Shown: positions 1-64,000, counted from the first letter of the stretch. The stretch: DNA of 64,000 nucleotides from an uncultured Chloroflexia bacterium (GCA_963728205.1 CAVSIV010000001.1:1-64000), one strand, 5' to 3'. The notes: generated by a model not told the origin, from the letters alone. Made by a program: numbers and translations.

Positions 1-4
1 GCCG

Positions 5-1606
5 CTACGGCCGCACGGGCCGCTTCGGCCGCTGCGCCAGCTTCGCGAGCAGCGGCTGCGCGAGCCGCACGAACGTGCACGCGAGCCGCCGCGTCTCGCG
101 GGGGTCGATCAGGTCGATCACGTCGCCGTGGTGCGCCGCGCGGAACGGCGAGCGCAGCCGCAGCAGCCGCTGCTCGATCATCGCGCGGTGCGCGTCCGGG
201 TCCGGCGCCGACTCGATCTCGCGCCGGTACGCCGCCGCCACGCCGCCCTCGATCGGGATGCCGCCCCACTCGCCGGCCGGCCAGCCGAAGCGCAGGTTCA
301 GGCCGTCGGGCTGCCCGATGCTGTGCGCCGCCTCCGCCGCCACCCCGTACGACTTGCGCACCGCGAACTCGATCTTCGGGACCTGCGCCTCGGCGCTCGC
401 GATCAGCGCGCGCACCCCGCGGCGCATCGTCGCCTGCGACTCCGCGCGCGAGCCGAGCATGAATCCCGGCATGTCCAGGAAGATCACCACCGGCAGGTTG
501 AAGGCGTCGCAGAGGTCGACGAAGTGCGCGAACTTGTCGGCGGCGTCGCCGTTCATCGCGCCGGCGAGCACCATCGGGTCGTTGCCGATGACGCCGACGC
601 TGTAGCCGTCGAGCCGCGCGAAGCCGGTGATCAGCGAGCCGCCGTAGTAGCGCCGCATCTCGAAGAACTCGCCGTTGTCCACGACCAGCCGGATCAGCTT
701 CCGCGGGTCGTACCCGCGACGCCGGTCGGCGGGCATGATCGTGAGCAGCTCCTCGGGGCGGCGGTCCGGCGGGTCGCCGGTCTCCACGCGCGGCGCGACG
801 TCGTTCGTCGTGTTCGGCAGGTAGCTCAGGAACGCCTTGATCTGCGCGAAGGCGTCCTCCTCCGACTCCGCTTCGTTGTCGACCTGGCCGCTCTCGTGGA
901 CGTGCCGCTGCGCGCCGCCGAGCGCCTCCTTGTCGAGGTCCTCGCCGAGCGCGCGCCGGACCACCGGCGGGCCCGACGGGAAGATCTGCGACTGGCCCTT
1001 CACCATCACCGTGAAGTGCGACATCAGCGCGTACGCCGCCGGCGCGCCCGCGACGGAGCCCATGATCCCGGCGGCCACGGGCACGCGCGCGAGCAGGTCG
1101 GACAGGATCTTCCACTGCTGCCCGGCGGGCAGGCCCATGTGCCCCGCGGTCTCGTCGGACTTCGAGCTGTGCCCGACGCCCTCGACGAGCTGCACGTAGG
1201 GGATGCCGTACTGCAGCGCGAGCGGCTGCGTGAACTGGCGCGGGCCCTTGTGCACGTTGTGCGGGCTGCCGCCGGAGATCGTGAAGTCGTCGCCGCCGAT
1301 CACGATCGGGCGGCCGGCGACCTCGGCGAGCCCCATCACGTAGGCGCCGGGGACGAACGACGCGAGGTTGCCGTCGGCGTCGTACTCCGCCGCGCCGACG
1401 AGCGGGCCGGCCTCGAGGAACGAGCCGGGATCGGCGAAGCGCTCGATGCGCTCGCGGATGGTGAGGCGTCCGCCGCGGTGCTGGCGCTCGACGCGCTCGG
1501 CCCCGCCGAGCTCGGCGGCGAGGCCCTTGATGTACGCGATCTCGTCGACCGCGTGCTCCCAGCCCATGCCCGGCTTCCAGCTCTCGTGCGCAGCGTCGAT
1601 CGGCAT
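5..1606 (-). CDS. acyl-CoA carboxylase carboxyltransferase (beta) subunit
   Basis: Motifs RLTIRERI, DDFTISGGS, LITGFARLDG, DMPGFMLG, IDPRETR. ATG at 1606 preceded by GGAG. Confidence 0.9.
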   Translation of the reverse strand: MPIDAAHESWKPGMGWEHAVDEIAYIKGLAAELGGAERVERQHRGGRLTIRERIERFADPGSFLEAGPLVGAAEYDADGNLASFVPGAYVMGLAEVAGRPIVIGGDDFTISGGSPHNVHKGPRQFTQPLALQYGIPYVQLVEGVGHSSKSDETAGHMGLPAGQQWKILSDLLARVPVAAGIMGSVAGAPAAYALMSHFTVMVKGQSQIFPSGPPVVRRALGEDLDKEALGGAQRHVHESGQVDNEAESEEDAFAQIKAFLSYLPNTTNDVAPRVETGDPPDRRPEELLTIMPADRRRGYDPRKLIRLVVDNGEFFEMRRYYGGSLITGFARLDGYSVGVIGNDPMVLAGAMNGDAADKFAHFVDLCDAFNLPVVIFLDMPGFMLGSRAESQATMRRGVRALIASAEAQVPKIEFAVRKSYGVAAEAAHSIGQPDGLNLRFGWPAGEWGGIPIEGGVAAAYRREIESAPDPDAHRAMIEQRLLRLRSPFRAAHHGDVIDLIDPRETRRLACTFVRLAQPLLAKLAQRPKRPVRP

Positions 1607-1790
1607 CCACGGCTCCCGGTTCCAGCGGCGGTGGCGATGCGGCGGCGTCGACCCGCCGCGCGGGCGCCGCGACCGGCAGCGTAATCCAGCCCGTCGCGTC
1701 GCGAACGCACGTCGACCACGCTTGTCATCGCCGTGCGGGCCGCTGACAATCCCGCTGCGAACGCCGCTCCGTGCCGCCGGGAGACGCGCC

Positions 1791-4229
1791 ATGCCAACGC
1801 CCCTCGCCGGGCTCGCCGTGCTCGACCTCTCCGAGGGCGTCGCCGGCCCGTTCTGCGCCAAGCTGCTCGGCGACCTCGGCGCCGACGTCTGCAAGGTCGA
1901 GCCGCCCGCCGGCGACCGGGCGCGCCGGCGCGGGCCGTTCCGCGGCGACGGCGTCGACCCCGAGGCGAGCGCGAGCTTCCTCTACCTGAACACGAGCAAG
2001 CGCGGCGTCACGCTCGACCTCGACTCCGCCGCCGGCCGCGCCGACCTCGCGCGGCTGCTCGCGCGGTTCGACATCGTGATCGCGGGCGAGACGGAGGGCG
2101 AGCTGGCCGCGCGCGGCCTCGGCTTCGCGCGGCTGCGGCGCTGGAACCCGCGCGTGATCCTCACGACGGTCTCCGGGTTCGGGTCGACGGGCCCCTGCGC
2201 CGGCTACCGCTGGTCGCACCTCGTCGCGTGCGCGACCGGCGGGTGGACGCACACCTGCGGGTTGCCGGATCGCGAGCCGCTGCAGGCCGGCGGCGCGATC
2301 GCGGAGACGTTGACCGGCGCGTTTGCCGCGGCCGCGACGCTGCTCGCGGCAGAGGGGCGCGCGCGTCACGGCGGAGGCGATCACGTCGACGTCAGCGCGC
2401 AGGAGGCGGTGCTCGCCGCCGCGCTGTTCCCGACGCTCACCTACGAGTACCGCGGCGTCGTGCCGGAGCGGGAGTCGTGGCGCGGGCCCGGGCCGTCGTT
2501 CATGCTGCCGACCGCGGACGGCACCCTCGGCGTGAACGTGCTGACGCTTGCGCAGTGGGGGCTGCTGTGCCAGTTCCTCGGCTGCGGGGACATGCTCGAC
2601 GACCCGCGGTTCCAGGGCGCGGCGCGGCTGCAGCACGCCGGCGCGGCCCGCGACCGCTTCGCGCCGGTGGTCGCGGCGCGCACCGCCGAGGACCTCTTCC
2701 ACGAAGGACAGACGTGGCGCGTGCCGTTCGGGCTCGTGCCCGACCTGCCGGGCATCCTCGAGCTGCCGCCGCACCGCGAGCGCGGCTTCTTCGTCGCGGT
2801 CGATCACCCCGGCGCCGGCACGGTGGAGATGCCGGGGTCGTGGTTCAGGTCGACGGCGATGGCGGCGCGCGTCACGCGGGCGCCGCGGCTCGGCGAGCAC
2901 AACGCCGAGTTGCTCGGGGCGGCGGGCGAGGCGGACGCCCCGGCGACCCCGCCCGCGACCGGGGCCGCCGCGGTCGACCCCCCACCCGACGAGCCGCACA
3001 CTGCCCCGCTGGCCGGCGTGCGCATCGTCGACCTCTCGATGTTCATGTCGGGCCCGATGGCGACGCAGATCTGCGCGGACGCGGGCGCGGAGGTGCTCAA
3101 GGTCGAGTCGGTGCAGCGCATCGACGGCTGGCGTGGGAGCGGCGCGGGTGGCGACGCGCCGTGGGAGCACTCGCCGAACTTCAACTGGGTGAACCGCAAC
3201 AAGACCGGCATCACGCTCAACCTGACCGACCCGCGCGGCAAGGCGCTGCTCGAGCGGCTGGTGGCCGGCGCGGACGTGCTGATCGAGAACTACACGCCGC
3301 GCGTGATGGGCAACTTCGGTCTCGCCTACGACGCGCTGCGCGCGGTGAAGCCCGACCTGATCATGCTGTCGATGCCCGGCTTCGGCGCCGACGTGTCCTG
3401 GCGCGACTACGTGGCGTTCGGGATGTCGACCGAGCAGCTGTCGGGCATCAGCCACCTCACGGGGTACGCGGGCGGCCCGCCGCTGTTCACGAGCATGAAC
3501 GGCGGCGATCCGTTCGTGGGCGTGCTGGCGGCGGTGACGCTGCTCGCCGCGCTGCGCCACCGGGCGCGCACGGGCGAGGGCCAGCACATCGACCTCAGCC
3601 AGGTCGAGGCGTGCACGATGTACATCGGCGACGCGCTCGCCGGCTGGTCGCTGTCGGGCGTCGATCCGGGGCGCTCCGGCAACGGCCATCCGACGGCAGC
3701 GCCGCACGGCACGTACCCCTGCGCGGACGACCGCTGGATCGCGATCGCGTGCCAGGACGACGCGGAGTGGCGGGCGCTCGCGCCGCTGATCGGGCACGCG
3801 GAGTGGGCGGGGGCGGGATCCGCGTACGCGGGCGTCGCGGGCCGGCGCGCCGGCGCCGCGGAGATCGACGCGGCGATTGCCGCGTGGACGCGGTCGCAGC
3901 CGCACCTCGCGCTGATGCGGCGGCTGCAGGAGGCGGGCGTCACGGCGGGCGCAGTCCTGAACGGGCCGGAGCTGCTCGCGGACCCGCACCTCGCGGCGCG
4001 CGGCACGCTGGTCGAGCGGGACCGGCCGGGTGTCGGCGTGAAGCGCTACCCCGGCCAGCCCTACCGGTTCGCGCTCGCGCCGCCGCCGCCGGCGCGCCGC
4101 GCGCCGCTGCTGGGCGAGCACACGCGCGAGGTGCTGTGTGACCTGCTCGGCGTTGGCGCGGAGGAGTATGCCGCGCTCGAGCGCGACGACGTGGTCGGCA
4201 CCGTGCCGCTCGCGGCGCGCGGCGGCTGA
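1791..4229 (+). CDS. double-domain class III CoA-transferase (CaiB/BaiF family)
   Basis: Two CaiB domains (VLDLSEGVAGP..LNTSKR; IVDLSMFMSGP..NRNKTGITLNL..ENY), each ending in APxLGEH. Confidence 0.92.
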   Translation: MPTPLAGLAVLDLSEGVAGPFCAKLLGDLGADVCKVEPPAGDRARRRGPFRGDGVDPEASASFLYLNTSKRGVTLDLDSAAGRADLARLLARFDIVIAGETEGELAARGLGFARLRRWNPRVILTTVSGFGSTGPCAGYRWSHLVACATGGWTHTCGLPDREPLQAGGAIAETLTGAFAAAATLLAAEGRARHGGGDHVDVSAQEAVLAAALFPTLTYEYRGVVPERESWRGPGPSFMLPTADGTLGVNVLTLAQWGLLCQFLGCGDMLDDPRFQGAARLQHAGAARDRFAPVVAARTAEDLFHEGQTWRVPFGLVPDLPGILELPPHRERGFFVAVDHPGAGTVEMPGSWFRSTAMAARVTRAPRLGEHNAELLGAAGEADAPATPPATGAAAVDPPPDEPHTAPLAGVRIVDLSMFMSGPMATQICADAGAEVLKVESVQRIDGWRGSGAGGDAPWEHSPNFNWVNRNKTGITLNLTDPRGKALLERLVAGADVLIENYTPRVMGNFGLAYDALRAVKPDLIMLSMPGFGADVSWRDYVAFGMSTEQLSGISHLTGYAGGPPLFTSMNGGDPFVGVLAAVTLLAALRHRARTGEGQHIDLSQVEACTMYIGDALAGWSLSGVDPGRSGNGHPTAAPHGTYPCADDRWIAIACQDDAEWRALAPLIGHAEWAGAGSAYAGVAGRRAGAAEIDAAIAAWTRSQPHLALMRRLQEAGVTAGAVLNGPELLADPHLAARGTLVERDRPGVGVKRYPGQPYRFALAPPPPARRAPLLGEHTREVLCDLLGVGAEEYAALERDDVVGTVPLAARGG

Positions 4230-4286
4230 GCGCGCGCCGGCTTCGCGCGGAGACGGAGAGGCGAACGGGTGCTCCCCTCGTACCCG

Positions 4287-4416
4287 GTGCCACGTCTGCT
4301 CGCGAGCGGCTACCGGGTGCGGGCAGGCGCCCGCAACCTCGCGATGCTGGAGGCGCGGGTGGCCGGGTGCGGAGCTGGTCCAGGCGGACGTCTTCGACGC
4401 GGCGATCGCTCGAGCG
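4287..4416 (+). pseudogene. remnant of an NAD(P)-binding atypical SDR (YbjT/NmrA-like), N-terminal part
   Basis: Reading across frameshifts gives VPRLLASGYRVRAGARNLAMLEAR-GWPGAELVQADVFDAA. No start codon or GxxGxxG motif. Confidence 0.5.
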
Positions 4417-4541
4417 TGGCGCGCGACCGATCGCGAGGTGACGCGCCGGTTGCCTCGTGGCGAGGATCGCCCCGGCCTCCACCCTGCTTCGATCGCGTCC
4501 GCGCGTTCGAACGTCTGGCGATCGGCGCGACTGCGGTCAGA

Positions 4542-4578
4542 CAGGCAGGGGGCGGGCTCGACGCCCGCCCCCTACCTG
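4542..4578 (-). terminator. GC-rich hairpin downstream of the secreted repeat protein
   Basis: CAGGCAGGGGGCGGGC-TCGAC-GCCCGCCCCCTACCTG inverted repeat about 20 nt past the stop at 4600. Confidence 0.6.
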
Positions 4579-4599
4579 AGCCTTCGACCGGTGCCGGCG

Positions 4600-6519
4600 C
4601 TACTTCAGCGCGACCTCGATCGAGTGCGTCGTCCCGTCGTCCAGGGACACGGAGATCGTGAGCGGCCCGGCCGCCATGCCCTTGGTGCGCAGGTTGAAGA
4701 TGTAATGCCCGTCGGTGTCGTCGTAGCGCGCGACGCCCTGGAGCACGCCGTTCGCGTAGACGCTCGCCACCGCGGTCCCGTCCGGCGCGCCGCTCGCGTC
4801 GGCCAGGCAGAACTTCACCGGAATCGTGGACTTGATCTTGAAGACCTGCACGGGCGTGAGCAGCGGCTGCTCGAACCCGCAGAAGTCGTAGGCGACGGCG
4901 TAGGTCGCGGAGACCGAGGCCATGTTGCCGGCCAGGTCCTCCGCCCCGTCGCACGTCACCGTGACGGAGCCGAGCGGACCGCCCGTGACGGTCGCCACCG
5001 CGTCGGTCGCGACGCCGGACAGCCCGTCCGCGGTCGTGCAGCCGGCCTCGGGGGCACCGCCGACGATGTACGTGGCGCCGTCCGACACGCCGGTGACCGT
5101 CACCACCGGGGCCGTCTCGTCGACGTTGATGTCGGACACGGTCGCCGGGGCGCTGACGTTGCCGGCGAGGTCGGTGCAGGTGCCGCTCGCAGACTGGCCC
5201 GCGCCTTCGCCGAGCACGACGGCCGCGTCACACGAGGCGATCCCGGAGAGCGAGTCGCTGCCCGCGAAGGTCACGGTGACGTCGCTGTTGTTCCAGCCGT
5301 TCGCGTCGGCGTCGGGCGTGCGCGTCGCCGTGGCGCTCGGGGCCGTCTCGTCGACGTTGATGTCGGACACGGTCGCCGGCGCGCTGACGTTGCCGGCGTT
5401 GTCGGTGCAGGTGCCGCTTGCCGACTGGCCCGCGCCCTCGCCGAGCACGACCGCCGCGTCGCACGAAGCGATCCCGGAGAGCGAGTCGCTGCCCGCGAAG
5501 GTCACGGTGACGTCGCTGTTGTTCCAGCCGTTCGCGTTGGCGTCGGGCGTGCGCGTCGCCGTGGCGGTCGGGGCCGTCGCGTCGCGCTGCACCGTCACGC
5601 TCTCGCTGGCGGTGCCGCCCGCGGAGGTCGCCGTGCACGTGAAGGTCGTGCCGGTCGTGTCCGCGGTCACCGCCGTGGCGTCACAACCGGTCGTGGACGT
5701 CACCGCGGAGTCCGCGTCCGTGACCGTCCAGGAGACCGCGACGTCGCTGACGTACCAGCCGTTGTTGCCGAGCGTGCCCGACACGTTCGGGGTGATCACC
5801 GGCGGCGTGCTGTCGCTCGGGATCACCGTGCCGTTCAGGGAGATCACGGCGCTGTCGAGGTTGTTCCCCACGGCGCAGTTGTCCATCTGCGTCACGACCA
5901 CGCGGTTCACCTCGCCCGCGACCATCGCGGACGACATGTCGGTCGTGGACTGCGAGCCGCCGAGATAGATGTAGCTGCCGGGGAACACGTAGCCGCCGGG
6001 GTACACGGAGTTGTAGATGGCGACACGCGCGCCGTCATCCGCGCCGGACATGTTCACGCTGAACTGCGTGATGGACGTCCCCTCTGGGACGCTGACGAAG
6101 CTCTGGAAGAAGGTGTAGTCGGCCGACGCGCCGCAGGCGTAGAAGCCGCCGAGCCGCGACCACTGGTGCATGTTGATGGTGTCGGCGCTGGGGCAGAGCC
6201 CGTTGGAGGGGCCGCAGTCCGACCAGCCCGCGTCGTTCGCGCCCGGGACGCCCGGGCTGGGGATGTAGTTGTAGAACGCGGCGTTCCCCAGCGGGGAGTA
6301 CGCCGGGGTCTGGACGGGCCCGTACGGCCGCGTCACCTGCCACCCTGTGCGTCCGAGCGTCGTCGGACCGGAGGCGTCGACGGAGGTGGGGAACCACGCG
6401 GTCGCGAGCAACGCGAGCGCGACGACGAGCGTCACGCCGGCGAGGCTCGAGAATTTCAGGTGGATGGACGAACGGAAGCCTCTCAAGTAGCCCGGCCCTT
6501 CTGTCACCCCGAGAAGCAA
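4600..6519 (-). CDS. secreted/surface protein with Ig-like tandem repeats and a C-terminal PxKF-type domain
   Basis: N-terminal hydrophobic signal, Thr-rich D..AP repeats, C-terminal FCGFEQPL..KSTIPVKF. TTG start preceded by GGAGG. Confidence 0.75.
   Translation of the reverse strand: MLLGVTEGPGYLRGFRSSIHLKFSSLAGVTLVVALALLATAWFPTSVDASGPTTLGRTGWQVTRPYGPVQTPAYSPLGNAAFYNYIPSPGVPGANDAGWSDCGPSNGLCPSADTINMHQWSRLGGFYACGASADYTFFQSFVSVPEGTSITQFSVNMSGADDGARVAIYNSVYPGGYVFPGSYIYLGGSQSTTDMSSAMVAGEVNRVVVTQMDNCAVGNNLDSAVISLNGTVIPSDSTPPVITPNVSGTLGNNGWYVSDVAVSWTVTDADSAVTSTTGCDATAVTADTTGTTFTCTATSAGGTASESVTVQRDATAPTATATRTPDANANGWNNSDVTVTFAGSDSLSGIASCDAAVVLGEGAGQSASGTCTDNAGNVSAPATVSDINVDETAPSATATRTPDADANGWNNSDVTVTFAGSDSLSGIASCDAAVVLGEGAGQSASGTCTDLAGNVSAPATVSDINVDETAPVVTVTGVSDGATYIVGGAPEAGCTTADGLSGVATDAVATVTGGPLGSVTVTCDGAEDLAGNMASVSATYAVAYDFCGFEQPLLTPVQVFKIKSTIPVKFCLADASGAPDGTAVASVYANGVLQGVARYDDTDGHYIFNLRTKGMAAGPLTISVSLDDGTTHSIEVALK
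5108..5583 (-). repeat. two near-identical 231-bp (77-aa) intragenic tandem repeats
   Basis: GCCGTC anchors at 5111, 5342 and 5573. Unit DxTAPxATATRTPDAxANGWNNSDVTVTFAGSDSLSGIASCD...GTCTDxAGNVSAPATVSDINV. Confidence 0.9.
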
Positions 6520-6678
6520 CCTTGCCTCCCGCGAGTCGGCGCACAGTAAAGGGTCGCCGTCGAATGCGCTAACAATTCCATATCAAAATCACATGAAGAC
6601 ATTAGAGCGTGCGTGGGAGCCGCTCCTGCGCCCCGCGAGTGGCAGGCGGAGCGGCGTTGTATCGCGCCGGACTGCGCC

Positions 6679-6853
6679 TCAGATCGTCTCCCCGCCGTCG
6701 AGCACCACGGTCCGCGCCGGTCGCGAACGAGGCGGCGCCGCTCGCGAGGTAGACGACGGCGCCCGCCACCTCGTCGGCCTCGCCAATGCGGCCGAGCGCG
6801 GTGGCGGCGAGCGTCTGCGCGCGGTTCGCCTCGTCGTCCCAGAGCGCGCGCGA
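6679..6853 (-). pseudogene. duplicated 3' end of the SDR gene at 19634-20398
   Basis: Near-identical to 19634-19807 (SRALWDDE...GRIGEADEVAGAVVYLASGAAS...DGGETI*), with a few substitutions and one extra base. Confidence 0.85.
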
Positions 6854-6878
6854 CGCTCGTCGCGATGCGCCCGCGCGC

Positions 6879-7808
6879 CTAGTACCCGCCCGTCCCCTTC
6901 TCATCGCCCTCGCGACCGGCCACCGCGCGCTCCTTCGGCGCGGTGTCGTAGCGGCCGCGGAAGTCGCGGAACGGCCCGTCGCGCCACTCGAGCGCGGCCT
7001 TCAGGCCCTCCTCGCGCACGTGCCGGCCCCACTCGCCGGCCGCCGGCCGGTTCGCGCTCAGCGCCTGGATCTCGGTGCCGGACCACAGGCCCGTGCGGAT
7101 GCCCATGACCTCGAACTGCCGGTTCACGGCGCGCTTCGAGTACATGAGCATGTCGTTGTCGATGTGCGCCATGCGGCGCGCAAAGCGCTCGGTGAAGTCG
7201 GCGAGCTGGTCGGCCGGCACGGCGTAGTTCGCCCAGCCGAGCCGCTCCATCTCCGTGCCCGAGATCGGGTCGCCCACGTACGCGAACTCGCGCGCCTTCG
7301 CGGGCGGGAGCAGCCAGGGCGCCCACATCATGTCCATCGTCGTCATCGCGCGTACCGGCGGGTACCCGATCTGGGCGTCCTCGGCGACGATGCGGAAGTC
7401 GCAGATCGAGGCCAGCTCGGTGCCGCCGGCGAGGCAGTAGCCGTGGACCTGCGCGATCACCGGCTTCGCCAGCTCCCAGATCGTGAAGTTGGCCATCACC
7501 ACGTGGCGCGACCACTGGCCGGGGCCGGGATGCGTGGTCCCGGTGTCGGGCAGCAGCGAGCGCGGGCTCACGTACGAGGAGTCCGCGCCGGCGGCGCGCG
7601 CGGGGCTGAGGTCGTAGCCCGCGCTGAAGGCGCGGCCGGCGCTGCGCAGGATGATCACGCCCACGTCGGGGTTGGCCTCCGCCTCCTTCATGGCGTCGAA
7701 GACCTCGCCGCGCAGGTTGTTCGACAGCGCGTTCAGCTTCTCCGGGCGGTTCAGCGTCACGAACGCCAGGCGGTCGTCGACCTCGTACAGGATGTCCGCG
7801 TACGTCAC
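6879..7808 (-). CDS. enoyl-CoA hydratase/isomerase (crotonase) family protein
   Basis: TLNRPEKLNAL, AFSAGYDL, KPVIAQVHGYCLAGG. GTG start with GGAGG. Confidence 0.9.
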   Translation of the reverse strand: MTYADILYEVDDRLAFVTLNRPEKLNALSNNLRGEVFDAMKEAEANPDVGVIILRSAGRAFSAGYDLSPARAAGADSSYVSPRSLLPDTGTTHPGPGQWSRHVVMANFTIWELAKPVIAQVHGYCLAGGTELASICDFRIVAEDAQIGYPPVRAMTTMDMMWAPWLLPPAKAREFAYVGDPISGTEMERLGWANYAVPADQLADFTERFARRMAHIDNDMLMYSKRAVNRQFEVMGIRTGLWSGTEIQALSANRPAAGEWGRHVREEGLKAALEWRDGPFRDFRGRYDTAPKERAVAGREGDEKGTGGY

Positions 7809-8074
7809 AGTGCGCCTCCGCTGCAGGGTGTGCATGGTGTGCGGCGTCGTCGGAGCGTCGTCCGATCGGCTCGCCCCGGGGTGAGTGTGCGGGTCCGCTC
7901 CGCGCGGCGCGGGGCGGGTGCTTCGCACCGCTGTGGTTAGTGGCCCCCGCCGCGTGCCGCAATCACGATCCTGATGGACTGGCCCCAAATCGCGTCCATA
8001 GAGTCCCGCGCAGGGGCACCGGGAATTCGGCGCTCCCTACCCCTCCGGCGGCGCTCGAACCCGGTGGTCCCTTC

Positions 8075-9025
8075 GTGCAGCGTTACGTCATTCGACGGCT
8101 CGTCCTCAGTATCCCCGTGCTGCTCATCGTCATGGTGATGACGTTCGGGATGATGCGCCTGGTGCCGGGCGACGTGACGATGGCGCGCATCCAGCAGGCC
8201 GGCGGCTACAACGACCAGGCGCTGCAGGCGCTCCGACACCAGCTCGGCCTCGACCGCTCGCTCCCGACGCAGTTCGTCGAGTGGACGCTCGGGGTGGCGC
8301 ACGGCGACTTCGGCCGCAGCCTCATCACCGACCTGCCGACGCTCGACGCGTTCGCGCAGGCGGCACGCATCACGGTCGAGCTCGCCGTGGTGTCGATCGT
8401 GATCAGCCTGCTCGTCGGCATCCCGATCGGCGTCTACTCCGCCGTGTTCCAGGACACCGCCACCGACTACGTCTTCCGCTTCGTCGCGACGCTCGGCCTC
8501 TCCGTCCCGAACTTCTTCACGGGCACGGCGGTCGTGCTCTTCGCCGCACTCTGGTTCCACTACCAGGCGCCGTACGGGTTCGCGTCGCCGTTCACCGACC
8601 CGTGGACGAACTTCCAGCAGATGATCTTCCCGTCGCTCATCCTGAGCTTTCAGTACGCCGCCGTGACGATGCGCGTCATGCGCACGGTCATGCTCGAGGT
8701 CCTGCGCCAGGACTACGTGCGCACGGCGCGGGCGAAGGGCCTCGACGAGCGCATCGTCATCGTGAAGCACGCGCTGCGGAACGCGCTGATCCCGGTGATC
8801 ACGGTCGTCGCGTCGCAGCTCGCGTTCCTGCTCGGCGGCACGGTGATCGTCGAGACGCTGTTCAGCCTCCCCGGCGTCGGCCTGCTCACGTTCAACGCGA
8901 TCAACGGCCGTGACTACACGCAGGTCCAGACGAACCTGTTCCTGCTCAGCCTGATCGTCGTCTTCGGGAACCTCTTCACCGACCTCACGTACGCGTACCT
9001 CGATCCGCGCGTGAAGTACGAGTGA
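8075..9025 (+). CDS. ABC transporter permease (OppB/DppB family)
   Basis: LGLDRSLPTQF, DYVRTARAKGL..KHALRNA, YLDPRV. Confidence 0.92.
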   Translation: MQRYVIRRLVLSIPVLLIVMVMTFGMMRLVPGDVTMARIQQAGGYNDQALQALRHQLGLDRSLPTQFVEWTLGVAHGDFGRSLITDLPTLDAFAQAARITVELAVVSIVISLLVGIPIGVYSAVFQDTATDYVFRFVATLGLSVPNFFTGTAVVLFAALWFHYQAPYGFASPFTDPWTNFQQMIFPSLILSFQYAAVTMRVMRTVMLEVLRQDYVRTARAKGLDERIVIVKHALRNALIPVITVVASQLAFLLGGTVIVETLFSLPGVGLLTFNAINGRDYTQVQTNLFLLSLIVVFGNLFTDLTYAYLDPRVKYE

Positions 9026-9050
9026 TGGCGGGACGGAACGTGATGCGCCG

Positions 9051-9989
9051 ATGACTTCCGCGACCGCGGCCGAGACGTCCATCGCCTTCGAGCCGGTGCG
9101 CCCCGCGCCCCGTCGCATGTCGCGCCTGGTCGCGCTCGCCCGGCACAAGCCGCTGGGCGCCGTCTCGGGCGTCCTGCTCGTGCTGCTCTGGCTGCTCGCG
9201 GCGTTCGGCCCGGCGCTCACCGCCGGCTCGCTGCGCATCCCGGGCGTGCCGACCTACGACCCGTACACCGCCTTCGTCTCCGGGGCCACGCGGCTGGAGG
9301 CGCCGAGCGCGCAGCACTGGCTCGGCACCGACGCGCTCGGACGCGACGTCCTGTCGCGCGTCGTCTACGGCGCCCGGCTGAGCATGACCATCAGCGCGAT
9401 CGCGACCGCGCTCGGCATCGCCGGCGGCATGACCATCGGGATCATCTCGGGCTACTTCATGGGCTGGTTCGACCTGATCTGGCAGCGCTTCGTCGACGCG
9501 TTCCAGGCGATGCCCGCCCTGATCGTGCTGATGGTGCTGGTCTATGTCCTCAACGCGAACCTCGTGATGGTGATGCTCGCGATCTCGCTGATCACCATCC
9601 CGGTCGGGAGCCGCCTCACGCGCTCGGTCACGATCGCCGCGCGCGAGGAGCAGTACGTGCAGGCGGCGCGGGCGCTGGGCGCGACCGACACGCGCATCGT
9701 CTTCCGGCACATCTACCCGAACGTGATCCCGATCGTGATCGTCGTCGCGGCCGTGAGCCTGGGCGGGAACCTCCTGCTCGAGGCCTCGCTCGCGTTCCTC
9801 GGCCTCGTGAACACGCAGACGCCGGACTGGGGCACGATGCTCAACGGCGGCGCGCGCCAGTACATGCAGGCGCAGATCTGGCTCGCGATCGCGCCCGGCA
9901 TCGCCATCAGCGTCGCGGTCATGGGCTACAACCTGCTCGGCGACGCGCTGCGCGACGTGCTCGACCCGCGACTCAGGGGAACCAGGTGA
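9051..9989 (+). CDS. ABC transporter permease (OppC/DppC family)
   Basis: HWLGTDALGRD..VYGARLS, YVQAARALGA, GDALRDVLDPR. Confidence 0.92.
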   Translation: MTSATAAETSIAFEPVRPAPRRMSRLVALARHKPLGAVSGVLLVLLWLLAAFGPALTAGSLRIPGVPTYDPYTAFVSGATRLEAPSAQHWLGTDALGRDVLSRVVYGARLSMTISAIATALGIAGGMTIGIISGYFMGWFDLIWQRFVDAFQAMPALIVLMVLVYVLNANLVMVMLAISLITIPVGSRLTRSVTIAAREEQYVQAARALGATDTRIVFRHIYPNVIPIVIVVAAVSLGGNLLLEASLAFLGLVNTQTPDWGTMLNGGARQYMQAQIWLAIAPGIAISVAVMGYNLLGDALRDVLDPRLRGTR

Positions 9990-10048
9990 CCGACCGCCCG
10001 ACCGGGCGGGTGGACGAAGCATGTCCGCGTGAGGGGAGTGCGGTGGTG

Positions 10049-11935
10049 ATGGAATCGGACCAGGGGGGGTACTGGAAGCGAGCGCTCTCGCGCCGTCGCG
10101 TGCTGCGCGGCTCCGCCGCGGTCGCGCTGGGCGGCGTCTCCGCCGCGCTGATCGGGTGCGGCAGCAGCAACAACAGCACGAGCACGCCGGCCGCGAGCGG
10201 TGGCGGGACGGCGGCCGCGAGCAATCCGTCGCTGGCTACCGGCACGCCGCCGCCGAACGTCGGCAACACCGGGCCGGCCAAGGGCATGTCGCCGCAGGAG
10301 GTGGCCGCGAACATCGGGCAGAAGTACCCGATCATCGGCCAGTACAACTGGACCAAGCTGAACTGGACGCCGCCGTCCGTGCGCGGCGGCAGCCTGCAGT
10401 ACGGCATCGGCACCAGCCCGCCGACGTGGGACCTGCCCAACGTCGGAACGGGCACGCCCGGCGTGCCCTACTACAACGGGCTCTACCGCGCCCGGATGGA
10501 GCCGGGCTCCAACCTCTGGGGCCAGGAGTTCGGGCCCGACCTCGCACAGACCACCGAGGCGAACCCCGACTACACCGAGTGGGTCTTCACGATCCCGCAG
10601 AACGTCATGTTCCACGACCTCGCGCCCGTGAACGGCCGCCAGATGACCGCCGAGGACGTCGTCTATTCGCTCGACGTCTATCGGAACAAGAGCGTCTGGT
10701 CGACGCCGCTGGCCGCCATCGACTCGATCACGGCCGTCGACGATCACACCGTCAAGTTCAAGATGAAGTCGTCGTACTTCGCGCTCCCGAACATCCTGGG
10801 GATGCCGTACTACCTGATCTTCGCGAAGGAGCACTTCGAGGGCGACCAGAACCGCTGGCGCACGCAGCCGATCGGCACCGGCGCCTTCCAGATGCAGGAG
10901 TACAAGACCGGCGAGCGCATCCACTCGGTGCGTCACCCGAAGTACTGGGAGAAGGACGCGGCCGGTCAGCAGCTGCCCTACCTGGACGAGATGACCGGTC
11001 TCGTGTTCGCCGACGCCAACGCGCGCAACGCCGCGTACCGGGTCGGCAAGATCGACTGGATCGACCTCGAGTCGGACTCGCAGACGTTCAAGGACCTGGT
11101 GAAGAGCAACGGGGACGGCCAGTTCACCGTCCAGCCGCACTGGGCGACGTACCAGTGGGGCCTGATCTGGCAGTGGGACAACCCGCTCTACAAGGACGAC
11201 CGCGTGCGGCGAGCGCTGTCGATGGCCGTCGACCGCCAGGGCATGGTCAACGGCATGCTCGCGACCTACGGCACGCCCTACTCACCGGTGCCGTTCGACC
11301 AGCAGGGTCTCGACGGCCCGCTCGGCTGGAACGATCTGCCGGCCTCGGCTCAGCACGACCCGAAGCAGGCGAAGCAGCTGCTCGACGCCGCCGGCCACGG
11401 CAGCGACCTGAACCTCACCGTGATCGAGCCGAACTACCTGACGCCGGCCACGGACTTCTCCGTGCTCGTGCAGCAGAACTGGAAGGATGTGGGGGTCACG
11501 CTCAACATCGAGCAGAAGGACTACCTCACCTTCACGAACACGCTCTACAAGAAGCAGTTCAACGACCTCGCCTACTTCGGCGGCATCGCGGGCTTCGACG
11601 CGGACGTCGTCGTGCGTCCGCTCTTCTACCCGGGCGCCTCGAGCAACTGGGGCAACGTCGACGACCAGAAGGTCACGGACATGCTCGACAAGCTGCACAC
11701 GGCGACCGACGTGCCGACGCGGCAGGACCTCGCGAAGCAGATCAACACGCAGCTGATGGAGAACGCCGACCAGCTGTTCCTCGTCGGCTACCACACGTTC
11801 GAGGTCGAGCAGAAGTGGGTGCACACGATCGCGCACTCGCTCTACACGCAGATCGGCAACTGGGGCGGCGCGAACTGGAAGTTCGTGAAGCTCGACGAGA
11901 CGGCCCCGAACGGGCGCGGCGGCAAGAAGGTCTAG
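10049..11935 (+). CDS. ABC transporter substrate-binding protein, family 5 (Tat-exported lipoprotein)
   Basis: SRRRVLRG twin-arginine motif plus lipobox-like ALIGC; PVNGRQMTAEDVVYS, PIGTGAF, DDRVRRALSMAVDR. Start uncertain by a few codons. Confidence 0.9.
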   Translation: MESDQGGYWKRALSRRRVLRGSAAVALGGVSAALIGCGSSNNSTSTPAASGGGTAAASNPSLATGTPPPNVGNTGPAKGMSPQEVAANIGQKYPIIGQYNWTKLNWTPPSVRGGSLQYGIGTSPPTWDLPNVGTGTPGVPYYNGLYRARMEPGSNLWGQEFGPDLAQTTEANPDYTEWVFTIPQNVMFHDLAPVNGRQMTAEDVVYSLDVYRNKSVWSTPLAAIDSITAVDDHTVKFKMKSSYFALPNILGMPYYLIFAKEHFEGDQNRWRTQPIGTGAFQMQEYKTGERIHSVRHPKYWEKDAAGQQLPYLDEMTGLVFADANARNAAYRVGKIDWIDLESDSQTFKDLVKSNGDGQFTVQPHWATYQWGLIWQWDNPLYKDDRVRRALSMAVDRQGMVNGMLATYGTPYSPVPFDQQGLDGPLGWNDLPASAQHDPKQAKQLLDAAGHGSDLNLTVIEPNYLTPATDFSVLVQQNWKDVGVTLNIEQKDYLTFTNTLYKKQFNDLAYFGGIAGFDADVVVRPLFYPGASSNWGNVDDQKVTDMLDKLHTATDVPTRQDLAKQINTQLMENADQLFLVGYHTFEVEQKWVHTIAHSLYTQIGNWGGANWKFVKLDETAPNGRGGKKV

Positions 11936-11958
11936 CCCCTCGGCGCTGACGCCGCGAC

Positions 11959-11987
11959 GGCGGCGACCGGCTCACCCGGTCGCCGCC
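11959..11987 (+). terminator. 12-bp stem hairpin after the SBP gene (terminator or mRNA-stabilising stem)
   Basis: GGCGGCGACCGG-CTCAC-CCGGTCGCCGCC. Confidence 0.5.
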
Positions 11988-12015
11988 ACGGTCGCGCGAC
12001 GGGAAAGGAACCAAC

Positions 12016-12948
12016 GTGGGAGTCGACGTCTTTGCGCTCGGGAAGCGCTACTCGAACTGGGGCCGGTGGGGCGCCGAGGACGAGCTCGGAACCACCAACT
12101 TCATCACCGCGGAGAAGCTCAAGCAGGCCGCGCAGACGGTGCGGCAGGGCAAGGTCTTCTCGCTCGGCATCCCGTTCGAGTCGACCGGCCCGCAGCTCGG
12201 GCCGTTCCGCATGAACCCCGTCCACATGATGTCGCTGGACGGCGGCGACGACGGCGCGTTCGCGTCGCGCGCGCGCGGCCCGCTGCGCGTGTGCGACGAC
12301 TGGATCATCATGCCGCTGCAGTCGGCGACGCAGTGGGACAGCCTCGCGCACGTCTACTACGACGGGCAGCTCTACAACGGCGTCCCGGCCGCGACCGTCA
12401 CGAGCGGCGGCGCCGAGCGCAACGGCATCGACAAGCAGTTCCGCGGCATCACCTCGCGCGGCGTGCTGCTCGACATCGCGCGCTACCGCGGCGTCGACTG
12501 GCTCCCGGTGGGCGAGCTGATCACGCCGGAGGACCTCGACGGCGCGGCGGCCAGGCAAAACGTCACCGTCGAGCCGGGGGACGTCGTCCTGTTCCGCACG
12601 GGGTGGCGCACGAAGTACGTGCGGGACGCGAACCGCCAGGAGTTCATGGGCGGCGAGCCGGGGATCGGCGTCGCGGCGCTCGAGTGGCTCTTCGAGAAGC
12701 AGATCGCGGCGATCGCGTCGGACAACTGGGCGGTCGAGGTGCTTCCCGGCGAGGACCCCGAGGTCGCGCTGCCGGTGCACTGCGTGGCGATCCGCGACAT
12801 CGGCCTGACGCTCGGCGAGATGTTCGACCTGGACGCCCTGGCCGACGACTGCGCGGCGGACGGCGTGTACGAGTTCCAGTTCGTGGCGCCGCCCCTCCGC
12901 GTGACCGGCGGGGTCGGCTCGCCGATCAACCCACTGGCGATCAAGTAA
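12016..12948 (+). CDS. cyclase family metal-dependent hydrolase (kynurenine formamidase-like)
   Basis: SNWGRWGAEDELGTTNFIT, QSATQWDSLAH, GDVVLFRTGW, GGVGSPINPLA. Confidence 0.88.
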   Translation: MGVDVFALGKRYSNWGRWGAEDELGTTNFITAEKLKQAAQTVRQGKVFSLGIPFESTGPQLGPFRMNPVHMMSLDGGDDGAFASRARGPLRVCDDWIIMPLQSATQWDSLAHVYYDGQLYNGVPAATVTSGGAERNGIDKQFRGITSRGVLLDIARYRGVDWLPVGELITPEDLDGAAARQNVTVEPGDVVLFRTGWRTKYVRDANRQEFMGGEPGIGVAALEWLFEKQIAAIASDNWAVEVLPGEDPEVALPVHCVAIRDIGLTLGEMFDLDALADDCAADGVYEFQFVAPPLRVTGGVGSPINPLAIK

Positions 12949-12989
12949 GGGCGCCGGCCAGTCGGCCCGCCCGGACGGGCTCCCGCTCC

Positions 12990-13961
12990 GTGCGGTTTGG
13001 TGTCTCCGTCGGCAACCTCGCGCCCGCCGGGACCGCGGTGGACGCGTGCCTCGAGGCGGCGCGCCTCGCCGACGCGCTCGGGTTCGACTCGGCGTGGGTC
13101 AACGATCATGTCGCGGTGCCGCGCCCCGCGCCCGGCGCGGAGGGGGCGCGCGGCGCCGGGTACGCCGCGCGACAGCCGTTCGAGCCGCTGGTGATGGTCG
13201 CCGCGCTGGCGGCGGCGACGCGCCGCCTGCAGCTCGGCATCTGCGTGCTCGCGATGCCGTTCCGGCACCCCGCCGTCACCGCGAAGATGCTCGCGACGGC
13301 CGACCGGCTCTCCGGCGGGCGCGTCGTGCTCGGCGCCGGCACCGGCTGGCTGCGCGAGGAGTTCGACGCGCTGGGCCTGCCGCCCGATCACTTCGCGCAC
13401 CGCGGCGCGGTGACCGACGACTACCTGCGCGCGGTGAAGGAGATCTGGACGAACACCGGGCCGAGCTCCTACCGCGGGCGTTACGTCGCGTTCGAGGACG
13501 TCGGCGCGTACCCGAAGCCGCTGCAGCGCCCGCACCCGCCGATCGTGATTGCCGGCGCCGGCCGCGCCGCGCTCGTGCGCGCCTCGCGGCTCGGCAACGG
13601 CCTGCAGCTCGCCGGCGACGACCCCGCGCAGCTCGCGGAGCACGTCGAGGCGCTGCGCGCGGTCTGCCGCGCCGATCGGCGCGACCCCGACGAGCTCGCG
13701 GTCTACCTGCTCGCAGCGGTGCGCTTCACGCGCGAGCCGCTGCCGGCGGAGGGCCGGCGCCCGCTCGCGGGCAGCGCGGAGCAGATCGCCGAGGACCTGC
13801 GCGCCTACGGCCGCGCCGGGCTCGACCACCTGGTCGCCGACCCGACCGTCGACGACGAGCCCGACCCGCTCTTCGCGCGGCGCCGCGGCATCGAGCGGCT
13901 GGCCGCGGAGATCCTGCCGGCGTTCGGCGGCGGGCGCGCCGGGACGACGGGAGCGCCGTGA
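12990..13961 (+). CDS. LLM-class (luciferase-like) oxidoreductase, probably F420-dependent
   Basis: GFDSAWVNDH, AKMLATADRLSGGRVVLGAGTGW, YPKPLQRPHPPI. Confidence 0.85.
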   Translation: MRFGVSVGNLAPAGTAVDACLEAARLADALGFDSAWVNDHVAVPRPAPGAEGARGAGYAARQPFEPLVMVAALAAATRRLQLGICVLAMPFRHPAVTAKMLATADRLSGGRVVLGAGTGWLREEFDALGLPPDHFAHRGAVTDDYLRAVKEIWTNTGPSSYRGRYVAFEDVGAYPKPLQRPHPPIVIAGAGRAALVRASRLGNGLQLAGDDPAQLAEHVEALRAVCRADRRDPDELAVYLLAAVRFTREPLPAEGRRPLAGSAEQIAEDLRAYGRAGLDHLVADPTVDDEPDPLFARRRGIERLAAEILPAFGGGRAGTTGAP

Positions 13962-14947
13962 TGGAGTTCGGCGTCACCGTCGGCAACTTCGGGAACTTCG
14001 GGAAGCACGCAGACGCGCCGGATCTCGTGGCGATCGCGCGCCACGCGGAGCTGCTCGGGTTCGACTCCGTGTGGGTGCACGACCACCTGGTGATGCCGGC
14101 CACGATCCGCGCGCGCTACCCGTACAACGAGTCCGGCGTCGCGGGCTTCGCGTACCGGCAGGACATCTACGACCCGCTGGCGATGATGGCGGCGATCGCG
14201 GTGGCGACGCGTCGCGTGCGCATCGGCACGAGCGTGCTGATCATCCCGTACCGCAACCCGGTCGTGCTCGCGCGCATGCTGGCGACGCTCGACCACCTCT
14301 CGCACGGCCGCATCCTGCTGGGGCTCGGCGTCGGCTGGATGGCCGAGGAGTTTGACGCGCTCGGCATCGGCGAGCACTACGCGCGGCGCGGCGCGGTGAC
14401 CGACGAGTGGATTCGCATCTGCCTCGCGCTCTGGGGCGACGAGGCGCCGGTCTCGCACCACGGGCGGCTGCACGCGTTCGAGCGGCTCGAGCCGCTGCCG
14501 ACCGTCCAGCGGCCGCGCATCCCGCTGTGGGTCGGCGGCAAGGGCGACGCCGCGTGGCGGCGCGTCGCGCGCTACGGGGACGGCTACCACACCATCACCT
14601 CGACCCCCGAGCAGATCGCCGAGGAGCTGCGCCACGTGCACGCCGAGCTCGAGCGGCAGGGGCGCGATCCCGCCGAGCTGGTGGTCTCGATGCTCGGGCC
14701 CCGCGTCGTGATCGGGCCGCGCGTCGACGCGCCCGGGGCGGTGAGCGGGAGCCGCGACGAGATCATCGAGCAGCTCGCCGCCTACGAACGCGCCGGCCTC
14801 CAGCATGCGCTCGCCACGCCCTCGTTCGGCGAGGGCCTCGGGCAGCAGCGACCCGAACGGACGATGGAGGCGATGCAGTACATGGCCGAGGAGATCCTCC
14901 CGGCGCTGCGCGGGTCGGGCCGCGCCGCGCCGGCGCGGGAGGGCTGA
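13961..14947 (+). CDS. LLM-class oxidoreductase, probably F420-dependent
   Basis: GFDSVWVHDHLVMP..RYPY, YRNPVVLARMLATLDHLSHGR. Start overlaps the upstream stop. Confidence 0.88.
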   Translation: MEFGVTVGNFGNFGKHADAPDLVAIARHAELLGFDSVWVHDHLVMPATIRARYPYNESGVAGFAYRQDIYDPLAMMAAIAVATRRVRIGTSVLIIPYRNPVVLARMLATLDHLSHGRILLGLGVGWMAEEFDALGIGEHYARRGAVTDEWIRICLALWGDEAPVSHHGRLHAFERLEPLPTVQRPRIPLWVGGKGDAAWRRVARYGDGYHTITSTPEQIAEELRHVHAELERQGRDPAELVVSMLGPRVVIGPRVDAPGAVSGSRDEIIEQLAAYERAGLQHALATPSFGEGLGQQRPERTMEAMQYMAEEILPALRGSGRAAPAREG

Positions 14948-14978
14948 CGGCGAAGGCGCAGCGGAGGGGGAGCGGCAC

Positions 14979-17414
14979 ATGCCCGGGGCGACGGCTGGGA
15001 CATTCGACGGACTGCGCGTGATTGAGATCGCCGAGGGGGTCGCGGGGCCGCTCGCGGCGCGCCTCCTCTCCGATTTCGGCGCCGACGTGATCAAGGTGGA
15101 GCCGCCGGTGGGCGACCGCGCGCGCGGGCTCGTCGCGCTCGGCGCCGACGCGAGCGGGATCTTCGAATACGCGAACTGGAACAAGCGCTCCGTCACGCTC
15201 GACCTCGAGTCGGACGCCGATCGCCAGGTGCTGCGCCGGCTGCTGGGCGAGGCGGACGTGCTGATCGAGTCGCTGGCGCCGGGGCGGCTTGCCGCGCTCG
15301 GCCTTGGCTACGAGACGCTCGCCGCGCGGAACCCGGGGCTCGTCGTCACCTCGGTCACGCCGTTCGGGCAGGACGGGCCGCTCGCCGGCTGGAAGAGCGA
15401 CGAGATCGTGGAGTGGGCCGCGGGCGGCTACATGTACTTCGGCGGCGATCCCGCGCGGCCGCCGCTGCTGATCCCCGGCTACCAGGCGCAGCACCACGCC
15501 GCGCAGGCGGCGGCCGTCGCTACGCTCGCCGCGCTGCGCTACCGCGCGACGACGGGGCTGGGGCAGCACATCGACCAGTCGATCCAGGAGGCGACGCTCG
15601 GCAGCCACGCCTGGAACAGCGTGTCGTGGACGCACACCGGCACCGTGATGCGGCGCGCCGGCTCGGACCTGTTCCGCTGCCGCGACGGCTGGGTGATGCT
15701 GATGCGCCGCGCGAACGAGCCCAACCTCTTCGTGCTGATGGACCGCCCCGAGCTGCTCGACGATCCGCGCTACGCGGACCGCACGGCGTGGATGGACCCG
15801 GCCTCCGAGATCTGGACGATGTTCGCGGAGTGGGCGCTCACGCAGGACAAGCTCGCCATCTACCACGCCGCGCAGGCGCTGCGGATTGCGCTGACGCCGG
15901 TGCAGACGATGGCCGATCTGCTGGCGTCGGAGCAGATGGCCGAACGCGGCTTCTTCGTCGAGGTGGATACGCAGGCGGCGGGGCCGGTGCGCATGCCGGG
16001 CTTCCCGTACCACTTCGGCGAGCTCGCGCCGGCGGTGCGCCGGCCGGCGCCGCGGCTCGGCGAGCACACGCAGGAGATCCGCGCGGGTGCGAGCTGGACG
16101 ACGAACGGGCACGGCGACGGCGCGGACGCCCCGCCCGCGCCGTCCCGCGGTGCCGCGGACCCGACGCCGCGGGCGCTCGACGGCCTCAACGTCCTCGAGG
16201 TGACCGCGAACTGGGCGGGGCCGCTCGCCGGCCGGCACCTCGGCGACCTCGGCGCCGAGGTGATCAAGGTCGAGTACGCGCAGCGCCCCGCGACCCGCGC
16301 GCTGTGGTACCCGGGCAACGACCCCGGCGCGCGGCCCTACAACCGGGCCGGCTACTTCAACCACCTGAACCGCAACAAGAAAGACGTCTGCATCGACCTC
16401 GGGAACCCGGCCGGCCGCGAGCTCTTCATGCGGCTCGTCGAGCGCGCGGACGTCCTGATCGAGAACAACAGCGCGCGCGTCATGCCGAACCTCGGCCTCG
16501 GCTGGGAGCAGCTCCGCGAGCGCAACCCGCGGCTGGTGATGGTCTCCGTCTCGGGCTTCGGGGCGAGCGGCCCGGAGCAGCACTACGTCGCCTACGGCGC
16601 GAACATCGAGGCCTCCTGCGGGCTGGCGTCGGTCACGGGCTACGGCGACGGCCAGCCGTTCCGCGCCGGCACCTTCTACGCCGACCCCGTCGCGGCGAAC
16701 TACGCGACGATTGCGATCTTCGTCGCGCTCGCGCACCGCGACCGCACCGGCCGCGGGCAGTGGATCGACATCTCGCTGAACGAGTGCGGGGTGACGTTCT
16801 TCGGCGGCGAGCTGGTCGACCACCAGCTCACCGGCGCTCCCTCGGTGCATCGCGGGAACCGACACGCGGTCTACGCGCCGCAGGGCGCGTACCGGTCGGC
16901 CGGCGACGACGCGTGGCTCGCGCTCACCGTGCGCGACGCCGACGAGTGGCGGGGGCTGTGCGCCGCGCTCGGCCGCGACGACTGGGCGTCGGATGGCGAG
17001 CTCGCGACCCAGACCGGGCGGCAGCGGCGGCACGACGAGCTCGACGCCGGCATCGCCGAGTGGGCGGCCGGCCGCGACCACCGCGACGCGGCGCAGGCGC
17101 TCCAGGCGAGCGGCGTCCCGGCGGCGCCGGTGATGGCGAACTGGGAGCTCGTGTCCGACCCGCACCTCTTCCACCGGCAGTTCTACGTGCCGATCGAGCA
17201 CCGCGACGTCGGCGTCCTGCCCTTCCCCGGTCCGCCGTGGAAGCTCGGGCGCACGCCCGGCCGCGTCTTCCTCCCCGCCCCGTGCTTCGCGGAGCACAAC
17301 GACTACGTGTTCCGCGACGTCCTCGGCCTGGACGACGACGCCGTCGCCGGGCTGCTGCGGGACGGCGTCACCGCGAGCGAGCCGACGCCGCAGCCGGTCT
17401 TCCGCGCGTCCTGA
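14979..17414 (+). CDS. double-domain class III CoA-transferase
   Basis: VIEIAEGVAGP..NWNKRSVTLDL and VLEVTANWAGP..NRNKKDVCIDL; APRLGEH and APCFAEHN. Confidence 0.92.
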   Translation: MPGATAGTFDGLRVIEIAEGVAGPLAARLLSDFGADVIKVEPPVGDRARGLVALGADASGIFEYANWNKRSVTLDLESDADRQVLRRLLGEADVLIESLAPGRLAALGLGYETLAARNPGLVVTSVTPFGQDGPLAGWKSDEIVEWAAGGYMYFGGDPARPPLLIPGYQAQHHAAQAAAVATLAALRYRATTGLGQHIDQSIQEATLGSHAWNSVSWTHTGTVMRRAGSDLFRCRDGWVMLMRRANEPNLFVLMDRPELLDDPRYADRTAWMDPASEIWTMFAEWALTQDKLAIYHAAQALRIALTPVQTMADLLASEQMAERGFFVEVDTQAAGPVRMPGFPYHFGELAPAVRRPAPRLGEHTQEIRAGASWTTNGHGDGADAPPAPSRGAADPTPRALDGLNVLEVTANWAGPLAGRHLGDLGAEVIKVEYAQRPATRALWYPGNDPGARPYNRAGYFNHLNRNKKDVCIDLGNPAGRELFMRLVERADVLIENNSARVMPNLGLGWEQLRERNPRLVMVSVSGFGASGPEQHYVAYGANIEASCGLASVTGYGDGQPFRAGTFYADPVAANYATIAIFVALAHRDRTGRGQWIDISLNECGVTFFGGELVDHQLTGAPSVHRGNRHAVYAPQGAYRSAGDDAWLALTVRDADEWRGLCAALGRDDWASDGELATQTGRQRRHDELDAGIAEWAAGRDHRDAAQALQASGVPAAPVMANWELVSDPHLFHRQFYVPIEHRDVGVLPFPGPPWKLGRTPGRVFLPAPCFAEHNDYVFRDVLGLDDDAVAGLLRDGVTASEPTPQPVFRAS

Positions 17415-17484
17415 GCGGTAGCCGGCGGATCAACCACGCGCACCAGCCGGCCCCGCGCGCCGGCACGAGCAGACGAGGAGCACC

Positions 17485-18330
17485 GTGAGCTACGAGTTCA
17501 TCGAGTATTCGGCCGCAGACCGCATCGCGACTATCGCGCTCAACCGCCCCGAGAAGCGCAACGCGCTGAACGTCGGCATTCGGCGCGAGATCGTCGACGC
17601 GCTGCAGGCGGCGGAGCGCGACGACGAGGTGTCGGTGATCGTGATCGAGGGCCGCGGGCCGTCGTTCTGCAGCGGCTACGACATCACGCCCAACCGCTCG
17701 CGCGGTCCGAACGACGGCTACGTCTCGCCGCAGTGGTACGACGACTGGACCGACCAGTTCACGCGCTCCTGCCTGCGCGACTGGATGACGATCTGGGACC
17801 TGCTGAAGCCCGTCGTCGCGAAGGTGCACGGCTACTGCCTGGCCGGCGGCACCGAGCTGATGTCGATGTGCGACATCGCGTTCGTCGCCGAGGACGCGGT
17901 GATCGGCTACCCGCCGATGCGCGGCATGACGACGCCGGACGTGCCGTACTTCCCGTGGAAGGTACCGATGAGCTGGGCGAAGTACCTCCAGCTCACGGGC
18001 AACTCGATCACGGGGAAGCGAGCGGCGGAGATCGGCTGGGTCGTGAAGAGCTTCCCCGCGGCGGAGCTGGATGCCGAGGTGGCGAAGGAGGTGCAGGCGA
18101 TGGCCGCGATCGCGCCGGACCTGCTGGCCGGCAACAAGCTGTCGCTTAACCAGACGTACGAGATCCAGGGCTTCCGCGCGGCGCTCAGCACGGCGCCGCA
18201 GTGGCACGCGCTGACGTCGCGGCTGCGACCCGGCGCCGGCGACTTCGGCCGCATCTCGCAGGAGCAGGGGCTGCGCGCGGCGCTCGAGTGGCGGGACGGC
18301 GCGTTCCGCGAGCTCGACCCGCGGCGCTGA
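17485..18330 (+). CDS. enoyl-CoA hydratase/isomerase family protein
   Basis: LNRPEKRNAL, SFCSGYD, KPVVAKVHGYCLAGG. Paralogue of 6879-7808. Confidence 0.9.
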   Translation: MSYEFIEYSAADRIATIALNRPEKRNALNVGIRREIVDALQAAERDDEVSVIVIEGRGPSFCSGYDITPNRSRGPNDGYVSPQWYDDWTDQFTRSCLRDWMTIWDLLKPVVAKVHGYCLAGGTELMSMCDIAFVAEDAVIGYPPMRGMTTPDVPYFPWKVPMSWAKYLQLTGNSITGKRAAEIGWVVKSFPAAELDAEVAKEVQAMAAIAPDLLAGNKLSLNQTYEIQGFRAALSTAPQWHALTSRLRPGAGDFGRISQEQGLRAALEWRDGAFRELDPRR

Positions 18331-18412
18331 GGCGACGGGCGACCCCGGCCCGGCGGACAATACGACGGGCGCGCGGGAGAGCGGCGCGCCCGGCAGGCGG
18401 AAGGACGACGAC

Positions 18413-19618
18413 ATGGACTGGGCCGACACGCCCGAGCAGGCCGCGTTTCGCGACCAGGTACGGCAGCTGATCCGGGATCGCCTCCCCGACCGCTACCAGG
18501 CGCGACGCCGCGGGATTCCCTGGCAGCAGGACCGGCGCTCCGACGACGCCGCGGCGCGCGAGGCGGCCCTCGCCTGGACGGCCGCGCTCGCCGAGCACGG
18601 GTGGGTGGCGCCGCACTGGCCGAAGGAGTTCGGCGGTGCGGGGCTCACGCCGATGGAGCAGTTCATCTTCAACCACGAGATGGCCGAGGCCGGCGCACCG
18701 GCCGCCGCGAGCCTGCACGGCGTGCAGATGCTCGGCCCCACGTTGATCGTGCACGGCACGGAGGAGCAGCGCCGCGAGCACCTGCCGCGCATCCTTTCGG
18801 GCGAGGTCGTGTGGTGCCAGGGCTACTCCGAGCCGGGCGCCGGCTCCGACCTGGCGGCCGTGCAGACCCGCGCCGATCACGACGGCGACGACTTCGTCGT
18901 GAACGGTCAGAAGATCTGGACGACCGGCGCCCACACCGCCGACTGGCTCTTCGGCCTCTTCCGCACGAACCCGTCGGCGCCGAAGCACCGCGGCATCTCG
19001 TTCCTGATGGTGGACCTCAAGACGCCCGGGCTCTCGATCCGTCCGATCATCGACATGGGCTGGGGGCACGACCTGAACGAGGCGTTCTTCGAGGACGTGC
19101 GCGTGTCGCGCTCCAACCTCGTCGGCGAGGAGGACCGCGGCTGGTACGTCGGCATGACGCTGCTCGACTTCGAGCGCTCGGGCATCTCGAACGCCGTCGG
19201 ACTGCGCCGCGAGATCGGGGAGCTGATCGCGTACGCAACCGGCGACGGGCGGGAGCGCTCGCGGCTCGACGCGCCTGCGATCCGCGCGGAGATCGCGCAG
19301 CGGTACATCGAGACCGAGGTCGGCTTCCAGTTCTCGCTGCGGATCATCTCGATGCAGACCGCCGGCCTGGTGCCGAACTACGAGGCGTCCGTGGCGAAGC
19401 TGTTCATGTCGGAGCTCGGGCAGACGATCGCGCGGTCGGGGACGAAGGTGTTCGGCCTCTATGCGAACGTGTGGGACCAGGACTCGCCGCTCGCGCCGAG
19501 CGGGGCGCACTTCACGCGCTCCTACGTAGGATCGATCCCGTCGACGATCGCCGGCGGCACGAGCGAGATCCAGCGCAACATCATCGCGACGCGCGGGCTG
19601 GGGCTGCCGCGCGGGTAG
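18413..19618 (+). CDS. acyl-CoA dehydrogenase family protein
   Basis: WCQGYSEPGAGSDLA, NGQKIWTT, TIAGGTSEIQRNIIA. Confidence 0.93.
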   Translation: MDWADTPEQAAFRDQVRQLIRDRLPDRYQARRRGIPWQQDRRSDDAAAREAALAWTAALAEHGWVAPHWPKEFGGAGLTPMEQFIFNHEMAEAGAPAAASLHGVQMLGPTLIVHGTEEQRREHLPRILSGEVVWCQGYSEPGAGSDLAAVQTRADHDGDDFVVNGQKIWTTGAHTADWLFGLFRTNPSAPKHRGISFLMVDLKTPGLSIRPIIDMGWGHDLNEAFFEDVRVSRSNLVGEEDRGWYVGMTLLDFERSGISNAVGLRREIGELIAYATGDGRERSRLDAPAIRAEIAQRYIETEVGFQFSLRIISMQTAGLVPNYEASVAKLFMSELGQTIARSGTKVFGLYANVWDQDSPLAPSGAHFTRSYVGSIPSTIAGGTSEIQRNIIATRGLGLPRG

Positions 19619-19633
19619 CGGCCGCGCCGCTCG

Positions 19634-20398
19634 CTAGATCGTCTCTCCGCCGTCGAGCACCACGGTCGCGCCGGTCGCGTACGACGCGGCGCCGCTCGCG
19701 AGGTAGACGACGGCGCCCGCCACCTCGTCGGCCTCGCCGATGCGGCCGAGCGCGGTGGCGGCGAGCGTCTGCGCGCGGTTCGTCTCGTCGTCCCAGAGCG
19801 CGCGAGAGAACTCGGTGCGGATCACGCCGGGGACGACGCAGTTGACGCGGATGCCGTCGGCGCCCCACTCCTTCGCGCACACCTTGGTGAGCATGATCAG
19901 CGCCGCCTTCGAGATCGAGTAGGCGCCGAGGCCGGGGGTCGGCCGGATGCCGGTGTTGGAGCCGATGTTCACGATCGCGCCGCCGTCGCCGTGCTCGAGC
20001 ATTGCCGCGCGCGCGGCAACGCTGAGCTGCCAGACGGCGCGCAGGTTCGTGTTCATCACGACGTCCCACGCGCGGGCCTCGAGGTCGGCGATGCCGCCGA
20101 AGACGGGGTTGGCGCCGGCGTTGTTCACGAGGACGTCGACGCGGCCGAGCTGCGCACGCGTCTCGTCGACGAGCGCCTGCAGCGCGTCGGGCTCGCGGAC
20201 GTTCGTGGGGACGGCGGCGCAGCGCACGCCGAGCGCGCGGATCTCCGCGCTCGCGTCGGCGAGCGACTCCGCCTGTCGCGCGGCGATCGCCACGTCCGCG
20301 CCCGCCGCGGCGAGCCCGAGCGCGATCGCGCGCCCGATCCCCCGGCTGCCGCCGGTCACGATGGCGACTCGCCCGGCCAGCGGGAATGCGTCGGTCAT
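19634..20398 (-). CDS. short-chain dehydrogenase/reductase (classical SDR)
   Basis: TGGSRGIG, VNNAG, YSISK catalytic motif. Confidence 0.93.
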   Translation of the reverse strand: MTDAFPLAGRVAIVTGGSRGIGRAIALGLAAAGADVAIAARQAESLADASAEIRALGVRCAAVPTNVREPDALQALVDETRAQLGRVDVLVNNAGANPVFGGIADLEARAWDVVMNTNLRAVWQLSVAARAAMLEHGDGGAIVNIGSNTGIRPTPGLGAYSISKAALIMLTKVCAKEWGADGIRVNCVVPGVIRTEFSRALWDDETNRAQTLAATALGRIGEADEVAGAVVYLASGAASYATGATVVLDGGETI

Positions 20399-20828
20399 GT
20401 CGTCCCTCTTTCCATGCGCACCGGGTGCGCTGCGCCCCCGTCCGGCGCCTCGCGCCTGGTGCGGCGCGGCCGCGCGTGCGTGGTCGGCGGCGGCGTCCGC
20501 CGCGGCGGCGCGTGCGAGCCCCGGAGATCGCGGACCGTCGCCGTCGCCCGCGCCGAGCGATGCGCCGGTGATGCCGAGGACCATCGACGGCCCACGGATC
20601 GGACCGACGTCGCGGCGCGCGCCCGCCCGAAGTCGTGCGGCCGGCATGTCTCCGGCGCACATTGAATGCCACGGCGGCGGTCCCGTACATCAGCATTGCG
20701 ATGAGGCGTGCCATCGTGCGCTTGCCGGGTCGTCACCGCGGAGGCGTCGATCACGAGCGCTCCCCCGCGTGGAGCGGCGCGGCGGCGGGGATGTAGCATG
20801 GCCGCCTGCTCGCCGAGGGAGGCAAGAC

Positions 20829-21329
20829 GTGGCACGCATCTCGCGCAAGATCGCACTGACCGACGACGAGCTGAACGCGCTCATGACGTCGACCTGGAAC
20901 ATGCGCATCGCAACGCTCGGCGCGGGCGGGCGCATCAACCTGACGCCGATGTGGTTCGCCTGGGTGCAGGGCAAGATCTACTTCACGGGTCGCGGCCAGA
21001 AGATCGTCAACCTGCGTCGCAACCCGCGCGCGACGGTGCTCGTCGATCGCAACGAGCGCTTCCCGGAGCTCATCGGCGCGATGTTCCAGGGCGCGGCCCG
21101 CGTGCTCGAGAGCGCCGACGAGGAGCGCACGGACGCGGACCTCGAGGAGGCGCGCATGGTGATCGGGACGAAGTACGCGGGGGGCCACGGCGAGGCCGAT
21201 GCGCGGCCGCGCCGCAGCGAGGCGACCGCGGCCGGCGAGACGAACCGCTGGGTGGTGTTCACGCCGGAGCGGCTCGTGACGTGGGACAACGCGAAGATCG
21301 CCGCGCTGCGCGCGGCGCGGGGCGGATAG
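20829..21329 (+). CDS. pyridoxamine 5'-phosphate oxidase-like (PPOX/FDOR) split-barrel protein
   Basis: RIATLG..INLTPMWF, QKIVNLRRNPRATVLVD, VTWDNAK. GTG start with GGAGG. Confidence 0.85.
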   Translation: MARISRKIALTDDELNALMTSTWNMRIATLGAGGRINLTPMWFAWVQGKIYFTGRGQKIVNLRRNPRATVLVDRNERFPELIGAMFQGAARVLESADEERTDADLEEARMVIGTKYAGGHGEADARPRRSEATAAGETNRWVVFTPERLVTWDNAKIAALRAARGG

Positions 21330-21457
21330 AAGCAACGTTCGAGCGAGGACGTTCGAGCCGCGCCTGGTGAAGGCGCCGGTTGCCGGGTGCGACTGGACGG
21401 GTCGAGTCGGAGGGCGGGACGCCCTCCGCTCGCCTCCCCGCGGCGCCTGCGTACCTC

Positions 21458-22357
<900 letters not shown>

Positions 22358-22769
22358 GGACAGACCCTCCCACAGGACCCACGCGCTCGTGTCGCCACCA
22401 CGCTAGCGGTGGGGTGGCCGCCCCGCCACCGGGGCCAGGCGTAACCCCGGAGATACCGTCGCCCGGCTCCGCCGTCGCCGCGCCGTCGAGGACGACCGGC
22501 TTGGGCGAGAGCGTCAGGGGGCAGTGCACGACCGCAGGGTGGGGGCTGCGCTCCGGGCGCGGTCATCGAACGAGATATGCGCAATGGCGCCCAGGTGACG
22601 GCGGACGGTCCGGGCGGCGCATCACGCCGGCGGCGCCGAGCGGCCGACGCGCCCGCGACTGGCGGCCGCTTGCCATCCCGGCCCGAAGGTCCCCCATAAC
22701 GTTCGACCCGCGGCCCTGAGCCGCCGCGCCGCGGTGCCGCACGATCCTCTTCGCAGAAGGAGGACTGCC

Positions 22770-23280
22770 ATGGTTGCCCGACCGCCCACCCCGTCCACGA
22801 CCGCCACCGGTGCCGACGTCGACGCCACGCGGGAGCGCGCCCGCGCCGACCTGCCCGAGGCGCTCGGCCGCGTGCTCGCCGACACGTTCGGCCTCTACCT
22901 GCAGACCCACCGCTACCACTGGAACGTGACCGGCGCGCAGTCCCGCACGCTGCACCTGATGTTCGAGGACCAGTACCGCGAGCTGTGGGAGGCGGTCGAC
23001 GCGATCGCCGAGCGCATGCGCGAGCTGGGGCTCGTGCCGCCCGCCAGCTACGCCGAGTTCACACGCCTGACGGCGCTGCCCGAGGACGCGGACGCGCCGG
23101 ACTCCGGCGCGATGGTCGACCGGCTGCGCGCCGGCCACGGCATCGTCGCGCGCACGGCGTGCCACGCGCTGGCGCTCGCGGACTGGGCCGGCGACCGCGT
23201 CACGGCCGATTCTGCTGACGCGCCGCGTCGCCGCGCACGACACCGCGGCGTGGACGCTCGGGAGCATGCGCACGGACTGA
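22770..23280 (+). CDS. dps: Dps family DNA-protection ferritin-like protein (one extra base near 23211)
   Basis: HRYHWNVTG..LHLMFEDQY..DAIAER. Removing one T gives TADLLTRRVAAHDTAAWTLGS..* ending at 23280. Strong AGGAGG RBS. Confidence 0.85.
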
Positions 23281-23638
23281 CAGCGCTTGCCGTCGGTTCC
23301 CGCACCGCGCCCGACGGGACGGCCGCGCACCCGGCCGTCGCGTCGCTGCACGTCCGGCGCTGCCCCGTGCGCGTGGTGCGCCGGGCGTGCGGGGCTCGTC
23401 GCCAATTGTTCTCCTGCGTACGCGTCCTCGCCGTTCTCTTGACCGGGCGGCCCGGGCGGATATTCTTCGTCCCGGGCACGGGACGGCCGCCGCTCGGCGT
23501 CTCCGGGCCAGGACGACTCCGCTACCACCCGCAGCGACCTCAGCCCGCCTCGACCTCCGGTGGAGGCGCGGGTGTCGCCTGCGCGCGGCGGCGGATCGCC
23601 CCCCACCCACAGGGCCGGGTTGAGAAGGAGAACGCCCC

Positions 23639-24439
23639 TTGGTGCTCAAGGCAATGCGAAGACGCTGGATGCGCTTCGGCTCGATTGGCCTCGTCGGCGC
23701 GATGCTGCTCGGCACCGCGGTGATCGCGAACGCGAGCAGCGGGCCGAGCACGCAGATCATGGCGTGCGTCCAGAACCACGGCCACGACGGTCCCGACGGC
23801 CATGGGAAGGCCGACGCCGGTCACGGCGCGACGATGTTCTACGTGACGTCCGCATCGGAGTGCAGCGGCAAGAACGAGTCGCTGCTGACGTGGAACGTCC
23901 AGGGTCCGCAGGGCGAAGTCGGGCCCGCCGGTCCTGCCGGCCCCGCCGGTCCGCAGGGCGACGTCGGACCGGCCGGGCCGGCGGGCCCCGCGGGTCCGCA
24001 GGGTGACACCGGTCCCGCCGGTCCGGCGGGCCCCGCGGGTCCGCAGGGTGACACCGGTCCCGCCGGTCCTGCCGGCCCGGCCGGCCCGCAGGGCGACGCG
24101 GGTCCCACCGGTCCCGCCGGTCCCGCCGGCCCCACGGGGCCGAAGGGCGACACCGGTCCCGCCGGCCCGGGCATCGAGGCGTACACGGTCGTCGTGAACC
24201 CGGATGGCACGACGCAGTTCGCGCACCCGGGCTTCTCGGTGACGCACGCGTCGACCGGCCAGTACACGGTCGCGTGGGCGGCCGGCACGTTCACCGGCGC
24301 CGCGCAGTGCTACATCCAGGGCATCGGCCAGAACGGCGTGATGAACCCGGAGGGCGCGAGCGGCAACGGCAGCGGTTCGTTCACCGTGACGTTCCCCGGG
24401 GACGCGCTGTTCACCGTGCTCTGCGCGAAGGTGCAGTAG
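23639..24439 (+). CDS. secreted collagen-like protein
   Basis: Signal peptide, Cys-containing N-domain, 30 uninterrupted Gly-X-Y triplets (23903-24172), beta-rich C-domain. Confidence 0.85.
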
Positions 24440-24447
24440 CGATTGAC

Positions 24448-24483
24448 GCGGGGATGGGGCCGGCAGGCCGGCCCCATCCCCGC
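24448..24483 (+). terminator. 16-bp perfect stem hairpin after the collagen-like gene
   Basis: GCGGGGATGGGGCCGG-CAGG-CCGGCCCCATCCCCGC. Confidence 0.7.
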
Positions 24484-24868
24484 CAGTCCCCGCCGCCGGG
24501 CTCCCCCCCGCTCGCCGCTCCCGCCGCCTTCGCTCCGCGAGCTCGCGCGGCCTGCGATCCGAGCAGGTCCCCCGCCGCGTGCTACGGTGGATCTGGCGCA
24601 TTCGCACGCGCCCTCAGACTCCCCCGGCAGGCGCGTCCCGCACACGTCCCCCCTCTCGAGATTCGAGCTCGGAAGGCGCCCGGTCCAGATGGACCGCGGT
24701 CATCCATGCCGGCGGCCCCCCGGCGACAGAACCATCAACCCGAGCACCGCGCGTTCGCGCGAGCAGCGATGCTCGCGCGCCCACACGCGCCCCACACGCG
24801 AGCACCGACCGGCGGACCCCGCCGGCCGACCGCCTCGACCGCACGGCGCGAGGCAGAGGGAGCCAGGC

Positions 24869-27340
24869 ATGGCCGAACGCTTCGACAAGTTCTCCGAGCG
24901 CGCCCGTCGCGTCCTCACGCTCGCGCAGGAAGAAGCGCAGCGGTTCAACCACAACTACATCGGCACCGAGCACCTGCTGCTCGGCCTCGTGCGCGACACC
25001 GACAGCGTCGCGGCCACGGTCCTCGCCGCACTCGATGTGGACCTCGGCCGGGTGCGCGCCTCCGTCGAGGCGGTGGTCGGCCAGGGCGACCACGCCGCGA
25101 CCGAGGAGATCGGCCTCACGCCCCGCGCGAAGAAAGTGATCGAGCTGGCCGTCGAAGAGGCCCGCCGGCTCTCCCACTCGCGCATCGGCACCGAGCACCT
25201 CCTGCTCGGCCTGGTCCGCGAGGGCGAGGGCATCGCGGCCGGTGTGCTCGAGAGCTTCGGCGTCAGCTTCGAGCGCGTGCGCAGCGAGACCACGCGCGTG
25301 CTCGCCGAGCAGTCGCCGGCCGCCGGCGATGCGCCGGGCGTCGCCGCGCAGGGCGCGCGCGCCCTGCGCACCCCCACGCTCGACCAGCTGAGCGTCGACC
25401 TCACGGCGCGGGCGCGTGCGGGCCAGATCGACCCGATCGTCGGGCGCGAGCGTGAGATCGAGCGCGTCGTCCAGGTCCTCTCGCGGCGCCGCAAGAACAA
25501 CCCCGTGCTGATCGGCGAGCCCGGCGTCGGCAAGACCGCGATCGCCGAGGGGCTCGCGCGGCGCATCGTCGCGGGCGACGTGCCGGACACGCTGCTCGGC
25601 AAGCGCATGCTCACGCTCGACATCGGACTGCTCGTCGCCGGCACCAAGTACCGCGGCGAGTTCGAGGAGCGCCTGAAGCGCCTGATCGAGGAGATCCGCC
25701 TCTCCGGCAACTGCATCCTGTTCATCGACGAGCTGCACATGCTCGTCGGCGCCGGCGCGGCGGAGGGCTCGGTGGACGCCGCGAACATCCTCAAGCCCGC
25801 CCTCGCGCGCGGCGAGATCCACGCCATCGGCGCGACGACCTTCGACGAGTACCGCAAGTACATCGAGCGCGACGCCGCGCTCGCCCGCCGCTTCCAGCCG
25901 GTGCGCGTCGACGAGCCCACGATCGCGGAGTCGATCCAGATCCTCGAGGGCATCCGCAGCGCCTACGAGGCGCACCACCGGCTCACGATCTCCGACGCCG
26001 CGATCAAGGCGGCGTGCGAGCTCTCGGCGCGCTACGTCGCCGATCGCTTCCTGCCGGACAAGGCGATCGACCTGGTCGACGAGGCGGCGGCGCGCGTGCG
26101 CATCCGCCACGTCGCGATGCCGCCGGCCGTCCGCGAGGCGCTGGCGGACCTCAACGCGCTGCGCCGCGAGAAGGAGCGCGCGGCGGCGGACGAGCACTAC
26201 GACGACGCCGGCCGGCTGCGGGAGCGCGAGCTCGAGCTGCAGGCGACGCTCGATGCGCTGAAGGCGGAGGCCGAGGGCGGCCGCGGCGACGCACCGACCG
26301 TCGGCGAGGACGACATCCGCAACGTGATCGCGCAGTGGACCGGCGTGCCGCTCTCGCGCCTCGCGAAGGACGAGTCGGCGCGCCTGCTCGAGATGGAGGC
26401 GTTCCTGCGCGAGCGCGTGATCGGCCAGGAAGAGCCGATCCGCGCCGTGTCGCGCGCCGTGCGCCGCGCGAGCGCCGGCCTCAAGGACCCCAACCGCCCG
26501 ATCGGCGTCTTCATGTTCCTGGGGCCGACCGGCGTCGGGAAGACGTACCTCGCGCAGATGGTCGGCGAGTTCATGTTCGGGTCGAAGGACGACATCGTCC
26601 GCATCGACATGTCCGAGTTCATGGAAAAGCACTCGCTGTCGCGGCTCGTCGGCGCGCCCCCGGGCTACGTCGGCTACGAGGACGGCGGCCAGCTCACTGA
26701 CCTCGTACGACGCAAGGGGTACTGCCTGATCCTGCTCGACGAGATCGAGAAGGCGCACCCCGACGTCTTCAACATGCTGCTGCAGGTCTTCGACGACGGG
26801 CACCTGTCCGACGCGAAGGGCCGCAAGGTCGACTTCCGCAACACCGTGATCATCATGACGTCGAACGTCGGCTCCGACCTGATCCGCAAGAGCGGACGCG
26901 TCGGCTTCGCGACGGCGGGCGACGACACGGCCGGCGTGGAGGACGCCTACCGGCGGATGAAGGAGCGCGTCGACGCGGAGATGAAGCGGGTGTTCCGCCC
27001 GGAGTTCCTGAACCGCATCGACGGCGCGGTGGTGTTCCGGGCGCTCGAGCGCACGCACATCCGCCAGATCGTGAGCCGCGAGCTCGACGACCTGCGCGAC
27101 AACCTGCGCGCGAAGGGGATGTCGCTCGAGGTCACGGACGCGCTGCTCGACCACCTCGGCGACGACGGGTTCGACTCCGTCCTCGGCGTGCGCCCGCTGC
27201 GCCGCGTGATCCAGAACCAGGTCGAGGACCGGCTCTCGGATGCCGTGCTGCAGGGCGCGTTCGGGGCCGGGGACACCGTGCGGGTCGACTACGTCGATGG
27301 CGAGGTGCGCTTCGCGCCGCTCGCCGCCGCCGCCGTGTAG
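24869..27340 (+). CDS. clpC: ATP-dependent Clp protease ATP-binding subunit ClpC
   Basis: Two Clp-N repeats ([10 protein letters not shown]), Walker A motifs GEPGVGKT and [11 protein letters not shown]-like middle domain, [10 protein letters not shown]. Confidence 0.93.
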
Positions 27341-27404
27341 CCGCCCGACCATCATCAGGGCTGCTCAGCCGCCCGGGCCGGCCCGGGCGTGGACGGGGGA
27401 ACGC

Positions 27405-27770
27405 TTGACCAACTCGACCTCGAGCTCCGCGAAGCTCACGCGCATCCGGGTGGGTGGACTGTCGCCGGTCGCGACCGACGCGGAGGTGCGCGCGCTGTTC
27501 GACGCCTACGGCCGGGTCGTCTCCTACGAGCGCGCGAGCGCGGGGACGGGGCGGGGGGGCGCGTTCGCGCACCTCGCGATGGCGCCGGCGGAGGCGGAGG
27601 CGGCGATCGCCGCGCTGCACGGGCACGAGGTCGGCGGAGCGCCGCTGCAGCTGAGCGTCGGGGGGCCGACGGGCGCGCAGACCGGCCCCGCCGACCGCCA
27701 CCCGGTATCGGCGCACCCGCGACGCACGGTGCTGCCGCCCTCGGAGCGATCCGGCCGCGCGGGCCGCTGA
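27405..27770 (+). CDS. RRM-fold (RNA-binding) protein, degenerate
   Basis: IRVGGL..TDAEVRALFDAYG.V..AFAHLAM..EAEAAIAALHGHEVGG..L.LS matches the RRM pattern. TTG start inferred. Confidence 0.7.
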   Translation: MTNSTSSSAKLTRIRVGGLSPVATDAEVRALFDAYGRVVSYERASAGTGRGGAFAHLAMAPAEAEAAIAALHGHEVGGAPLQLSVGGPTGAQTGPADRHPVSAHPRRTVLPPSERSGRAGR

Positions 27771-27906
27771 GCCGGGCGAGGAGCCTGCTCCACTCGACGC
27801 CCACGCCCGTAGACTGATCGCTGCGTGTCGCGCCGTTCGGCAGCGCGACGCCCCGCCCCGCCCGACGCGCCGCCGCCCGGCGCGAACCCGTTCCGAGAGG
27901 TGAGCC

Positions 27907-28260
27907 GTGCCGCAGAAGACCCAGCAGCAGATCGACCGCGAGGTCCAGCGCGACGCCTATTCGCGGCCCGCTCCCGGCGCGGGCGAGCAGCGGCGCGTGA
28001 CCGTCGTGATCGCGCTCAACAACACCGACTACCAGCAGTGGTTCAAGGACAACGGGAAGAACGCGAGCGACCGCAACTACGTGATGGCCACGCCGGCGAC
28101 GATGCGGGGCCTGCAGAACGCGCACGTCGAGGTGACGTCGCGCGGGATGTGGCGCAAGGACATCCACGAGATCATGGTCGCGCTCGTGCCGATGCTCGAC
28201 CGCCCGTCGGTGCTGAAGCTCGCCGGCATGGGGTGGGGCGGACCGGTGCCGTCGTCCTGA
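27907..28260 (+). CDS. hypothetical protein (117 aa)
   Basis: GAGG RBS, strong GC3 codon bias, balanced composition. No family recognised. Confidence 0.7.
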   Translation: MPQKTQQQIDREVQRDAYSRPAPGAGEQRRVTVVIALNNTDYQQWFKDNGKNASDRNYVMATPATMRGLQNAHVEVTSRGMWRKDIHEIMVALVPMLDRPSVLKLAGMGWGGPVPSS

Positions 28261-28290
28261 GCGGCGGCCGGCGCGACGTGCGACCCGCGG

Positions 28291-28299
28291 TGCTATCGT
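28291..28299 (+). promoter_or_regulatory. candidate extended -10 element
   Basis: TG-C-TATCGT about 35 nt upstream of the small ORF at 28333. Confidence 0.35.
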
Positions 28300-28332
28300 C
28301 GCAATACACCACCGTTCACCTGGAGGTTCGTC

Positions 28333-28446
28333 ATGGGTGACAAGAGCCCAAAGGACAAGGCCAAGCGCAAGCCCAAGGCGGCGAAGGGGCCCGCGGCCCC
28401 GGCGGCGCGCCCGGCCGCGCCCGCGCCCCGCAAGCCGTCGCGCTAA
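28333..28446 (+). CDS. small Lys/Pro/Ala-rich protein (37 aa)
   Basis: GGAGG 6 nt before ATG; [37 protein letters not shown]. Below the ORF-track length cutoff. Confidence 0.65.
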   Translation: MGDKSPKDKAKRKPKAAKGPAAPAARPAAPAPRKPSR

Positions 28447-28543
28447 CACGCGCTCGGCCGTCAGCAGCGACGCGCCGCCCGCAAGGGCGGCGCGTTTCGC
28501 GTCCGGCGCTCGCGGGCGCGGGAGCACCGCGGGTTCGCTCCGC

Positions 28544-28680
28544 TCAACGCGCTTCGAGCAGCGGCGTCAGTCGCGCAAGGTCCCGGCGCTGCGCTCGACG
28601 CATCGCGATCGGCAGGAAGAGTCCGAGGCGGCTCGGGACTTCGATCCGGACCGGTTGTCCCGCCTTGCGCAGACGGTCGC
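28544..28680 (-). pseudogene. probable C-terminal remnant of an SRPBCC-family protein
   Basis: GGTT/(shift)VRIEVPSRLGLFLPIAMRRAQRRDLARLTPLLEAR* resembles the terminal strand and helix of SRPBCC proteins. Confidence 0.4.
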
Positions 28681-28735
28681 GGTCGGCGAACGCGGATCGC
28701 GCAGCCGGCGCGAAACGGCGCCCGGCGTCGCTTCG

Positions 28736-29599
28736 CTAGGCGGCGCCGCCCTGGCCCAGCATCCACAGCCCGAGCGCGCCCTCGGCCATCCCCACGAGCT
28801 GCCGCTCGCCGCCGAAGTACTGCCTGATCACGGATGCGGCTTCGCGGTCGAGCCGGCGCGCGACGGCCGGTCCCGTCAGCGGGTCCTCGACGCCGAGGGC
28901 GTCGGCGGCGGCGACCGCCTGCCAGAGCGCGCGGGCGAGCGGACGCTCCGCGCGGAGCTCGGGCTCGTCGCGCACGAGCAGCGCCTCGCCCAGCTGCAAC
29001 GGCAGCCCCCAGCCGCTCACCAGCGCGACCGTCGCCTCGCGGACGGTGAAGCCGAGCACGCGCTCCTCGGCGGCCTCCGTCGCCGCGCCGCCGGCATGGA
29101 CGACCGCGTCGGCGAGCGCCGCGAGCAGCTCCGGCGCCTCGCTGTCGATGGCGAGCAGCCCCACCTGGTGCAGCATCCCGGCCGCGTACGCGAGGTCGCG
29201 CGCGTCCGAGCGGTCGTGCGTCGCGAGTCCCGCCGCGAGGCTGGCGACCACGGCCGCGCGCCGCCAGTAGGCGACGAAGTCGAGCGCGCCGAGCGACGCG
29301 GCGAGCACGTCCATCAGCACGACGCCGACGGCCGCGCAGTGGATCTGCCGGTAGCCGAGGCGCTGCATCGCGGCGTTCACGTTGCGCTGCTCGTCCGACT
29401 GCAGCCGCGGGTTCTGCGCGCCGAGCGAGCGCATGCGCCGGCTGAGGTCGGGATCGGCGAGCACGAGCGCCGACAGGCGTGCGGCGGACGCCGGGTCGTC
29501 TTCGCGCAGCGCGAGCAGATCGTGCAGGACGTGGGGGAGCGGGCGGCGTCGCACGAGGCGCGCGGCGATGGCCTCGGCGGTGAGCGGGGAGGGAGGCAT
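28736..29599 (-). CDS. standalone HDOD domain protein
   Basis: LPHVLHDLL..LSALVLADPDLSRR..AAMQRLG..YWRRA..AYAAGMLHQVG..WGLP. Confidence 0.8.
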   Translation of the reverse strand: MPPSPLTAEAIAARLVRRRPLPHVLHDLLALREDDPASAARLSALVLADPDLSRRMRSLGAQNPRLQSDEQRNVNAAMQRLGYRQIHCAAVGVVLMDVLAASLGALDFVAYWRRAAVVASLAAGLATHDRSDARDLAYAAGMLHQVGLLAIDSEAPELLAALADAVVHAGGAATEAAEERVLGFTVREATVALVSGWGLPLQLGEALLVRDEPELRAERPLARALWQAVAAADALGVEDPLTGPAVARRLDREAASVIRQYFGGERQLVGMAEGALGLWMLGQGGAA

Positions 29600-29723
29600 G
29601 CGGCGGCCGTCCTCGTTCGACGTCGTCTCCCGGCGGCCCACCGGGCGCGCCCGACCGGCGCGCAACCCACGCGCGCGACGCTACGGAGTGCATGCGTGCC
29701 GCGTCAACGGGCGCGGCACGACC

Positions 29724-30075
29724 TCAGGCGTGCGCGGCCGTGGCCGTCACGACCGCGGCGAGCTGCCGCCCCCAGCGCGTCGCCCGCTCCAGCTCGCCGT
29801 CCGCGAGCGGCCCCGTCGGCCCGGCGACCATGAAGTGCTCCGCCTTCGCCGCCGAGCGCAGCCCGCGCCGGCGCAGCCGCTGCTCGGTGCCTTTCGCGGC
29901 GCGGTCGAGCAGCCGCAGGAACCCCGGCTTCGCGAGCCGCGTGTCCCACGCCGCCGCCGCCACCTCGCGACGGCCGACCTCCAGCGTCTCGAGCCATTCG
30001 CGCAGGCCCGCGCCCCGGGACACGAGCGTGGTGCCGCCGTTCGTCGTGGCGGCCTCGGCGCGCGACGCTCGCGGA
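29724..30075 (-). pseudogene. 5'-truncated flavodoxin-like gene
   Basis: GLREWLETL..AAAWDTRL..EHFMVAGPTGPLADGELERATRWG matches the C-terminal half. The N-terminal FMN loop (S..GNT) is absent. Confidence 0.6.
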
Positions 30076-30333
30076 CCACGCTGGGCCGCGGTCGGCCGGT
30101 GAACAGGAGCGAACGTCCGCCGACGCGCCCGTTGAGCGTCACACCGCGCCCGGGCGCCGCCCGTGGGCGCCCGATCCCTTGAGATGCGGGCGGCGCCCGA
30201 TGGGCCGCACGCCGAGAACCCGCTATCGTTTTCATGATTGAACTGCCGGGTCGGCGAATCGGGTGGCGTGCCACGTGCGCGACGGCGATCGGGTGCTGAG
30301 CCGCTCTGACGGCGCATCGCGGCGGCCGGGCCG

Positions 30334-31641
30334 ATGATCGGCGCGCGCGCGTTGCGCTCGTTCTTCGAGGCACCGCCGGGATCGACCCGGACCGAGCGCC
30401 ACAACTTCCACTACGCGTATCGCGAGGCGGCGCTGATCGGCGTGATCAACGCCGGCGGCACGTTCCTGCCGGTGTTCCTCGTCCGGCTCGGCGCGTCGAC
30501 CGTGCAGGTCGGCATGCTCACGGCGCTGCCGGCGCTCACCGCCGTGCTGCTCGCGATCCCGATCGGCGCGTTCCTGCAGAGCCGGCGCAACATCATCCCG
30601 TGGTACAGCCGGGGCCGCATCGGCGGACAGGCGGCGTTCGGCGCGGCGGCGCTGGCGTCGCTGCTGCTGCCGGCGGCGTACGTCGTGCCGGGCATCCTCG
30701 TGCTGTGGGGCGCCGCCACGCTGTTCTCGACGACGACGAACGTCGCGTTCAACGTCGTGATGAACGCGCTTTCCGGAACGCGCGGGCGGTTCGAGCTGAT
30801 GAGCCGGCGGTGGTCGATCGTCGGCTTCGCGACGGCCGCGAGCCTGGCGGTGGTCGGCTGGCTGCTCGGACGCGTGCGCTTCCCGCTGAACTTCCAGCTG
30901 GTGTTCGCCGGGCTCTCGCTGCTGGGTCTGTGGGCGTACACGTTCGGGTCGAAGCTGATCGTCCCCGACCACCCGCGCGTGGAGCGGAGCCCCGATGGGC
31001 CGGCGCTGCGCGCCCGCGTGCGCGAGATGGCGGGGCGGGTGCGCGGGCAGCCGGCGTTCATCGGCTTCGAGGCGCGTCGCGTCGTCTACGCGATGGGCAC
31101 GACGATGGCCCTGCCGCTGATCCCGCTCTACTACGTGCACGTGCTGCACGCGTCGAACGGCTGGATCGGGCTGATCGGCACGGCGCAGGCGCTGATGTTG
31201 CTGGTCGGCTACGCGACGTGGCGGCGGCAGTCGCGCCTGCGTGGCGCGCGGTTCGTGCTGACGATCGCGACGGCGGGCGCGGCGCTCTACCCCGCGGCGC
31301 TCGGCGTCACGCACGGCGTGGAGATCGCGCTGCTGCTCGGCGGCGTGGGGGCCGTCTTCACGTCGGGCGTGAACCTGGCGATCTTCGATCGCCTGATGAC
31401 CACGGTGCCGGAGGGGTACGGCGTCACCTTCAACTCCATCGATACGACGGTGGCGAACGTGGCGGGACTCTCGGCGCCGCTGCTGGGGGCGTTCATCGCC
31501 GACCGCATCGGGCTCGGGGGGGCGCTGGCCGTGACCTCGCTGATCGGGCTGTGCGGTGCCGCGCTGTTCGCGCTCGACCGCACGCCGGCGCCGCCGGCGG
31601 GCGTGCCGGAGCCGGCGGGGGCGGCGGCGAGCGGCGGCTAA
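30334..31641 (+). CDS. MFS transporter
   Basis: About 12 hydrophobic segments in two halves; FLVRLGASTVQVGML. Confidence 0.85.
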   Translation: MIGARALRSFFEAPPGSTRTERHNFHYAYREAALIGVINAGGTFLPVFLVRLGASTVQVGMLTALPALTAVLLAIPIGAFLQSRRNIIPWYSRGRIGGQAAFGAAALASLLLPAAYVVPGILVLWGAATLFSTTTNVAFNVVMNALSGTRGRFELMSRRWSIVGFATAASLAVVGWLLGRVRFPLNFQLVFAGLSLLGLWAYTFGSKLIVPDHPRVERSPDGPALRARVREMAGRVRGQPAFIGFEARRVVYAMGTTMALPLIPLYYVHVLHASNGWIGLIGTAQALMLLVGYATWRRQSRLRGARFVLTIATAGAALYPAALGVTHGVEIALLLGGVGAVFTSGVNLAIFDRLMTTVPEGYGVTFNSIDTTVANVAGLSAPLLGAFIADRIGLGGALAVTSLIGLCGAALFALDRTPAPPAGVPEPAGAAASGG

Positions 31642-31645
31642 CCGG

Positions 31646-31715
31646 CCCCGTCGCAAGCGGCGGCAGACACGCCGCCGATTCCGCCGGCGGCGCCCCGCCG
31701 CCGCTTGCGACGGGG
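31646..31715. terminator. long hairpin between the convergent MFS and egtD genes
   Basis: 19-bp perfect arms CCCCGTCGCAAGCGGCGGC / GCCGCCGCTTGCGACGGGG plus an inner GCCGCCG/CGGCGGC stem. Confidence 0.65.
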
Positions 31716-31752
31716 TGCCCGGGCGGGTAGCGCGCCCGCGGACGCTCGGAGC

Positions 31753-32772
31753 TCAGCGGCTCGGCCGCAGCAGCATCACGGCGAAGTACGCGCGCTCGTC
31801 GGTCCACGTGCACTCGGTCTGCAGGCCGGCCGACGCGGCGAGCCGGGCGAAGCGCCCCGGCGTGTACTTATAGGAGTACTCCGTGCGGACGCGCTCGGCC
31901 GGCGCGAACTCGAACCGCCGGCGGCCGATGTGCACGGTCTGGCGCTCGACGCTCTCGAGGTGCATCTCGATCCGGCTCGCCCGCGCATTGAAGAACGCAC
32001 AGTGCAGGAACCGGTCGAGCGCGAAGTCGGCGCCGAGCTCGCGGTTCGCGCGCACGAGCAGGTTGCGGTTGAAGTCGGCCGTCACCCCCTCGGCATCGTT
32101 GTAGGCGGGCTCGAGGATGTCGCGCGGCTTCGCGAGGTCGACGCCGATGAGCGCGGCGCCATCCGGTCCGCACACGCCGGTGATGCGGCGCAGGAAGCTC
32201 CACGCCTCGTGCGGCGTGAAGTTGCCAATCGTGGAGCCGGGGAAGTAGACGACGGTGCGCGCGGCGCCCTCCGGTGTCGGTGGGAGGGCGGCGTCCGCGG
32301 TGAAGTCGGCGCAGACCGGGCGCACGGCGAGGCCCGGGTAGTCGCGCACGATGCTCTCCGCCGCCGCGTCCAGGGCTGCGGACGAGATGTCGAGCGGCAC
32401 GTAGCCGGCCGGCGCATCCAGCGCGTCGAGCAGCAGGCGTGTCTTCACGCTCGCGCCGCTGCCGTACTCCACGACGCGGCACGCGGGGCCGAGCCGCGCG
32501 GCCATGTCGTCGACGTGCGTGCGCATGATCGCGAGCTCCGTGCGCGTGGGGTAGTACTCGGGGAGCGCGCAGATTGCCTCGAAGAGCTGCGAGCCGCGCT
32601 CGTCGTAGAAGTGCTTCGATGGCAGGGAGCGCGGGCGCGCGGACAGCCCGCGCAGCACGTCGGCGCGGAAGGCGTCGACGGGGGCCGCGGGTGCGAGCTG
32701 CGCGCCGAGGGGCGGCGCGGCGCGGTGGTGGCGCGGCATGGTGGCGGCGGTGTGGGCGTGGGGGGCGGTCAT
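31753..32772 (-). CDS. egtD: L-histidine N-alpha-methyltransferase
   Basis: LPSKHFYDERGSQLFEAIC.LPEYYPTRTE, EYGSG, FPGSTIGNF, AYND..GVT..FN, TEYSYKY. ATGA overlap with egtB. Confidence 0.92.
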   Translation of the reverse strand: MTAPHAHTAATMPRHHRAAPPLGAQLAPAAPVDAFRADVLRGLSARPRSLPSKHFYDERGSQLFEAICALPEYYPTRTELAIMRTHVDDMAARLGPACRVVEYGSGASVKTRLLLDALDAPAGYVPLDISSAALDAAAESIVRDYPGLAVRPVCADFTADAALPPTPEGAARTVVYFPGSTIGNFTPHEAWSFLRRITGVCGPDGAALIGVDLAKPRDILEPAYNDAEGVTADFNRNLLVRANRELGADFALDRFLHCAFFNARASRIEMHLESVERQTVHIGRRRFEFAPAERVRTEYSYKYTPGRFARLAASAGLQTECTWTDERAYFAVMLLRPSR

Positions 32773-34094
32773 GCGTCGCGCGCCAGTCGCACGCCGGCGT
32801 ACGGCCAGCGGGCCGAGGGTGGGAAGAAGTTGCGGTACGACGCGCGCACGTGGTCCCGCGGCGTCACGCACGCGCCGCCGCGCAACACCATCTGGCCCGA
32901 CATGAACTTCCCGTTGTATTCGCCGAGCGCGCCGGGCGGCGGGCGGTACCCCGGGTACGGGAGGTAGGCGCTCGACGTCCACTCCCACGCGTCGCCGAAC
33001 AGCTGCGCGGGGTGGCGCGCCGCGTGCGCCGGCGCCACGACCGGATGCAGGCGGCCGTCGTCGACGAAGTTGCCGGCGATCGGATGGCTGCGCGCGGCCA
33101 CCTCCCACTCGAACTCCGTCGGGAGCCGGGCGTCGGCCCAGCGGGCGAAGGCGTCGGCCTCGTAGTGCGACACGTGCACGACGGGCTGGTGCGGGTCGAG
33201 CGGCCGCATCCCCCCGAGCGTCATCTCCCACCACGCGCCGTCGTCGCGCTGCTCCCAGTAGAGCGGCGCGCGCCAGCCCCGCTCGCGGACGGTCGTCCAC
33301 CCGTCGGACAGCCAGAGCTCCGGGCGCTCGTAGCCGCCGTCGCCCATGAACTCCAGGTACTCGGCGTTCGTGACGAGGCGCGAGGCGAGGCGCCATGGCG
33401 CGAGGAACACCTGGTGCACGGGCCCCTCGTTGTCGAAGTGGAAGCCGGGGCCGTCGTAGCCGACCGTGTAGAGCCCCTCGTCGTACGCGCACCACTCGAG
33501 GGCGGACGCGGGTCGCTGCGACGGCGCGGCCGCTTCCTCGCGCAGCGCCGGTCGCAGCGGGTTCGTCCAGAACACGTGCTGGATGTCCATGAGCATCAGC
33601 TCCTGGTGCTGCTGCTCGTGGTGCAGGCCGGTGACCACCGCGTCGCGCACGGGGGCATCGAGGCCGCGTTCGAAGAGCTGCTCCATCTGCCGGTCGACGT
33701 GGTCGCGGAAGGCGTAGACCTCCGCGACGGTCGGGCGTGAGAGCAGGCCACGGTCGGGGCGGGGGAACTGGGGGCCGGCGAGGTTGTAGTAGGAGTTGAA
33801 GAGGTACGGGTACTCGAGGCGATACGGACGGGCGTCGGGCAGCGCGTCCTTCAGCACGAAGGTCTCGAAGAACCACGTGGTGTGGGCGAGGTGCCACTTG
33901 GTGGGGCTGACGTCGGGCATCGTCTGCACGACGTAGTCCTCGGTTGCCAGCGTGCGGCAGATGTCGGCGGAAGCGGCGCGGACGCGGCGGTAGTGGGCCT
34001 CGATGGACTCGGGGCCACCGCCCGGTGCGGGGGCCGACGCGGGGGCGGACGGCGGCGCGGCGAGGGGGCCGGCGGGGGTCGGGGCGTGCTTCAC
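32769..34094 (-). CDS. egtB: ergothioneine biosynthesis sulfoxide synthase
   Basis: SPTKWHLAHTTWFFE, HHEQQHQEL iron site, FGE-like domain, GEYNGKFM, RASYRNFF. Start approximate. Confidence 0.9.
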   Translation of the reverse strand: MKHAPTPAGPLAAPPSAPASAPAPGGGPESIEAHYRRVRAASADICRTLATEDYVVQTMPDVSPTKWHLAHTTWFFETFVLKDALPDARPYRLEYPYLFNSYYNLAGPQFPRPDRGLLSRPTVAEVYAFRDHVDRQMEQLFERGLDAPVRDAVVTGLHHEQQHQELMLMDIQHVFWTNPLRPALREEAAAPSQRPASALEWCAYDEGLYTVGYDGPGFHFDNEGPVHQVFLAPWRLASRLVTNAEYLEFMGDGGYERPELWLSDGWTTVRERGWRAPLYWEQRDDGAWWEMTLGGMRPLDPHQPVVHVSHYEADAFARWADARLPTEFEWEVAARSHPIAGNFVDDGRLHPVVAPAHAARHPAQLFGDAWEWTSSAYLPYPGYRPPPGALGEYNGKFMSGQMVLRGGACVTPRDHVRASYRNFFPPSARWPYAGVRLARDA

Positions 34095-34183
34095 GACGAT
34101 GATCCTCTGCCCGCGGATGCGGGCGGCGAGCGATGCGGGGGTGGGTGCGGCCGGGCGATGCCGGCCGCGGACGGGCCTGCCCG

Positions 34184-34639
34184 TTACCAGTGCTCGAGCA
34201 AGTCGTAGGCGAGGCCCGTCGCGGCGGCATAGACGAAGTGGTGCCAGGCGTCGATCCCGATGGCTTCGCCGCCCCACTTCCAGATGGGGGAGGAGAGGCC
34301 GAGGCGCGGCAGCATCGTGATCTCCGCGCCCCAGACGCCGCCGAAGTGCGCGAGCGTCACCCACGGCTCGCGCAGCCCGGAGGCGGCGAGCGCGCCGCGC
34401 GCGACGCCCCAGGCGACGCCGTAGCCCCAGTGGGTCAGGTTGCCGAGGCGTGCCTCGGCGTCGTCGCTCACCGGCTTGATCTCCAGCACCTGCTCGACCG
34501 CCTGCGCCGGTGCCGTGCTCGGCCCGCGGTCGCGCAGGCGCCTCTCGACCATGCTGGAAGCGGTCATCGCGGCGGTGCCGGCAATGCCGGCGACGACGCC
34601 CTTGCCGATGTCGTCGGCGATCGTGCTGGGCCTGATCAC
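34184..34639 (-). CDS. hypothetical membrane protein
   Basis: GVVAGIAGTAAMT, HWGYGVAWG, HHFVYA; several TM segments. Confidence 0.7.
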   Translation of the reverse strand: MIRPSTIADDIGKGVVAGIAGTAAMTASSMVERRLRDRGPSTAPAQAVEQVLEIKPVSDDAEARLGNLTHWGYGVAWGVARGALAASGLREPWVTLAHFGGVWGAEITMLPRLGLSSPIWKWGGEAIGIDAWHHFVYAAATGLAYDLLEHW

Positions 34640-34979
34640 GCTGGTGCTCTCTTCTCCGCGGTGGGGCGCAAGCGAACGGCGACACGGCGGGTGGGCACGC
34701 ACGCCGGGAGGGGTCGGTCTAGGCGCCGGCCATCGTGCGGTGCTCGCCCGACGGCCGCGGGAACAACCTAGCGGGGCCGGGCTTGCATTCCCGTCAACCC
34801 GCGGCCGGCCGACCTTCCATCCGGCTCGCGGAGCCGTTGCAGTGCGCTCCGCGAGGCGGGGCATCCGCCGCCGCGGCGACCCCGGGCATACCTCTCGCCG
34901 GTATGACGTGGGCCGATGCCCCGGGAAGCAGCCGCGGGGCCGCCTCTTCCGTCGTGTGCGTTGCCTGCGTCGCGTGTGG

Positions 34980-35357
34980 CTAGTGGGGGAGGTTGATCTC
35001 CTGCCCCACGTGGATCTGCGTGGGGTCCGAGATCTGCGGGTTCGCGGCGAGCAGCGCCTGCAGCGAGACGCCGTGGTCCTTCGCGATCTTCGCCATCGTG
35101 TCGCCGGCCTTCACGAAGTAGACGTTGTCCGAGGCGGTCGCGGTCGCCGTCGCCGAGCCCGCGGCAGCGGGCGTGACGGTTGCGCCGGCAGCCGGTCCCG
35201 TCGCGGTGGCGGTGGCGGTGGCGGTGCCGAAGCCGCCGTCGGACGCGCCCGGCGAGGCGTCCGCGTGGTTCCCGCTCCCGCCGCCGGCGAGGCCGTTGAG
35301 CAGCACGCCCCAGAGGACCAGGGCGAGGACGATGATGATCGCGCCGCGATACCGCAT
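34980..35357 (-). CDS. LysM peptidoglycan-binding protein
   Basis: N-terminal TM segment, Thr/Ala linker, YFVKAGDTMAKIA..LLAANPQI..IHVGQEINLP. Confidence 0.88.
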   Translation of the reverse strand: MRYRGAIIIVLALVLWGVLLNGLAGGGSGNHADASPGASDGGFGTATATATATGPAAGATVTPAAAGSATATATASDNVYFVKAGDTMAKIAKDHGVSLQALLAANPQISDPTQIHVGQEINLPH

Positions 35358-35415
35358 GCAACTACGTTATGGCCGCGTGCAAGGGCGAGGCTCCGCCACG
35401 CGGGTCGACACACCG

Positions 35416-36240
35416 CTACGCACCGCCGTCGCCCGATCCATAGCTCACCGCGAGACCGGCGCGCGCGTCCGACTGGATGCCGTACTGCGGGATCGGGTAG
35501 CGCAGTCCGTTCCGCGCGAGGCGCGTCATGCCCTCGATCGCCTTCGGCAGGTAGTGCGGGGGCAGCGCCATCAGCAGCTCGTCGTCCAGCACGCCCCCAT
35601 AGCGGCGCTCCGCGAAGCAGGGAATGGCGAGGCTGGGCTCGCCCGTGGTGAGCGCGCGGCCCCAGGAGTCGGCGCAGGCGGACTCGCCGACGACGCCCCA
35701 CTCGAACTTCGTGTAGCCGGCCCACTGCAGGCCGTTGATGAAGATGATCATCTGGCCGGGCGTCGCATAGAGCAGGCAGATGTCGGGCGGGTCGAGGCGG
35801 CCGCTCGCGAGCGGCGACACCGCCATCGCGGCATAGCGGCCGTACGGGACGACGTCCATCGCGGCCTGGTGCTTCGCGGCGTCGTCGAGGGTCTCGTACC
35901 AGACCCCGGCGTAGGACGTGCCGGAGCGCCAGCGCTCGTCCTGCGGGTGGAGGCCGATCACGGCGCCGCACTGCGCGCCGGCGAGGTCGTCGGCGGTGAT
36001 GCCGACGGTCCAGTTGAGCCGCGCCGCCTGCGCAACGATCTGATCCGTGGTGTGGACGGCGGTGGGCCGGCGGATGCGCGGGATCGCCTCCATCGCCTCC
36101 ACGCTCTCGAAGAGCTTCATGCCGATCGGCGTCGCACGCAGGCGCAGCAGGCGGTTGAGGTCGTCGACGAGGGCCGGCCAGTCGTAGGCGGGAGCGTCGG
36201 TCGTCGAGGCGTCGGGCGCGGGCGTGGTGGGGTCGGGCAT
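35416..36240 (-). CDS. DUF169 family protein
   Basis: LRLRATPIGMK, PDICLLYATPGQM, ESACADSW, PCFAERRYG. GGAGG RBS. Confidence 0.78.
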   Translation of the reverse strand: MPDPTTPAPDASTTDAPAYDWPALVDDLNRLLRLRATPIGMKLFESVEAMEAIPRIRRPTAVHTTDQIVAQAARLNWTVGITADDLAGAQCGAVIGLHPQDERWRSGTSYAGVWYETLDDAAKHQAAMDVVPYGRYAAMAVSPLASGRLDPPDICLLYATPGQMIIFINGLQWAGYTKFEWGVVGESACADSWGRALTTGEPSLAIPCFAERRYGGVLDDELLMALPPHYLPKAIEGMTRLARNGLRYPIPQYGIQSDARAGLAVSYGSGDGGA

Positions 36241-36490
36241 GGGGCTCCTCCGGGGCGTGCGCGCGGAAGGATACGCCTCGCGCTGAGTAGCGCCGGCCGC
36301 GGACCGCGTCGGCGCGCGGTCGGCGCGGGCGCGGCCGAGGAGGTGTGGCGGGGGAGCGGCCGACGACCGTGCCTGCGCCGCGCCACCGGAAACAGCGGGC
36401 ATCATGCCCCCTGCTCGTCGCGGCGCGCGTAACCCGCGCCGCCGATACCATCGGCCGCGCGCCCACGGCTCGGCAGGGAAGGTTCGCTCG

Positions 36491-37945
36491 ATGGCCCCGC
36501 AGACGGCCGCGCACCCGCTCGACCTCCTCTTTCACCCGCGCTCCATCGCCTACGTCGGCGTGTCGCGCAACCCGGGTCGCGCCCAGGGTCCGAACTTCCT
36601 CTACGGGCTCACGAAGCGCGGCTTCCATGAGCGCAAGCCGCTCTACCTCGTGAACCCCAACGCGACCGAGATCGAGGGCATCCGCTGCTACCCGTCGCTC
36701 GCCGCGACGCCCGATCCCGTCGATCACGTGATCTGCTCGGTACCGGCCCGCTTCGCGATGGACGTCGTCGAGCAGGCGGCGGCGAAGCACGTGCGTTCGA
36801 TCCACTTCTTCACGGCCGGCTTCGAGGAGAGCGGCGACCCGCGCCAGGCGACGCTCGAGCGCGCGCTGGTCGCGCGCGCCGTCGATGCCGGCATCCGCGT
36901 CGTGGGCCCCAACTGCCTCGGCATCTACGTGCCATCCGAGCGCATCTCGTTCGCGCCGGACTTTCCCGAGGAGAGTGGCGACGTCTTCATCGTGTCGCAG
37001 TCGGGCGGCAACGCGCTCGAGCTTGTGCAGGGGCTGGGCGCGCGCGGCGTCTTCTGCTCGGGCGCGGTGTCGTTCGGGAACGGTCGCGACGTAGCGGCTC
37101 CGGAGCTGCTCGACTACGCGGCGCAGGACCCGGCGACGCAGGTCGTGGTCGCGTACCTCGAGGGCGCCGGCACCGGCCGCGCGCTGCTCGAGGCGCTGCG
37201 GCGGTGCGCCCGCGTGAAGCCCACCCTGGTGCTCAAGGGCGGCATGTCCGCGGGCGGCGCGGCGGCGGCGAGCTCGCACACGGCGTCGCTCGCCGGCTCG
37301 GCGCAGATCTTCGAGGCGCTGTGCCGGCAGGTCGGCGCGATGCGCGCCGACACGATCGAGGAGGCGCTCGACCTGGTGGTTGCCGTGCGCACGTCGCTGC
37401 GCGGCGTGCGGGGCTCGCGGGCGATCATGCTCGCGTCGGGCGGTGGCTACTCGGTGCTCTCGGCCGACGCGGTCGCACGCCACGGCATGACGCTGCCGGC
37501 GCTCTCGCCGAAGACGCAGGCGGCGCTGCGCGCGCACGTGCCGGCCGCCGGCAACAGCGTGCGCAACCCGATCGACGCGAGTTTCCTCGACGACCGCGAG
37601 GGCGCCTGGCCCGACATCATCGACATCGTGGGCCGCGCCGGCCGCGCGGGCGAGGCGGACGTCGTGCTGCTGACGTCGGCGCTGGGCAGCCCGGCGGGCG
37701 AGCACGGCGAGCCGACGCAGCGCGACGGCGAGATGGTGGCGCGCATCGAGCGCATGCAGCGCGGCGGGGTGCCGATGGTGTGCGTCGAGCGGGGGTGGAA
37801 CTCGCAGCCGTCGTCGCGGCAGGTCCAGCGCCTGGCGCAGGAGCACGGCATCGCGATCCTGCCGAGCATGGCGCGCGCGGCGCGGACCGTGGAGCTGCTG
37901 CTGCGCTGGCGCGCGCAGCGCGAGGGCCTGCCCGCGATCCTCTAG
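36491..37945 (+). CDS. acyl-CoA ligase (ADP-forming) alpha-type, CoA-binding protein
   Basis: LFHPRSIAYVG, VVGPNCLG, SQSGG, SSHTASLAG phospho-His, NPID. No ATP-grasp domain. Confidence 0.85.
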   Translation: MAPQTAAHPLDLLFHPRSIAYVGVSRNPGRAQGPNFLYGLTKRGFHERKPLYLVNPNATEIEGIRCYPSLAATPDPVDHVICSVPARFAMDVVEQAAAKHVRSIHFFTAGFEESGDPRQATLERALVARAVDAGIRVVGPNCLGIYVPSERISFAPDFPEESGDVFIVSQSGGNALELVQGLGARGVFCSGAVSFGNGRDVAAPELLDYAAQDPATQVVVAYLEGAGTGRALLEALRRCARVKPTLVLKGGMSAGGAAAASSHTASLAGSAQIFEALCRQVGAMRADTIEEALDLVVAVRTSLRGVRGSRAIMLASGGGYSVLSADAVARHGMTLPALSPKTQAALRAHVPAAGNSVRNPIDASFLDDREGAWPDIIDIVGRAGRAGEADVVLLTSALGSPAGEHGEPTQRDGEMVARIERMQRGGVPMVCVERGWNSQPSSRQVQRLAQEHGIAILPSMARAARTVELLLRWRAQREGLPAIL

Positions 37946-37960
37946 CGGCGCCCGGTCTGC

Positions 37961-38503
37961 CTAGACCGGCTCCAGCGGATGGTGGCGGCCGTCCGGCAGC
38001 TCGACGCGGATCGCGTCGCCGGCGTGCACCTCGCCGCCGACCGCGACGATGCCCATGATCCCCGCCTTGCGGACGAGGTTGCCGTCCGCGTCGTGGTCGA
38101 GGGTCGCCTCCATCAGGCCGGGCTGAATGCCGTCGAGCTGAGTGCAGGGGTTGCGCAGGCCGGTGACCTCGACGACGGCGCGGGCGCCGATGTGGAGCAG
38201 CGTGCTGCGCGGCAGCGCGAGCAGGTCGAGGCCGCGGGTGGTGATGTTCTCGCCCATCTGGCCCGGCGCGAGGTCGAAGCCGGCGGCGCGCAGCTCGTCG
38301 TGCAGCTCGGCATGGATGAGGTGGACCTGGCGGAGGTTCGGCGGCAGCGGACGCTGGTTGAGGCGCGAGCGGTGCTGCACCGACGCGCCGGCGTGCGCGT
38401 CGCCGGCGACGCCGAGGCCGGCGACGAGGCGGATGCTCGGCTCGCCCGCCTTCGCCATCGTGTGGGTGGCGCTGCGGCTGACGGCGACGACGGTTCCATC
38501 CAT
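37961..38503 (-). CDS. MOSC domain protein
   Basis: GVAGDAHAG, RQVHLI, GENITTRG, LRNPCTQL. Confidence 0.88.
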   Translation of the reverse strand: MDGTVVAVSRSATHTMAKAGEPSIRLVAGLGVAGDAHAGASVQHRSRLNQRPLPPNLRQVHLIHAELHDELRAAGFDLAPGQMGENITTRGLDLLALPRSTLLHIGARAVVEVTGLRNPCTQLDGIQPGLMEATLDHDADGNLVRKAGIMGIVAVGGEVHAGDAIRVELPDGRHHPLEPV

Positions 38504-38542
38504 GGGGGCGCTCCTCTGGCGAGAGGATCGTACGCGAGATTC

Positions 38543-41425
38543 TCAGCGGGCGCGGATCCGGCGGACGGGGGCTGGAGGCGCCGCGGCCGGCGCCTCGGTG
38601 CCGGCAAGGCGCTGCGGCACCGCGGTGCGGGACCGCACGTCGAGCTTCGCCAGAATGCGGTGCACGTGCGTCGTCACGGTGCGCCGGCTGATGCGGAGGC
38701 GGGCGGCGATCTCCGCGTCGCTCAGCCCCTCGGCGATCAGCCGCGCGACCTGCCGCTCCCGCGCGGTGAGGCTCGACGTCGCGGGCTTGCGGCTCGACGG
38801 TCGGTGGCCGAGCCGTCCCAGCAGTTCGCGGACTTCGTCGCCACGCACGCGCGCGCCCATCGCGTCGAAGAGCGCGAACGCGGGGCTCAGCGCGGACACG
38901 GCGAGATCGGCATCGCCCGCCTGGATCGCGTAGGTGCCGGCCCACTGCAGTGCGCCCGCCTCGCGCCAGCGGTAGTCGAGCCGGTCGAACGCCGTCGCCG
39001 CCTCCAGCGCCAGTCGCGCGGCCGCCGCGGACTCGCCGTGCGCTCCGGCGTAGAACGCCCGTGCCAAGACGATCTGCGCGTCGACGACGGGCATCCCGCT
39101 GCTGCGCTGCCGGGCTGCTTCCAGGGCTGCGATCGCGTCCTTGAGGGTGGCGGCCTCACCGAGCACCGCGGCGGCCTCCGCCTCGCGTGGGAGGATGTCC
39201 ACGATCAGCAGGCGATCCCAGCCCGGGATCTGTGACAGCAGCTGGTGCGTGCTGCGGATCGTCTCCGCCGCGCGGGCCGGGTTGCCGTTCAGCATCTCGT
39301 GCTCGTAGCGCGCGACATAATCGGAGACGAAGACCGCGGGCCCACCGAAGTCCTCGTGCGTGCGGTACGTCTGGTCCACGCCGGCGTCGAGCGAGTCGGC
39401 GCTGCCCTGCAGCGCGTGCAGGAGGTGCAGCGTGGCGCGCGACCGGCGGAGCGCGCGGATGCGGTGCAGGCTCGCGTCGATGTGCATCGTGGATAGCGCG
39501 ATCTGCTCCGCGCGCCGCCACTCGCCGATCTCGATGTAGGCGGTGGTGAGCCGGGCGCCGGTGCCGGAGAGCGTGGGGTAGTCGTCGCGGTCCTCCGCGT
39601 GGCGCAGCGCGCGCTCCATCCAGCGCACACCGCGCGTGATCGGGCCGGTGTCACAGAGCGCGTTGCCGATCGTGCCGGCCGCATAGGCGATCGCGTGCAT
39701 GCTGCCGGAGCGCGAGGCGAGGCGGCCGGCGCGGCGGGCGACCTCGAGGGCCTGCTTCGGCTGCGCCGCGATGAGGCGGCGGATCGCCATGCTGAGCTGC
39801 GCCTCCGCGCCGAGCGCGGGGTCGTCGATGCCCTCCGCGACCCGCGCGGCGTCGCGCGCCGCCCGCTCGGCCTCACGCGGGCGGCCGAGCATCTGCAGCG
39901 CCCACGCGGAGTCGAGCAGCGCCTGGACGCGCGGCCGGTTGGGGACCGACTCGTCCGCGAGCAGCGTGCGGTAGAGCGCGAGCGCCTGCTCCTCGCGGCC
40001 GAGCGCGACATGGTCACGCGCGCGACGGATCAGCGCGGCGTCGTAGTCGCCGCCCAGGCTTTCCAGCACCTCGCGCGCGTTCTGCCACGATCCGCTGCGC
40101 GACAGCGTCTCCGCGAGTAGCACCGACGCGTCCGGCGGCACGTCCTGCTGCTGCTGCCGGAGTCGTTCGATCAGCGTGTGGAGGAGATCGCCCGCGGTCG
40201 CATAGCGACTGTGATCGATCAGTTCGCGCGCGGCCTTGAGCACGCACTCCACGCGCGCGGCGCCGAGCGGCTGGTCCGCGCGCAGGTAGTGGCGGGCGCG
40301 CCAGGTGGAGTCCTGGAGCGTGGCGTCCTCGCTCCCGGCTTCGATCTCCCCGGCGATCCGTGCGACCAGCCGCCGTCGCTCGAGGCCGGGCACTTCGCGG
40401 GCCAGCGCGTGCGCCGCGAGCGGATCGCTGAAGAACATGCGGATGGGGCCGTCGGCGTCGACGCTGGTCAGGGTGCCGGCGGTCTCCAGCGCGATCGCGG
40501 TCTCCTCGACGCGCGCGCGCGGCTGATCCGTGAGACGCGCAATCGTCTCGACGGTGGCGGGCGCGTCCCACACCGCGAGCGCGTGCGCGAACCCGCGTTC
40601 GAGCGGGGCGAGCGCGCGCACCGTGCGCAAGAGCTCGTCGGCCACCGCCGCCGGGGCGGGCAGCGCGTCGAGCGAGCGGCTGCCGGAGAGCATCTCGGCG
40701 CGTGCAATGGGCGTCAGCGCGAGCACCTGTCGCACCAGGTCGACCAGGCGCGCGGGGTTGCCGCGGCTGCGCTGCACCGCGTCCCGCGCGAAGCGCGCCG
40801 TCGCCGTGCCCGGCTCCGTCATCGTCTCGATCAGCGCGAGCGCTTCCTCCGCGGAGAGCCCGCCGAGCGTGATCCGCGTCGCGCCGCCGAGGGTCTCGAA
40901 CTTCCGGATCAGCTCGTCGGCGGCGGGGGCGCCGGGGCGCGCGGTGAGCAGCAGGAACCGGCGCTCGCCGCGATTCGCCAGCACGAGCTCATGGACGAGG
41001 GCGAGATCGGTGGGGTGGTACGCGTGCACGTCCTCGAAGCAGATCGCCGTCGGACGCCCGGCCCGATCGAGCTGGGTGAGCCGCGCCTCGATCGCGCGGA
41101 TCAGCGGGGGGCCGTCGAGGTTCCCGCCGTCCGACACCTGCAGGTCGGCGGCGAGTCGCGACGCCACGAACCAGGGCAGCTCCAGGCTGTAGCCGAGCAC
41201 GCAGTGGGTCGTCCACGTGTCGCGCCGCGCATGCGCGAGCGCGGCGCGGGTGAGGACGGTCTTGCCCGCGCCCTCGACGCCGTCGATGGCAATCGTGATG
41301 TTGCGCCCCGAGGCGGCCAGCGTGCGCAGGTCGTCGACGCGCCGCAACTCCGCCATGCGGACCATGCGCGCCGGCGCTCCTTGCTCGTCGCGCGCCTGGA
41401 GAGGCGCGTGTGTTCGAACGACCAT
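38543..41425 (-). CDS. large LuxR-family regulator (AAA/STAND ATPase - helical repeats - HTH)
   Basis: Walker A GVEGAGKT, Walker B ICFED, SRGNP, C-terminal [28 protein letters not shown]. Confidence 0.85.
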
Positions 41426-41465
41426 GGGAGCCTCCGATGCGAGCGCGCCCGAGCGCTACGCAATA

Positions 41466-41593
41466 GTACGTACGGAGGCAATCCCCGCGGAGAAGCTCCC
41501 GGCAGGCCGTGCGCGGATGTCCGGATTCCGGCCCCCGAGCGTGCGCATCGCACGCTCGTACGTACAGGGCCGAGCTGTACGTGCCGTACGTAT
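41466..41593. promoter_or_regulatory. candidate operator region with GTACGTAC boxes between divergent regulators
   Basis: GTACGTAC at 41466 and 41558, GTACGTGC at 41577, GTACGTAT at 41586; 10-bp inverted repeat at 41536-41558. Confidence 0.5.
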
Positions 41594-41653
41594 TCCAACG
41601 CCCGGGACCCGTCGATAGCTTCCCTCCGATTCCATCGGTGATAGGAGGGGACC

Positions 41654-41932
41654 ATGTCACTGCATCAGCGACGTGGATCGCGCGTGTTCCGAAGCGAGCT
41701 CGGTGCCTGGCTGCGGAGCTCGCGGCAGCAGCGCGGGCTGTCCCAGGAGCAGCTCGCGTGGGAGGCCGACATCACCCAGGCGTCGGTCTCGAACTACGAG
41801 GCCGGGCGGCACGAGATCCCGGTGTCCATCTTCGTCGCGCTCTGTCGGGCGCTCGGCATGGACCCGGGCGAGCTGCTGCGCATCCTGACCGACCGCTCCG
41901 GCCGGCCCGTCGACGAGGCGATTCCATTTTGA
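41654..41932 (+). CDS. XRE-family helix-turn-helix transcriptional regulator
   Basis: LRSSRQQRGLSQEQLA..ITQASVSNYEAG. AGGAGG RBS. Confidence 0.9.
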   Translation: MSLHQRRGSRVFRSELGAWLRSSRQQRGLSQEQLAWEADITQASVSNYEAGRHEIPVSIFVALCRALGMDPGELLRILTDRSGRPVDEAIPF

Positions 41933-42017
41933 GCGCAGGCGTGCGCGGGTCCGTCCTGAGCGCAGGCGTGCGCGGGTCCGCACTGAGCGCAGGCGTGCGC
42001 GGGTCCGCACTGAGCGC
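41930..42017. repeat. 27-bp tandem repeat, about 3.3 copies
   Basis: TGAGCGCAGGCGTGCGCGGGTCCG(TCC/CAC) at 41930, 41957, 41984, partial copy at 42011. Confidence 0.9.
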
Positions 42018-42049
42018 CGCCGCGCGCGCCGCGCGCGGGTGCTGGAGTG

Positions 42050-43255
42050 TTAGCCGCGCGGCAACCCGAGTCCGCGCGTCGCGATCACGTTGCGCTGGAT
42101 CTCGGAGGTGCCGCCCTCGATCGTGAACGCGATCGACCGCAGGTGCATGCGCGCCCACCCGCCGCCCATCGCCGTGCGCTTGCTTTCCGGGTCGAAAAGG
42201 TCACCGTACTTGCCGAGCAGCCGCGTTGCCGTGAGCCAGATGCGCTGGCCGAGCTCGGTGCCGAACATCTTCGTCACCGACGCCTCATAGTTCGGGACGA
42301 TCCCGCGCGCCTGCAGCGAGATGATGCGCTGCGAGAACGCCCGCGCCACCGCCGCCTCGATGTAGCGGTCGGCCAGCTGGAGGCGCGGCGAGTCGGCGCG
42401 GCCGAGCCGCGAGCGCCCGGTGTCGGCGTCGCGCTCGCGTACCAGGAAGTCGCGGATCACGTCGAGCGTCTGCTCGTTGAGCACGGCGGAGCCGATCGAC
42501 GAGCGCTCGAAATCGAGGTGGGTCGCGCCGACGTACCAGCCGCGGTCGATCTCGCCCACCGCGTTGCGGGCCGGCACGCGTACGTCCTCGAAGAAGACCT
42601 CGTTGAAGCCGCTGCCGCCGTGCATCTGCTGCAGCGGGCGCACGGTGATGCCGGGCGAGTCCATGCGCAGCAGCAGATAGGTGATGCCGCGGTGCTTCGG
42701 CGCCTCGGGGTTGGTGCGCACGAGCGCGAACATCCAGTTGGCGTTGTGCGCGTTGGACGTCCAGATCTTCTGGCCGTTCACCACGAAGTCGTCGCCGTCG
42801 CGGACCGCGCGCGTTTGCAGCGACGCGAGGTCCGATCCGGAGCCGGGCTCGGAGTAGCCCTGGCACCACACCGTGTCGCCGCGCACGAGCGGCGGCAGGT
42901 GCTCGCGCTTCTGCTCGTCCGAGCCGTGGACGAGGATCGTCGACCCCACGTCGTGCACCCCGGGGCGCGGAGCGCGCTGCTCCGCGAACGTCTCGTTGAG
43001 GATGAACTGTTCCATCGGCGTGAGATCCGCGCCGCCGTACTCCTTCGGCCATGCCGGCGCAATCCAGCCGCGCGCGACGAGCGCCGCGCGCCACCGCTTG
43101 AGCGCGTCCTCGCGCGCGGGCGATGACGGACCCTCGCCGAAGTTCATGTAGTCGCCGTCCTGCAGCCGGAGCTCGGCCGGCAGGTGCGCATCGATGAACC
43201 CCGCCACCTCGTATCGAAACGATGCCTGCTCGACCGTGTCCGCGAAGTCGACCAC
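42050..43255 (-). CDS. acyl-CoA dehydrogenase family protein
   Basis: WCQGYSEPGSGSDLA, NGQKIWTS, TIEGGTSEIQRN. Paralogue of 18413-19618. Confidence 0.93.
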   Translation of the reverse strand: MVDFADTVEQASFRYEVAGFIDAHLPAELRLQDGDYMNFGEGPSSPAREDALKRWRAALVARGWIAPAWPKEYGGADLTPMEQFILNETFAEQRAPRPGVHDVGSTILVHGSDEQKREHLPPLVRGDTVWCQGYSEPGSGSDLASLQTRAVRDGDDFVVNGQKIWTSNAHNANWMFALVRTNPEAPKHRGITYLLLRMDSPGITVRPLQQMHGGSGFNEVFFEDVRVPARNAVGEIDRGWYVGATHLDFERSSIGSAVLNEQTLDVIRDFLVRERDADTGRSRLGRADSPRLQLADRYIEAAVARAFSQRIISLQARGIVPNYEASVTKMFGTELGQRIWLTATRLLGKYGDLFDPESKRTAMGGGWARMHLRSIAFTIEGGTSEIQRNVIATRGLGLPRG

Positions 43256-43339
43256 TGGTGCTCCCGTCGCTGGGCGCTCCGTCGCGCCGCCTCGTTGCTC
43301 CGCGCCGCCGGCTCGTTTCGGTGGCGCGCCCCGACCCGT

Positions 43340-45800
43340 TCAGACCGGCAGGGGCGCGTCCGCGATCACGTGCGCGGCCTCCAGCGCCCCGACCTGCGTC
43401 TCGTCGTAGCCGGCCACATCCCGCAGGACCTCGGCGTTGTGCTCGCCGAAGCACGGCGCGGCGCGCAGGGGCAGCAGGGCACGCCGTCGCAGCCGCCAGA
43501 CCGGGTGCGTGGTGCGCTGCCGCCCGGCGACCGGGTGGTCATACGTCGTGTAGAAGCCGCGCGCGGCAAGATGCGCGTCGCGCACGAGCATCAGCGGCGA
43601 GAGCACGGGCGCGGCGCTCACGCCGGCCGCCTGCAGTCGCTCCGCGGCGTCGCCGGCGTCCTGGGCGCGCGCCCACTCCGCGATCGCCGCGTCGATCGCG
43701 TCCTCGCCCGCGCGCCGCCCCGCGAGCGTCGCGTAGCGCGGGGCGGCGAGCCTCGCGTCGCCGACGACGGACTGCAGCGCCTCCCACGCGGCGTCGTCCT
43801 CGACCGCGACCGCGAGCCACTCCTCGCGCGTCTCGCCGGACGTGCCGCGCGCGGCGCCGAGCGGGCGCGGCGCGCCGTCGGCGGCGCGGTAGACGCCGTG
43901 CGGCGCGCAGTCGACGTCGCGGTTGCCCTCGCGCACCGGGTACGCGGCCCCGATCGACTCCGCGACGATGAACTCGCCGATGAGCCCGATGATGTTGTCG
44001 CGCTGCCGCAGCACCATGTGCAGCCCCTCGCCGGCGCGCTCGCGGTGCAGCAAGGCCAGCGCGACCGCGCCGGCGGCGAGCGTCCCCGCGGTGGGGTCGC
44101 CGTACGAGATCCCGCTCTTGTGCGGCGGACCGCCCGCGTAGCTTTGCAGCGACACAAGCCCGCCCATCTGCTCGATCGTCGGGCCGAAGCCGACGCGCTC
44201 CGACTCCGGCGGCTCCTGGCTGAAGCCCGGCATCTGCAGCATCGAGATGCGCGGGTTGATCCGCCGCAACTCCTCGCAGCTCACGCCGAGCCGCGTCGCG
44301 ACGTCCGCGCTCCAGTTCTCGATCACCACGTCGGCCTGCGCGACAAGGGCGCGGAAGGCGGCGAGCCCCTCGGGCTGCTGCAGGTCGAGCGCGATCCCGC
44401 GCTTGCTGCGGTTGTACTCGTTGAAGTACGGCGAGCGGTCGAAGGTGCGCTCGCCGTCGACGGGGCCGATCGCGCGGACGGCGTCGGGGAAGGTCGTGCC
44501 CTCGATGTGAATGACGTCGGCGCCCGTGTCGCCGAGGAAGCGCGTGGCGAACGGGCCCGCCCACACTTGCGTGAGATTCGAGCACGCGGACGCCGGCGAG
44601 CGGCAGCGGCGGCGTCCCGTGGGCGTCCGCGGCGGCCGCCGCGGACGCTGTCGCCGCGCCCGCGGCTTCGCGGCTCGGCAGCTCCGCGATCACCTCTCCG
44701 GTGTGCTCGCCGAGGAGCGGCGCGCGGCGCGGCGCGCGCAGCGGATGGTCGACGGAGAACGCCGGGCCGGGCTGCGCGTGGCGCCCGAGCACCGGATGGT
44801 CGATCTCCTGCCAGAAGCCGCGCTCGCGCAATGGCGGCCACTCGAGCAGGTCGCGCGGCGCGGGGATCAGCGAGAAGGGCGCCCGCGCCCGCTGCGACGC
44901 GTCGAAGATCTCCTGCGACGTGCGCGCGGAGGTCCACTCCATCACCAGGGCCGTCACGAGGTCGTTCATGGCCGGGTCGGCCACCATGCCGGGGAGGTCG
45001 AGCGTCTCGCCCAGCTCGTGCTGACCGATGCACTCGAAGACCGACTTCGCCTGGCGCGCCATCGACGCCACGCCGACATGCCCGTCGGCGCTGGGGTAGA
45101 TCCCCCAGAGCGCGAACATCTGGTTGCCGGTGCGCGCCGCGTCGACCTCGTTCACCATCGCCGACGGCCCGAAACCCTCGAGCGCCGACGCCTGCGCCTC
45201 CTGGATCGAGATGTCGAGGTGGTCCCCGACGCCGCTCCGGCGCGCGCCGAACAGCGCGGCCAGGCAGGCCGAGAAGACGTGCAACGCTGTCTGGTAGCCG
45301 GCCTGGTCGCCCGCCGTCTTCAGCGGCGGCCGGTCGGGATCGCCGCACAGGTTCATCTGCCCGCCGGCCGCGAACGCGGTCAGCGCGGTCGCGCGCCAGC
45401 CGGCGCGCGGGCCGGTCTGGCCGAACGGCGTCACCGAGCACACCACGAGCGCCGGCCGGCGGGCGGCGACGGCGTCGAGGTCGATGCCCCGCTCGCGCCA
45501 CGCGCCCGGCGTGCCGGACTCGACGACCACGTCGGCCGTCTCGATCAGCCGCACGAGCGTCGCCCGGTCCTCCGCGCGGGTCGCGTCGAGCACGACGCCG
45601 CGCTTCCCCGTGTTCAGGTACGCGAAGAGCACGCTGCCGTCCGGTGTGTCGCCGACCCGCGGTCCGCGGCGCCGGGTCGGGTCGCCCTCCGGGGGCTCGA
45701 CCTTGATCACGTCGGCGCCGAACGACGCCATCAGGCGGGTCGCATAGGCGCCGGCGACGCCGTCGCTCAGGTCGATGACCCTTGTCTGCTCGAGCAGCAT
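43340..45800 (-). CDS. double-domain class III CoA-transferase (one extra base near 44577)
   Basis: Frame 1 runs MLLEQTRVIDL..GVRVL and frame 2 continues LTQVWAGPFA..NRSKR..APCFGEHN. Total length is 3n+1. Confidence 0.88.
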
Positions 45801-45819
45801 GGCGGGCACCTTTCCGGGC

Positions 45820-45857
45820 GGATGGGGGTGCCGGGGAACTGGTCGGCACCCCCATCC
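45820..45857 (-). terminator. 14-bp stem hairpin between the PTE-like gene and the CoA-transferase
   Basis: GGATGGGGGTGCCG-N10-CGGCACCCCCATCC. Confidence 0.5.
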
Positions 45858-45944
45858 ACCGCGAAGGTGGCAGGACGCGTCCGGTTCGCAGCCGGGGCGG
45901 CCGGCGTTGCGGTTGCCGCCGCCGGCGCGTGCGTCCTGCCCGGG

Positions 45945-46898
45945 CTAGTACGGCGTGCTGGGCTCGAGCAGCCGGCTCGGGTTCTCGACCAGCAGCGTGT
46001 GGATCTGCGCGTCGGTCGCGCCCTGCTCGCGCAGCGCCGGCGCGACCTGCTCCGAGATGTGCGCCATGTGCCAGTTGGGCATGACGGTGCCGATCTGCTC
46101 GTAGTTGGGCGCCCAGTCGATCGCGCAGCAGGAGTCGTGCGCGAGCGCGATGCGGTCCGCGTAGCCGTCGGCGAGCAGCCGGGCGAGGGCGCCGACGCGG
46201 CGGTCGAACGAGAGGATCCCGTCCATGCCGAAGCGGTCGAGGCCGATCATGCTGCCGTTGTCCATCAGCTCCTTCAGGTAGTCGACGTCGTCGGTGTCGC
46301 CGACGTGGCCGATCACGACGTGCGAGAGGTCGACGCCCTCGTCCTTGAAGATGCGCTGCTGCTCGCGCCCGAGCGTCGGCGGGTTGTTGTGCGTGAGGAT
46401 CGGCAGGCCGGTCGCGCGATGGGCGCGCGCGCCGGCGCGCAGGCACTTCTCGTTGACCTCGGAGAGCCCGCCCGACTCCTGGTCGGTCGCGAGCTTGATG
46501 GCGCCGGGGCGCACGCCCGTGTCGGCGATGCCCTCCTGGGCCTCGCGGATGAAGGCGCTCGCCATGTCGTCGGCGTCCCGGCCGACCCAGTAGCGCGGCA
46601 CCATCCAGTAGATGCCGGTCGCGCAGACGATGTGGATCGGGGTCTCGGCCTGGACCTCCTGCATCAGCGCGACGTCGCGTCCCATGTCCGCGGTCGTCAG
46701 GTCGACGACCGTCTGGATCCCCGCGCGCTCCGCGGCGCGCAGGCGCTCGAGGGCGTTCCGCTTCGCGAAGTCGCGGTTCGATCGCTCGGGCCAGTTCTCG
46801 CGGATGCCGGGCGTGCGGATGTTGATGTGCTCGTGCACGAGCGTGCGTCCGAGCTTCACCGGCTCGACGGGGCCGCGGACCGTGTTGATCGTCGCCAT
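45945..46898 (-). CDS. phosphotriesterase-related metallohydrolase (PLL lactonase family)
   Basis: INTVRGP, TLVHEH, IKLA (carboxy-Lys), LTH, IGH, LAHD. Confidence 0.9.
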   Translation of the reverse strand: MATINTVRGPVEPVKLGRTLVHEHINIRTPGIRENWPERSNRDFAKRNALERLRAAERAGIQTVVDLTTADMGRDVALMQEVQAETPIHIVCATGIYWMVPRYWVGRDADDMASAFIREAQEGIADTGVRPGAIKLATDQESGGLSEVNEKCLRAGARAHRATGLPILTHNNPPTLGREQQRIFKDEGVDLSHVVIGHVGDTDDVDYLKELMDNGSMIGLDRFGMDGILSFDRRVGALARLLADGYADRIALAHDSCCAIDWAPNYEQIGTVMPNWHMAHISEQVAPALREQGATDAQIHTLLVENPSRLLEPSTPY

Positions 46899-47231
46899 CG
46901 CTCTCTCCCGCTGCGGCGCATCACGCGCATGGTGGCGTCGCGGGACGCTAGGCAGGGCCGCCGGGGATCGTCAAACAGGTTTCTTTTGCCCGCCGGGTGC
47001 GGGGGCGTGCGGCCGCGTCACGCGCGGGCGGCACGGCGGCGCGCGCGGGCCATCCATCAACTTGCTGATTGCGACGCGGCGCGGTTCCCGGTATCAGCAA
47101 CGCGTGTAATGCCGCGTCGCGACGGGGGAGCGCGCGCGTGCATCGCGGACCCATCGGGACGACGTACCGCGGTCGCGGACCGGGCGGTGCTTCCGCGGCG
47201 GCGGCCCCACCTGAGGGAACGGGAGCAGCTC

Positions 47232-49022
47232 ATGACGGACGACGGCGGTTACTGGCAGCGACTGGCGAACCGGGGACTGAGCCGGCGCGGGCTTCTGCGC
47301 GGCTCGGCGATGGCCGGGGCCGGGCTGGCCGGCGCGGCGCTGATCGGCTGCGGCAGCAGCGGCTCGTCGACGGGCACGCCCGCGGCGACGCAGGCGGCCT
47401 CCGGGTCCGGCGGCAGCGCCGCGACCGCCGCGTCGGCGGGCGCGCAGGCCGCCGCCAGCGGTGACAACGGCTCGCACGTTCCGTCGAACCCGGCCGACCC
47501 GGCGCTCGCGCCGGACTACGCGTCGATCTACGGGGGCACGCCGAAATCCGGCGGCACTCTACACCTGGTGCTCGGCTCCGATCCCGGCAACTACAACCCG
47601 ATCCGCGACGCCGGCTATCCCGGCCTCGAGGTGGCGGGCGGCGTGCTCAGCAACCTCGTGCGCGCGAACTGGCGCATTCGCGGCGACGTCACGTACGAGG
47701 GTGATCTCGCCCAGGCGATGCCGGAGCAGCCCGACCAGCAGACCTATGTCTTCAAGCTGCGCCCGAACGCGAAGTGGCACAACGTGCCGCCGGTCAACGG
47801 TCGCGCGCTGACGTCCGAGGACGTCAAGAAGAACTTCGAGTACATGGTCACGAACCAGGCCGACTTCGTCCTGCGGCCGATGTTCACGATGGTCGACAAG
47901 GTCGACACGCCCGACGACACGACCGTCACCGTGCACACGTCGTTCCCGTACTCGTCATTCATCGACAACCTCGCGGACTGCTGGGCGAAAGTGATTCCGC
48001 AGGAGCAGTACGAAGGCAACCTCTCGAAGACGAAGCCCGTCGGCTCGGGACCGTTCATCTTCGACTCGTTCCAGACGGGTGTGCAGTACAAGTTGAAGCG
48101 GAATCCCGACTACTACCGCCAGGGCCGCCCGTACCTCGATGGGCTGACCTGGCACGTCATCAACAACTCGCAGCTCGCGCAGTCGTCCTTCCTCTCAGGA
48201 CAGGTCGACAGCTACGGGTCGGGCGTCGCGCAGCTGTCGCTCGAGACGATCAAGCGCAAGACCGATGCGAACTGGAGCTGGCGCTGGAGCGTGCTGAACC
48301 CGTTGATGATCAACAACCAGCGGAAGCCGTTCGACGACGAGCGGGTGCGGCAGGCGATCATGTACGCGGTCGACCAGGACGCGATTCGCCAGCTCCAGTT
48401 CGGCGGGTACGCGCGGCAGGGCCAGCACGTCGGGCTCTTCCACAACGACGTGTTGCTCGAGGACTCCGAGCTGCCGAAGCGCGACGTCGCGAAGGCGAAG
48501 CAGCTGCTGAGCGCCGCCGGCGTCGAGAATCTGACGCTGGCCGACAAGACGTTCCAGGGCGCGAGCCAGGCGTTCGGCACGCTGCAGGTGCAGCAGGCGC
48601 TGAAGGACGCCGGGATCGCGATGAGCGTCGACGAGATGCAGTGGGCGAACTGGCGCAGCCGGGTCTACGGCATCGAGGGCGACTTCGAAATCACGATGGG
48701 TGGTGAGTTCGACTACCTGAGCCTCGATCGGCAACTGTACAACAGCTACTACTCGAAGGGCGCGGCGAACAACCGGCACGTGAACGACGCGAAGCTCGAC
48801 AAGATGCTCGACGACGCGCGCGGCATCTTCGACAAGAGCCAGGTCGCGAGCGCCTACAAGGACATCCAGCGCTACCTGTACGCGCAGGCGATCAATGTCC
48901 CGCTCGCGGACGGAGTGACCACCGCGGCGACCGACAAGAAGGTGAAGGGCTGGTTCTGGGGCGCCAGCGCCGGCGTCCTCTTCGGGGTGCAGTGGTTCGA
49001 CTCGGTGTGGCTGAACACATGA
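47232..49022 (+). CDS. ABC transporter substrate-binding protein, family 5 (Tat lipoprotein)
   Basis: SRRGLLRG plus ALIGC; PPVNGRALTSEDV, PVGSGPF, FDDERVRQAI. Confidence 0.9.
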   Translation: MTDDGGYWQRLANRGLSRRGLLRGSAMAGAGLAGAALIGCGSSGSSTGTPAATQAASGSGGSAATAASAGAQAAASGDNGSHVPSNPADPALAPDYASIYGGTPKSGGTLHLVLGSDPGNYNPIRDAGYPGLEVAGGVLSNLVRANWRIRGDVTYEGDLAQAMPEQPDQQTYVFKLRPNAKWHNVPPVNGRALTSEDVKKNFEYMVTNQADFVLRPMFTMVDKVDTPDDTTVTVHTSFPYSSFIDNLADCWAKVIPQEQYEGNLSKTKPVGSGPFIFDSFQTGVQYKLKRNPDYYRQGRPYLDGLTWHVINNSQLAQSSFLSGQVDSYGSGVAQLSLETIKRKTDANWSWRWSVLNPLMINNQRKPFDDERVRQAIMYAVDQDAIRQLQFGGYARQGQHVGLFHNDVLLEDSELPKRDVAKAKQLLSAAGVENLTLADKTFQGASQAFGTLQVQQALKDAGIAMSVDEMQWANWRSRVYGIEGDFEITMGGEFDYLSLDRQLYNSYYSKGAANNRHVNDAKLDKMLDDARGIFDKSQVASAYKDIQRYLYAQAINVPLADGVTTAATDKKVKGWFWGASAGVLFGVQWFDSVWLNT

Positions 49023-49110
49023 TCGCCGCCGCAGCGGCAGCGATGTCCGGTCGGGCGGGCGCGGCGCGGACGCGGCGCGGGGGCGCCCGTCGCGGCGGGG
49101 TGCTCCGCTG

Positions 49111-50058
49111 ATGATGGTGTACATCCTGCGCCGGCTCGTGGTCGCCGTGATCACCGTGCTCGGCGTCGCGTTCCTCGTCGTGGTCGCGATGCGGGCGATC
49201 CCCGGCAGCGCGATCGACGTGATCCTGTCCACGGGATCGATCGGTGGCCCGCATGCGCGACAGGAGCTCGCGCACGAGCTCGGGCTCGACCGGCCGCTGC
49301 CCGTCCAGTACGTGGACTGGCTGGGCGGGGTACTGCACGGCGACTTCGGGGAGTCGGTGATCACCGGCCGGTCGGTCGGGAGTCAGCTGCGCGAGGCCCT
49401 GCCCGTGAGCGTCGAGCTCGGGATCATGGCGCTCGCCTTCGGGCTCGTCTTCGGCATCCCCGTGGGGGTGATCTCGGCGATCCGCCAGGACACGCTCACG
49501 GACTACTCGCTCCGCTCGATCGCGATCGCCGGTCTCTCTATCCCGAACTTCCTGGTGGGTGTGGTGGTGATCGTGCTGGCGTCGCGGCTCTTCAACTGGA
49601 CGCCGTCGATCACGTACCACCCGCTGATCCACGAGCCGCTGGCCAACCTGCAGCAGTTTGTGCTGCCGGCCGTGATCCTCGGGTTTGGGGCGTCGGCGGC
49701 GCTCATGCGCTTCACGCGGACCGCGGTGCTCGAGACGTCGCGTGCCGACTACGTGCGGACCGCGCGGGCGAAGGGGCTGTCCGAGTACGGCGTGGTGGCG
49801 CGCCACATCGTGCGCAACGCGCTGATCCCGGTCATCAGCGTCGTGGGCGTGTTTCTGGCGTTCATCGTCGGCGGCACGGTGATCTTCGAGCAGATGTTCC
49901 AGCTGCCGGGGATGGGGCGACTGCTGTTCGTTGCGATCAACAACCGCGACTACCCGACGATCCAGTCGGCCGTGCTGGTGTTCGCGTCGACGGTCGTCCT
50001 GGTGAACTTCCTCACGGACCTCGCATACACGGTCGTCGACCCGCGCGTGCGGCTGTAG
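49111..50058 (+). CDS. ABC transporter permease (OppB/DppB family)
   Basis: LGLDRPLPVQY, DYVRTARAKGL, VDPRVR. Confidence 0.92.
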   Translation: MMVYILRRLVVAVITVLGVAFLVVVAMRAIPGSAIDVILSTGSIGGPHARQELAHELGLDRPLPVQYVDWLGGVLHGDFGESVITGRSVGSQLREALPVSVELGIMALAFGLVFGIPVGVISAIRQDTLTDYSLRSIAIAGLSIPNFLVGVVVIVLASRLFNWTPSITYHPLIHEPLANLQQFVLPAVILGFGASAALMRFTRTAVLETSRADYVRTARAKGLSEYGVVARHIVRNALIPVISVVGVFLAFIVGGTVIFEQMFQLPGMGRLLFVAINNRDYPTIQSAVLVFASTVVLVNFLTDLAYTVVDPRVRL

Positions 50059-50060
50059 GG

Positions 50061-50975
50061 GTGGCCATGGTCTCGACCGACACGCCCGTCGCCTCGGCGC
50101 CCGACATCCGGCCGGCGCGTCCGCGCAACCCGGTGGTCGACGTCTTCGTGCGCCTGTACCGGGACAAGCCGATGGCGTTCTGGGGCGGGCTCGCGCCGAT
50201 CGTCCTCGTGATCCTGGTCGCGGTGCTGGCCGGCGCGATCACGCGGGTGCCCCCCAACCTGCAGAACTCCGCGGTGGTGCTCGAGGGGCCGAGCCTCTCG
50301 CACCCGTTCGGCACCGATCAGTTCGGTCGCGACGTCTACTCGCGGGTCGTGTACGGCGCGCGCCTGTCGCTGGAGGTCGGGCTGATCCCGGTGTTCGTCG
50401 GCATCACGATCGCGACCGTGATCGGGGTGATCTCCGGCTACTTCGGCGGCCTGGTCGATCTCGTGATCCAGCGCGGGGTCGACATCCTCATGGGGTTCCC
50501 GTCGTTCATCCTGCTGCTGCTGCTCGCGGCGATCCTGACGCCGAGCAAGACGAGCACGATCATCGGCATCTCGGTGATCCTGATCGCGGGGCCGGTCCGC
50601 GTCATCCGTGGGCAGGTGCTGGCGATTAAGGAGCACACGTTCGTCGAGGCGGCGCGGGTGCTCGGCGCGAGCGAGACGCGGATGATGCTGCGGCACATTC
50701 TGCCGAACATCCTCGACCTCGTGATCGTGATCCTCTCGATCAACGTCTCGTTCGCGATCATCGCGGCCGCGTCACTGAGCTTCCTCGGCCTCGGTGTGCC
50801 ACCGCCGACGCCCGACTGGGGCGGCATGGTGTCGGGCACCGAGCTCGCGTACCTCTCCACGGCGCCCTGGATCATGATCGCCGCCGGCGGCGCACTCACG
50901 ATCACCGTGTTCGGCTTCAACATGCTCGGGGACGGGCTGCGGGACGTGCTCGACCCGCGCCTTCGCGGCTCCTGA
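50061..50975 (+). CDS. ABC transporter permease (OppC/DppC family)
   Basis: HPFGTDQFGRD, FVEAARVLGAS, GDGLRDVLDPR. Confidence 0.92.
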   Translation: MAMVSTDTPVASAPDIRPARPRNPVVDVFVRLYRDKPMAFWGGLAPIVLVILVAVLAGAITRVPPNLQNSAVVLEGPSLSHPFGTDQFGRDVYSRVVYGARLSLEVGLIPVFVGITIATVIGVISGYFGGLVDLVIQRGVDILMGFPSFILLLLLAAILTPSKTSTIIGISVILIAGPVRVIRGQVLAIKEHTFVEAARVLGASETRMMLRHILPNILDLVIVILSINVSFAIIAAASLSFLGLGVPPPTPDWGGMVSGTELAYLSTAPWIMIAAGGALTITVFGFNMLGDGLRDVLDPRLRGS

Positions 50976-51027
50976 TCCCGGGCCCACCAGGCAAGCGCCG
51001 CGCGCGCAGGCACAGTAAGGACGACGC

Positions 51028-51915
51028 ATGTCACGCGATTTCGAGAACCTGCTCATCGACCGGGTGGGGACGGACGGGCGCATCGCACGCGTCACGCTGA
51101 ACCGACCGGAGAAGATGAACGCGCTCTCGCAGGAGCTGCTCTTCGAGCTGCGCGAGGCCCTGATGGACCTCGAGGCAGACGACAGCGCGCGCGTGATCAT
51201 CCTGCGCGGCGCGGGGCGCACGTTCAGCGCCGGCTACGACCTCACGCCGCCACAGCAGAGCGGTGCCGACGCCGTGGTGCGCGCGTTCAAGACCACCGAC
51301 CCGCAGGGCCGCCGGCTGTGGGCGAACGCGCGCGGCGGCATCCAGCGCATCACCGACATCCACATGTACTTCTGGAACATGCAGAAGATCACCGTCGCCC
51401 AGATCCACGGGTACGCCATCGCCGGGGGCTGCGAGCTCGCGATGATGGCCGACATCGTCACCGCGGCGAGCGACGCGAAGCTCGGACACCCGGGGCTGCG
51501 CTTCGGCGGGACGCGGACCTCGATGATCCTGCCGCTCGTGATCGGGATGCGGAAGGCGAAGGAGCTTTTCTACACGGGCGACAACATCAGCGGCGAGGAG
51601 GCCGAGGCCATCGGGATGATCAACCATGCCTGGCCGATGGAGCAGCTGGAGGAGCGGACGATCGCGATCGCCGACCGCATCGCGAACCTGCCCTCCGACC
51701 ACCTCGCGATGCTCAAGGTCCACGTCAACCGCTTCTACGAGAACATGGGCATCTACTCGTCCGTGCGCTCGTCGACGGACCTCGACGCGATTTCGTTCAC
51801 CTCGCAGGCGTACCAGTGGGGCGACCACATGCGCGAGGGCGGCCTGAAGGAGGCGCTCGCCTGGCGCGACGGTCCGTACCAGGACTACCGCGCCGCGCCG
51901 ACGCGCACCTCCTGA
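51028..51915 (+). CDS. enoyl-CoA hydratase/isomerase family protein
   Basis: TLNRPEKMNAL, FSAGYDL, HGYAIAGGCEL; same WRDGP C-terminus as the other two paralogues. Confidence 0.9.
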   Translation: MSRDFENLLIDRVGTDGRIARVTLNRPEKMNALSQELLFELREALMDLEADDSARVIILRGAGRTFSAGYDLTPPQQSGADAVVRAFKTTDPQGRRLWANARGGIQRITDIHMYFWNMQKITVAQIHGYAIAGGCELAMMADIVTAASDAKLGHPGLRFGGTRTSMILPLVIGMRKAKELFYTGDNISGEEAEAIGMINHAWPMEQLEERTIAIADRIANLPSDHLAMLKVHVNRFYENMGIYSSVRSSTDLDAISFTSQAYQWGDHMREGGLKEALAWRDGPYQDYRAAPTRTS

Positions 51916-51984
51916 GCTGCGCACCGTCCGCGCGCCGCCACGGCACGCGGGCCCGGAGAGCGCGTGGGAGGGGAAGGGTGCGCC

Positions 51985-53112
51985 GTGGAGCAGGCTGACG
52001 GGCAGGTGCTGATCGCGGGGGCGTCCGGGCTCGTCGGGCACGCGGCGGCGGCGCACTTCGCGTCGCTGCCGGGCTGGGACGTGATCGGCGTCTCGCGACG
52101 GATGCCGGACGACCTCGACGGCGTGCGGCTGGAGTCGGTGGACCTGCTCGATCGCGACGCGTGCGAGCGCGCGTTCGGCGCGATGCCGGGCGTCACGCAT
52201 CTCGTCTACGCGGCGCTGCAGGAGACGCCCGGGCTCTACCCGGGGTGGACCGACCCCGAGCTGATCGAGCGCAACGGCGCGATGCTCCGGAACCTCTTCG
52301 ACCCGCTGTCGCGCGTCGCCACCGGGTTGCGGCACGTCTCGCTGCTCCACGGGACGAAGGCGTACGGCCTGCACCATCCGGACGTCGGGTTCGACGGCGT
52401 CCACGTCCCGCTGCGCGAGCGCGCCCCGCGGCGCGACCATCCGAACTTCTACTTCGTGCAGGAGGACTACCTGCACGAGCGTCGAACTGAGACCGGCGCG
52501 GACTGGGGCATCACCGTCTTCCGCCCCACCGTGATCTATGGCGACGCGCCCGGCAACAACATGAACCCCGTGCTCGCGATCGGCGTCTACGCGGCGCTGC
52601 TGCGTGAGGAGGGGCGGCCGCTCGACTTCCCGGGGGCCGGCGACCAGCCGGCGCTGCACGAGGCGGTCGACGCGGACCTCGTCGCGCGCGCGCTGGCCTG
52701 GGCGGCGACCGCGCCGGCCGCCGCCGGCGGCACCTTCAATCTCACGAACGGCGACGTCTTCCTGTGGGAGCACGTGTGGCCGGCGATCGCGGAGACGCTC
52801 GGCATGGCGTCGGGCGAGCAGCGGCCGCTGTCGCTCGCCGAGGAGCTGCCGCGGCGCGACGCCGAGTGGGCGGCGATCGTCGAGCGGTACGGCCTGCACG
52901 CACCGAAGCGCGTGCTCGACTTCGTCGGGTACAACTCGCTCGTGTACGCGGACGGGATCCTCGGCGCAACGCGCCGCCGGCCGATCCCCGCGCTGAACAG
53001 CACGATCGCTGCGCGCCGCGCCGGCTTCCACGACTGCATGGATACCGAGGACATGTTCCGCGGGCTCTTCACGCGCCTGCAGGACGCGAAACGGCTCCCA
53101 CCACCGGGGTAG
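51985..53112 (+). CDS. atypical SDR of the PRISE (progesterone 5-beta-reductase/iridoid synthase-like) family
   Basis: GASGLVG, VSRR, VTHLVY, HVSLLHGTKAYG, PNFYFVQED, FNLTNGD. Confidence 0.8.
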   Translation: MEQADGQVLIAGASGLVGHAAAAHFASLPGWDVIGVSRRMPDDLDGVRLESVDLLDRDACERAFGAMPGVTHLVYAALQETPGLYPGWTDPELIERNGAMLRNLFDPLSRVATGLRHVSLLHGTKAYGLHHPDVGFDGVHVPLRERAPRRDHPNFYFVQEDYLHERRTETGADWGITVFRPTVIYGDAPGNNMNPVLAIGVYAALLREEGRPLDFPGAGDQPALHEAVDADLVARALAWAATAPAAAGGTFNLTNGDVFLWEHVWPAIAETLGMASGEQRPLSLAEELPRRDAEWAAIVERYGLHAPKRVLDFVGYNSLVYADGILGATRRRPIPALNSTIAARRAGFHDCMDTEDMFRGLFTRLQDAKRLPPPG

Positions 53113-53175
53113 CGATCGGTCGTCCGAGCGCACCCCCGCCGTGACATGAGACCCCCCGGAAAGAGAAGAGTCGGA

Positions 53176-54615
53176 ATGCCGCTGAGGACGCCCGAGCAGT
53201 ACACGCAGTCTCTCCGCGACGGCCGCGAGGTCTGGTTCCGCGGCGAGCGGGTCGACGACGTGACCACGCACCCGGTGATCGGGAAGGCGGTGCACCACGC
53301 GGCCATCGACTTCGAGATGGCGGAGGATCCGGAGTACCGCGATCTCGCGGTCGTGGAGGAGGACGGCAACCGGTACAGCCGCTACTACCGCATTCCTCGG
53401 AACACGGAGGACCTCCTCCTGCGGTCGCGGCTGATCGAGACCGCGACCGCGCTCGGCGACACGCTCGTCGTGCTCGTAAAGGAGATCGGCACCGACGCCC
53501 TCTTCGCGCTGCTCGCCGTCACGGCGGAGCTCGACGGGCCGTACCACGAGCGCGTGCTGCGCTTCTACGAGCACTGCCGCGACAACGACTTCGCGCTCTC
53601 GGTCGCGCAGACCGACGTGAAGGGCGATCGCACGAAGCGACCGTCGCAGCAGGCGGACCCCGACCTCTACCTGCGCGTCGTGGAGCGGCGGGCGGACGGC
53701 GTGGTCGTGCGCGGCGCGAAGGTGCACACCTCCTGCACGACGAACGTGAACGAGATCATCGTGCTGCCGACCCGCGCGATGGGTCCCGACGAGCAGGACT
53801 GGAGCATCGCGTTCGCCGTGCCCGTGAACACGCCGGGCGTGCGGCTGATCGCGAGCCCATATGGCGACCGCGACACGCGCAGCGGCGAGCACCCGATCAC
53901 GCACCACCACAAGATGATGGAGACCACCACCATCTTCGATGACGTCTTCGTGCCGAACGATCGCATCTTCGTGGACGGCGACACGCGCGCCGCCGGGGCG
54001 CTCGCGCTGACGTTCGTGGAATACCACCGCTTCACGGCGGTGTCGTACAAGCTGCCGCTGATCGACGCGATCAACGGCGCCTCCGCGCTGGCGGCCGACT
54101 ACAACGGGATCCTCGGCGCCGGGCACGTGCGCGACAAGTTCGTCCACCTGATCAGCTACGCGGAGACCGTGCGCGCGCTGATCGAGAAGGCGGCGGAGCG
54201 CTGCGTGCCGAAGCCGAACGGGCAGGTGGCGCCGGATCCGCTCACCGTGAACATCGCGAAGAGCACGTTCGCGCACGGCTACCACACGGCGGTGCAGCAC
54301 CTGCAGGAGCTGGCCGGCGGCGGGCTCGTCACCGCGCCGGGCGACGAGGACTGGGAGAGCGAGGAGCTGCGACCGTTCCTCGCGAAGTACCTGGTGGGGC
54401 GCGACGGCGTAAGCGCCGACCGGCGGCGGCGGCTGATGAGCTTCATCTCCGACCTGACCGCGGGTGAGTACGGTCCCTACCAGGAAGTGCTCGCGATCCA
54501 CGCCGAGGGATCGTTCGAGGCCGAGAAGCTCCAGATCTTCCGCGCGTACAACGAGGGTGGGCGCGCAGCGGCGGTCACCGGGCTGGCGTCGCGCATGGCT
54601 CGAATCACGACATGA
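53176..54615 (+). CDS. HpaB / 4-hydroxybutyryl-CoA dehydratase family flavoprotein
   Basis: RTPEQY..SLRDGR, AQTDVKGDR, VVRGAKVH, IFDDVFVP.DRIF, IHAEGS. Confidence 0.82.
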   Translation: MPLRTPEQYTQSLRDGREVWFRGERVDDVTTHPVIGKAVHHAAIDFEMAEDPEYRDLAVVEEDGNRYSRYYRIPRNTEDLLLRSRLIETATALGDTLVVLVKEIGTDALFALLAVTAELDGPYHERVLRFYEHCRDNDFALSVAQTDVKGDRTKRPSQQADPDLYLRVVERRADGVVVRGAKVHTSCTTNVNEIIVLPTRAMGPDEQDWSIAFAVPVNTPGVRLIASPYGDRDTRSGEHPITHHHKMMETTTIFDDVFVPNDRIFVDGDTRAAGALALTFVEYHRFTAVSYKLPLIDAINGASALAADYNGILGAGHVRDKFVHLISYAETVRALIEKAAERCVPKPNGQVAPDPLTVNIAKSTFAHGYHTAVQHLQELAGGGLVTAPGDEDWESEELRPFLAKYLVGRDGVSADRRRRLMSFISDLTAGEYGPYQEVLAIHAEGSFEAEKLQIFRAYNEGGRAAAVTGLASRMARITT

Positions 54616-54676
54616 GACGTCTGCGGGTCGCCGGGCAGCCCGCGGGCGTGCAGCGACGGCGAAAGGATGGATCGCG

Positions 54677-55855
54677 ATGACCGAAGAGGTGGTGCTCGTC
54701 AGCGGCGTGCGCACGGCGATCGGGCGCTTCGGCGGAGGCTTCGCCGACACCCCGGCGTCGGACATGGCCGCCCACGTGATCCGTGAGGCCGTGCGGCGAG
54801 CGGGCGTCGCGCCCGACGCCGTGGAGCAGGTCGTGCTCGGGTGCGTCGGGCAGGTGGCCGAGGACGCATACGTGGCGCGCCACGCCGCGATCAAGGCAGG
54901 GCTGCCGATCGAGACGTCGGCGTACACGGTGAACCGGCTCTGCGGCAGCGGACTCGAGGCGATCACCACCGGCGCGCGCTGGATCCAGACCGGCGAGGCG
55001 GACGTCGTGGTGGCCGGCGGCGCGGAGAACATGACGCGCCTGCCGTACTACGACCGCAGCACGCGCTTCGGTCGCCGCATGGGCGACGCCACCCTCGAGG
55101 ACGGCATCACGCTGCTCCTCTCCGATCCGTTCGAGCGCTACCACATGGGCGTCACCGCCGAGAACCTCGCGGGCAAATTCGGCATCAGCCGCGAGGACCA
55201 GGACGCGTTCGCGGTCGAGAGCCACCGGCGCGCGACGTCCGCGATCGAGTCGGGGCGCTTCCGCGATGAGATCGCCCCGATGGAGGTGCGGAAGGGCCGC
55301 GAGACGGTCGTCGTGGACACCGACGAGCACCCGCGCGCCGACGCGGACCTGGGCTCGATGGCGAAGCTGCGCCCGGCGTTCCAGTCCGACGGCTCGGTGA
55401 CCGCCGGGAATGCGTCGGGCATCAACGACGGGGCGGCCGCGCTCGTGTTGATGTCGCGGCGCAAGGCCGACGAGCTCGGCGTGAAGCCGCGCCTGCGCCT
55501 CGTGGCGTCGGCGACGGCCGGCGTCGACCCGTCGATCATGGGGAGCGGCCCGATCCCGGCGACGCGCAAGCTGCTGAAGGGCTGCGGAATGCAGCTCGAC
55601 CAGTTCGACCGCGTGGAGCTGAACGAGGCGTTCGCCGCGGTGGCGCTCGCCTGCTCGCGCGAGCTGCAGCTCGACCCGGAGCGCACGAACCCGAACGGCG
55701 GCGCGGTCGCGCTCGGCCACCCGGTCGGCGCTACCGGCGCGATCCTGACGGTGAAGCTGATGCACGACCTCGAGCGCACGGACGGCGAGCGCGGGCTCGT
55801 CTCGCTGTGCATCGGCGGCGGGCAGGGGATCTCGGCGATCTTCGAGCGCGTGTAG
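54677..55855 (+). CDS. acetyl-CoA C-acyltransferase (thiolase)
   Basis: NRLCGSG, NEAF, GHPVGATG, SLCIGGGQG. Confidence 0.94.
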   Translation: MTEEVVLVSGVRTAIGRFGGGFADTPASDMAAHVIREAVRRAGVAPDAVEQVVLGCVGQVAEDAYVARHAAIKAGLPIETSAYTVNRLCGSGLEAITTGARWIQTGEADVVVAGGAENMTRLPYYDRSTRFGRRMGDATLEDGITLLLSDPFERYHMGVTAENLAGKFGISREDQDAFAVESHRRATSAIESGRFRDEIAPMEVRKGRETVVVDTDEHPRADADLGSMAKLRPAFQSDGSVTAGNASGINDGAAALVLMSRRKADELGVKPRLRLVASATAGVDPSIMGSGPIPATRKLLKGCGMQLDQFDRVELNEAFAAVALACSRELQLDPERTNPNGGAVALGHPVGATGAILTVKLMHDLERTDGERGLVSLCIGGGQGISAIFERV

Positions 55856-55948
55856 TCGGGCGGCCGGCGCGCCCCCCCGGCCCCGCGTCAAGCGGCGGCA
55901 GGATGCCGCCGATGCTCGCGGCGGCGCAAGCCGCCCGCGCCCCGGCGC

Positions 55949-56773
55949 CTAGGCCGGCGGCGTGCCCGTCGCCGCCGGCGTCGGTAGCCCCGGCTCCGTC
56001 GCGTGCACGCGCTCGAGGTACTCAATCAGCGTGAGGCCGCTGCGGTGCCACGCCGCCGCGTGCGCGCGGCCGATGTACCGAATGTGCCACGGCTCGTACT
56101 CGTAGCCGGTCACCGCCTCCTGCCCCCGCGGATAGGAGAGCGCGAACCCGTACTCCCACTCGTGTGCCGCGAGCCACAGGCCCTCGGGCGCGTCGCCGAA
56201 CGACGCGTCGAGATCCCACGCCACCGACGCGCTCGTGAGGTCGGCCGTGGTGCCGAGCTGGTGCTCGCTGTGGCCGGCGCGCGCGCTCTCGCGCTCCGCC
56301 TGCGCCAGCCCGTGCTCCTGCACCCAGTACTCGAACGTCTGCTGCTGCGTGGCGTACGAGCGATACGACGACCGCACCCGCAGCTCGAGCCCGTCGGCCC
56401 GCGCGGCGGCGAGCAGCGCCTCGAGGGCGTCGGCCGCCGGCGCGACGAGCTGTTGCGCGCCGTAGCCGGGCGCGACCCAGCGCGCCGGCAGCGCGACGAG
56501 ATCCGCGGGCACGAAGTCGCCCGCGAGCGCGTACTGCTTGCTGACGAGCGGGAGGAGCCACGCGTCCGGGTCGGGCGTGGGGCTCAGCGGCGAGGTGGCG
56601 GTCGCGGTCGTCGCGGTCGTCGCGGTCGCGGCGGGCGACGTGGCCGGCGGGCGCGCGGTCGCGGACGGCCGGGGTGCCGTCGTGCCCGCCGGGCTGCGCA
56701 CGCCGCACGCCGCGAGCACGAGCGCGGCGGCGATGAGGCACGCGAGCGGAGCGGAGCGGCGCGGTCCTGGCAT
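55949..56773 (-). CDS. M15 family D-Ala-D-Ala carboxypeptidase (VanY-like), lipoprotein
   Basis: LAAC lipobox, SSYRS, SARAGHSEHQLG...D, YEPWHIRY. Confidence 0.9.
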   Translation of the reverse strand: MPGPRRSAPLACLIAAALVLAACGVRSPAGTTAPRPSATARPPATSPAATATTATTATATSPLSPTPDPDAWLLPLVSKQYALAGDFVPADLVALPARWVAPGYGAQQLVAPAADALEALLAAARADGLELRVRSSYRSYATQQQTFEYWVQEHGLAQAERESARAGHSEHQLGTTADLTSASVAWDLDASFGDAPEGLWLAAHEWEYGFALSYPRGQEAVTGYEYEPWHIRYIGRAHAAAWHRSGLTLIEYLERVHATEPGLPTPAATGTPPA

Positions 56774-56814
56774 GCCGCCAGCGAAGCACACCCGCGCAGT
56801 GGTGTCGCCCCGCG

Positions 56815-56984
56815 GCGTGCTGCGAGCGGCGCCGGGTGACGGCGCTGAGTCGCCGCGAAGCATGCTGCGAGCGGCGCCGGGTCACGGCGCTGAGGCGGAC
56901 CGTCGCTCAGCATCCTCGCCGGATGCCGCTCGAAGCCGGCCGCGGCGGGGCGACTCGGCGTCGTGTCCCGGCGCCGCTCGCAGC
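56815..56984. repeat. REP/BIME-like array: two 45-bp units, a tail and one inverted unit
   Basis: Unit TGCTGCGAGCGGCGCCGGGTCACGGCGCTGAGTCGCCGCGAAGCA at 56818 and 56863; inverted degenerate copy at 56949-56984. Confidence 0.85.
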
Positions 56985-56991
56985 GGGCTCC

Positions 56992-57489
56992 TTACGCCTC
57001 GCGCCCGTAGCCCATGGCGACGGCGAACTGCCACGCGTCCAGGTCCGGCGTCGTGACGCCCTGCTGCCCGAGTGCGAGCTTGATCTCCGTGCGGTGCTCG
57101 ACGCCGTGCTCCACGGCGTGCACGAGGAAGAACGACCGCGGGAACCGGTACGTCTTGCCCGCGTACGGCAGGTCGACCTCGACGTCGGCATCGAGCGACT
57201 CGGCGATGCGCACGAGGTCGTCGCTCGACGCGCGGGCGGCGTCGGCGAGAGCGTCCCAGCCGGGCCAGGCGCTGGCGCGATTGAGCTCGCCCTCGTTCTG
57301 ACGCCCCTCGGTGCGCAGCACGAACGTCTGCTGTCCGCCGACGACGTGTACGAACAGCTCGCGCAGCGGACCGGACGTGCCGGGAATGCGTGCGTCGAGG
57401 TGCGCGTCGTCGAGCGTGCGACAGGCGTCAATCAGCGTGAGCGTCGCCCACCGGTTGTAGCGGAGCATCTCGGCGAGCGGCGCGTTCAT
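56992..57489 (-). CDS. DinB family protein
   Basis: MLRYNRWA..H..HAVEHGVEHRTEI...LGQQG..PDLD. GGAGG RBS. Confidence 0.87.
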   Translation of the reverse strand: MNAPLAEMLRYNRWATLTLIDACRTLDDAHLDARIPGTSGPLRELFVHVVGGQQTFVLRTEGRQNEGELNRASAWPGWDALADAARASSDDLVRIAESLDADVEVDLPYAGKTYRFPRSFFLVHAVEHGVEHRTEIKLALGQQGVTTPDLDAWQFAVAMGYGREA

Positions 57490-57511
57490 GGCAACCTCCG
57501 TGAGGGCGGGT

Positions 57512-57681
57512 GTGCTGCGAGCGGCGCCGGGTCACGGCGCTGAGTCGCCGAGAAGCGTGCTGCGAGCGGCGCCGGGTCACGGCGCTGAGTCGCCGCGAAG
57601 CATGCTGCGAGCGGCGCCGGGTCACGGCGCTGAGGCGGACCGCCGCTCAGCATCCTCACCGGATGCCGCTCGAAGCCGGCC
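57512..57681. repeat. REP/BIME-like array: three 45-bp units plus the same tail
   Basis: Units at 57513, 57558, 57603. 57555-57681 matches 56815-56941 with 3 mismatches. Confidence 0.88.
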
Positions 57682-57699
57682 CCGGGGGCTGCTCGCCGC

Positions 57700-57840
57700 G
57701 CTGCCGAGGTGGCGCAGCGAGAACTGCTCGTACGCCTCGCGCTCGAAGGCGGGGATGCCCGTGCGGCCGCCGGGGTTGACGTGCATCGTCTTCTCGCGCG
57801 AGCCGAAGGCGTCGTACAGCGCGACGCCGGCTTCCCGGCC
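57700..57840 (-). pseudogene. C-terminal remnant of an alpha/beta hydrolase
   Basis: REAGVALYDAFGSREKTMHVNPGGRTGIPAFEREAYEQFSLRHL, with an in-frame stop just upstream. The expected catalytic His of NPGxH reads Arg. Confidence 0.55.
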
Positions 57841-58098
57841 GCATCATAGGCGCGCGGTAGGCCCGAGGCGCCGTGCATCCCACGCACTCCCGCGGATTCC
57901 CCGCGGACGCAGTCCGCGGCTGGCGCCGCGCTTCTGTCGGCGGCGTATCTGCCGCCGCTGCGGGTGACGTTCATGCGCGCACGGCGCCCCCGGGGCATGC
58001 TGACTGCCGTGCGGAACGCGAGCAACGTGAGCTGCCCACGAGGTCATCGTCGCACACGGCAGGACCGACGCCTGCCGCTCGCCGGAGTGGGAGGGTGC

Positions 58099-60204
58099 CT
58101 ACGCCACCGCGCGCAGCGCCGGACCGCCGCCGGCGCGCCGCTCGCGCACCCACGCCGCGAACCCGTCGGCGGGGAGCGGACGGCCGAGGTGGTAGCCCTG
58201 CGCGGTGTCGCAGCCCAGCGAGCGCAGCAGCTCGAGGCTCGCCTCGTCCTCCACGCCCTCGGCGACCACCTCCAGCCCCAGCGCGTGGCCGAGCGTCACG
58301 GCCGTCGCGACGATCGCCGCCGACCGCCGATCCCCGGCGATCGGCTGCACGAACGAGCGGTCGATCTTCAGCGCGTCGACCGGCAGGTCCTTCAGGTAGC
58401 TCAGCGCGGAGTAGCCGGTGCCGAAGTCGTCGATCGCGACGCCGACCCCCATCGCCCGCAGGCGAGAGAGCGCGCCGGTCACGAGCACGCGGTCGAGCAT
58501 GATCCCGCTCTCGGTGATCTCGACGGTGAGGGCGTCGTGGCCGAGCCCGGCGTCGCGCAGCAGCGCGGCGATCAGCTCGGGGAGCGCGGGGTCCTCGAGG
58601 TCGCGCATCGAGAGGTTGACGGCGAGCGTGACCGCGAGCCCCTGCACGCGCCACGCGCTGCACTGCTCGATCGCGAGCGCGAGCACGCGCCGCGTGAGCG
58701 GGCGGATCAGCCCGGTCTGCTCGGCCAGCGGGATGAAGTCGTCGGGCGGGACGAGGCCGCGCAGCGGGTGCATCCAGCGCACCAGCGCCTCGGCGCCGAC
58801 GACCCGCCCGCTGCCGCAGTCGACCTTCGGCTGATAGTGGAGGACGAGCGCGCCGTTCGCCGTCGCGGCTGCGGCGTCGGCCGGCTCGATGGCCTGGCGC
58901 AGCTCGCCGATCAGCGCGAGCCGCTCGGGGCTGTGCCGTGCCTCGTGCTCCGGCGCGTAGACGGCGTACGCCTGGCCGGGCCGCTTCGCCACGTACATCG
59001 CGATCTCGGCGCGCCGGAGCAGCGCGCTCGCGTCGCCGCCGTGCTCGGGCGCGACCGTCACACCGATGCTCGCCGACACCTCGAGCGAGTAGCCCTCGGC
59101 GACGAACGGGTGCTCGATCGCGAGCGACAGCCGTCGCGCGACGGCCTCCGCCTCTTCGACGTCCATGTCCGGCAGCAGCACCGCGAACTCGTCGCCGCCG
59201 AGACGCGCGACGACGTCCTCGGGCCGCAGCGCCATGCGCAGGCGGGGGCCAATCTCGAGCAGCAGGCGGTCGCCCGAGGCGTGCCCGAAGGTGTCGTTGA
59301 TTTCCTTGAAGCGGTCGACGTCGAGCAGCAGCAGCGCGATCCGCGCGCCGTCGCCGGCCAGCGCCGCATCGAGTCGCTCCTGCAGCAGCCGGCGGTTCGG
59401 CAGGCCGGTCAGCGAGTCGTAGAGCGCGAGGTGCTCGAGCCGGTCGGCCTGGTCCTCGAGCGTGCGGATCGTCTCCTCCGAGCGGCTCGCGTAGAAGGCG
59501 AGCGTGAAGCGCATGACGAAGACGGGCAGGACGAACATCGCCGTTCCCAGCACGCCGAGCCCGCCGTGGGTCGCGCCGAGGAACGCGCCGGTGAGGCCGA
59601 CCAGCACGCTCGTCGGCCAGTACCAGCCCGTGTCGCGGGCGACGGCGAAGAGCGAGCGCTCGGAGTGCGCGCTGATGATGGCGGAGACGAGGCCGACGTT
59701 GACGACGGAGTACGCGCCGACGGCACACGTCGCGGCGACCAGCCGCGCCGCCATGCCGTCGGCGCCGGCGGCGAGCAGTGCGACGTAGACCGCGGTCGCC
59801 ACCCCGGCCGAGAGCACGGAGACCGCGAGGTTGAACAGCACCTTGTCCGGGCGCCGCGTGCCGGCCATCGCGACGTGGACCGCCGCGGAGGCGAGCGCGA
59901 CCAGCGGCGCGGTTGCCGGTGCGGCGGTGACCGCGGCTGCGGTCGCGGCGACGGCGAGGGAGAACGAGAACGTCTCGGCGCGCGCGCGGTAGATGCGCAC
60001 GCGGAGCAGCTCGCCCGCGACGCCGAGCGCCGCGATCGGCAGCAGCGTGCCCCACGGCGCGCCCCGCGCGACGGCGAGGAGCGCCCAGGCGAGTGCCGGC
60101 AGCGAGGTGGCGATCGTCCCCCAGAGGACGGCGTCGGCCGTCCGCAGGTGCGGCCGGCCGGTTGCCGTGCGGCGCGTCGTCGTCAGCCCGGCGCCCTCAG
60201 CCAT
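58099..60204 (-). CDS. membrane-sensor GGDEF-EAL diguanylate cyclase/phosphodiesterase
   Basis: Several N-terminal TM helices; YDSLTGLPNR, NDTFGH..GD, RLGGDEF; YQP, EALVRW, EITE, DDFGTGYS, KIDRSF, EGVE, QGY. Confidence 0.92.
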   Translation of the reverse strand: MAEGAGLTTTRRTATGRPHLRTADAVLWGTIATSLPALAWALLAVARGAPWGTLLPIAALGVAGELLRVRIYRARAETFSFSLAVAATAAAVTAAPATAPLVALASAAVHVAMAGTRRPDKVLFNLAVSVLSAGVATAVYVALLAAGADGMAARLVAATCAVGAYSVVNVGLVSAIISAHSERSLFAVARDTGWYWPTSVLVGLTGAFLGATHGGLGVLGTAMFVLPVFVMRFTLAFYASRSEETIRTLEDQADRLEHLALYDSLTGLPNRRLLQERLDAALAGDGARIALLLLDVDRFKEINDTFGHASGDRLLLEIGPRLRMALRPEDVVARLGGDEFAVLLPDMDVEEAEAVARRLSLAIEHPFVAEGYSLEVSASIGVTVAPEHGGDASALLRRAEIAMYVAKRPGQAYAVYAPEHEARHSPERLALIGELRQAIEPADAAAATANGALVLHYQPKVDCGSGRVVGAEALVRWMHPLRGLVPPDDFIPLAEQTGLIRPLTRRVLALAIEQCSAWRVQGLAVTLAVNLSMRDLEDPALPELIAALLRDAGLGHDALTVEITESGIMLDRVLVTGALSRLRAMGVGVAIDDFGTGYSALSYLKDLPVDALKIDRSFVQPIAGDRRSAAIVATAVTLGHALGLEVVAEGVEDEASLELLRSLGCDTAQGYHLGRPLPADGFAAWVRERRAGGGPALRAVA

Positions 60205-60236
60205 CGCGCTCCGTCCCGTTCAGTCCCGCTCATCCG

Positions 60237-61807
60237 TCAGTTGTCGCCGTGCGCGTCCCAGTAAGACGAGTCCCAGTACGAGCTATCCCAGTAGGAGCTG
60301 TCCCAGTACGAGGAATCCCAGTAGGACGAATCCCAGTACGAGCTGGCGAAGCTGACCGTGTCGCCGAGCGAGGTGGTCAGGCGCGTCAGCGACGAGAAGT
60401 CGCTCGCGGGGATCACGCCCGCGTTGGCCGACGGCACGTTGCCCTGCGCGGCGCGCTGCAGCGCCGCCAGCACGTTGACCTCGCCGGCGGCGTCGGGCCG
60501 GTCCGGGTACGTGCCGGCGGTGCTCGTGACGAGTGCCTTCACCTGGTCCGGCGTCAGGCCCGGGGTGCGCTGCAGCAACAGCGCGACCTCGCCGCTCACC
60601 ACCGGCGCGGACATCGACGTGCCGCTGAGGTGGATGTACTGGCCGTCGACGACGCTCGCCGGCGCCTCGCGTGCGAGCGTGCTGTTCGGCGCGAGCGTCG
60701 ACGTGACGTGCATGCCGGGGGCGACGACGTCGGGCTTGGCGGTGCCCTCGAGCGTGCGGCCGCGGCTGCTGAACGTGCAGAGCGAGTCGTCGGCGGTCGA
60801 TGCGGTCGCCGAGTCGTTCACGCAGCCGACGGTGATCACGAACGGGTCGTTGCCCGGCGCGTGCCACTCGGCATCCGCCGTCGCGCCGCGGTTGCCGGCG
60901 GAGGCGACGACGACGATGCCCTCGGCCCACAGCTGCTCGACGGCGGCGTCGACCGGGCTCGTGACGTAGCTGCTCGGGCCGCCGGCCTCGACCGAGAGGT
61001 TGACGACGCGGATGCCGTACTCGGCGTGGTAGCGGGCGACCCACTGCAGGCCGCGGATGAGGTCGGACTCGCTGGCGCTGCCGGCGTCGTCGCTGAGTCT
61101 TCACGCCGACGACGTTCGCCTGCGGCGCGATGCCGAGGTAGTGCCCGGTCGCGGCGTCGTCGCCCGCGATGATGCCGGCGACGTGCGTGCCGTGGCCGTG
61201 GTGGTCGACGGCGTCGGTGGCGCGGGAGTTCACGCTGACGGCCGTGACGCGACCCGCGAGATCCGGGTGCGACACGGCGACGCCGGTGTCGACGACCGCG
61301 ACCGTCACGCCGGCGCCGGTGGCCCCGACGGACGGGTCGTTCCACGCCTGGTCGGCGTGCACGGCGGCCGGGTACGCGGTAGCGAGCGGCGCGGGATTCG
61401 ATCCCGCTGTCGAGGTGCAGCACGGGGCCATCCGGCGAGATGTAGAGGATGTTCGAGTCGAGGGCGAGGGTGAGGACGTCGCGCAGGCGGAGCTGGAGCA
61501 CCGCGCTGTTGATGAACGGGAAGTCGTCGACGACGGTGGCACCGACGAGTTGAGCGATCAGCCCGGTGGACTCGGTCGTTCCCGGCTTCTTCTGGACGAT
61601 CACGCGCACGAGCCGGGTGGGCTCGACCTTCGCGCCGTACTGCAGCTCGGGGCTGACCGGGAGCAGGGTGTTGAGGGTGCTGGTCAGGCTGCCGAGCAGC
61701 CCGCCGCCGCCGAGCAGTCCGCCGGCGTTGGTGGCGCCGGTGGTCGAGGCCATGGTCGCGACGACCACCACGAGGAGCAGCGCGACCAGTCGCTGGATGC
61801 GATTCAT
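60237..61807 (-). CDS. secreted S8 (subtilisin-like) serine peptidase with (SSYWD)6 C-terminal tail; two single-base insertions (near 61097 and 61397)
   Basis: Signal peptide and prodomain, VAVVDTG (Asp), HGTHVAG (His), SAGN, SGTSMSAPVVSG (Ser), spread over three frames. Length is 3n+2. Confidence 0.88.
60255..60344 (-). repeat. six tandem 15-bp units encoding SSYWD
   Basis: AGCTCGTACTGGGAT, TCGTCCTACTGGGAT, TCCTCGTACTGGGAC, AGCTCCTACTGGGAT, AGCTCGTACTGGGAC, TCGTCTTACTGGGAC. Confidence 0.95.
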
Positions 61808-62106
61808 GGGGACCCGCCTTGTCGGCCTGGCGCCCGCGGGTCTCCATCCTCGGCGCAAGGCGTGCTGTCACCGCCGATCCGTGGCAGCGAGTTGGGGCTC
61901 TGTCACGAAGCATCGACAGGGAGGTGGTCTTTCTGTAGGCCGGGAGACATTGCAATTCGCGCGGGCTGAGGATGCCGCCCCTGGGTGTGGGGTAACGCCG
62001 GAACTGCAACGCGGATCACGGTTCCCTCACGACCTCTTTACTCGTGTCTTATGCCTGGGCGGGTAGCCTCGAAGCTGCTTCTCCCTGCGGCCCCTGCGAG
62101 GTGGCG

Positions 62107-62262
62107 ATGTCACTCCTCCCGGCACTTCTCCTCCTCGGCGGAGCCGCGGTCGCGGCCGCGCGCCGGGCGGCGACGCGTCAGCCGCGCCGCGTCCCGGTGC
62201 GCGTCCGCGATGGAGAGCGCGACGGGGCCGGCGGGCCCGCGGATTGGATCCGCCGCGAGTGA
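62107..62262 (+). CDS. possible small membrane protein (51 aa)
   Basis: GAGG RBS; hydrophobic N-terminus MSLLPALLLLGGAAVAAA; stop overlaps the next start (GTGA). Confidence 0.45.
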   Translation: MSLLPALLLLGGAAVAAARRAATRQPRRVPVRVRDGERDGAGGPADWIRRE

Positions 62263-64000
62263 GCAGCCCCAGCCTCCCGTATCGAGCGGCGTCCGCTCGA
62301 GCGGGCGCCTTTGCCATTCCCGCGCTGCGCTGGTGGGCCCGCTGGGCGCCGCTGCTCGGTGTCGTCGCGCTCGCCTTCGCGCTCGATGCCTGGCGCATCT
62401 CGATGTCGGGCTACGGCAACACCTACTACGCCGCCGCGACGCGCTCGATGACCCTCTCGTGGAAGGCCTTCTTCTTCGGCGCGTTCGACCCCGGCAGTTT
62501 CATCACCGTCGACAAGCCGCCGTTCTTCCTCTGGATCGACGCGCTGTCCGCGCGGGCGTTTGGCTACTCGTCGTGGTCGACCTTGCTGCCGAGCGCGTTC
62601 GCCGGCGCGGCGACCGCCGGCCTGCTGTGGGTCACGGTGCGGCGGCACCTCGACGCCTTCGCCGCGACGATCGCGGGCGTGGTCTTCGCGCTGACGCCGA
62701 TCGTGGTCGCGGTCGACCGCCTCAACCTGCCGGAGCCGTTCTACGTGCTGGCGCTGGTCGGCGCCGGCGCCGCGGTGCTGGAGTCGCTGCGGCGCGAGCG
62801 CTGGTGGGCGTGGGCGGCCCTCGGGGGGGTGCTGGTCGGGGTGGCGTTCAACACGAAGATGCTCGCGGGCTGGATCCCCGGGCCGGCGCTCGTGCTCGCG
62901 CTGATCGTCGGCGTGGGGTGGGGCGATCTCTTCGCGTCGCGGGCCGGGTGGCGCGAACGCTGGCGCGCGAGCGCCTGGAGCGACCGCTGGCGCGCGGGCT
63001 GGCTGCCCGTCGCCGGGCGGATCGCGGTGTTCGGCGTGGTCGCGCTCGTGGTCTCGCTGTCGTGGGTGGTCGTGGTCGACGCGTGGCCGGCGTCGTCGCG
63101 GCCGTACATCGGCGGCAGTGCGAACAACACGGTGAGCGACCTGGTGCTCGGTTACAACGGCTTGGGCAGGGTCGAGGGCAACAGCCCGTTCGGCGGGAAC
63201 AACCCCTTCGCGGGCGGCCGCGGCGGCGGCTTCGCGCCCTTCCGCAACCCGTTCGCGCCGCCGCCGCCGGCGCCGAGCAGCGGAGGCTTCGCGCTGCCCT
63301 TCGGGCTGCACGTCCCCAACCCGTTCTCCTCCGGCTCCCAGAACGCGACGCCGGCGCCGTTCGGGGGCATCACGCGCGCGCCCGGGCCTACGACCGGCAT
63401 CGGCGCCGGCGGGATCATCGCCGGGCGGCCGGACACGTGGCGCATGTTCGACGCCGCGAACGGGCCGCAGATCGGGTGGCTGCTGCCGTTCGCGGTGCTC
63501 GGCGGGCTGCTCGCGCTGGTCGCATGGTGGCCGGACCGCATGCGCCGCGCGGCGATGGTGCTGTTCCTCGGGTGGGTGCTGCTGTTCGGCGGCGTCTTCT
63601 CGGAGGCGCAGGGCATCTACCACAGCTACTACACCTACGCGCTCGCGCCGGGCATCGCCGTGCTGGTCGGCGCCGGCGCGCTCGCCGCCACCGACCTCGT
63701 GCGACGCAGCCGCTGGTGGCTGATCGCGCCCGCGGTGCTCGTGCTGGCGACGCTCGCGGTGCAGCTCCACCTCGAGTCCCGCGCGCCGTTCTACTACGGC
63801 TGGCTGCGCCCGTGGGCGATCGGCGGCGCGTTGGTCGGCCTGGCGCTGCTCGCCGCCGCCACCGTCGTGCGCCGCGTGCCGGCGCGCGCCGCGATGGCGG
63901 TCGTCGTCGCCGCGCTGCTGCTGCTGCCGGCGGGCTGGGCGCGCGGCGAGGCCGCGCACGCGTCGATGAACACGACGCTGCCGCAGGCCGGCCCGCGCGT
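62259..64000 (+). CDS. GT-C fold membrane glycosyltransferase (ArnT/PMT-like, YkcB type), runs off the window end
   Basis: GYGNTYYAAATRSMTLSWKAFFFGAFDPGSFITVDKPP, VAFNTKML, RPYIGGS.NN..DL.LGYNGLGR, HSYY. Frame open to 64000, so absent from the ORF track. Confidence 0.87.
   Translation, partial: MSSPSLPYRAASARAGAFAIPALRWWARWAPLLGVVALAFALDAWRISMSGYGNTYYAAATRSMTLSWKAFFFGAFDPGSFITVDKPPFFLWIDALSARAFGYSSWSTLLPSAFAGAATAGLLWVTVRRHLDAFAATIAGVVFALTPIVVAVDRLNLPEPFYVLALVGAGAAVLESLRRERWWAWAALGGVLVGVAFNTKMLAGWIPGPALVLALIVGVGWGDLFASRAGWRERWRASAWSDRWRAGWLPVAGRIAVFGVVALVVSLSWVVVVDAWPASSRPYIGGSANNTVSDLVLGYNGLGRVEGNSPFGGNNPFAGGRGGGFAPFRNPFAPPPPAPSSGGFALPFGLHVPNPFSSGSQNATPAPFGGITRAPGPTTGIGAGGIIAGRPDTWRMFDAANGPQIGWLLPFAVLGGLLALVAWWPDRMRRAAMVLFLGWVLLFGGVFSEAQGIYHSYYTYALAPGIAVLVGAGALAATDLVRRSRWWLIAPAVLVLATLAVQLHLESRAPFYYGWLRPWAIGGALVGLALLAAATVVRRVPARAAMAVVVAALLLLPAGWARGEAAHASMNTTLPQAGPR

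Follow-up and report, generated by a model that had tools for sequence, protein, structure and literature searches.

Subtilases that end in an array of tryptophan pentapeptides are paired with one membrane sensor domain across many lineages, and this pairing is independent of the output domain to which the sensor is fused. Present in many soil bacteria, the pairing points to a candidate signalling unit that would be undescribed so far. We analysed one instance in a window of 64,000 nucleotides, the whole stretch of DNA considered here (GCA_963728205.1 CAVSIV010000001.1:1-64000), from an uncultured Chloroflexia bacterium whose genome is a 4.1 Mb assembly of 6 contigs, 89% complete and 5.6% contaminated. 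We see about an even chance that its two genes, co-transcribed, make up one signalling module in which a tailed subtilase would act together with a MASE9-like sensor driving a GGDEF-EAL pair.

The two-gene locus

The subtilase gene (61807-60237) and the membrane GGDEF-EAL gene (60204-58099) form a two-gene unit on the minus strand. The subtilase gene runs from an ATG at 61807 to a stop codon at 60239-60237, and the ORF coordinates confirm the 32-bp gap that a sequence-only reading of this DNA had described, from 60236 to the ATG at 60204. A crude promoter and terminator scan gave 0 and 0 hits, with no terminator-like site in 57300-62300, and is uninformative for this organism. The features are the following.

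61394..61807, minus strand: subtilase segment 1, with start codon, signal peptide MNRIQRLVALLLVVVVATMA... (read by eye) and prodomain
61398..61403, minus strand: frame break 1, next to a CCC run, where either one base was gained or two were lost and abutting tblastn pieces lie in different frames
61096..61413, minus strand: subtilase segment 2, with catalytic Asp (VVDTGV) and His (HGHGTH); Peptidase_S8 profile 1-87, E 6.9e-14
61097..61099, minus strand: frame break 2, one extra base, from tblastn pieces
60240..61100, minus strand: subtilase segment 3, with oxyanion Asn (SAGN), Ser (GTSMSAP), conserved SANxG linker and tail; Peptidase_S8 profile 90-274, E 1.8e-34
60255..60344, minus strand: tail, (SSYWD)6, exact at the protein level
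60205..60236, minus strand: intergenic gap of 32 nt, with a GGAG-type ribosome-binding site before the ATG at 60204 (read by eye)
59443..60150, minus strand: MASE9-like membrane sensor domain, residues 19-254, from a MASE9 match of 17.2 bits and an AlphaFold model
58972..59427, minus strand: GGDEF domain, residues 260-411; Pfam PF00990 E 1.7e-44, motifs read from the translation
58177..58866, minus strand: EAL domain, residues 447-676; Pfam PF00563 E 3.3e-72, motifs read from the translation

The subtilase and its frame breaks

The protease belongs to the Peptidase S8 family. Two of its pieces score above the PF00082 cut-off of 21.8 (119.9 and 52.3 bits) and together cover profile positions 1-87 and 90-274, and the catalytic residues follow in the order Asp-His-(Asn)-Ser, with VVDTGV, HGHGTH, SAGN and GTSMSAP as the respective S8 motifs. 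In this assembly the gene is not one continuous reading frame, and is spread over three frames with two local breaks. These were mapped by tblastn with two intact relatives, P0001 and the ortholog in the same-genus genome G002; as the three abutting pieces lie in three frames, there are exactly two local breaks. Segment 1 corresponds to residues 44-127 in P0001 and to 67-152 in the G002 ortholog, and segments 2 and 3 are 57-69% and 61-64% identical to intact relatives. The signal peptide, prodomain and complete Asp/His/Ser triad listed in the sequence-only reading can all be recognised, the first by eye, the second from a weak Pfam match (Fervidolysin_NPro-like, E 0.0096) and the third with Asp and His in a different frame from Ser.

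The frameshifts had also been feared as a sign of a dead gene. Two are indeed present in the assembly, but the second is missing from a near-identical contig. Read-level support was drawn from three soil-metagenome contig sets of one study (word shares 0.07-0.09), with informative cover at break 2 only. There, a contig of run X1 (243 nt, 3 mismatches, depth 2.6, 99% identical) is without one base at 61097 and restores ...VKISDDAGSASESDL..., similar to the VKIANDAG of the G002 ortholog and the VKIADDQG of P0001. As this contig lacks the extra base, the two breaks are more likely to stem from an assembly error, or from a recent lesion or polymorphism at the strain level, than from long-standing decay.

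If the breaks are real, the module would be inactive in this strain. We think it possible, though somewhat unlikely, that the subtilase is a real and recent pseudogene here, which would leave the GGDEF-EAL protein an orphan and the module a relic. The two breaks lie only 300 nt apart within one gene, the first of them outside the available contig cover, but the three pieces hold no in-frame stops or other lesions and keep the catalytic residues and six perfect repeats. In favour of a pseudogene, indels do not pervade the assembly: most other window genes have full-length Pfam coverage in single ORFs (43 scanned; MFS, EgtB-like and EgtD-like genes among those checked), and no further clear break appeared in the window from this coverage and a look at 31400-32800. 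Against it, besides the intact pieces, stand the one X1 contig at its low depth and the draft state of the assembly, in which a second family gene, a stand-alone sensor at G000:C1:~699400-700350, is likewise frame-broken relative to its tandem twin.

The GGDEF-EAL protein and its sensor domain

Gene 2 is a single ORF of 701 aa (58099-60204, minus strand). Its GGDEF part has an RLGGDEF motif with an RxxD site (RPED) five residues upstream, and its EAL part has the EAL, DDFGTG and EGVE motifs, all as read from the translation. Together with the PF00990 and PF00563 matches, these motifs predict both diguanylate cyclase and phosphodiesterase activity. A Pfam scan of the protein found neither a HAMP nor a periplasmic domain, and by our reading of the model and of the charge distribution the outside loops are only a few residues long. 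This bears out the earlier description of a multi-TM N-terminus without a large extracellular domain, followed by intact GGDEF and EAL motifs.

The sensor domain of the window protein matches MASE9 (PF20972) only weakly, with E 0.005 and 17.2 bits, against a gathering cut-off of 24.3. Homologous domains in the partner proteins described below pass this cut-off in 5 of 43 ORFs (26.1-38.7 bits), a paralogue in the same genome scores 32.5 bits, and an iterated HMM unites all of these with the window domain (E 1e-39 to 1e-106). The AlphaFold model (pLDDT 89.4, pTM 0.86) places helices at 19-46, 51-66, 84-94/96-114, 119-145, 151-181, 195-216 and 218-254. By our reading of its topology this is the layout of a MASE9 domain, with about six membrane helices and a short intramembrane hairpin, and the output domains are as promiscuous as those of MASE9.

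In this confident model the domain is a helical bundle of the ECF S-component type. S components bind small ligands within the membrane. In VIA-align, ECF S components and NikM/CbiM fill the first 14 places (Z 15.5-10.1), aligned over 152-187 residues and nearly whole chains at an rmsd of 3.3-4.2, and the next unrelated chain has a Z of 8.3; the best Foldseek match is TmRibU, a weak one (E 8.5e-3). As the fusion to GGDEF-EAL argues for a receptor, we do not class the domain as an ECF transporter subunit. A shared helical-bundle fold by itself says nothing on function.

Conservation of the pairing

A sample of 401 genomes of the phylum contained 40 related subtilases with a tail in which every fifth residue is Trp (30 genomes, 17 family codes). 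The sensor domain lies downstream on the same strand in 34 of the 40, starting -3 to +786 nt after the stop codon, compared to only 2 of 37 relatives without a period-5 Trp tail. The linkage of Trp-repeat S8 proteins to such sensors, which the sequence-only reading had made its first point to check, is strongly conserved for tails of period 5. Three of the six tailed loci without the sensor have less than 700 nt of downstream DNA, and given enough downstream DNA the proportion is 34 of 37. The other three (L180, L194 and L211) have no sensor despite about 6 kb of such DNA, and lie beside unrelated genes such as those for a glycosyltransferase and a Thr-tRNA ligase. No sensor neighbour was found in the phylum sample for tails with Trp at period 6 or 7 (GGQTWT, GGDTWT, GSYSTWA, EWAFLG, GRLAWSG; 12 loci). 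Nor does every sensor domain have a subtilase beside it: at 17 of 20 further loci, among them a MASE9-GGDEF gene in the window's own genome, the roughly 5 kb upstream contain none.

An orthologous pair lies in G002, where the subtilase is intact, shares 61% identity and carries an (ATYWD)n tail, and its gene directly precedes the orthologous MASE-GGDEF-EAL gene. Paralogous pairs in G002 and G003 have GIRWD tails before TM-PAS-GGDEF-EAL genes, and in the window's own genome two tandem SITWD-tailed subtilases alternate with stand-alone copies of the sensor membrane domain. The 43 partner ORFs have as outputs GGDEF-EAL (15), GGDEF only (7), HD-GYP-PAS-GGDEF (5), HD-GYP (4), histidine kinase (3) or GGDEF with a second sensor domain and HD-GYP (3), and 6 are stand-alone. 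That the output domains vary while the sensor domain keeps its subtilase partner marks the sensor domain as the input module.

An unbiased DNA scan for WD repeats, usable as background only since about 75 of the 80 loci with flanks are 15-nt DNA repeats in other frames or contexts, gave 121 stretches and family subtilases in five of the flanked loci. Our first membrane-domain HMM matched only two of these loci, both beside a family subtilase (Symbiobacteriaceae and Chloroflexota records).

Composition and variety of the tail

The six exact SSYWD repeats reported earlier stand at 60344-60255, behind the short conserved SANxG linker. Between the six 15-nt units DNA identity is only 79.6%, and every difference is synonymous; when as many changes were placed at random 1,000,000 times, not one outcome preserved the peptide throughout the six units. 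Selection keeps the units exact at the peptide level. The pattern YWD-x2-YWD-x2-YWD does not occur elsewhere in the 4.1-Mb genome (0 matches for the reversed control). A database search gave 3317 relatives at E<=1e-30 among 8000 candidates scored. Of the 120 closest, 116 have period-5 Trp tails, whose consensus units are of about 50 kinds, SSYWD itself recurring in one, and at least 104 keep all four catalytic motif patterns; the copy number of the unit among relatives ranges from 3 to 29. The tail of a paralog from the same genome was modelled without secondary structure (pLDDT 31-36), from an alignment of only 12 sequences.

Within one genome the units of paralogous modules usually differ; G300, for instance, has SVAWN, STSWN and SASWN. 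Over 40 pairs, the partial Mantel correlation of tail with sensor given protease is r 0.27 (p 2e-4), and that of tail with protease given sensor is r 0.21 (p 6e-4). The tail thus co-varies with the protease about as much as with the sensor, so co-inheritance can explain the signal; the co-variation of repeat and sensor to which the sequence-only reading had looked gives only a confounded signal. Across 20 independent nearest-neighbour pairs the ratio of sensor to protease divergence rises with tail change (Spearman 0.58, p 0.007), a trend confounded by overall divergence. The same ratio is also inflated at loci with two sensor copies, and we base no claim on either comparison. We also considered whether the charge of the residue that follows Trp complements basic columns of the sensor and rejected this, as the top columns, R118 and R73 of the window protein, are probably cytoplasmic and the pattern is confounded by descent.

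Discussion

The most likely reading of the tail, whether displayed or cut off, is as the sensor's candidate signal. Gene 1 would encode a prepro-subtilase that is exported and ends in identical Trp pentapeptides (SSYWD x6) forming an unstructured array, and gene 2 a polytopic membrane protein whose MASE9-like domain would drive the GGDEF-EAL pair. The tail would be presented outside the cell, where it may stay on the protease or be cut into short Trp peptides by the protease's own active site. Either the tail or its fragments could be bound in a membrane-embedded, outward-opening pocket of the sensor, and the occupancy of this pocket would shift c-di-GMP synthesis against breakdown. With outside loops this short, a large tethered tail would need to reach into the bilayer. 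The modelled resemblance to S components would fit a peptide or Trp-motif ligand. The cooperation of protease and sensor, which is the core of the proposal made from the sequence, is strongly supported by the conserved adjacency and by the constant partner beside changing outputs. The proposal as a whole is supported in part, and cleavage of the tail into peptides, binding to the sensor and a link from cell density to c-di-GMP would be its candidate further steps.

A more specific version, which we hold to be rather unlikely, treats the tail as an encoded multi-copy pro-peptide. Once exported, the protease would cut its own tail at each Trp, and the sensor pocket would bind the identical pentapeptides. 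The units, which diverge fast among the 120 closest relatives and differ between paralogous modules, would act as private channels. If true, such a self-cut signal would define a new class of peptide signalling in bacteria, with c-di-GMP enzymes, HD-GYP phosphodiesterases or kinases as its outputs, and would provide the first ligand for an orphan MASE domain.

The tail could instead be a tether that docks the protease on the sensor, with the cytoplasmic state (c-di-GMP, phosphorylation) or simply the anchoring controlling the place and time of protease action in a LapD/LapG-like manner and no information passing from tail to sensor. We judge this unlikely. The tail is multivalent, and sensors without an output are the partners in 6 of 43 cases and also occur in the window's own genome, but the cytoplasmic parts of the partners are unrelated enzymes (GGDEF, EAL, HD-GYP, HisKA-HATPase), which is the signature of a shared input domain and not of a c-di-GMP receptor. 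In untailed members of the subtilase clade (L221, L233, L236-L243, L245-L249) a Pro-rich linker is followed by Gly-Cys, then by a hydrophobic stretch and, last, by basic residues; as this resembles a membrane anchor, the C-terminus of the clade may serve surface retention.

The comparison with LapD itself also speaks against docking. In Pseudomonas fluorescens an extracytoplasmic protease is, as here, tied functionally to a membrane GGDEF-EAL protein, and LapD acts inside-out as a c-di-GMP receptor and holds LapG. However, LapG is a Cys protease (DUF920) whereas the window protease is of the S8 type, and LapD combines periplasmic and HAMP domains with degenerate GGDEF/EAL domains, whereas the window sensor has neither of the first two and its motifs are intact. 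By these differences the pair falls outside the LapD/LapG type.

Quite improbable, in our view, is that the ligand comes from external proteins degraded by the subtilase, with the sensor reading or importing the peptides or aromatic amino acids so produced and the tail serving another purpose, such as a Trp anchor at the membrane interface or an autoinhibitor. The S-component-like fold suits small ligands, the catalytic motif patterns are widely kept (at least 104 of 120 relatives) and the sensor domain exists without a subtilase too, but the preference of the sensor for period-5 Trp tails (34/40 vs 2/37 untailed or period-6/7) and the selection for exact units would be left unexplained. A folded tail, either a pentapeptide-repeat-like beta-helix or a cell-wall-binding module, with adjacency due to shared regulation only, is very improbable: rotated units such as A-S-W-S-G resemble the pentapeptide-repeat consensus A(D/N)LSG and some tails reach 20-29 units, but the units are exact and not degenerate, a beta-helix would need more than the 4-6 units of some arrays, the copy number is variable, the paralog tail model has no strands, and no Pfam pentapeptide family matches five tailed relatives (tails of 8 to ~26 units) at E<=0.05.

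Returning to the tail as candidate signal, AgrC/AIP and Bacillus Phr are comparable in that short exported peptides are cut from precursors by dedicated proteases and serve as lineage-specific signals, and AgrC senses its peptide through a loop-poor polytopic domain. Their precursors differ in being separate small genes with one peptide each, and Phr peptides act inside the cell on Rap proteins. To our knowledge, no such system joins a multi-copy array to the protease itself or feeds into MASE9 or a c-di-GMP enzyme.

On the sensor side, the accessible text of the MASE9 preprint by Galperin and Chou (bioRxiv 10.1101/2021.11.05.467447) describes, like here, an N-terminal polytopic domain with tiny loops, polar intramembrane residues and a likely intramembrane hairpin, promiscuously fused to HD-GYP, GGDEF-EAL and kinase outputs. 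It proposes binding within the membrane, and describes no ligand, partner protein, subtilase link or S-component-like fold. The 5TMR-LYT sensors (BtsS/YpdA; PMC11109136) are a published receptor family with the S-component fold, have fusions to GGDEF, EAL, PAS, GAF and kinase domains, and are proposed to have the ligand site inside the bundle. According to the available part of that paper, in which MASE9 has 0 occurrences, they differ in sequence family (PF07694), in having small-metabolite ligands such as pyruvate and in having no dedicated protease partner. In the literature outside subscription journals we found no paper on the pairing of subtilases with MASE9.

In the accessible text of a 2022 census of c-di-GMP stimuli, MASE-type domains, the membrane-embedded sensors of c-di-GMP enzymes, were still without known purpose (PMC8846402). 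The repeat tail would be a concrete and synthesisable candidate signal, in a pairing that spans many lineages and output types. The S-component-like fold extends the published link from transporter to receptor to a second sensor family, and points to where the binding site may lie. The solved structures closest in sequence to the catalytic domain are Tk-SP-type proteases (PDB 3afg and 9ues; E 2e-25 and 9e-26), which unlike the window subtilase are without a Trp-pentapeptide tail, and the best NCBIfam model is the T7SS mycosin, far under its cut-off (83-129 bits vs 278.75).

Anatomy of the two-gene unit

The module consists of an S8 subtilase gene followed by a gene for a membrane GGDEF-EAL protein. 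Their features are as follows.

Features of the subtilase and GGDEF-EAL genes (window positions)
61807 to about 61394, minus strand: subtilase signal peptide and prodomain, in one frame
near 61398-61403, minus strand: frame break 1, located by tblastn
about 61413 to 61096, minus strand: subtilase Asp and His, in a second frame
61097-61099, minus strand: frame break 2, located by tblastn
61100-60240, minus strand: subtilase Asn, Ser and tail, in a third frame
60344-60255, minus strand: SSYWD x6, the last 30 codons before AHGDN-stop
60204-58099, minus strand: 701-aa ORF with membrane part, GGDEF and EAL
residues 260-411 of the 701-aa protein: GGDEF domain (Pfam E 1.7e-44)
residues 447-676 of the 701-aa protein: EAL domain (Pfam E 3.3e-72)

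The subtilase gene (stop codon 60239-60237) ends 32 nt upstream of the 701-aa ORF, and its coding region forms no single ORF, lying instead as three pieces in three different frames. In the 701-aa protein a helix-rich membrane part precedes GGDEF and matches Pfam MASE9 weakly (E 0.005, 17.2 bits, cut-off 24.3). The translation contains the GGDEF motif with an RxxD site five residues upstream, as well as the EAL, DDFGTG and EGVE motifs. The sequence-only reading had described a minus-strand pair with a 32-nt gap, a signal peptide and prodomain, an Asp/His/Ser triad, six SSYWD repeats and a membrane part with GGDEF and EAL motifs. This description therefore stands, provided it is added that the frame breaks are truly present in the assembly.

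Pairing of tailed subtilases with a membrane domain

The comparison of gene neighbourhoods shows a subtilase-sensor gene pairing that is conserved and specific to tailed subtilases. In a genome of the same genus (G002) an intact orthologous subtilase (61% identity) immediately precedes the gene for the orthologous sensor-GGDEF-EAL protein. In G002 and in a further relative, G003, TM-PAS-GGDEF-EAL proteins of 880 and 904 aa come after paralogous subtilases whose tails are made of GIRWD units. Elsewhere in the window's own genome (locus L017, G000:C1:692000-706000), two tandem subtilases with SITWD tails occur in alternation with three MASE9-like membrane proteins that stand alone; these show homology to the N-terminal domains of the GGDEF-EAL proteins (BLASTP E 1e-19 and 8e-6). 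The third membrane gene is upstream, the middle one is frame-broken compared with its twin, and a gene for an ECF-type sigma factor (Sigma70_r2 E 4.6e-17) stands at the downstream end.

For the phylum, the family alignment was compared with 401 genomes, 60 of which matched at E<=1e-60 (a tally including the unpublished G308). After three of the 81 rows were left out for the own genome and one for G308, 77 loci were examined together with about 6 kb of flanking DNA at either end. A tail was called period-5 when it contained four or more Trp in a chain at five-residue spacing, and an HMM built up by iteration from seven seeds served to find the membrane domain. Forty loci, from 30 genomes and 17 family codes, carry period-5 tails. 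The sequence-only reading had suggested checking whether tail-bearing homologues adjoin sensor genes, and in this sample most do: a same-strand membrane domain accompanies 34 of the 40, starting -3 to +786 nt after the subtilase stop, and only 2 of the 37 other relatives (with period-6/7 tails, no tail or broken genes), figures to be read as counts and not as a test because related genomes are not independent. Three of the six tailed loci without the domain have less than 700 nt of downstream DNA (L181, L192, L199); the others (L180, L194, L211) have about 6 kb, with unrelated neighbours. Among the 37, the domain accompanies L213, which has a repeat of eight residues (GGVGYYYL), and L226, where an N gap hides the tail. 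Public genomes were also scanned protein-blind for four WD units spaced 15 nt apart, which gave at least 121 stretches, 80 of them with flanks. Family subtilases account for 5 of these stretches among the matches listed, and our first membrane-domain HMM matched at only 2 of the 80 flanked loci, both adjoining a family subtilase (Symbiobacteriaceae and Chloroflexota records).

Other members of the clade end differently. Period-6/7 Trp repeats (GGDTWT/GGQTWT, GSYSTWA/GSYSSWA, EWAFLG, GRLAWSG) are found in L201, L204, L216, L218, L227-L232, L234 and L235; no MASE9-like neighbour lies within about 6 kb of these, and at one locus an AAA-TPR protein follows. The untailed relatives L221, L225, L233, L236-L243 and L245-L249 end in a Pro-rich linker, Gly-Cys, a hydrophobic stretch and basic residues, possibly a membrane anchor or sorting signal, and none has a sensor next to it.

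The partner as an input domain

The outputs tallied over 43 partner ORFs show the partner to be a sensor domain of the input type.

Output domains of the partner ORFs
GGDEF-EAL, often with PAS or GAF: 15 ORFs
GGDEF only: 7 ORFs
HD-GYP-PAS-GGDEF: 5 ORFs
HD-GYP: 4 ORFs
GGDEF, second membrane-domain copy and HD-GYP: 3 ORFs
histidine kinase: 3 ORFs
no output domain (stand-alone): 6 ORFs

Since 8 of the 43 match Pfam MASE9 at E<1e-3, five of them above the cut-off (26.1-38.7 bits), the membrane domain would be a branch or sister of MASE9. The available part of its authors' report describes MASE9 as a promiscuous sensor of unknown ligand, probably bound within the membrane (bioRxiv 10.1101/2021.11.05.467447). 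The link to the subtilase is one-sided: the sensor domain occurs in 159 of the 401 genomes (including the unpublished G308, G264, G182, G210 and G380), and a tailed subtilase lies upstream at only 3 of 20 further loci.

Two sensor copies are found within single proteins at L177, L182, L183, L207, L064, L080, L252, L254 and L257. These are typically sensor-GGDEF-sensor-HD-GYP, so that c-di-GMP maker and breaker each stand behind their own copy; some of the loci have no subtilase nearby.

The tail

The exact tail units are under selection. The six 15-nt units share 79.6% DNA identity and differ at unit positions 1, 2, 3, 6 and 15, always synonymously; of the 45 possible single changes, only 6 would leave the peptide as it is. 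When as many changes were placed at random, SSYWD never survived in every one of the six units in 1,000,000 trials. A whole-genome search found no second occurrence of the motif in the own genome. In the G002 array, which an assembly gap interrupts, the visible ATYWD units are identical in DNA.

Among 8000 candidates scored, at least 3317 proteins match at E<=1e-30, named AprX or S8 family peptidase where a name is given. Of the 120 best matches, 116 carry period-5 Trp tails; their consensus units come in about 50 variants, and their longest uninterrupted chains have 3 to 29 units. Pfam and NCBIfam searches found no family covering the tail. An own-genome paralogue was modelled from a 12-sequence alignment (mean pLDDT 69.2). 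Its catalytic core is predicted with confidence, and the ten-unit tail, at pLDDT 31-36 and without secondary structure, looks unstructured.

Some tailed relatives of 534-1239 aa have an ice-binding-like domain (PF11999) N-terminal to the subtilase domain (database relatives P0006, P0015, P0020, P0023, P0029, P0032, P0033, P0037, P0052, P0075 and P0086).

Fold of the sensor domain and possible mechanism

The AlphaFold2 model of the sensor domain (46-sequence alignment, pLDDT 89.4, pTM 0.86) shows a predicted S-component-like fold, and a common fold does not imply function. Its best Foldseek match in the PDB is weak, the riboflavin S component TmRibU (E 8.5e-3, TM 0.43/0.59). When compared by VIA-align with 48,161 chains, the top 14 are all ECF S components or NikM/CbiM, from 4m5c_A (Z 15.5, rmsd 3.3, 187 residues aligned) and 4hzu_S (14.2) down to 4z7f_A (10.1); the next chain, unrelated, scores 8.3. 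Helical bundles can reach Z of about 13 through arrangement alone; in this case the highest-ranking chains all belong to one family, with near-whole-chain cover and clear of the remainder. S components hold small ligands in an intramembrane pocket that opens outward. The available part of one survey describes the same fold in 5TMR-LYT, and makes no mention of MASE (PMC11109136); 5TMR-LYT is a different receptor family.

The module is a combination of known domains with an uncatalogued tail, and would give a membrane sensor an input that is coupled to a protease or of the peptide type. The pairing is not described in the literature searched, which excluded subscription journals, nor in the available part of a 2022 census of c-di-GMP stimuli (PMC8846402). 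We suggest that the exported tail, whether it stays in place or is cleaved to Trp peptides by the protease, would be the ligand of the sensor pocket and would set c-di-GMP turnover, a reading to which we give an even chance. Against it, the outside loops of the sensor are tiny, and there are sensors without proteases and a few tailed proteases without sensors. The co-variation of tail and sensor, for which the sequence-only reading had suggested a check, is not specific to the sensor. Docking or inside-out control, as in LapD/LapG, is a less probable explanation, and it is more doubtful still that the protease makes the sensor's ligand from other substrates. That the tail is a folded repeat domain and its adjacency coincidental is very improbable.

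Frame breaks in the subtilase gene

Searches by tblastn with the intact G002 orthologue and with P0001, the closest database relative (522 aa, 64% identity, (SSYWD)5 tail), each yield three abutting pieces in three frames with no sequence lost between them, so there are exactly two local breaks. No stops were found inside the pieces, the catalytic residues are all kept and the repeats are perfect. Read-level cover came from the contig sets of three soil-metagenome runs of one study, covering part of the stretch (word shares 0.07-0.09). One 243-nt contig (3 mismatches, depth 2.6) has one base fewer at 61097, and this removal restores VKISDDAGSASESDL, which matches VKIANDAG and VKIADDQG of intact relatives; these sets give no informative cover of break 1. 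The remainder of the window looks intact by Pfam coverage (43 ORFs). The own assembly has 6 contigs and is 89% complete and 5.6% contaminated, and another gene of the family, at a different place in the genome, is also frame-broken compared with its tandem twin. An assembly error or strain polymorphism is the probable cause of the breaks. It is rather unlikely that this copy is a real, recent pseudogene, dead in this strain, a question separate from the mechanism of the module.

Other features of the window

A 45-nt unit is tandemly repeated at 57512-57634 (2.7 times) and 56804-56894 (2.0 times), on either side of a DinB-family gene. The unit has a hairpin core, GCGCCG-GGTCA-CGGCGC, and the genome contains 21 copies of the 24-nt core with no more than 2 mismatches (reversed control 0); the unit looks like a REP-like dispersed element. 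A collagen triple-helix repeat ORF (23624-24436, plus strand, E 1.5e-13) closely follows a ferritin-like ORF (22599-23720) and is itself followed by a ClpB/ClpC-type AAA+ gene (24440-27337). At 31753-34718 on the minus strand, a DinB_2 and FGE-sulfatase protein (EgtB-like) is followed by a methyltransferase-like ORF which, by eye, resembles EgtD; the two may form an ergothioneine pair.
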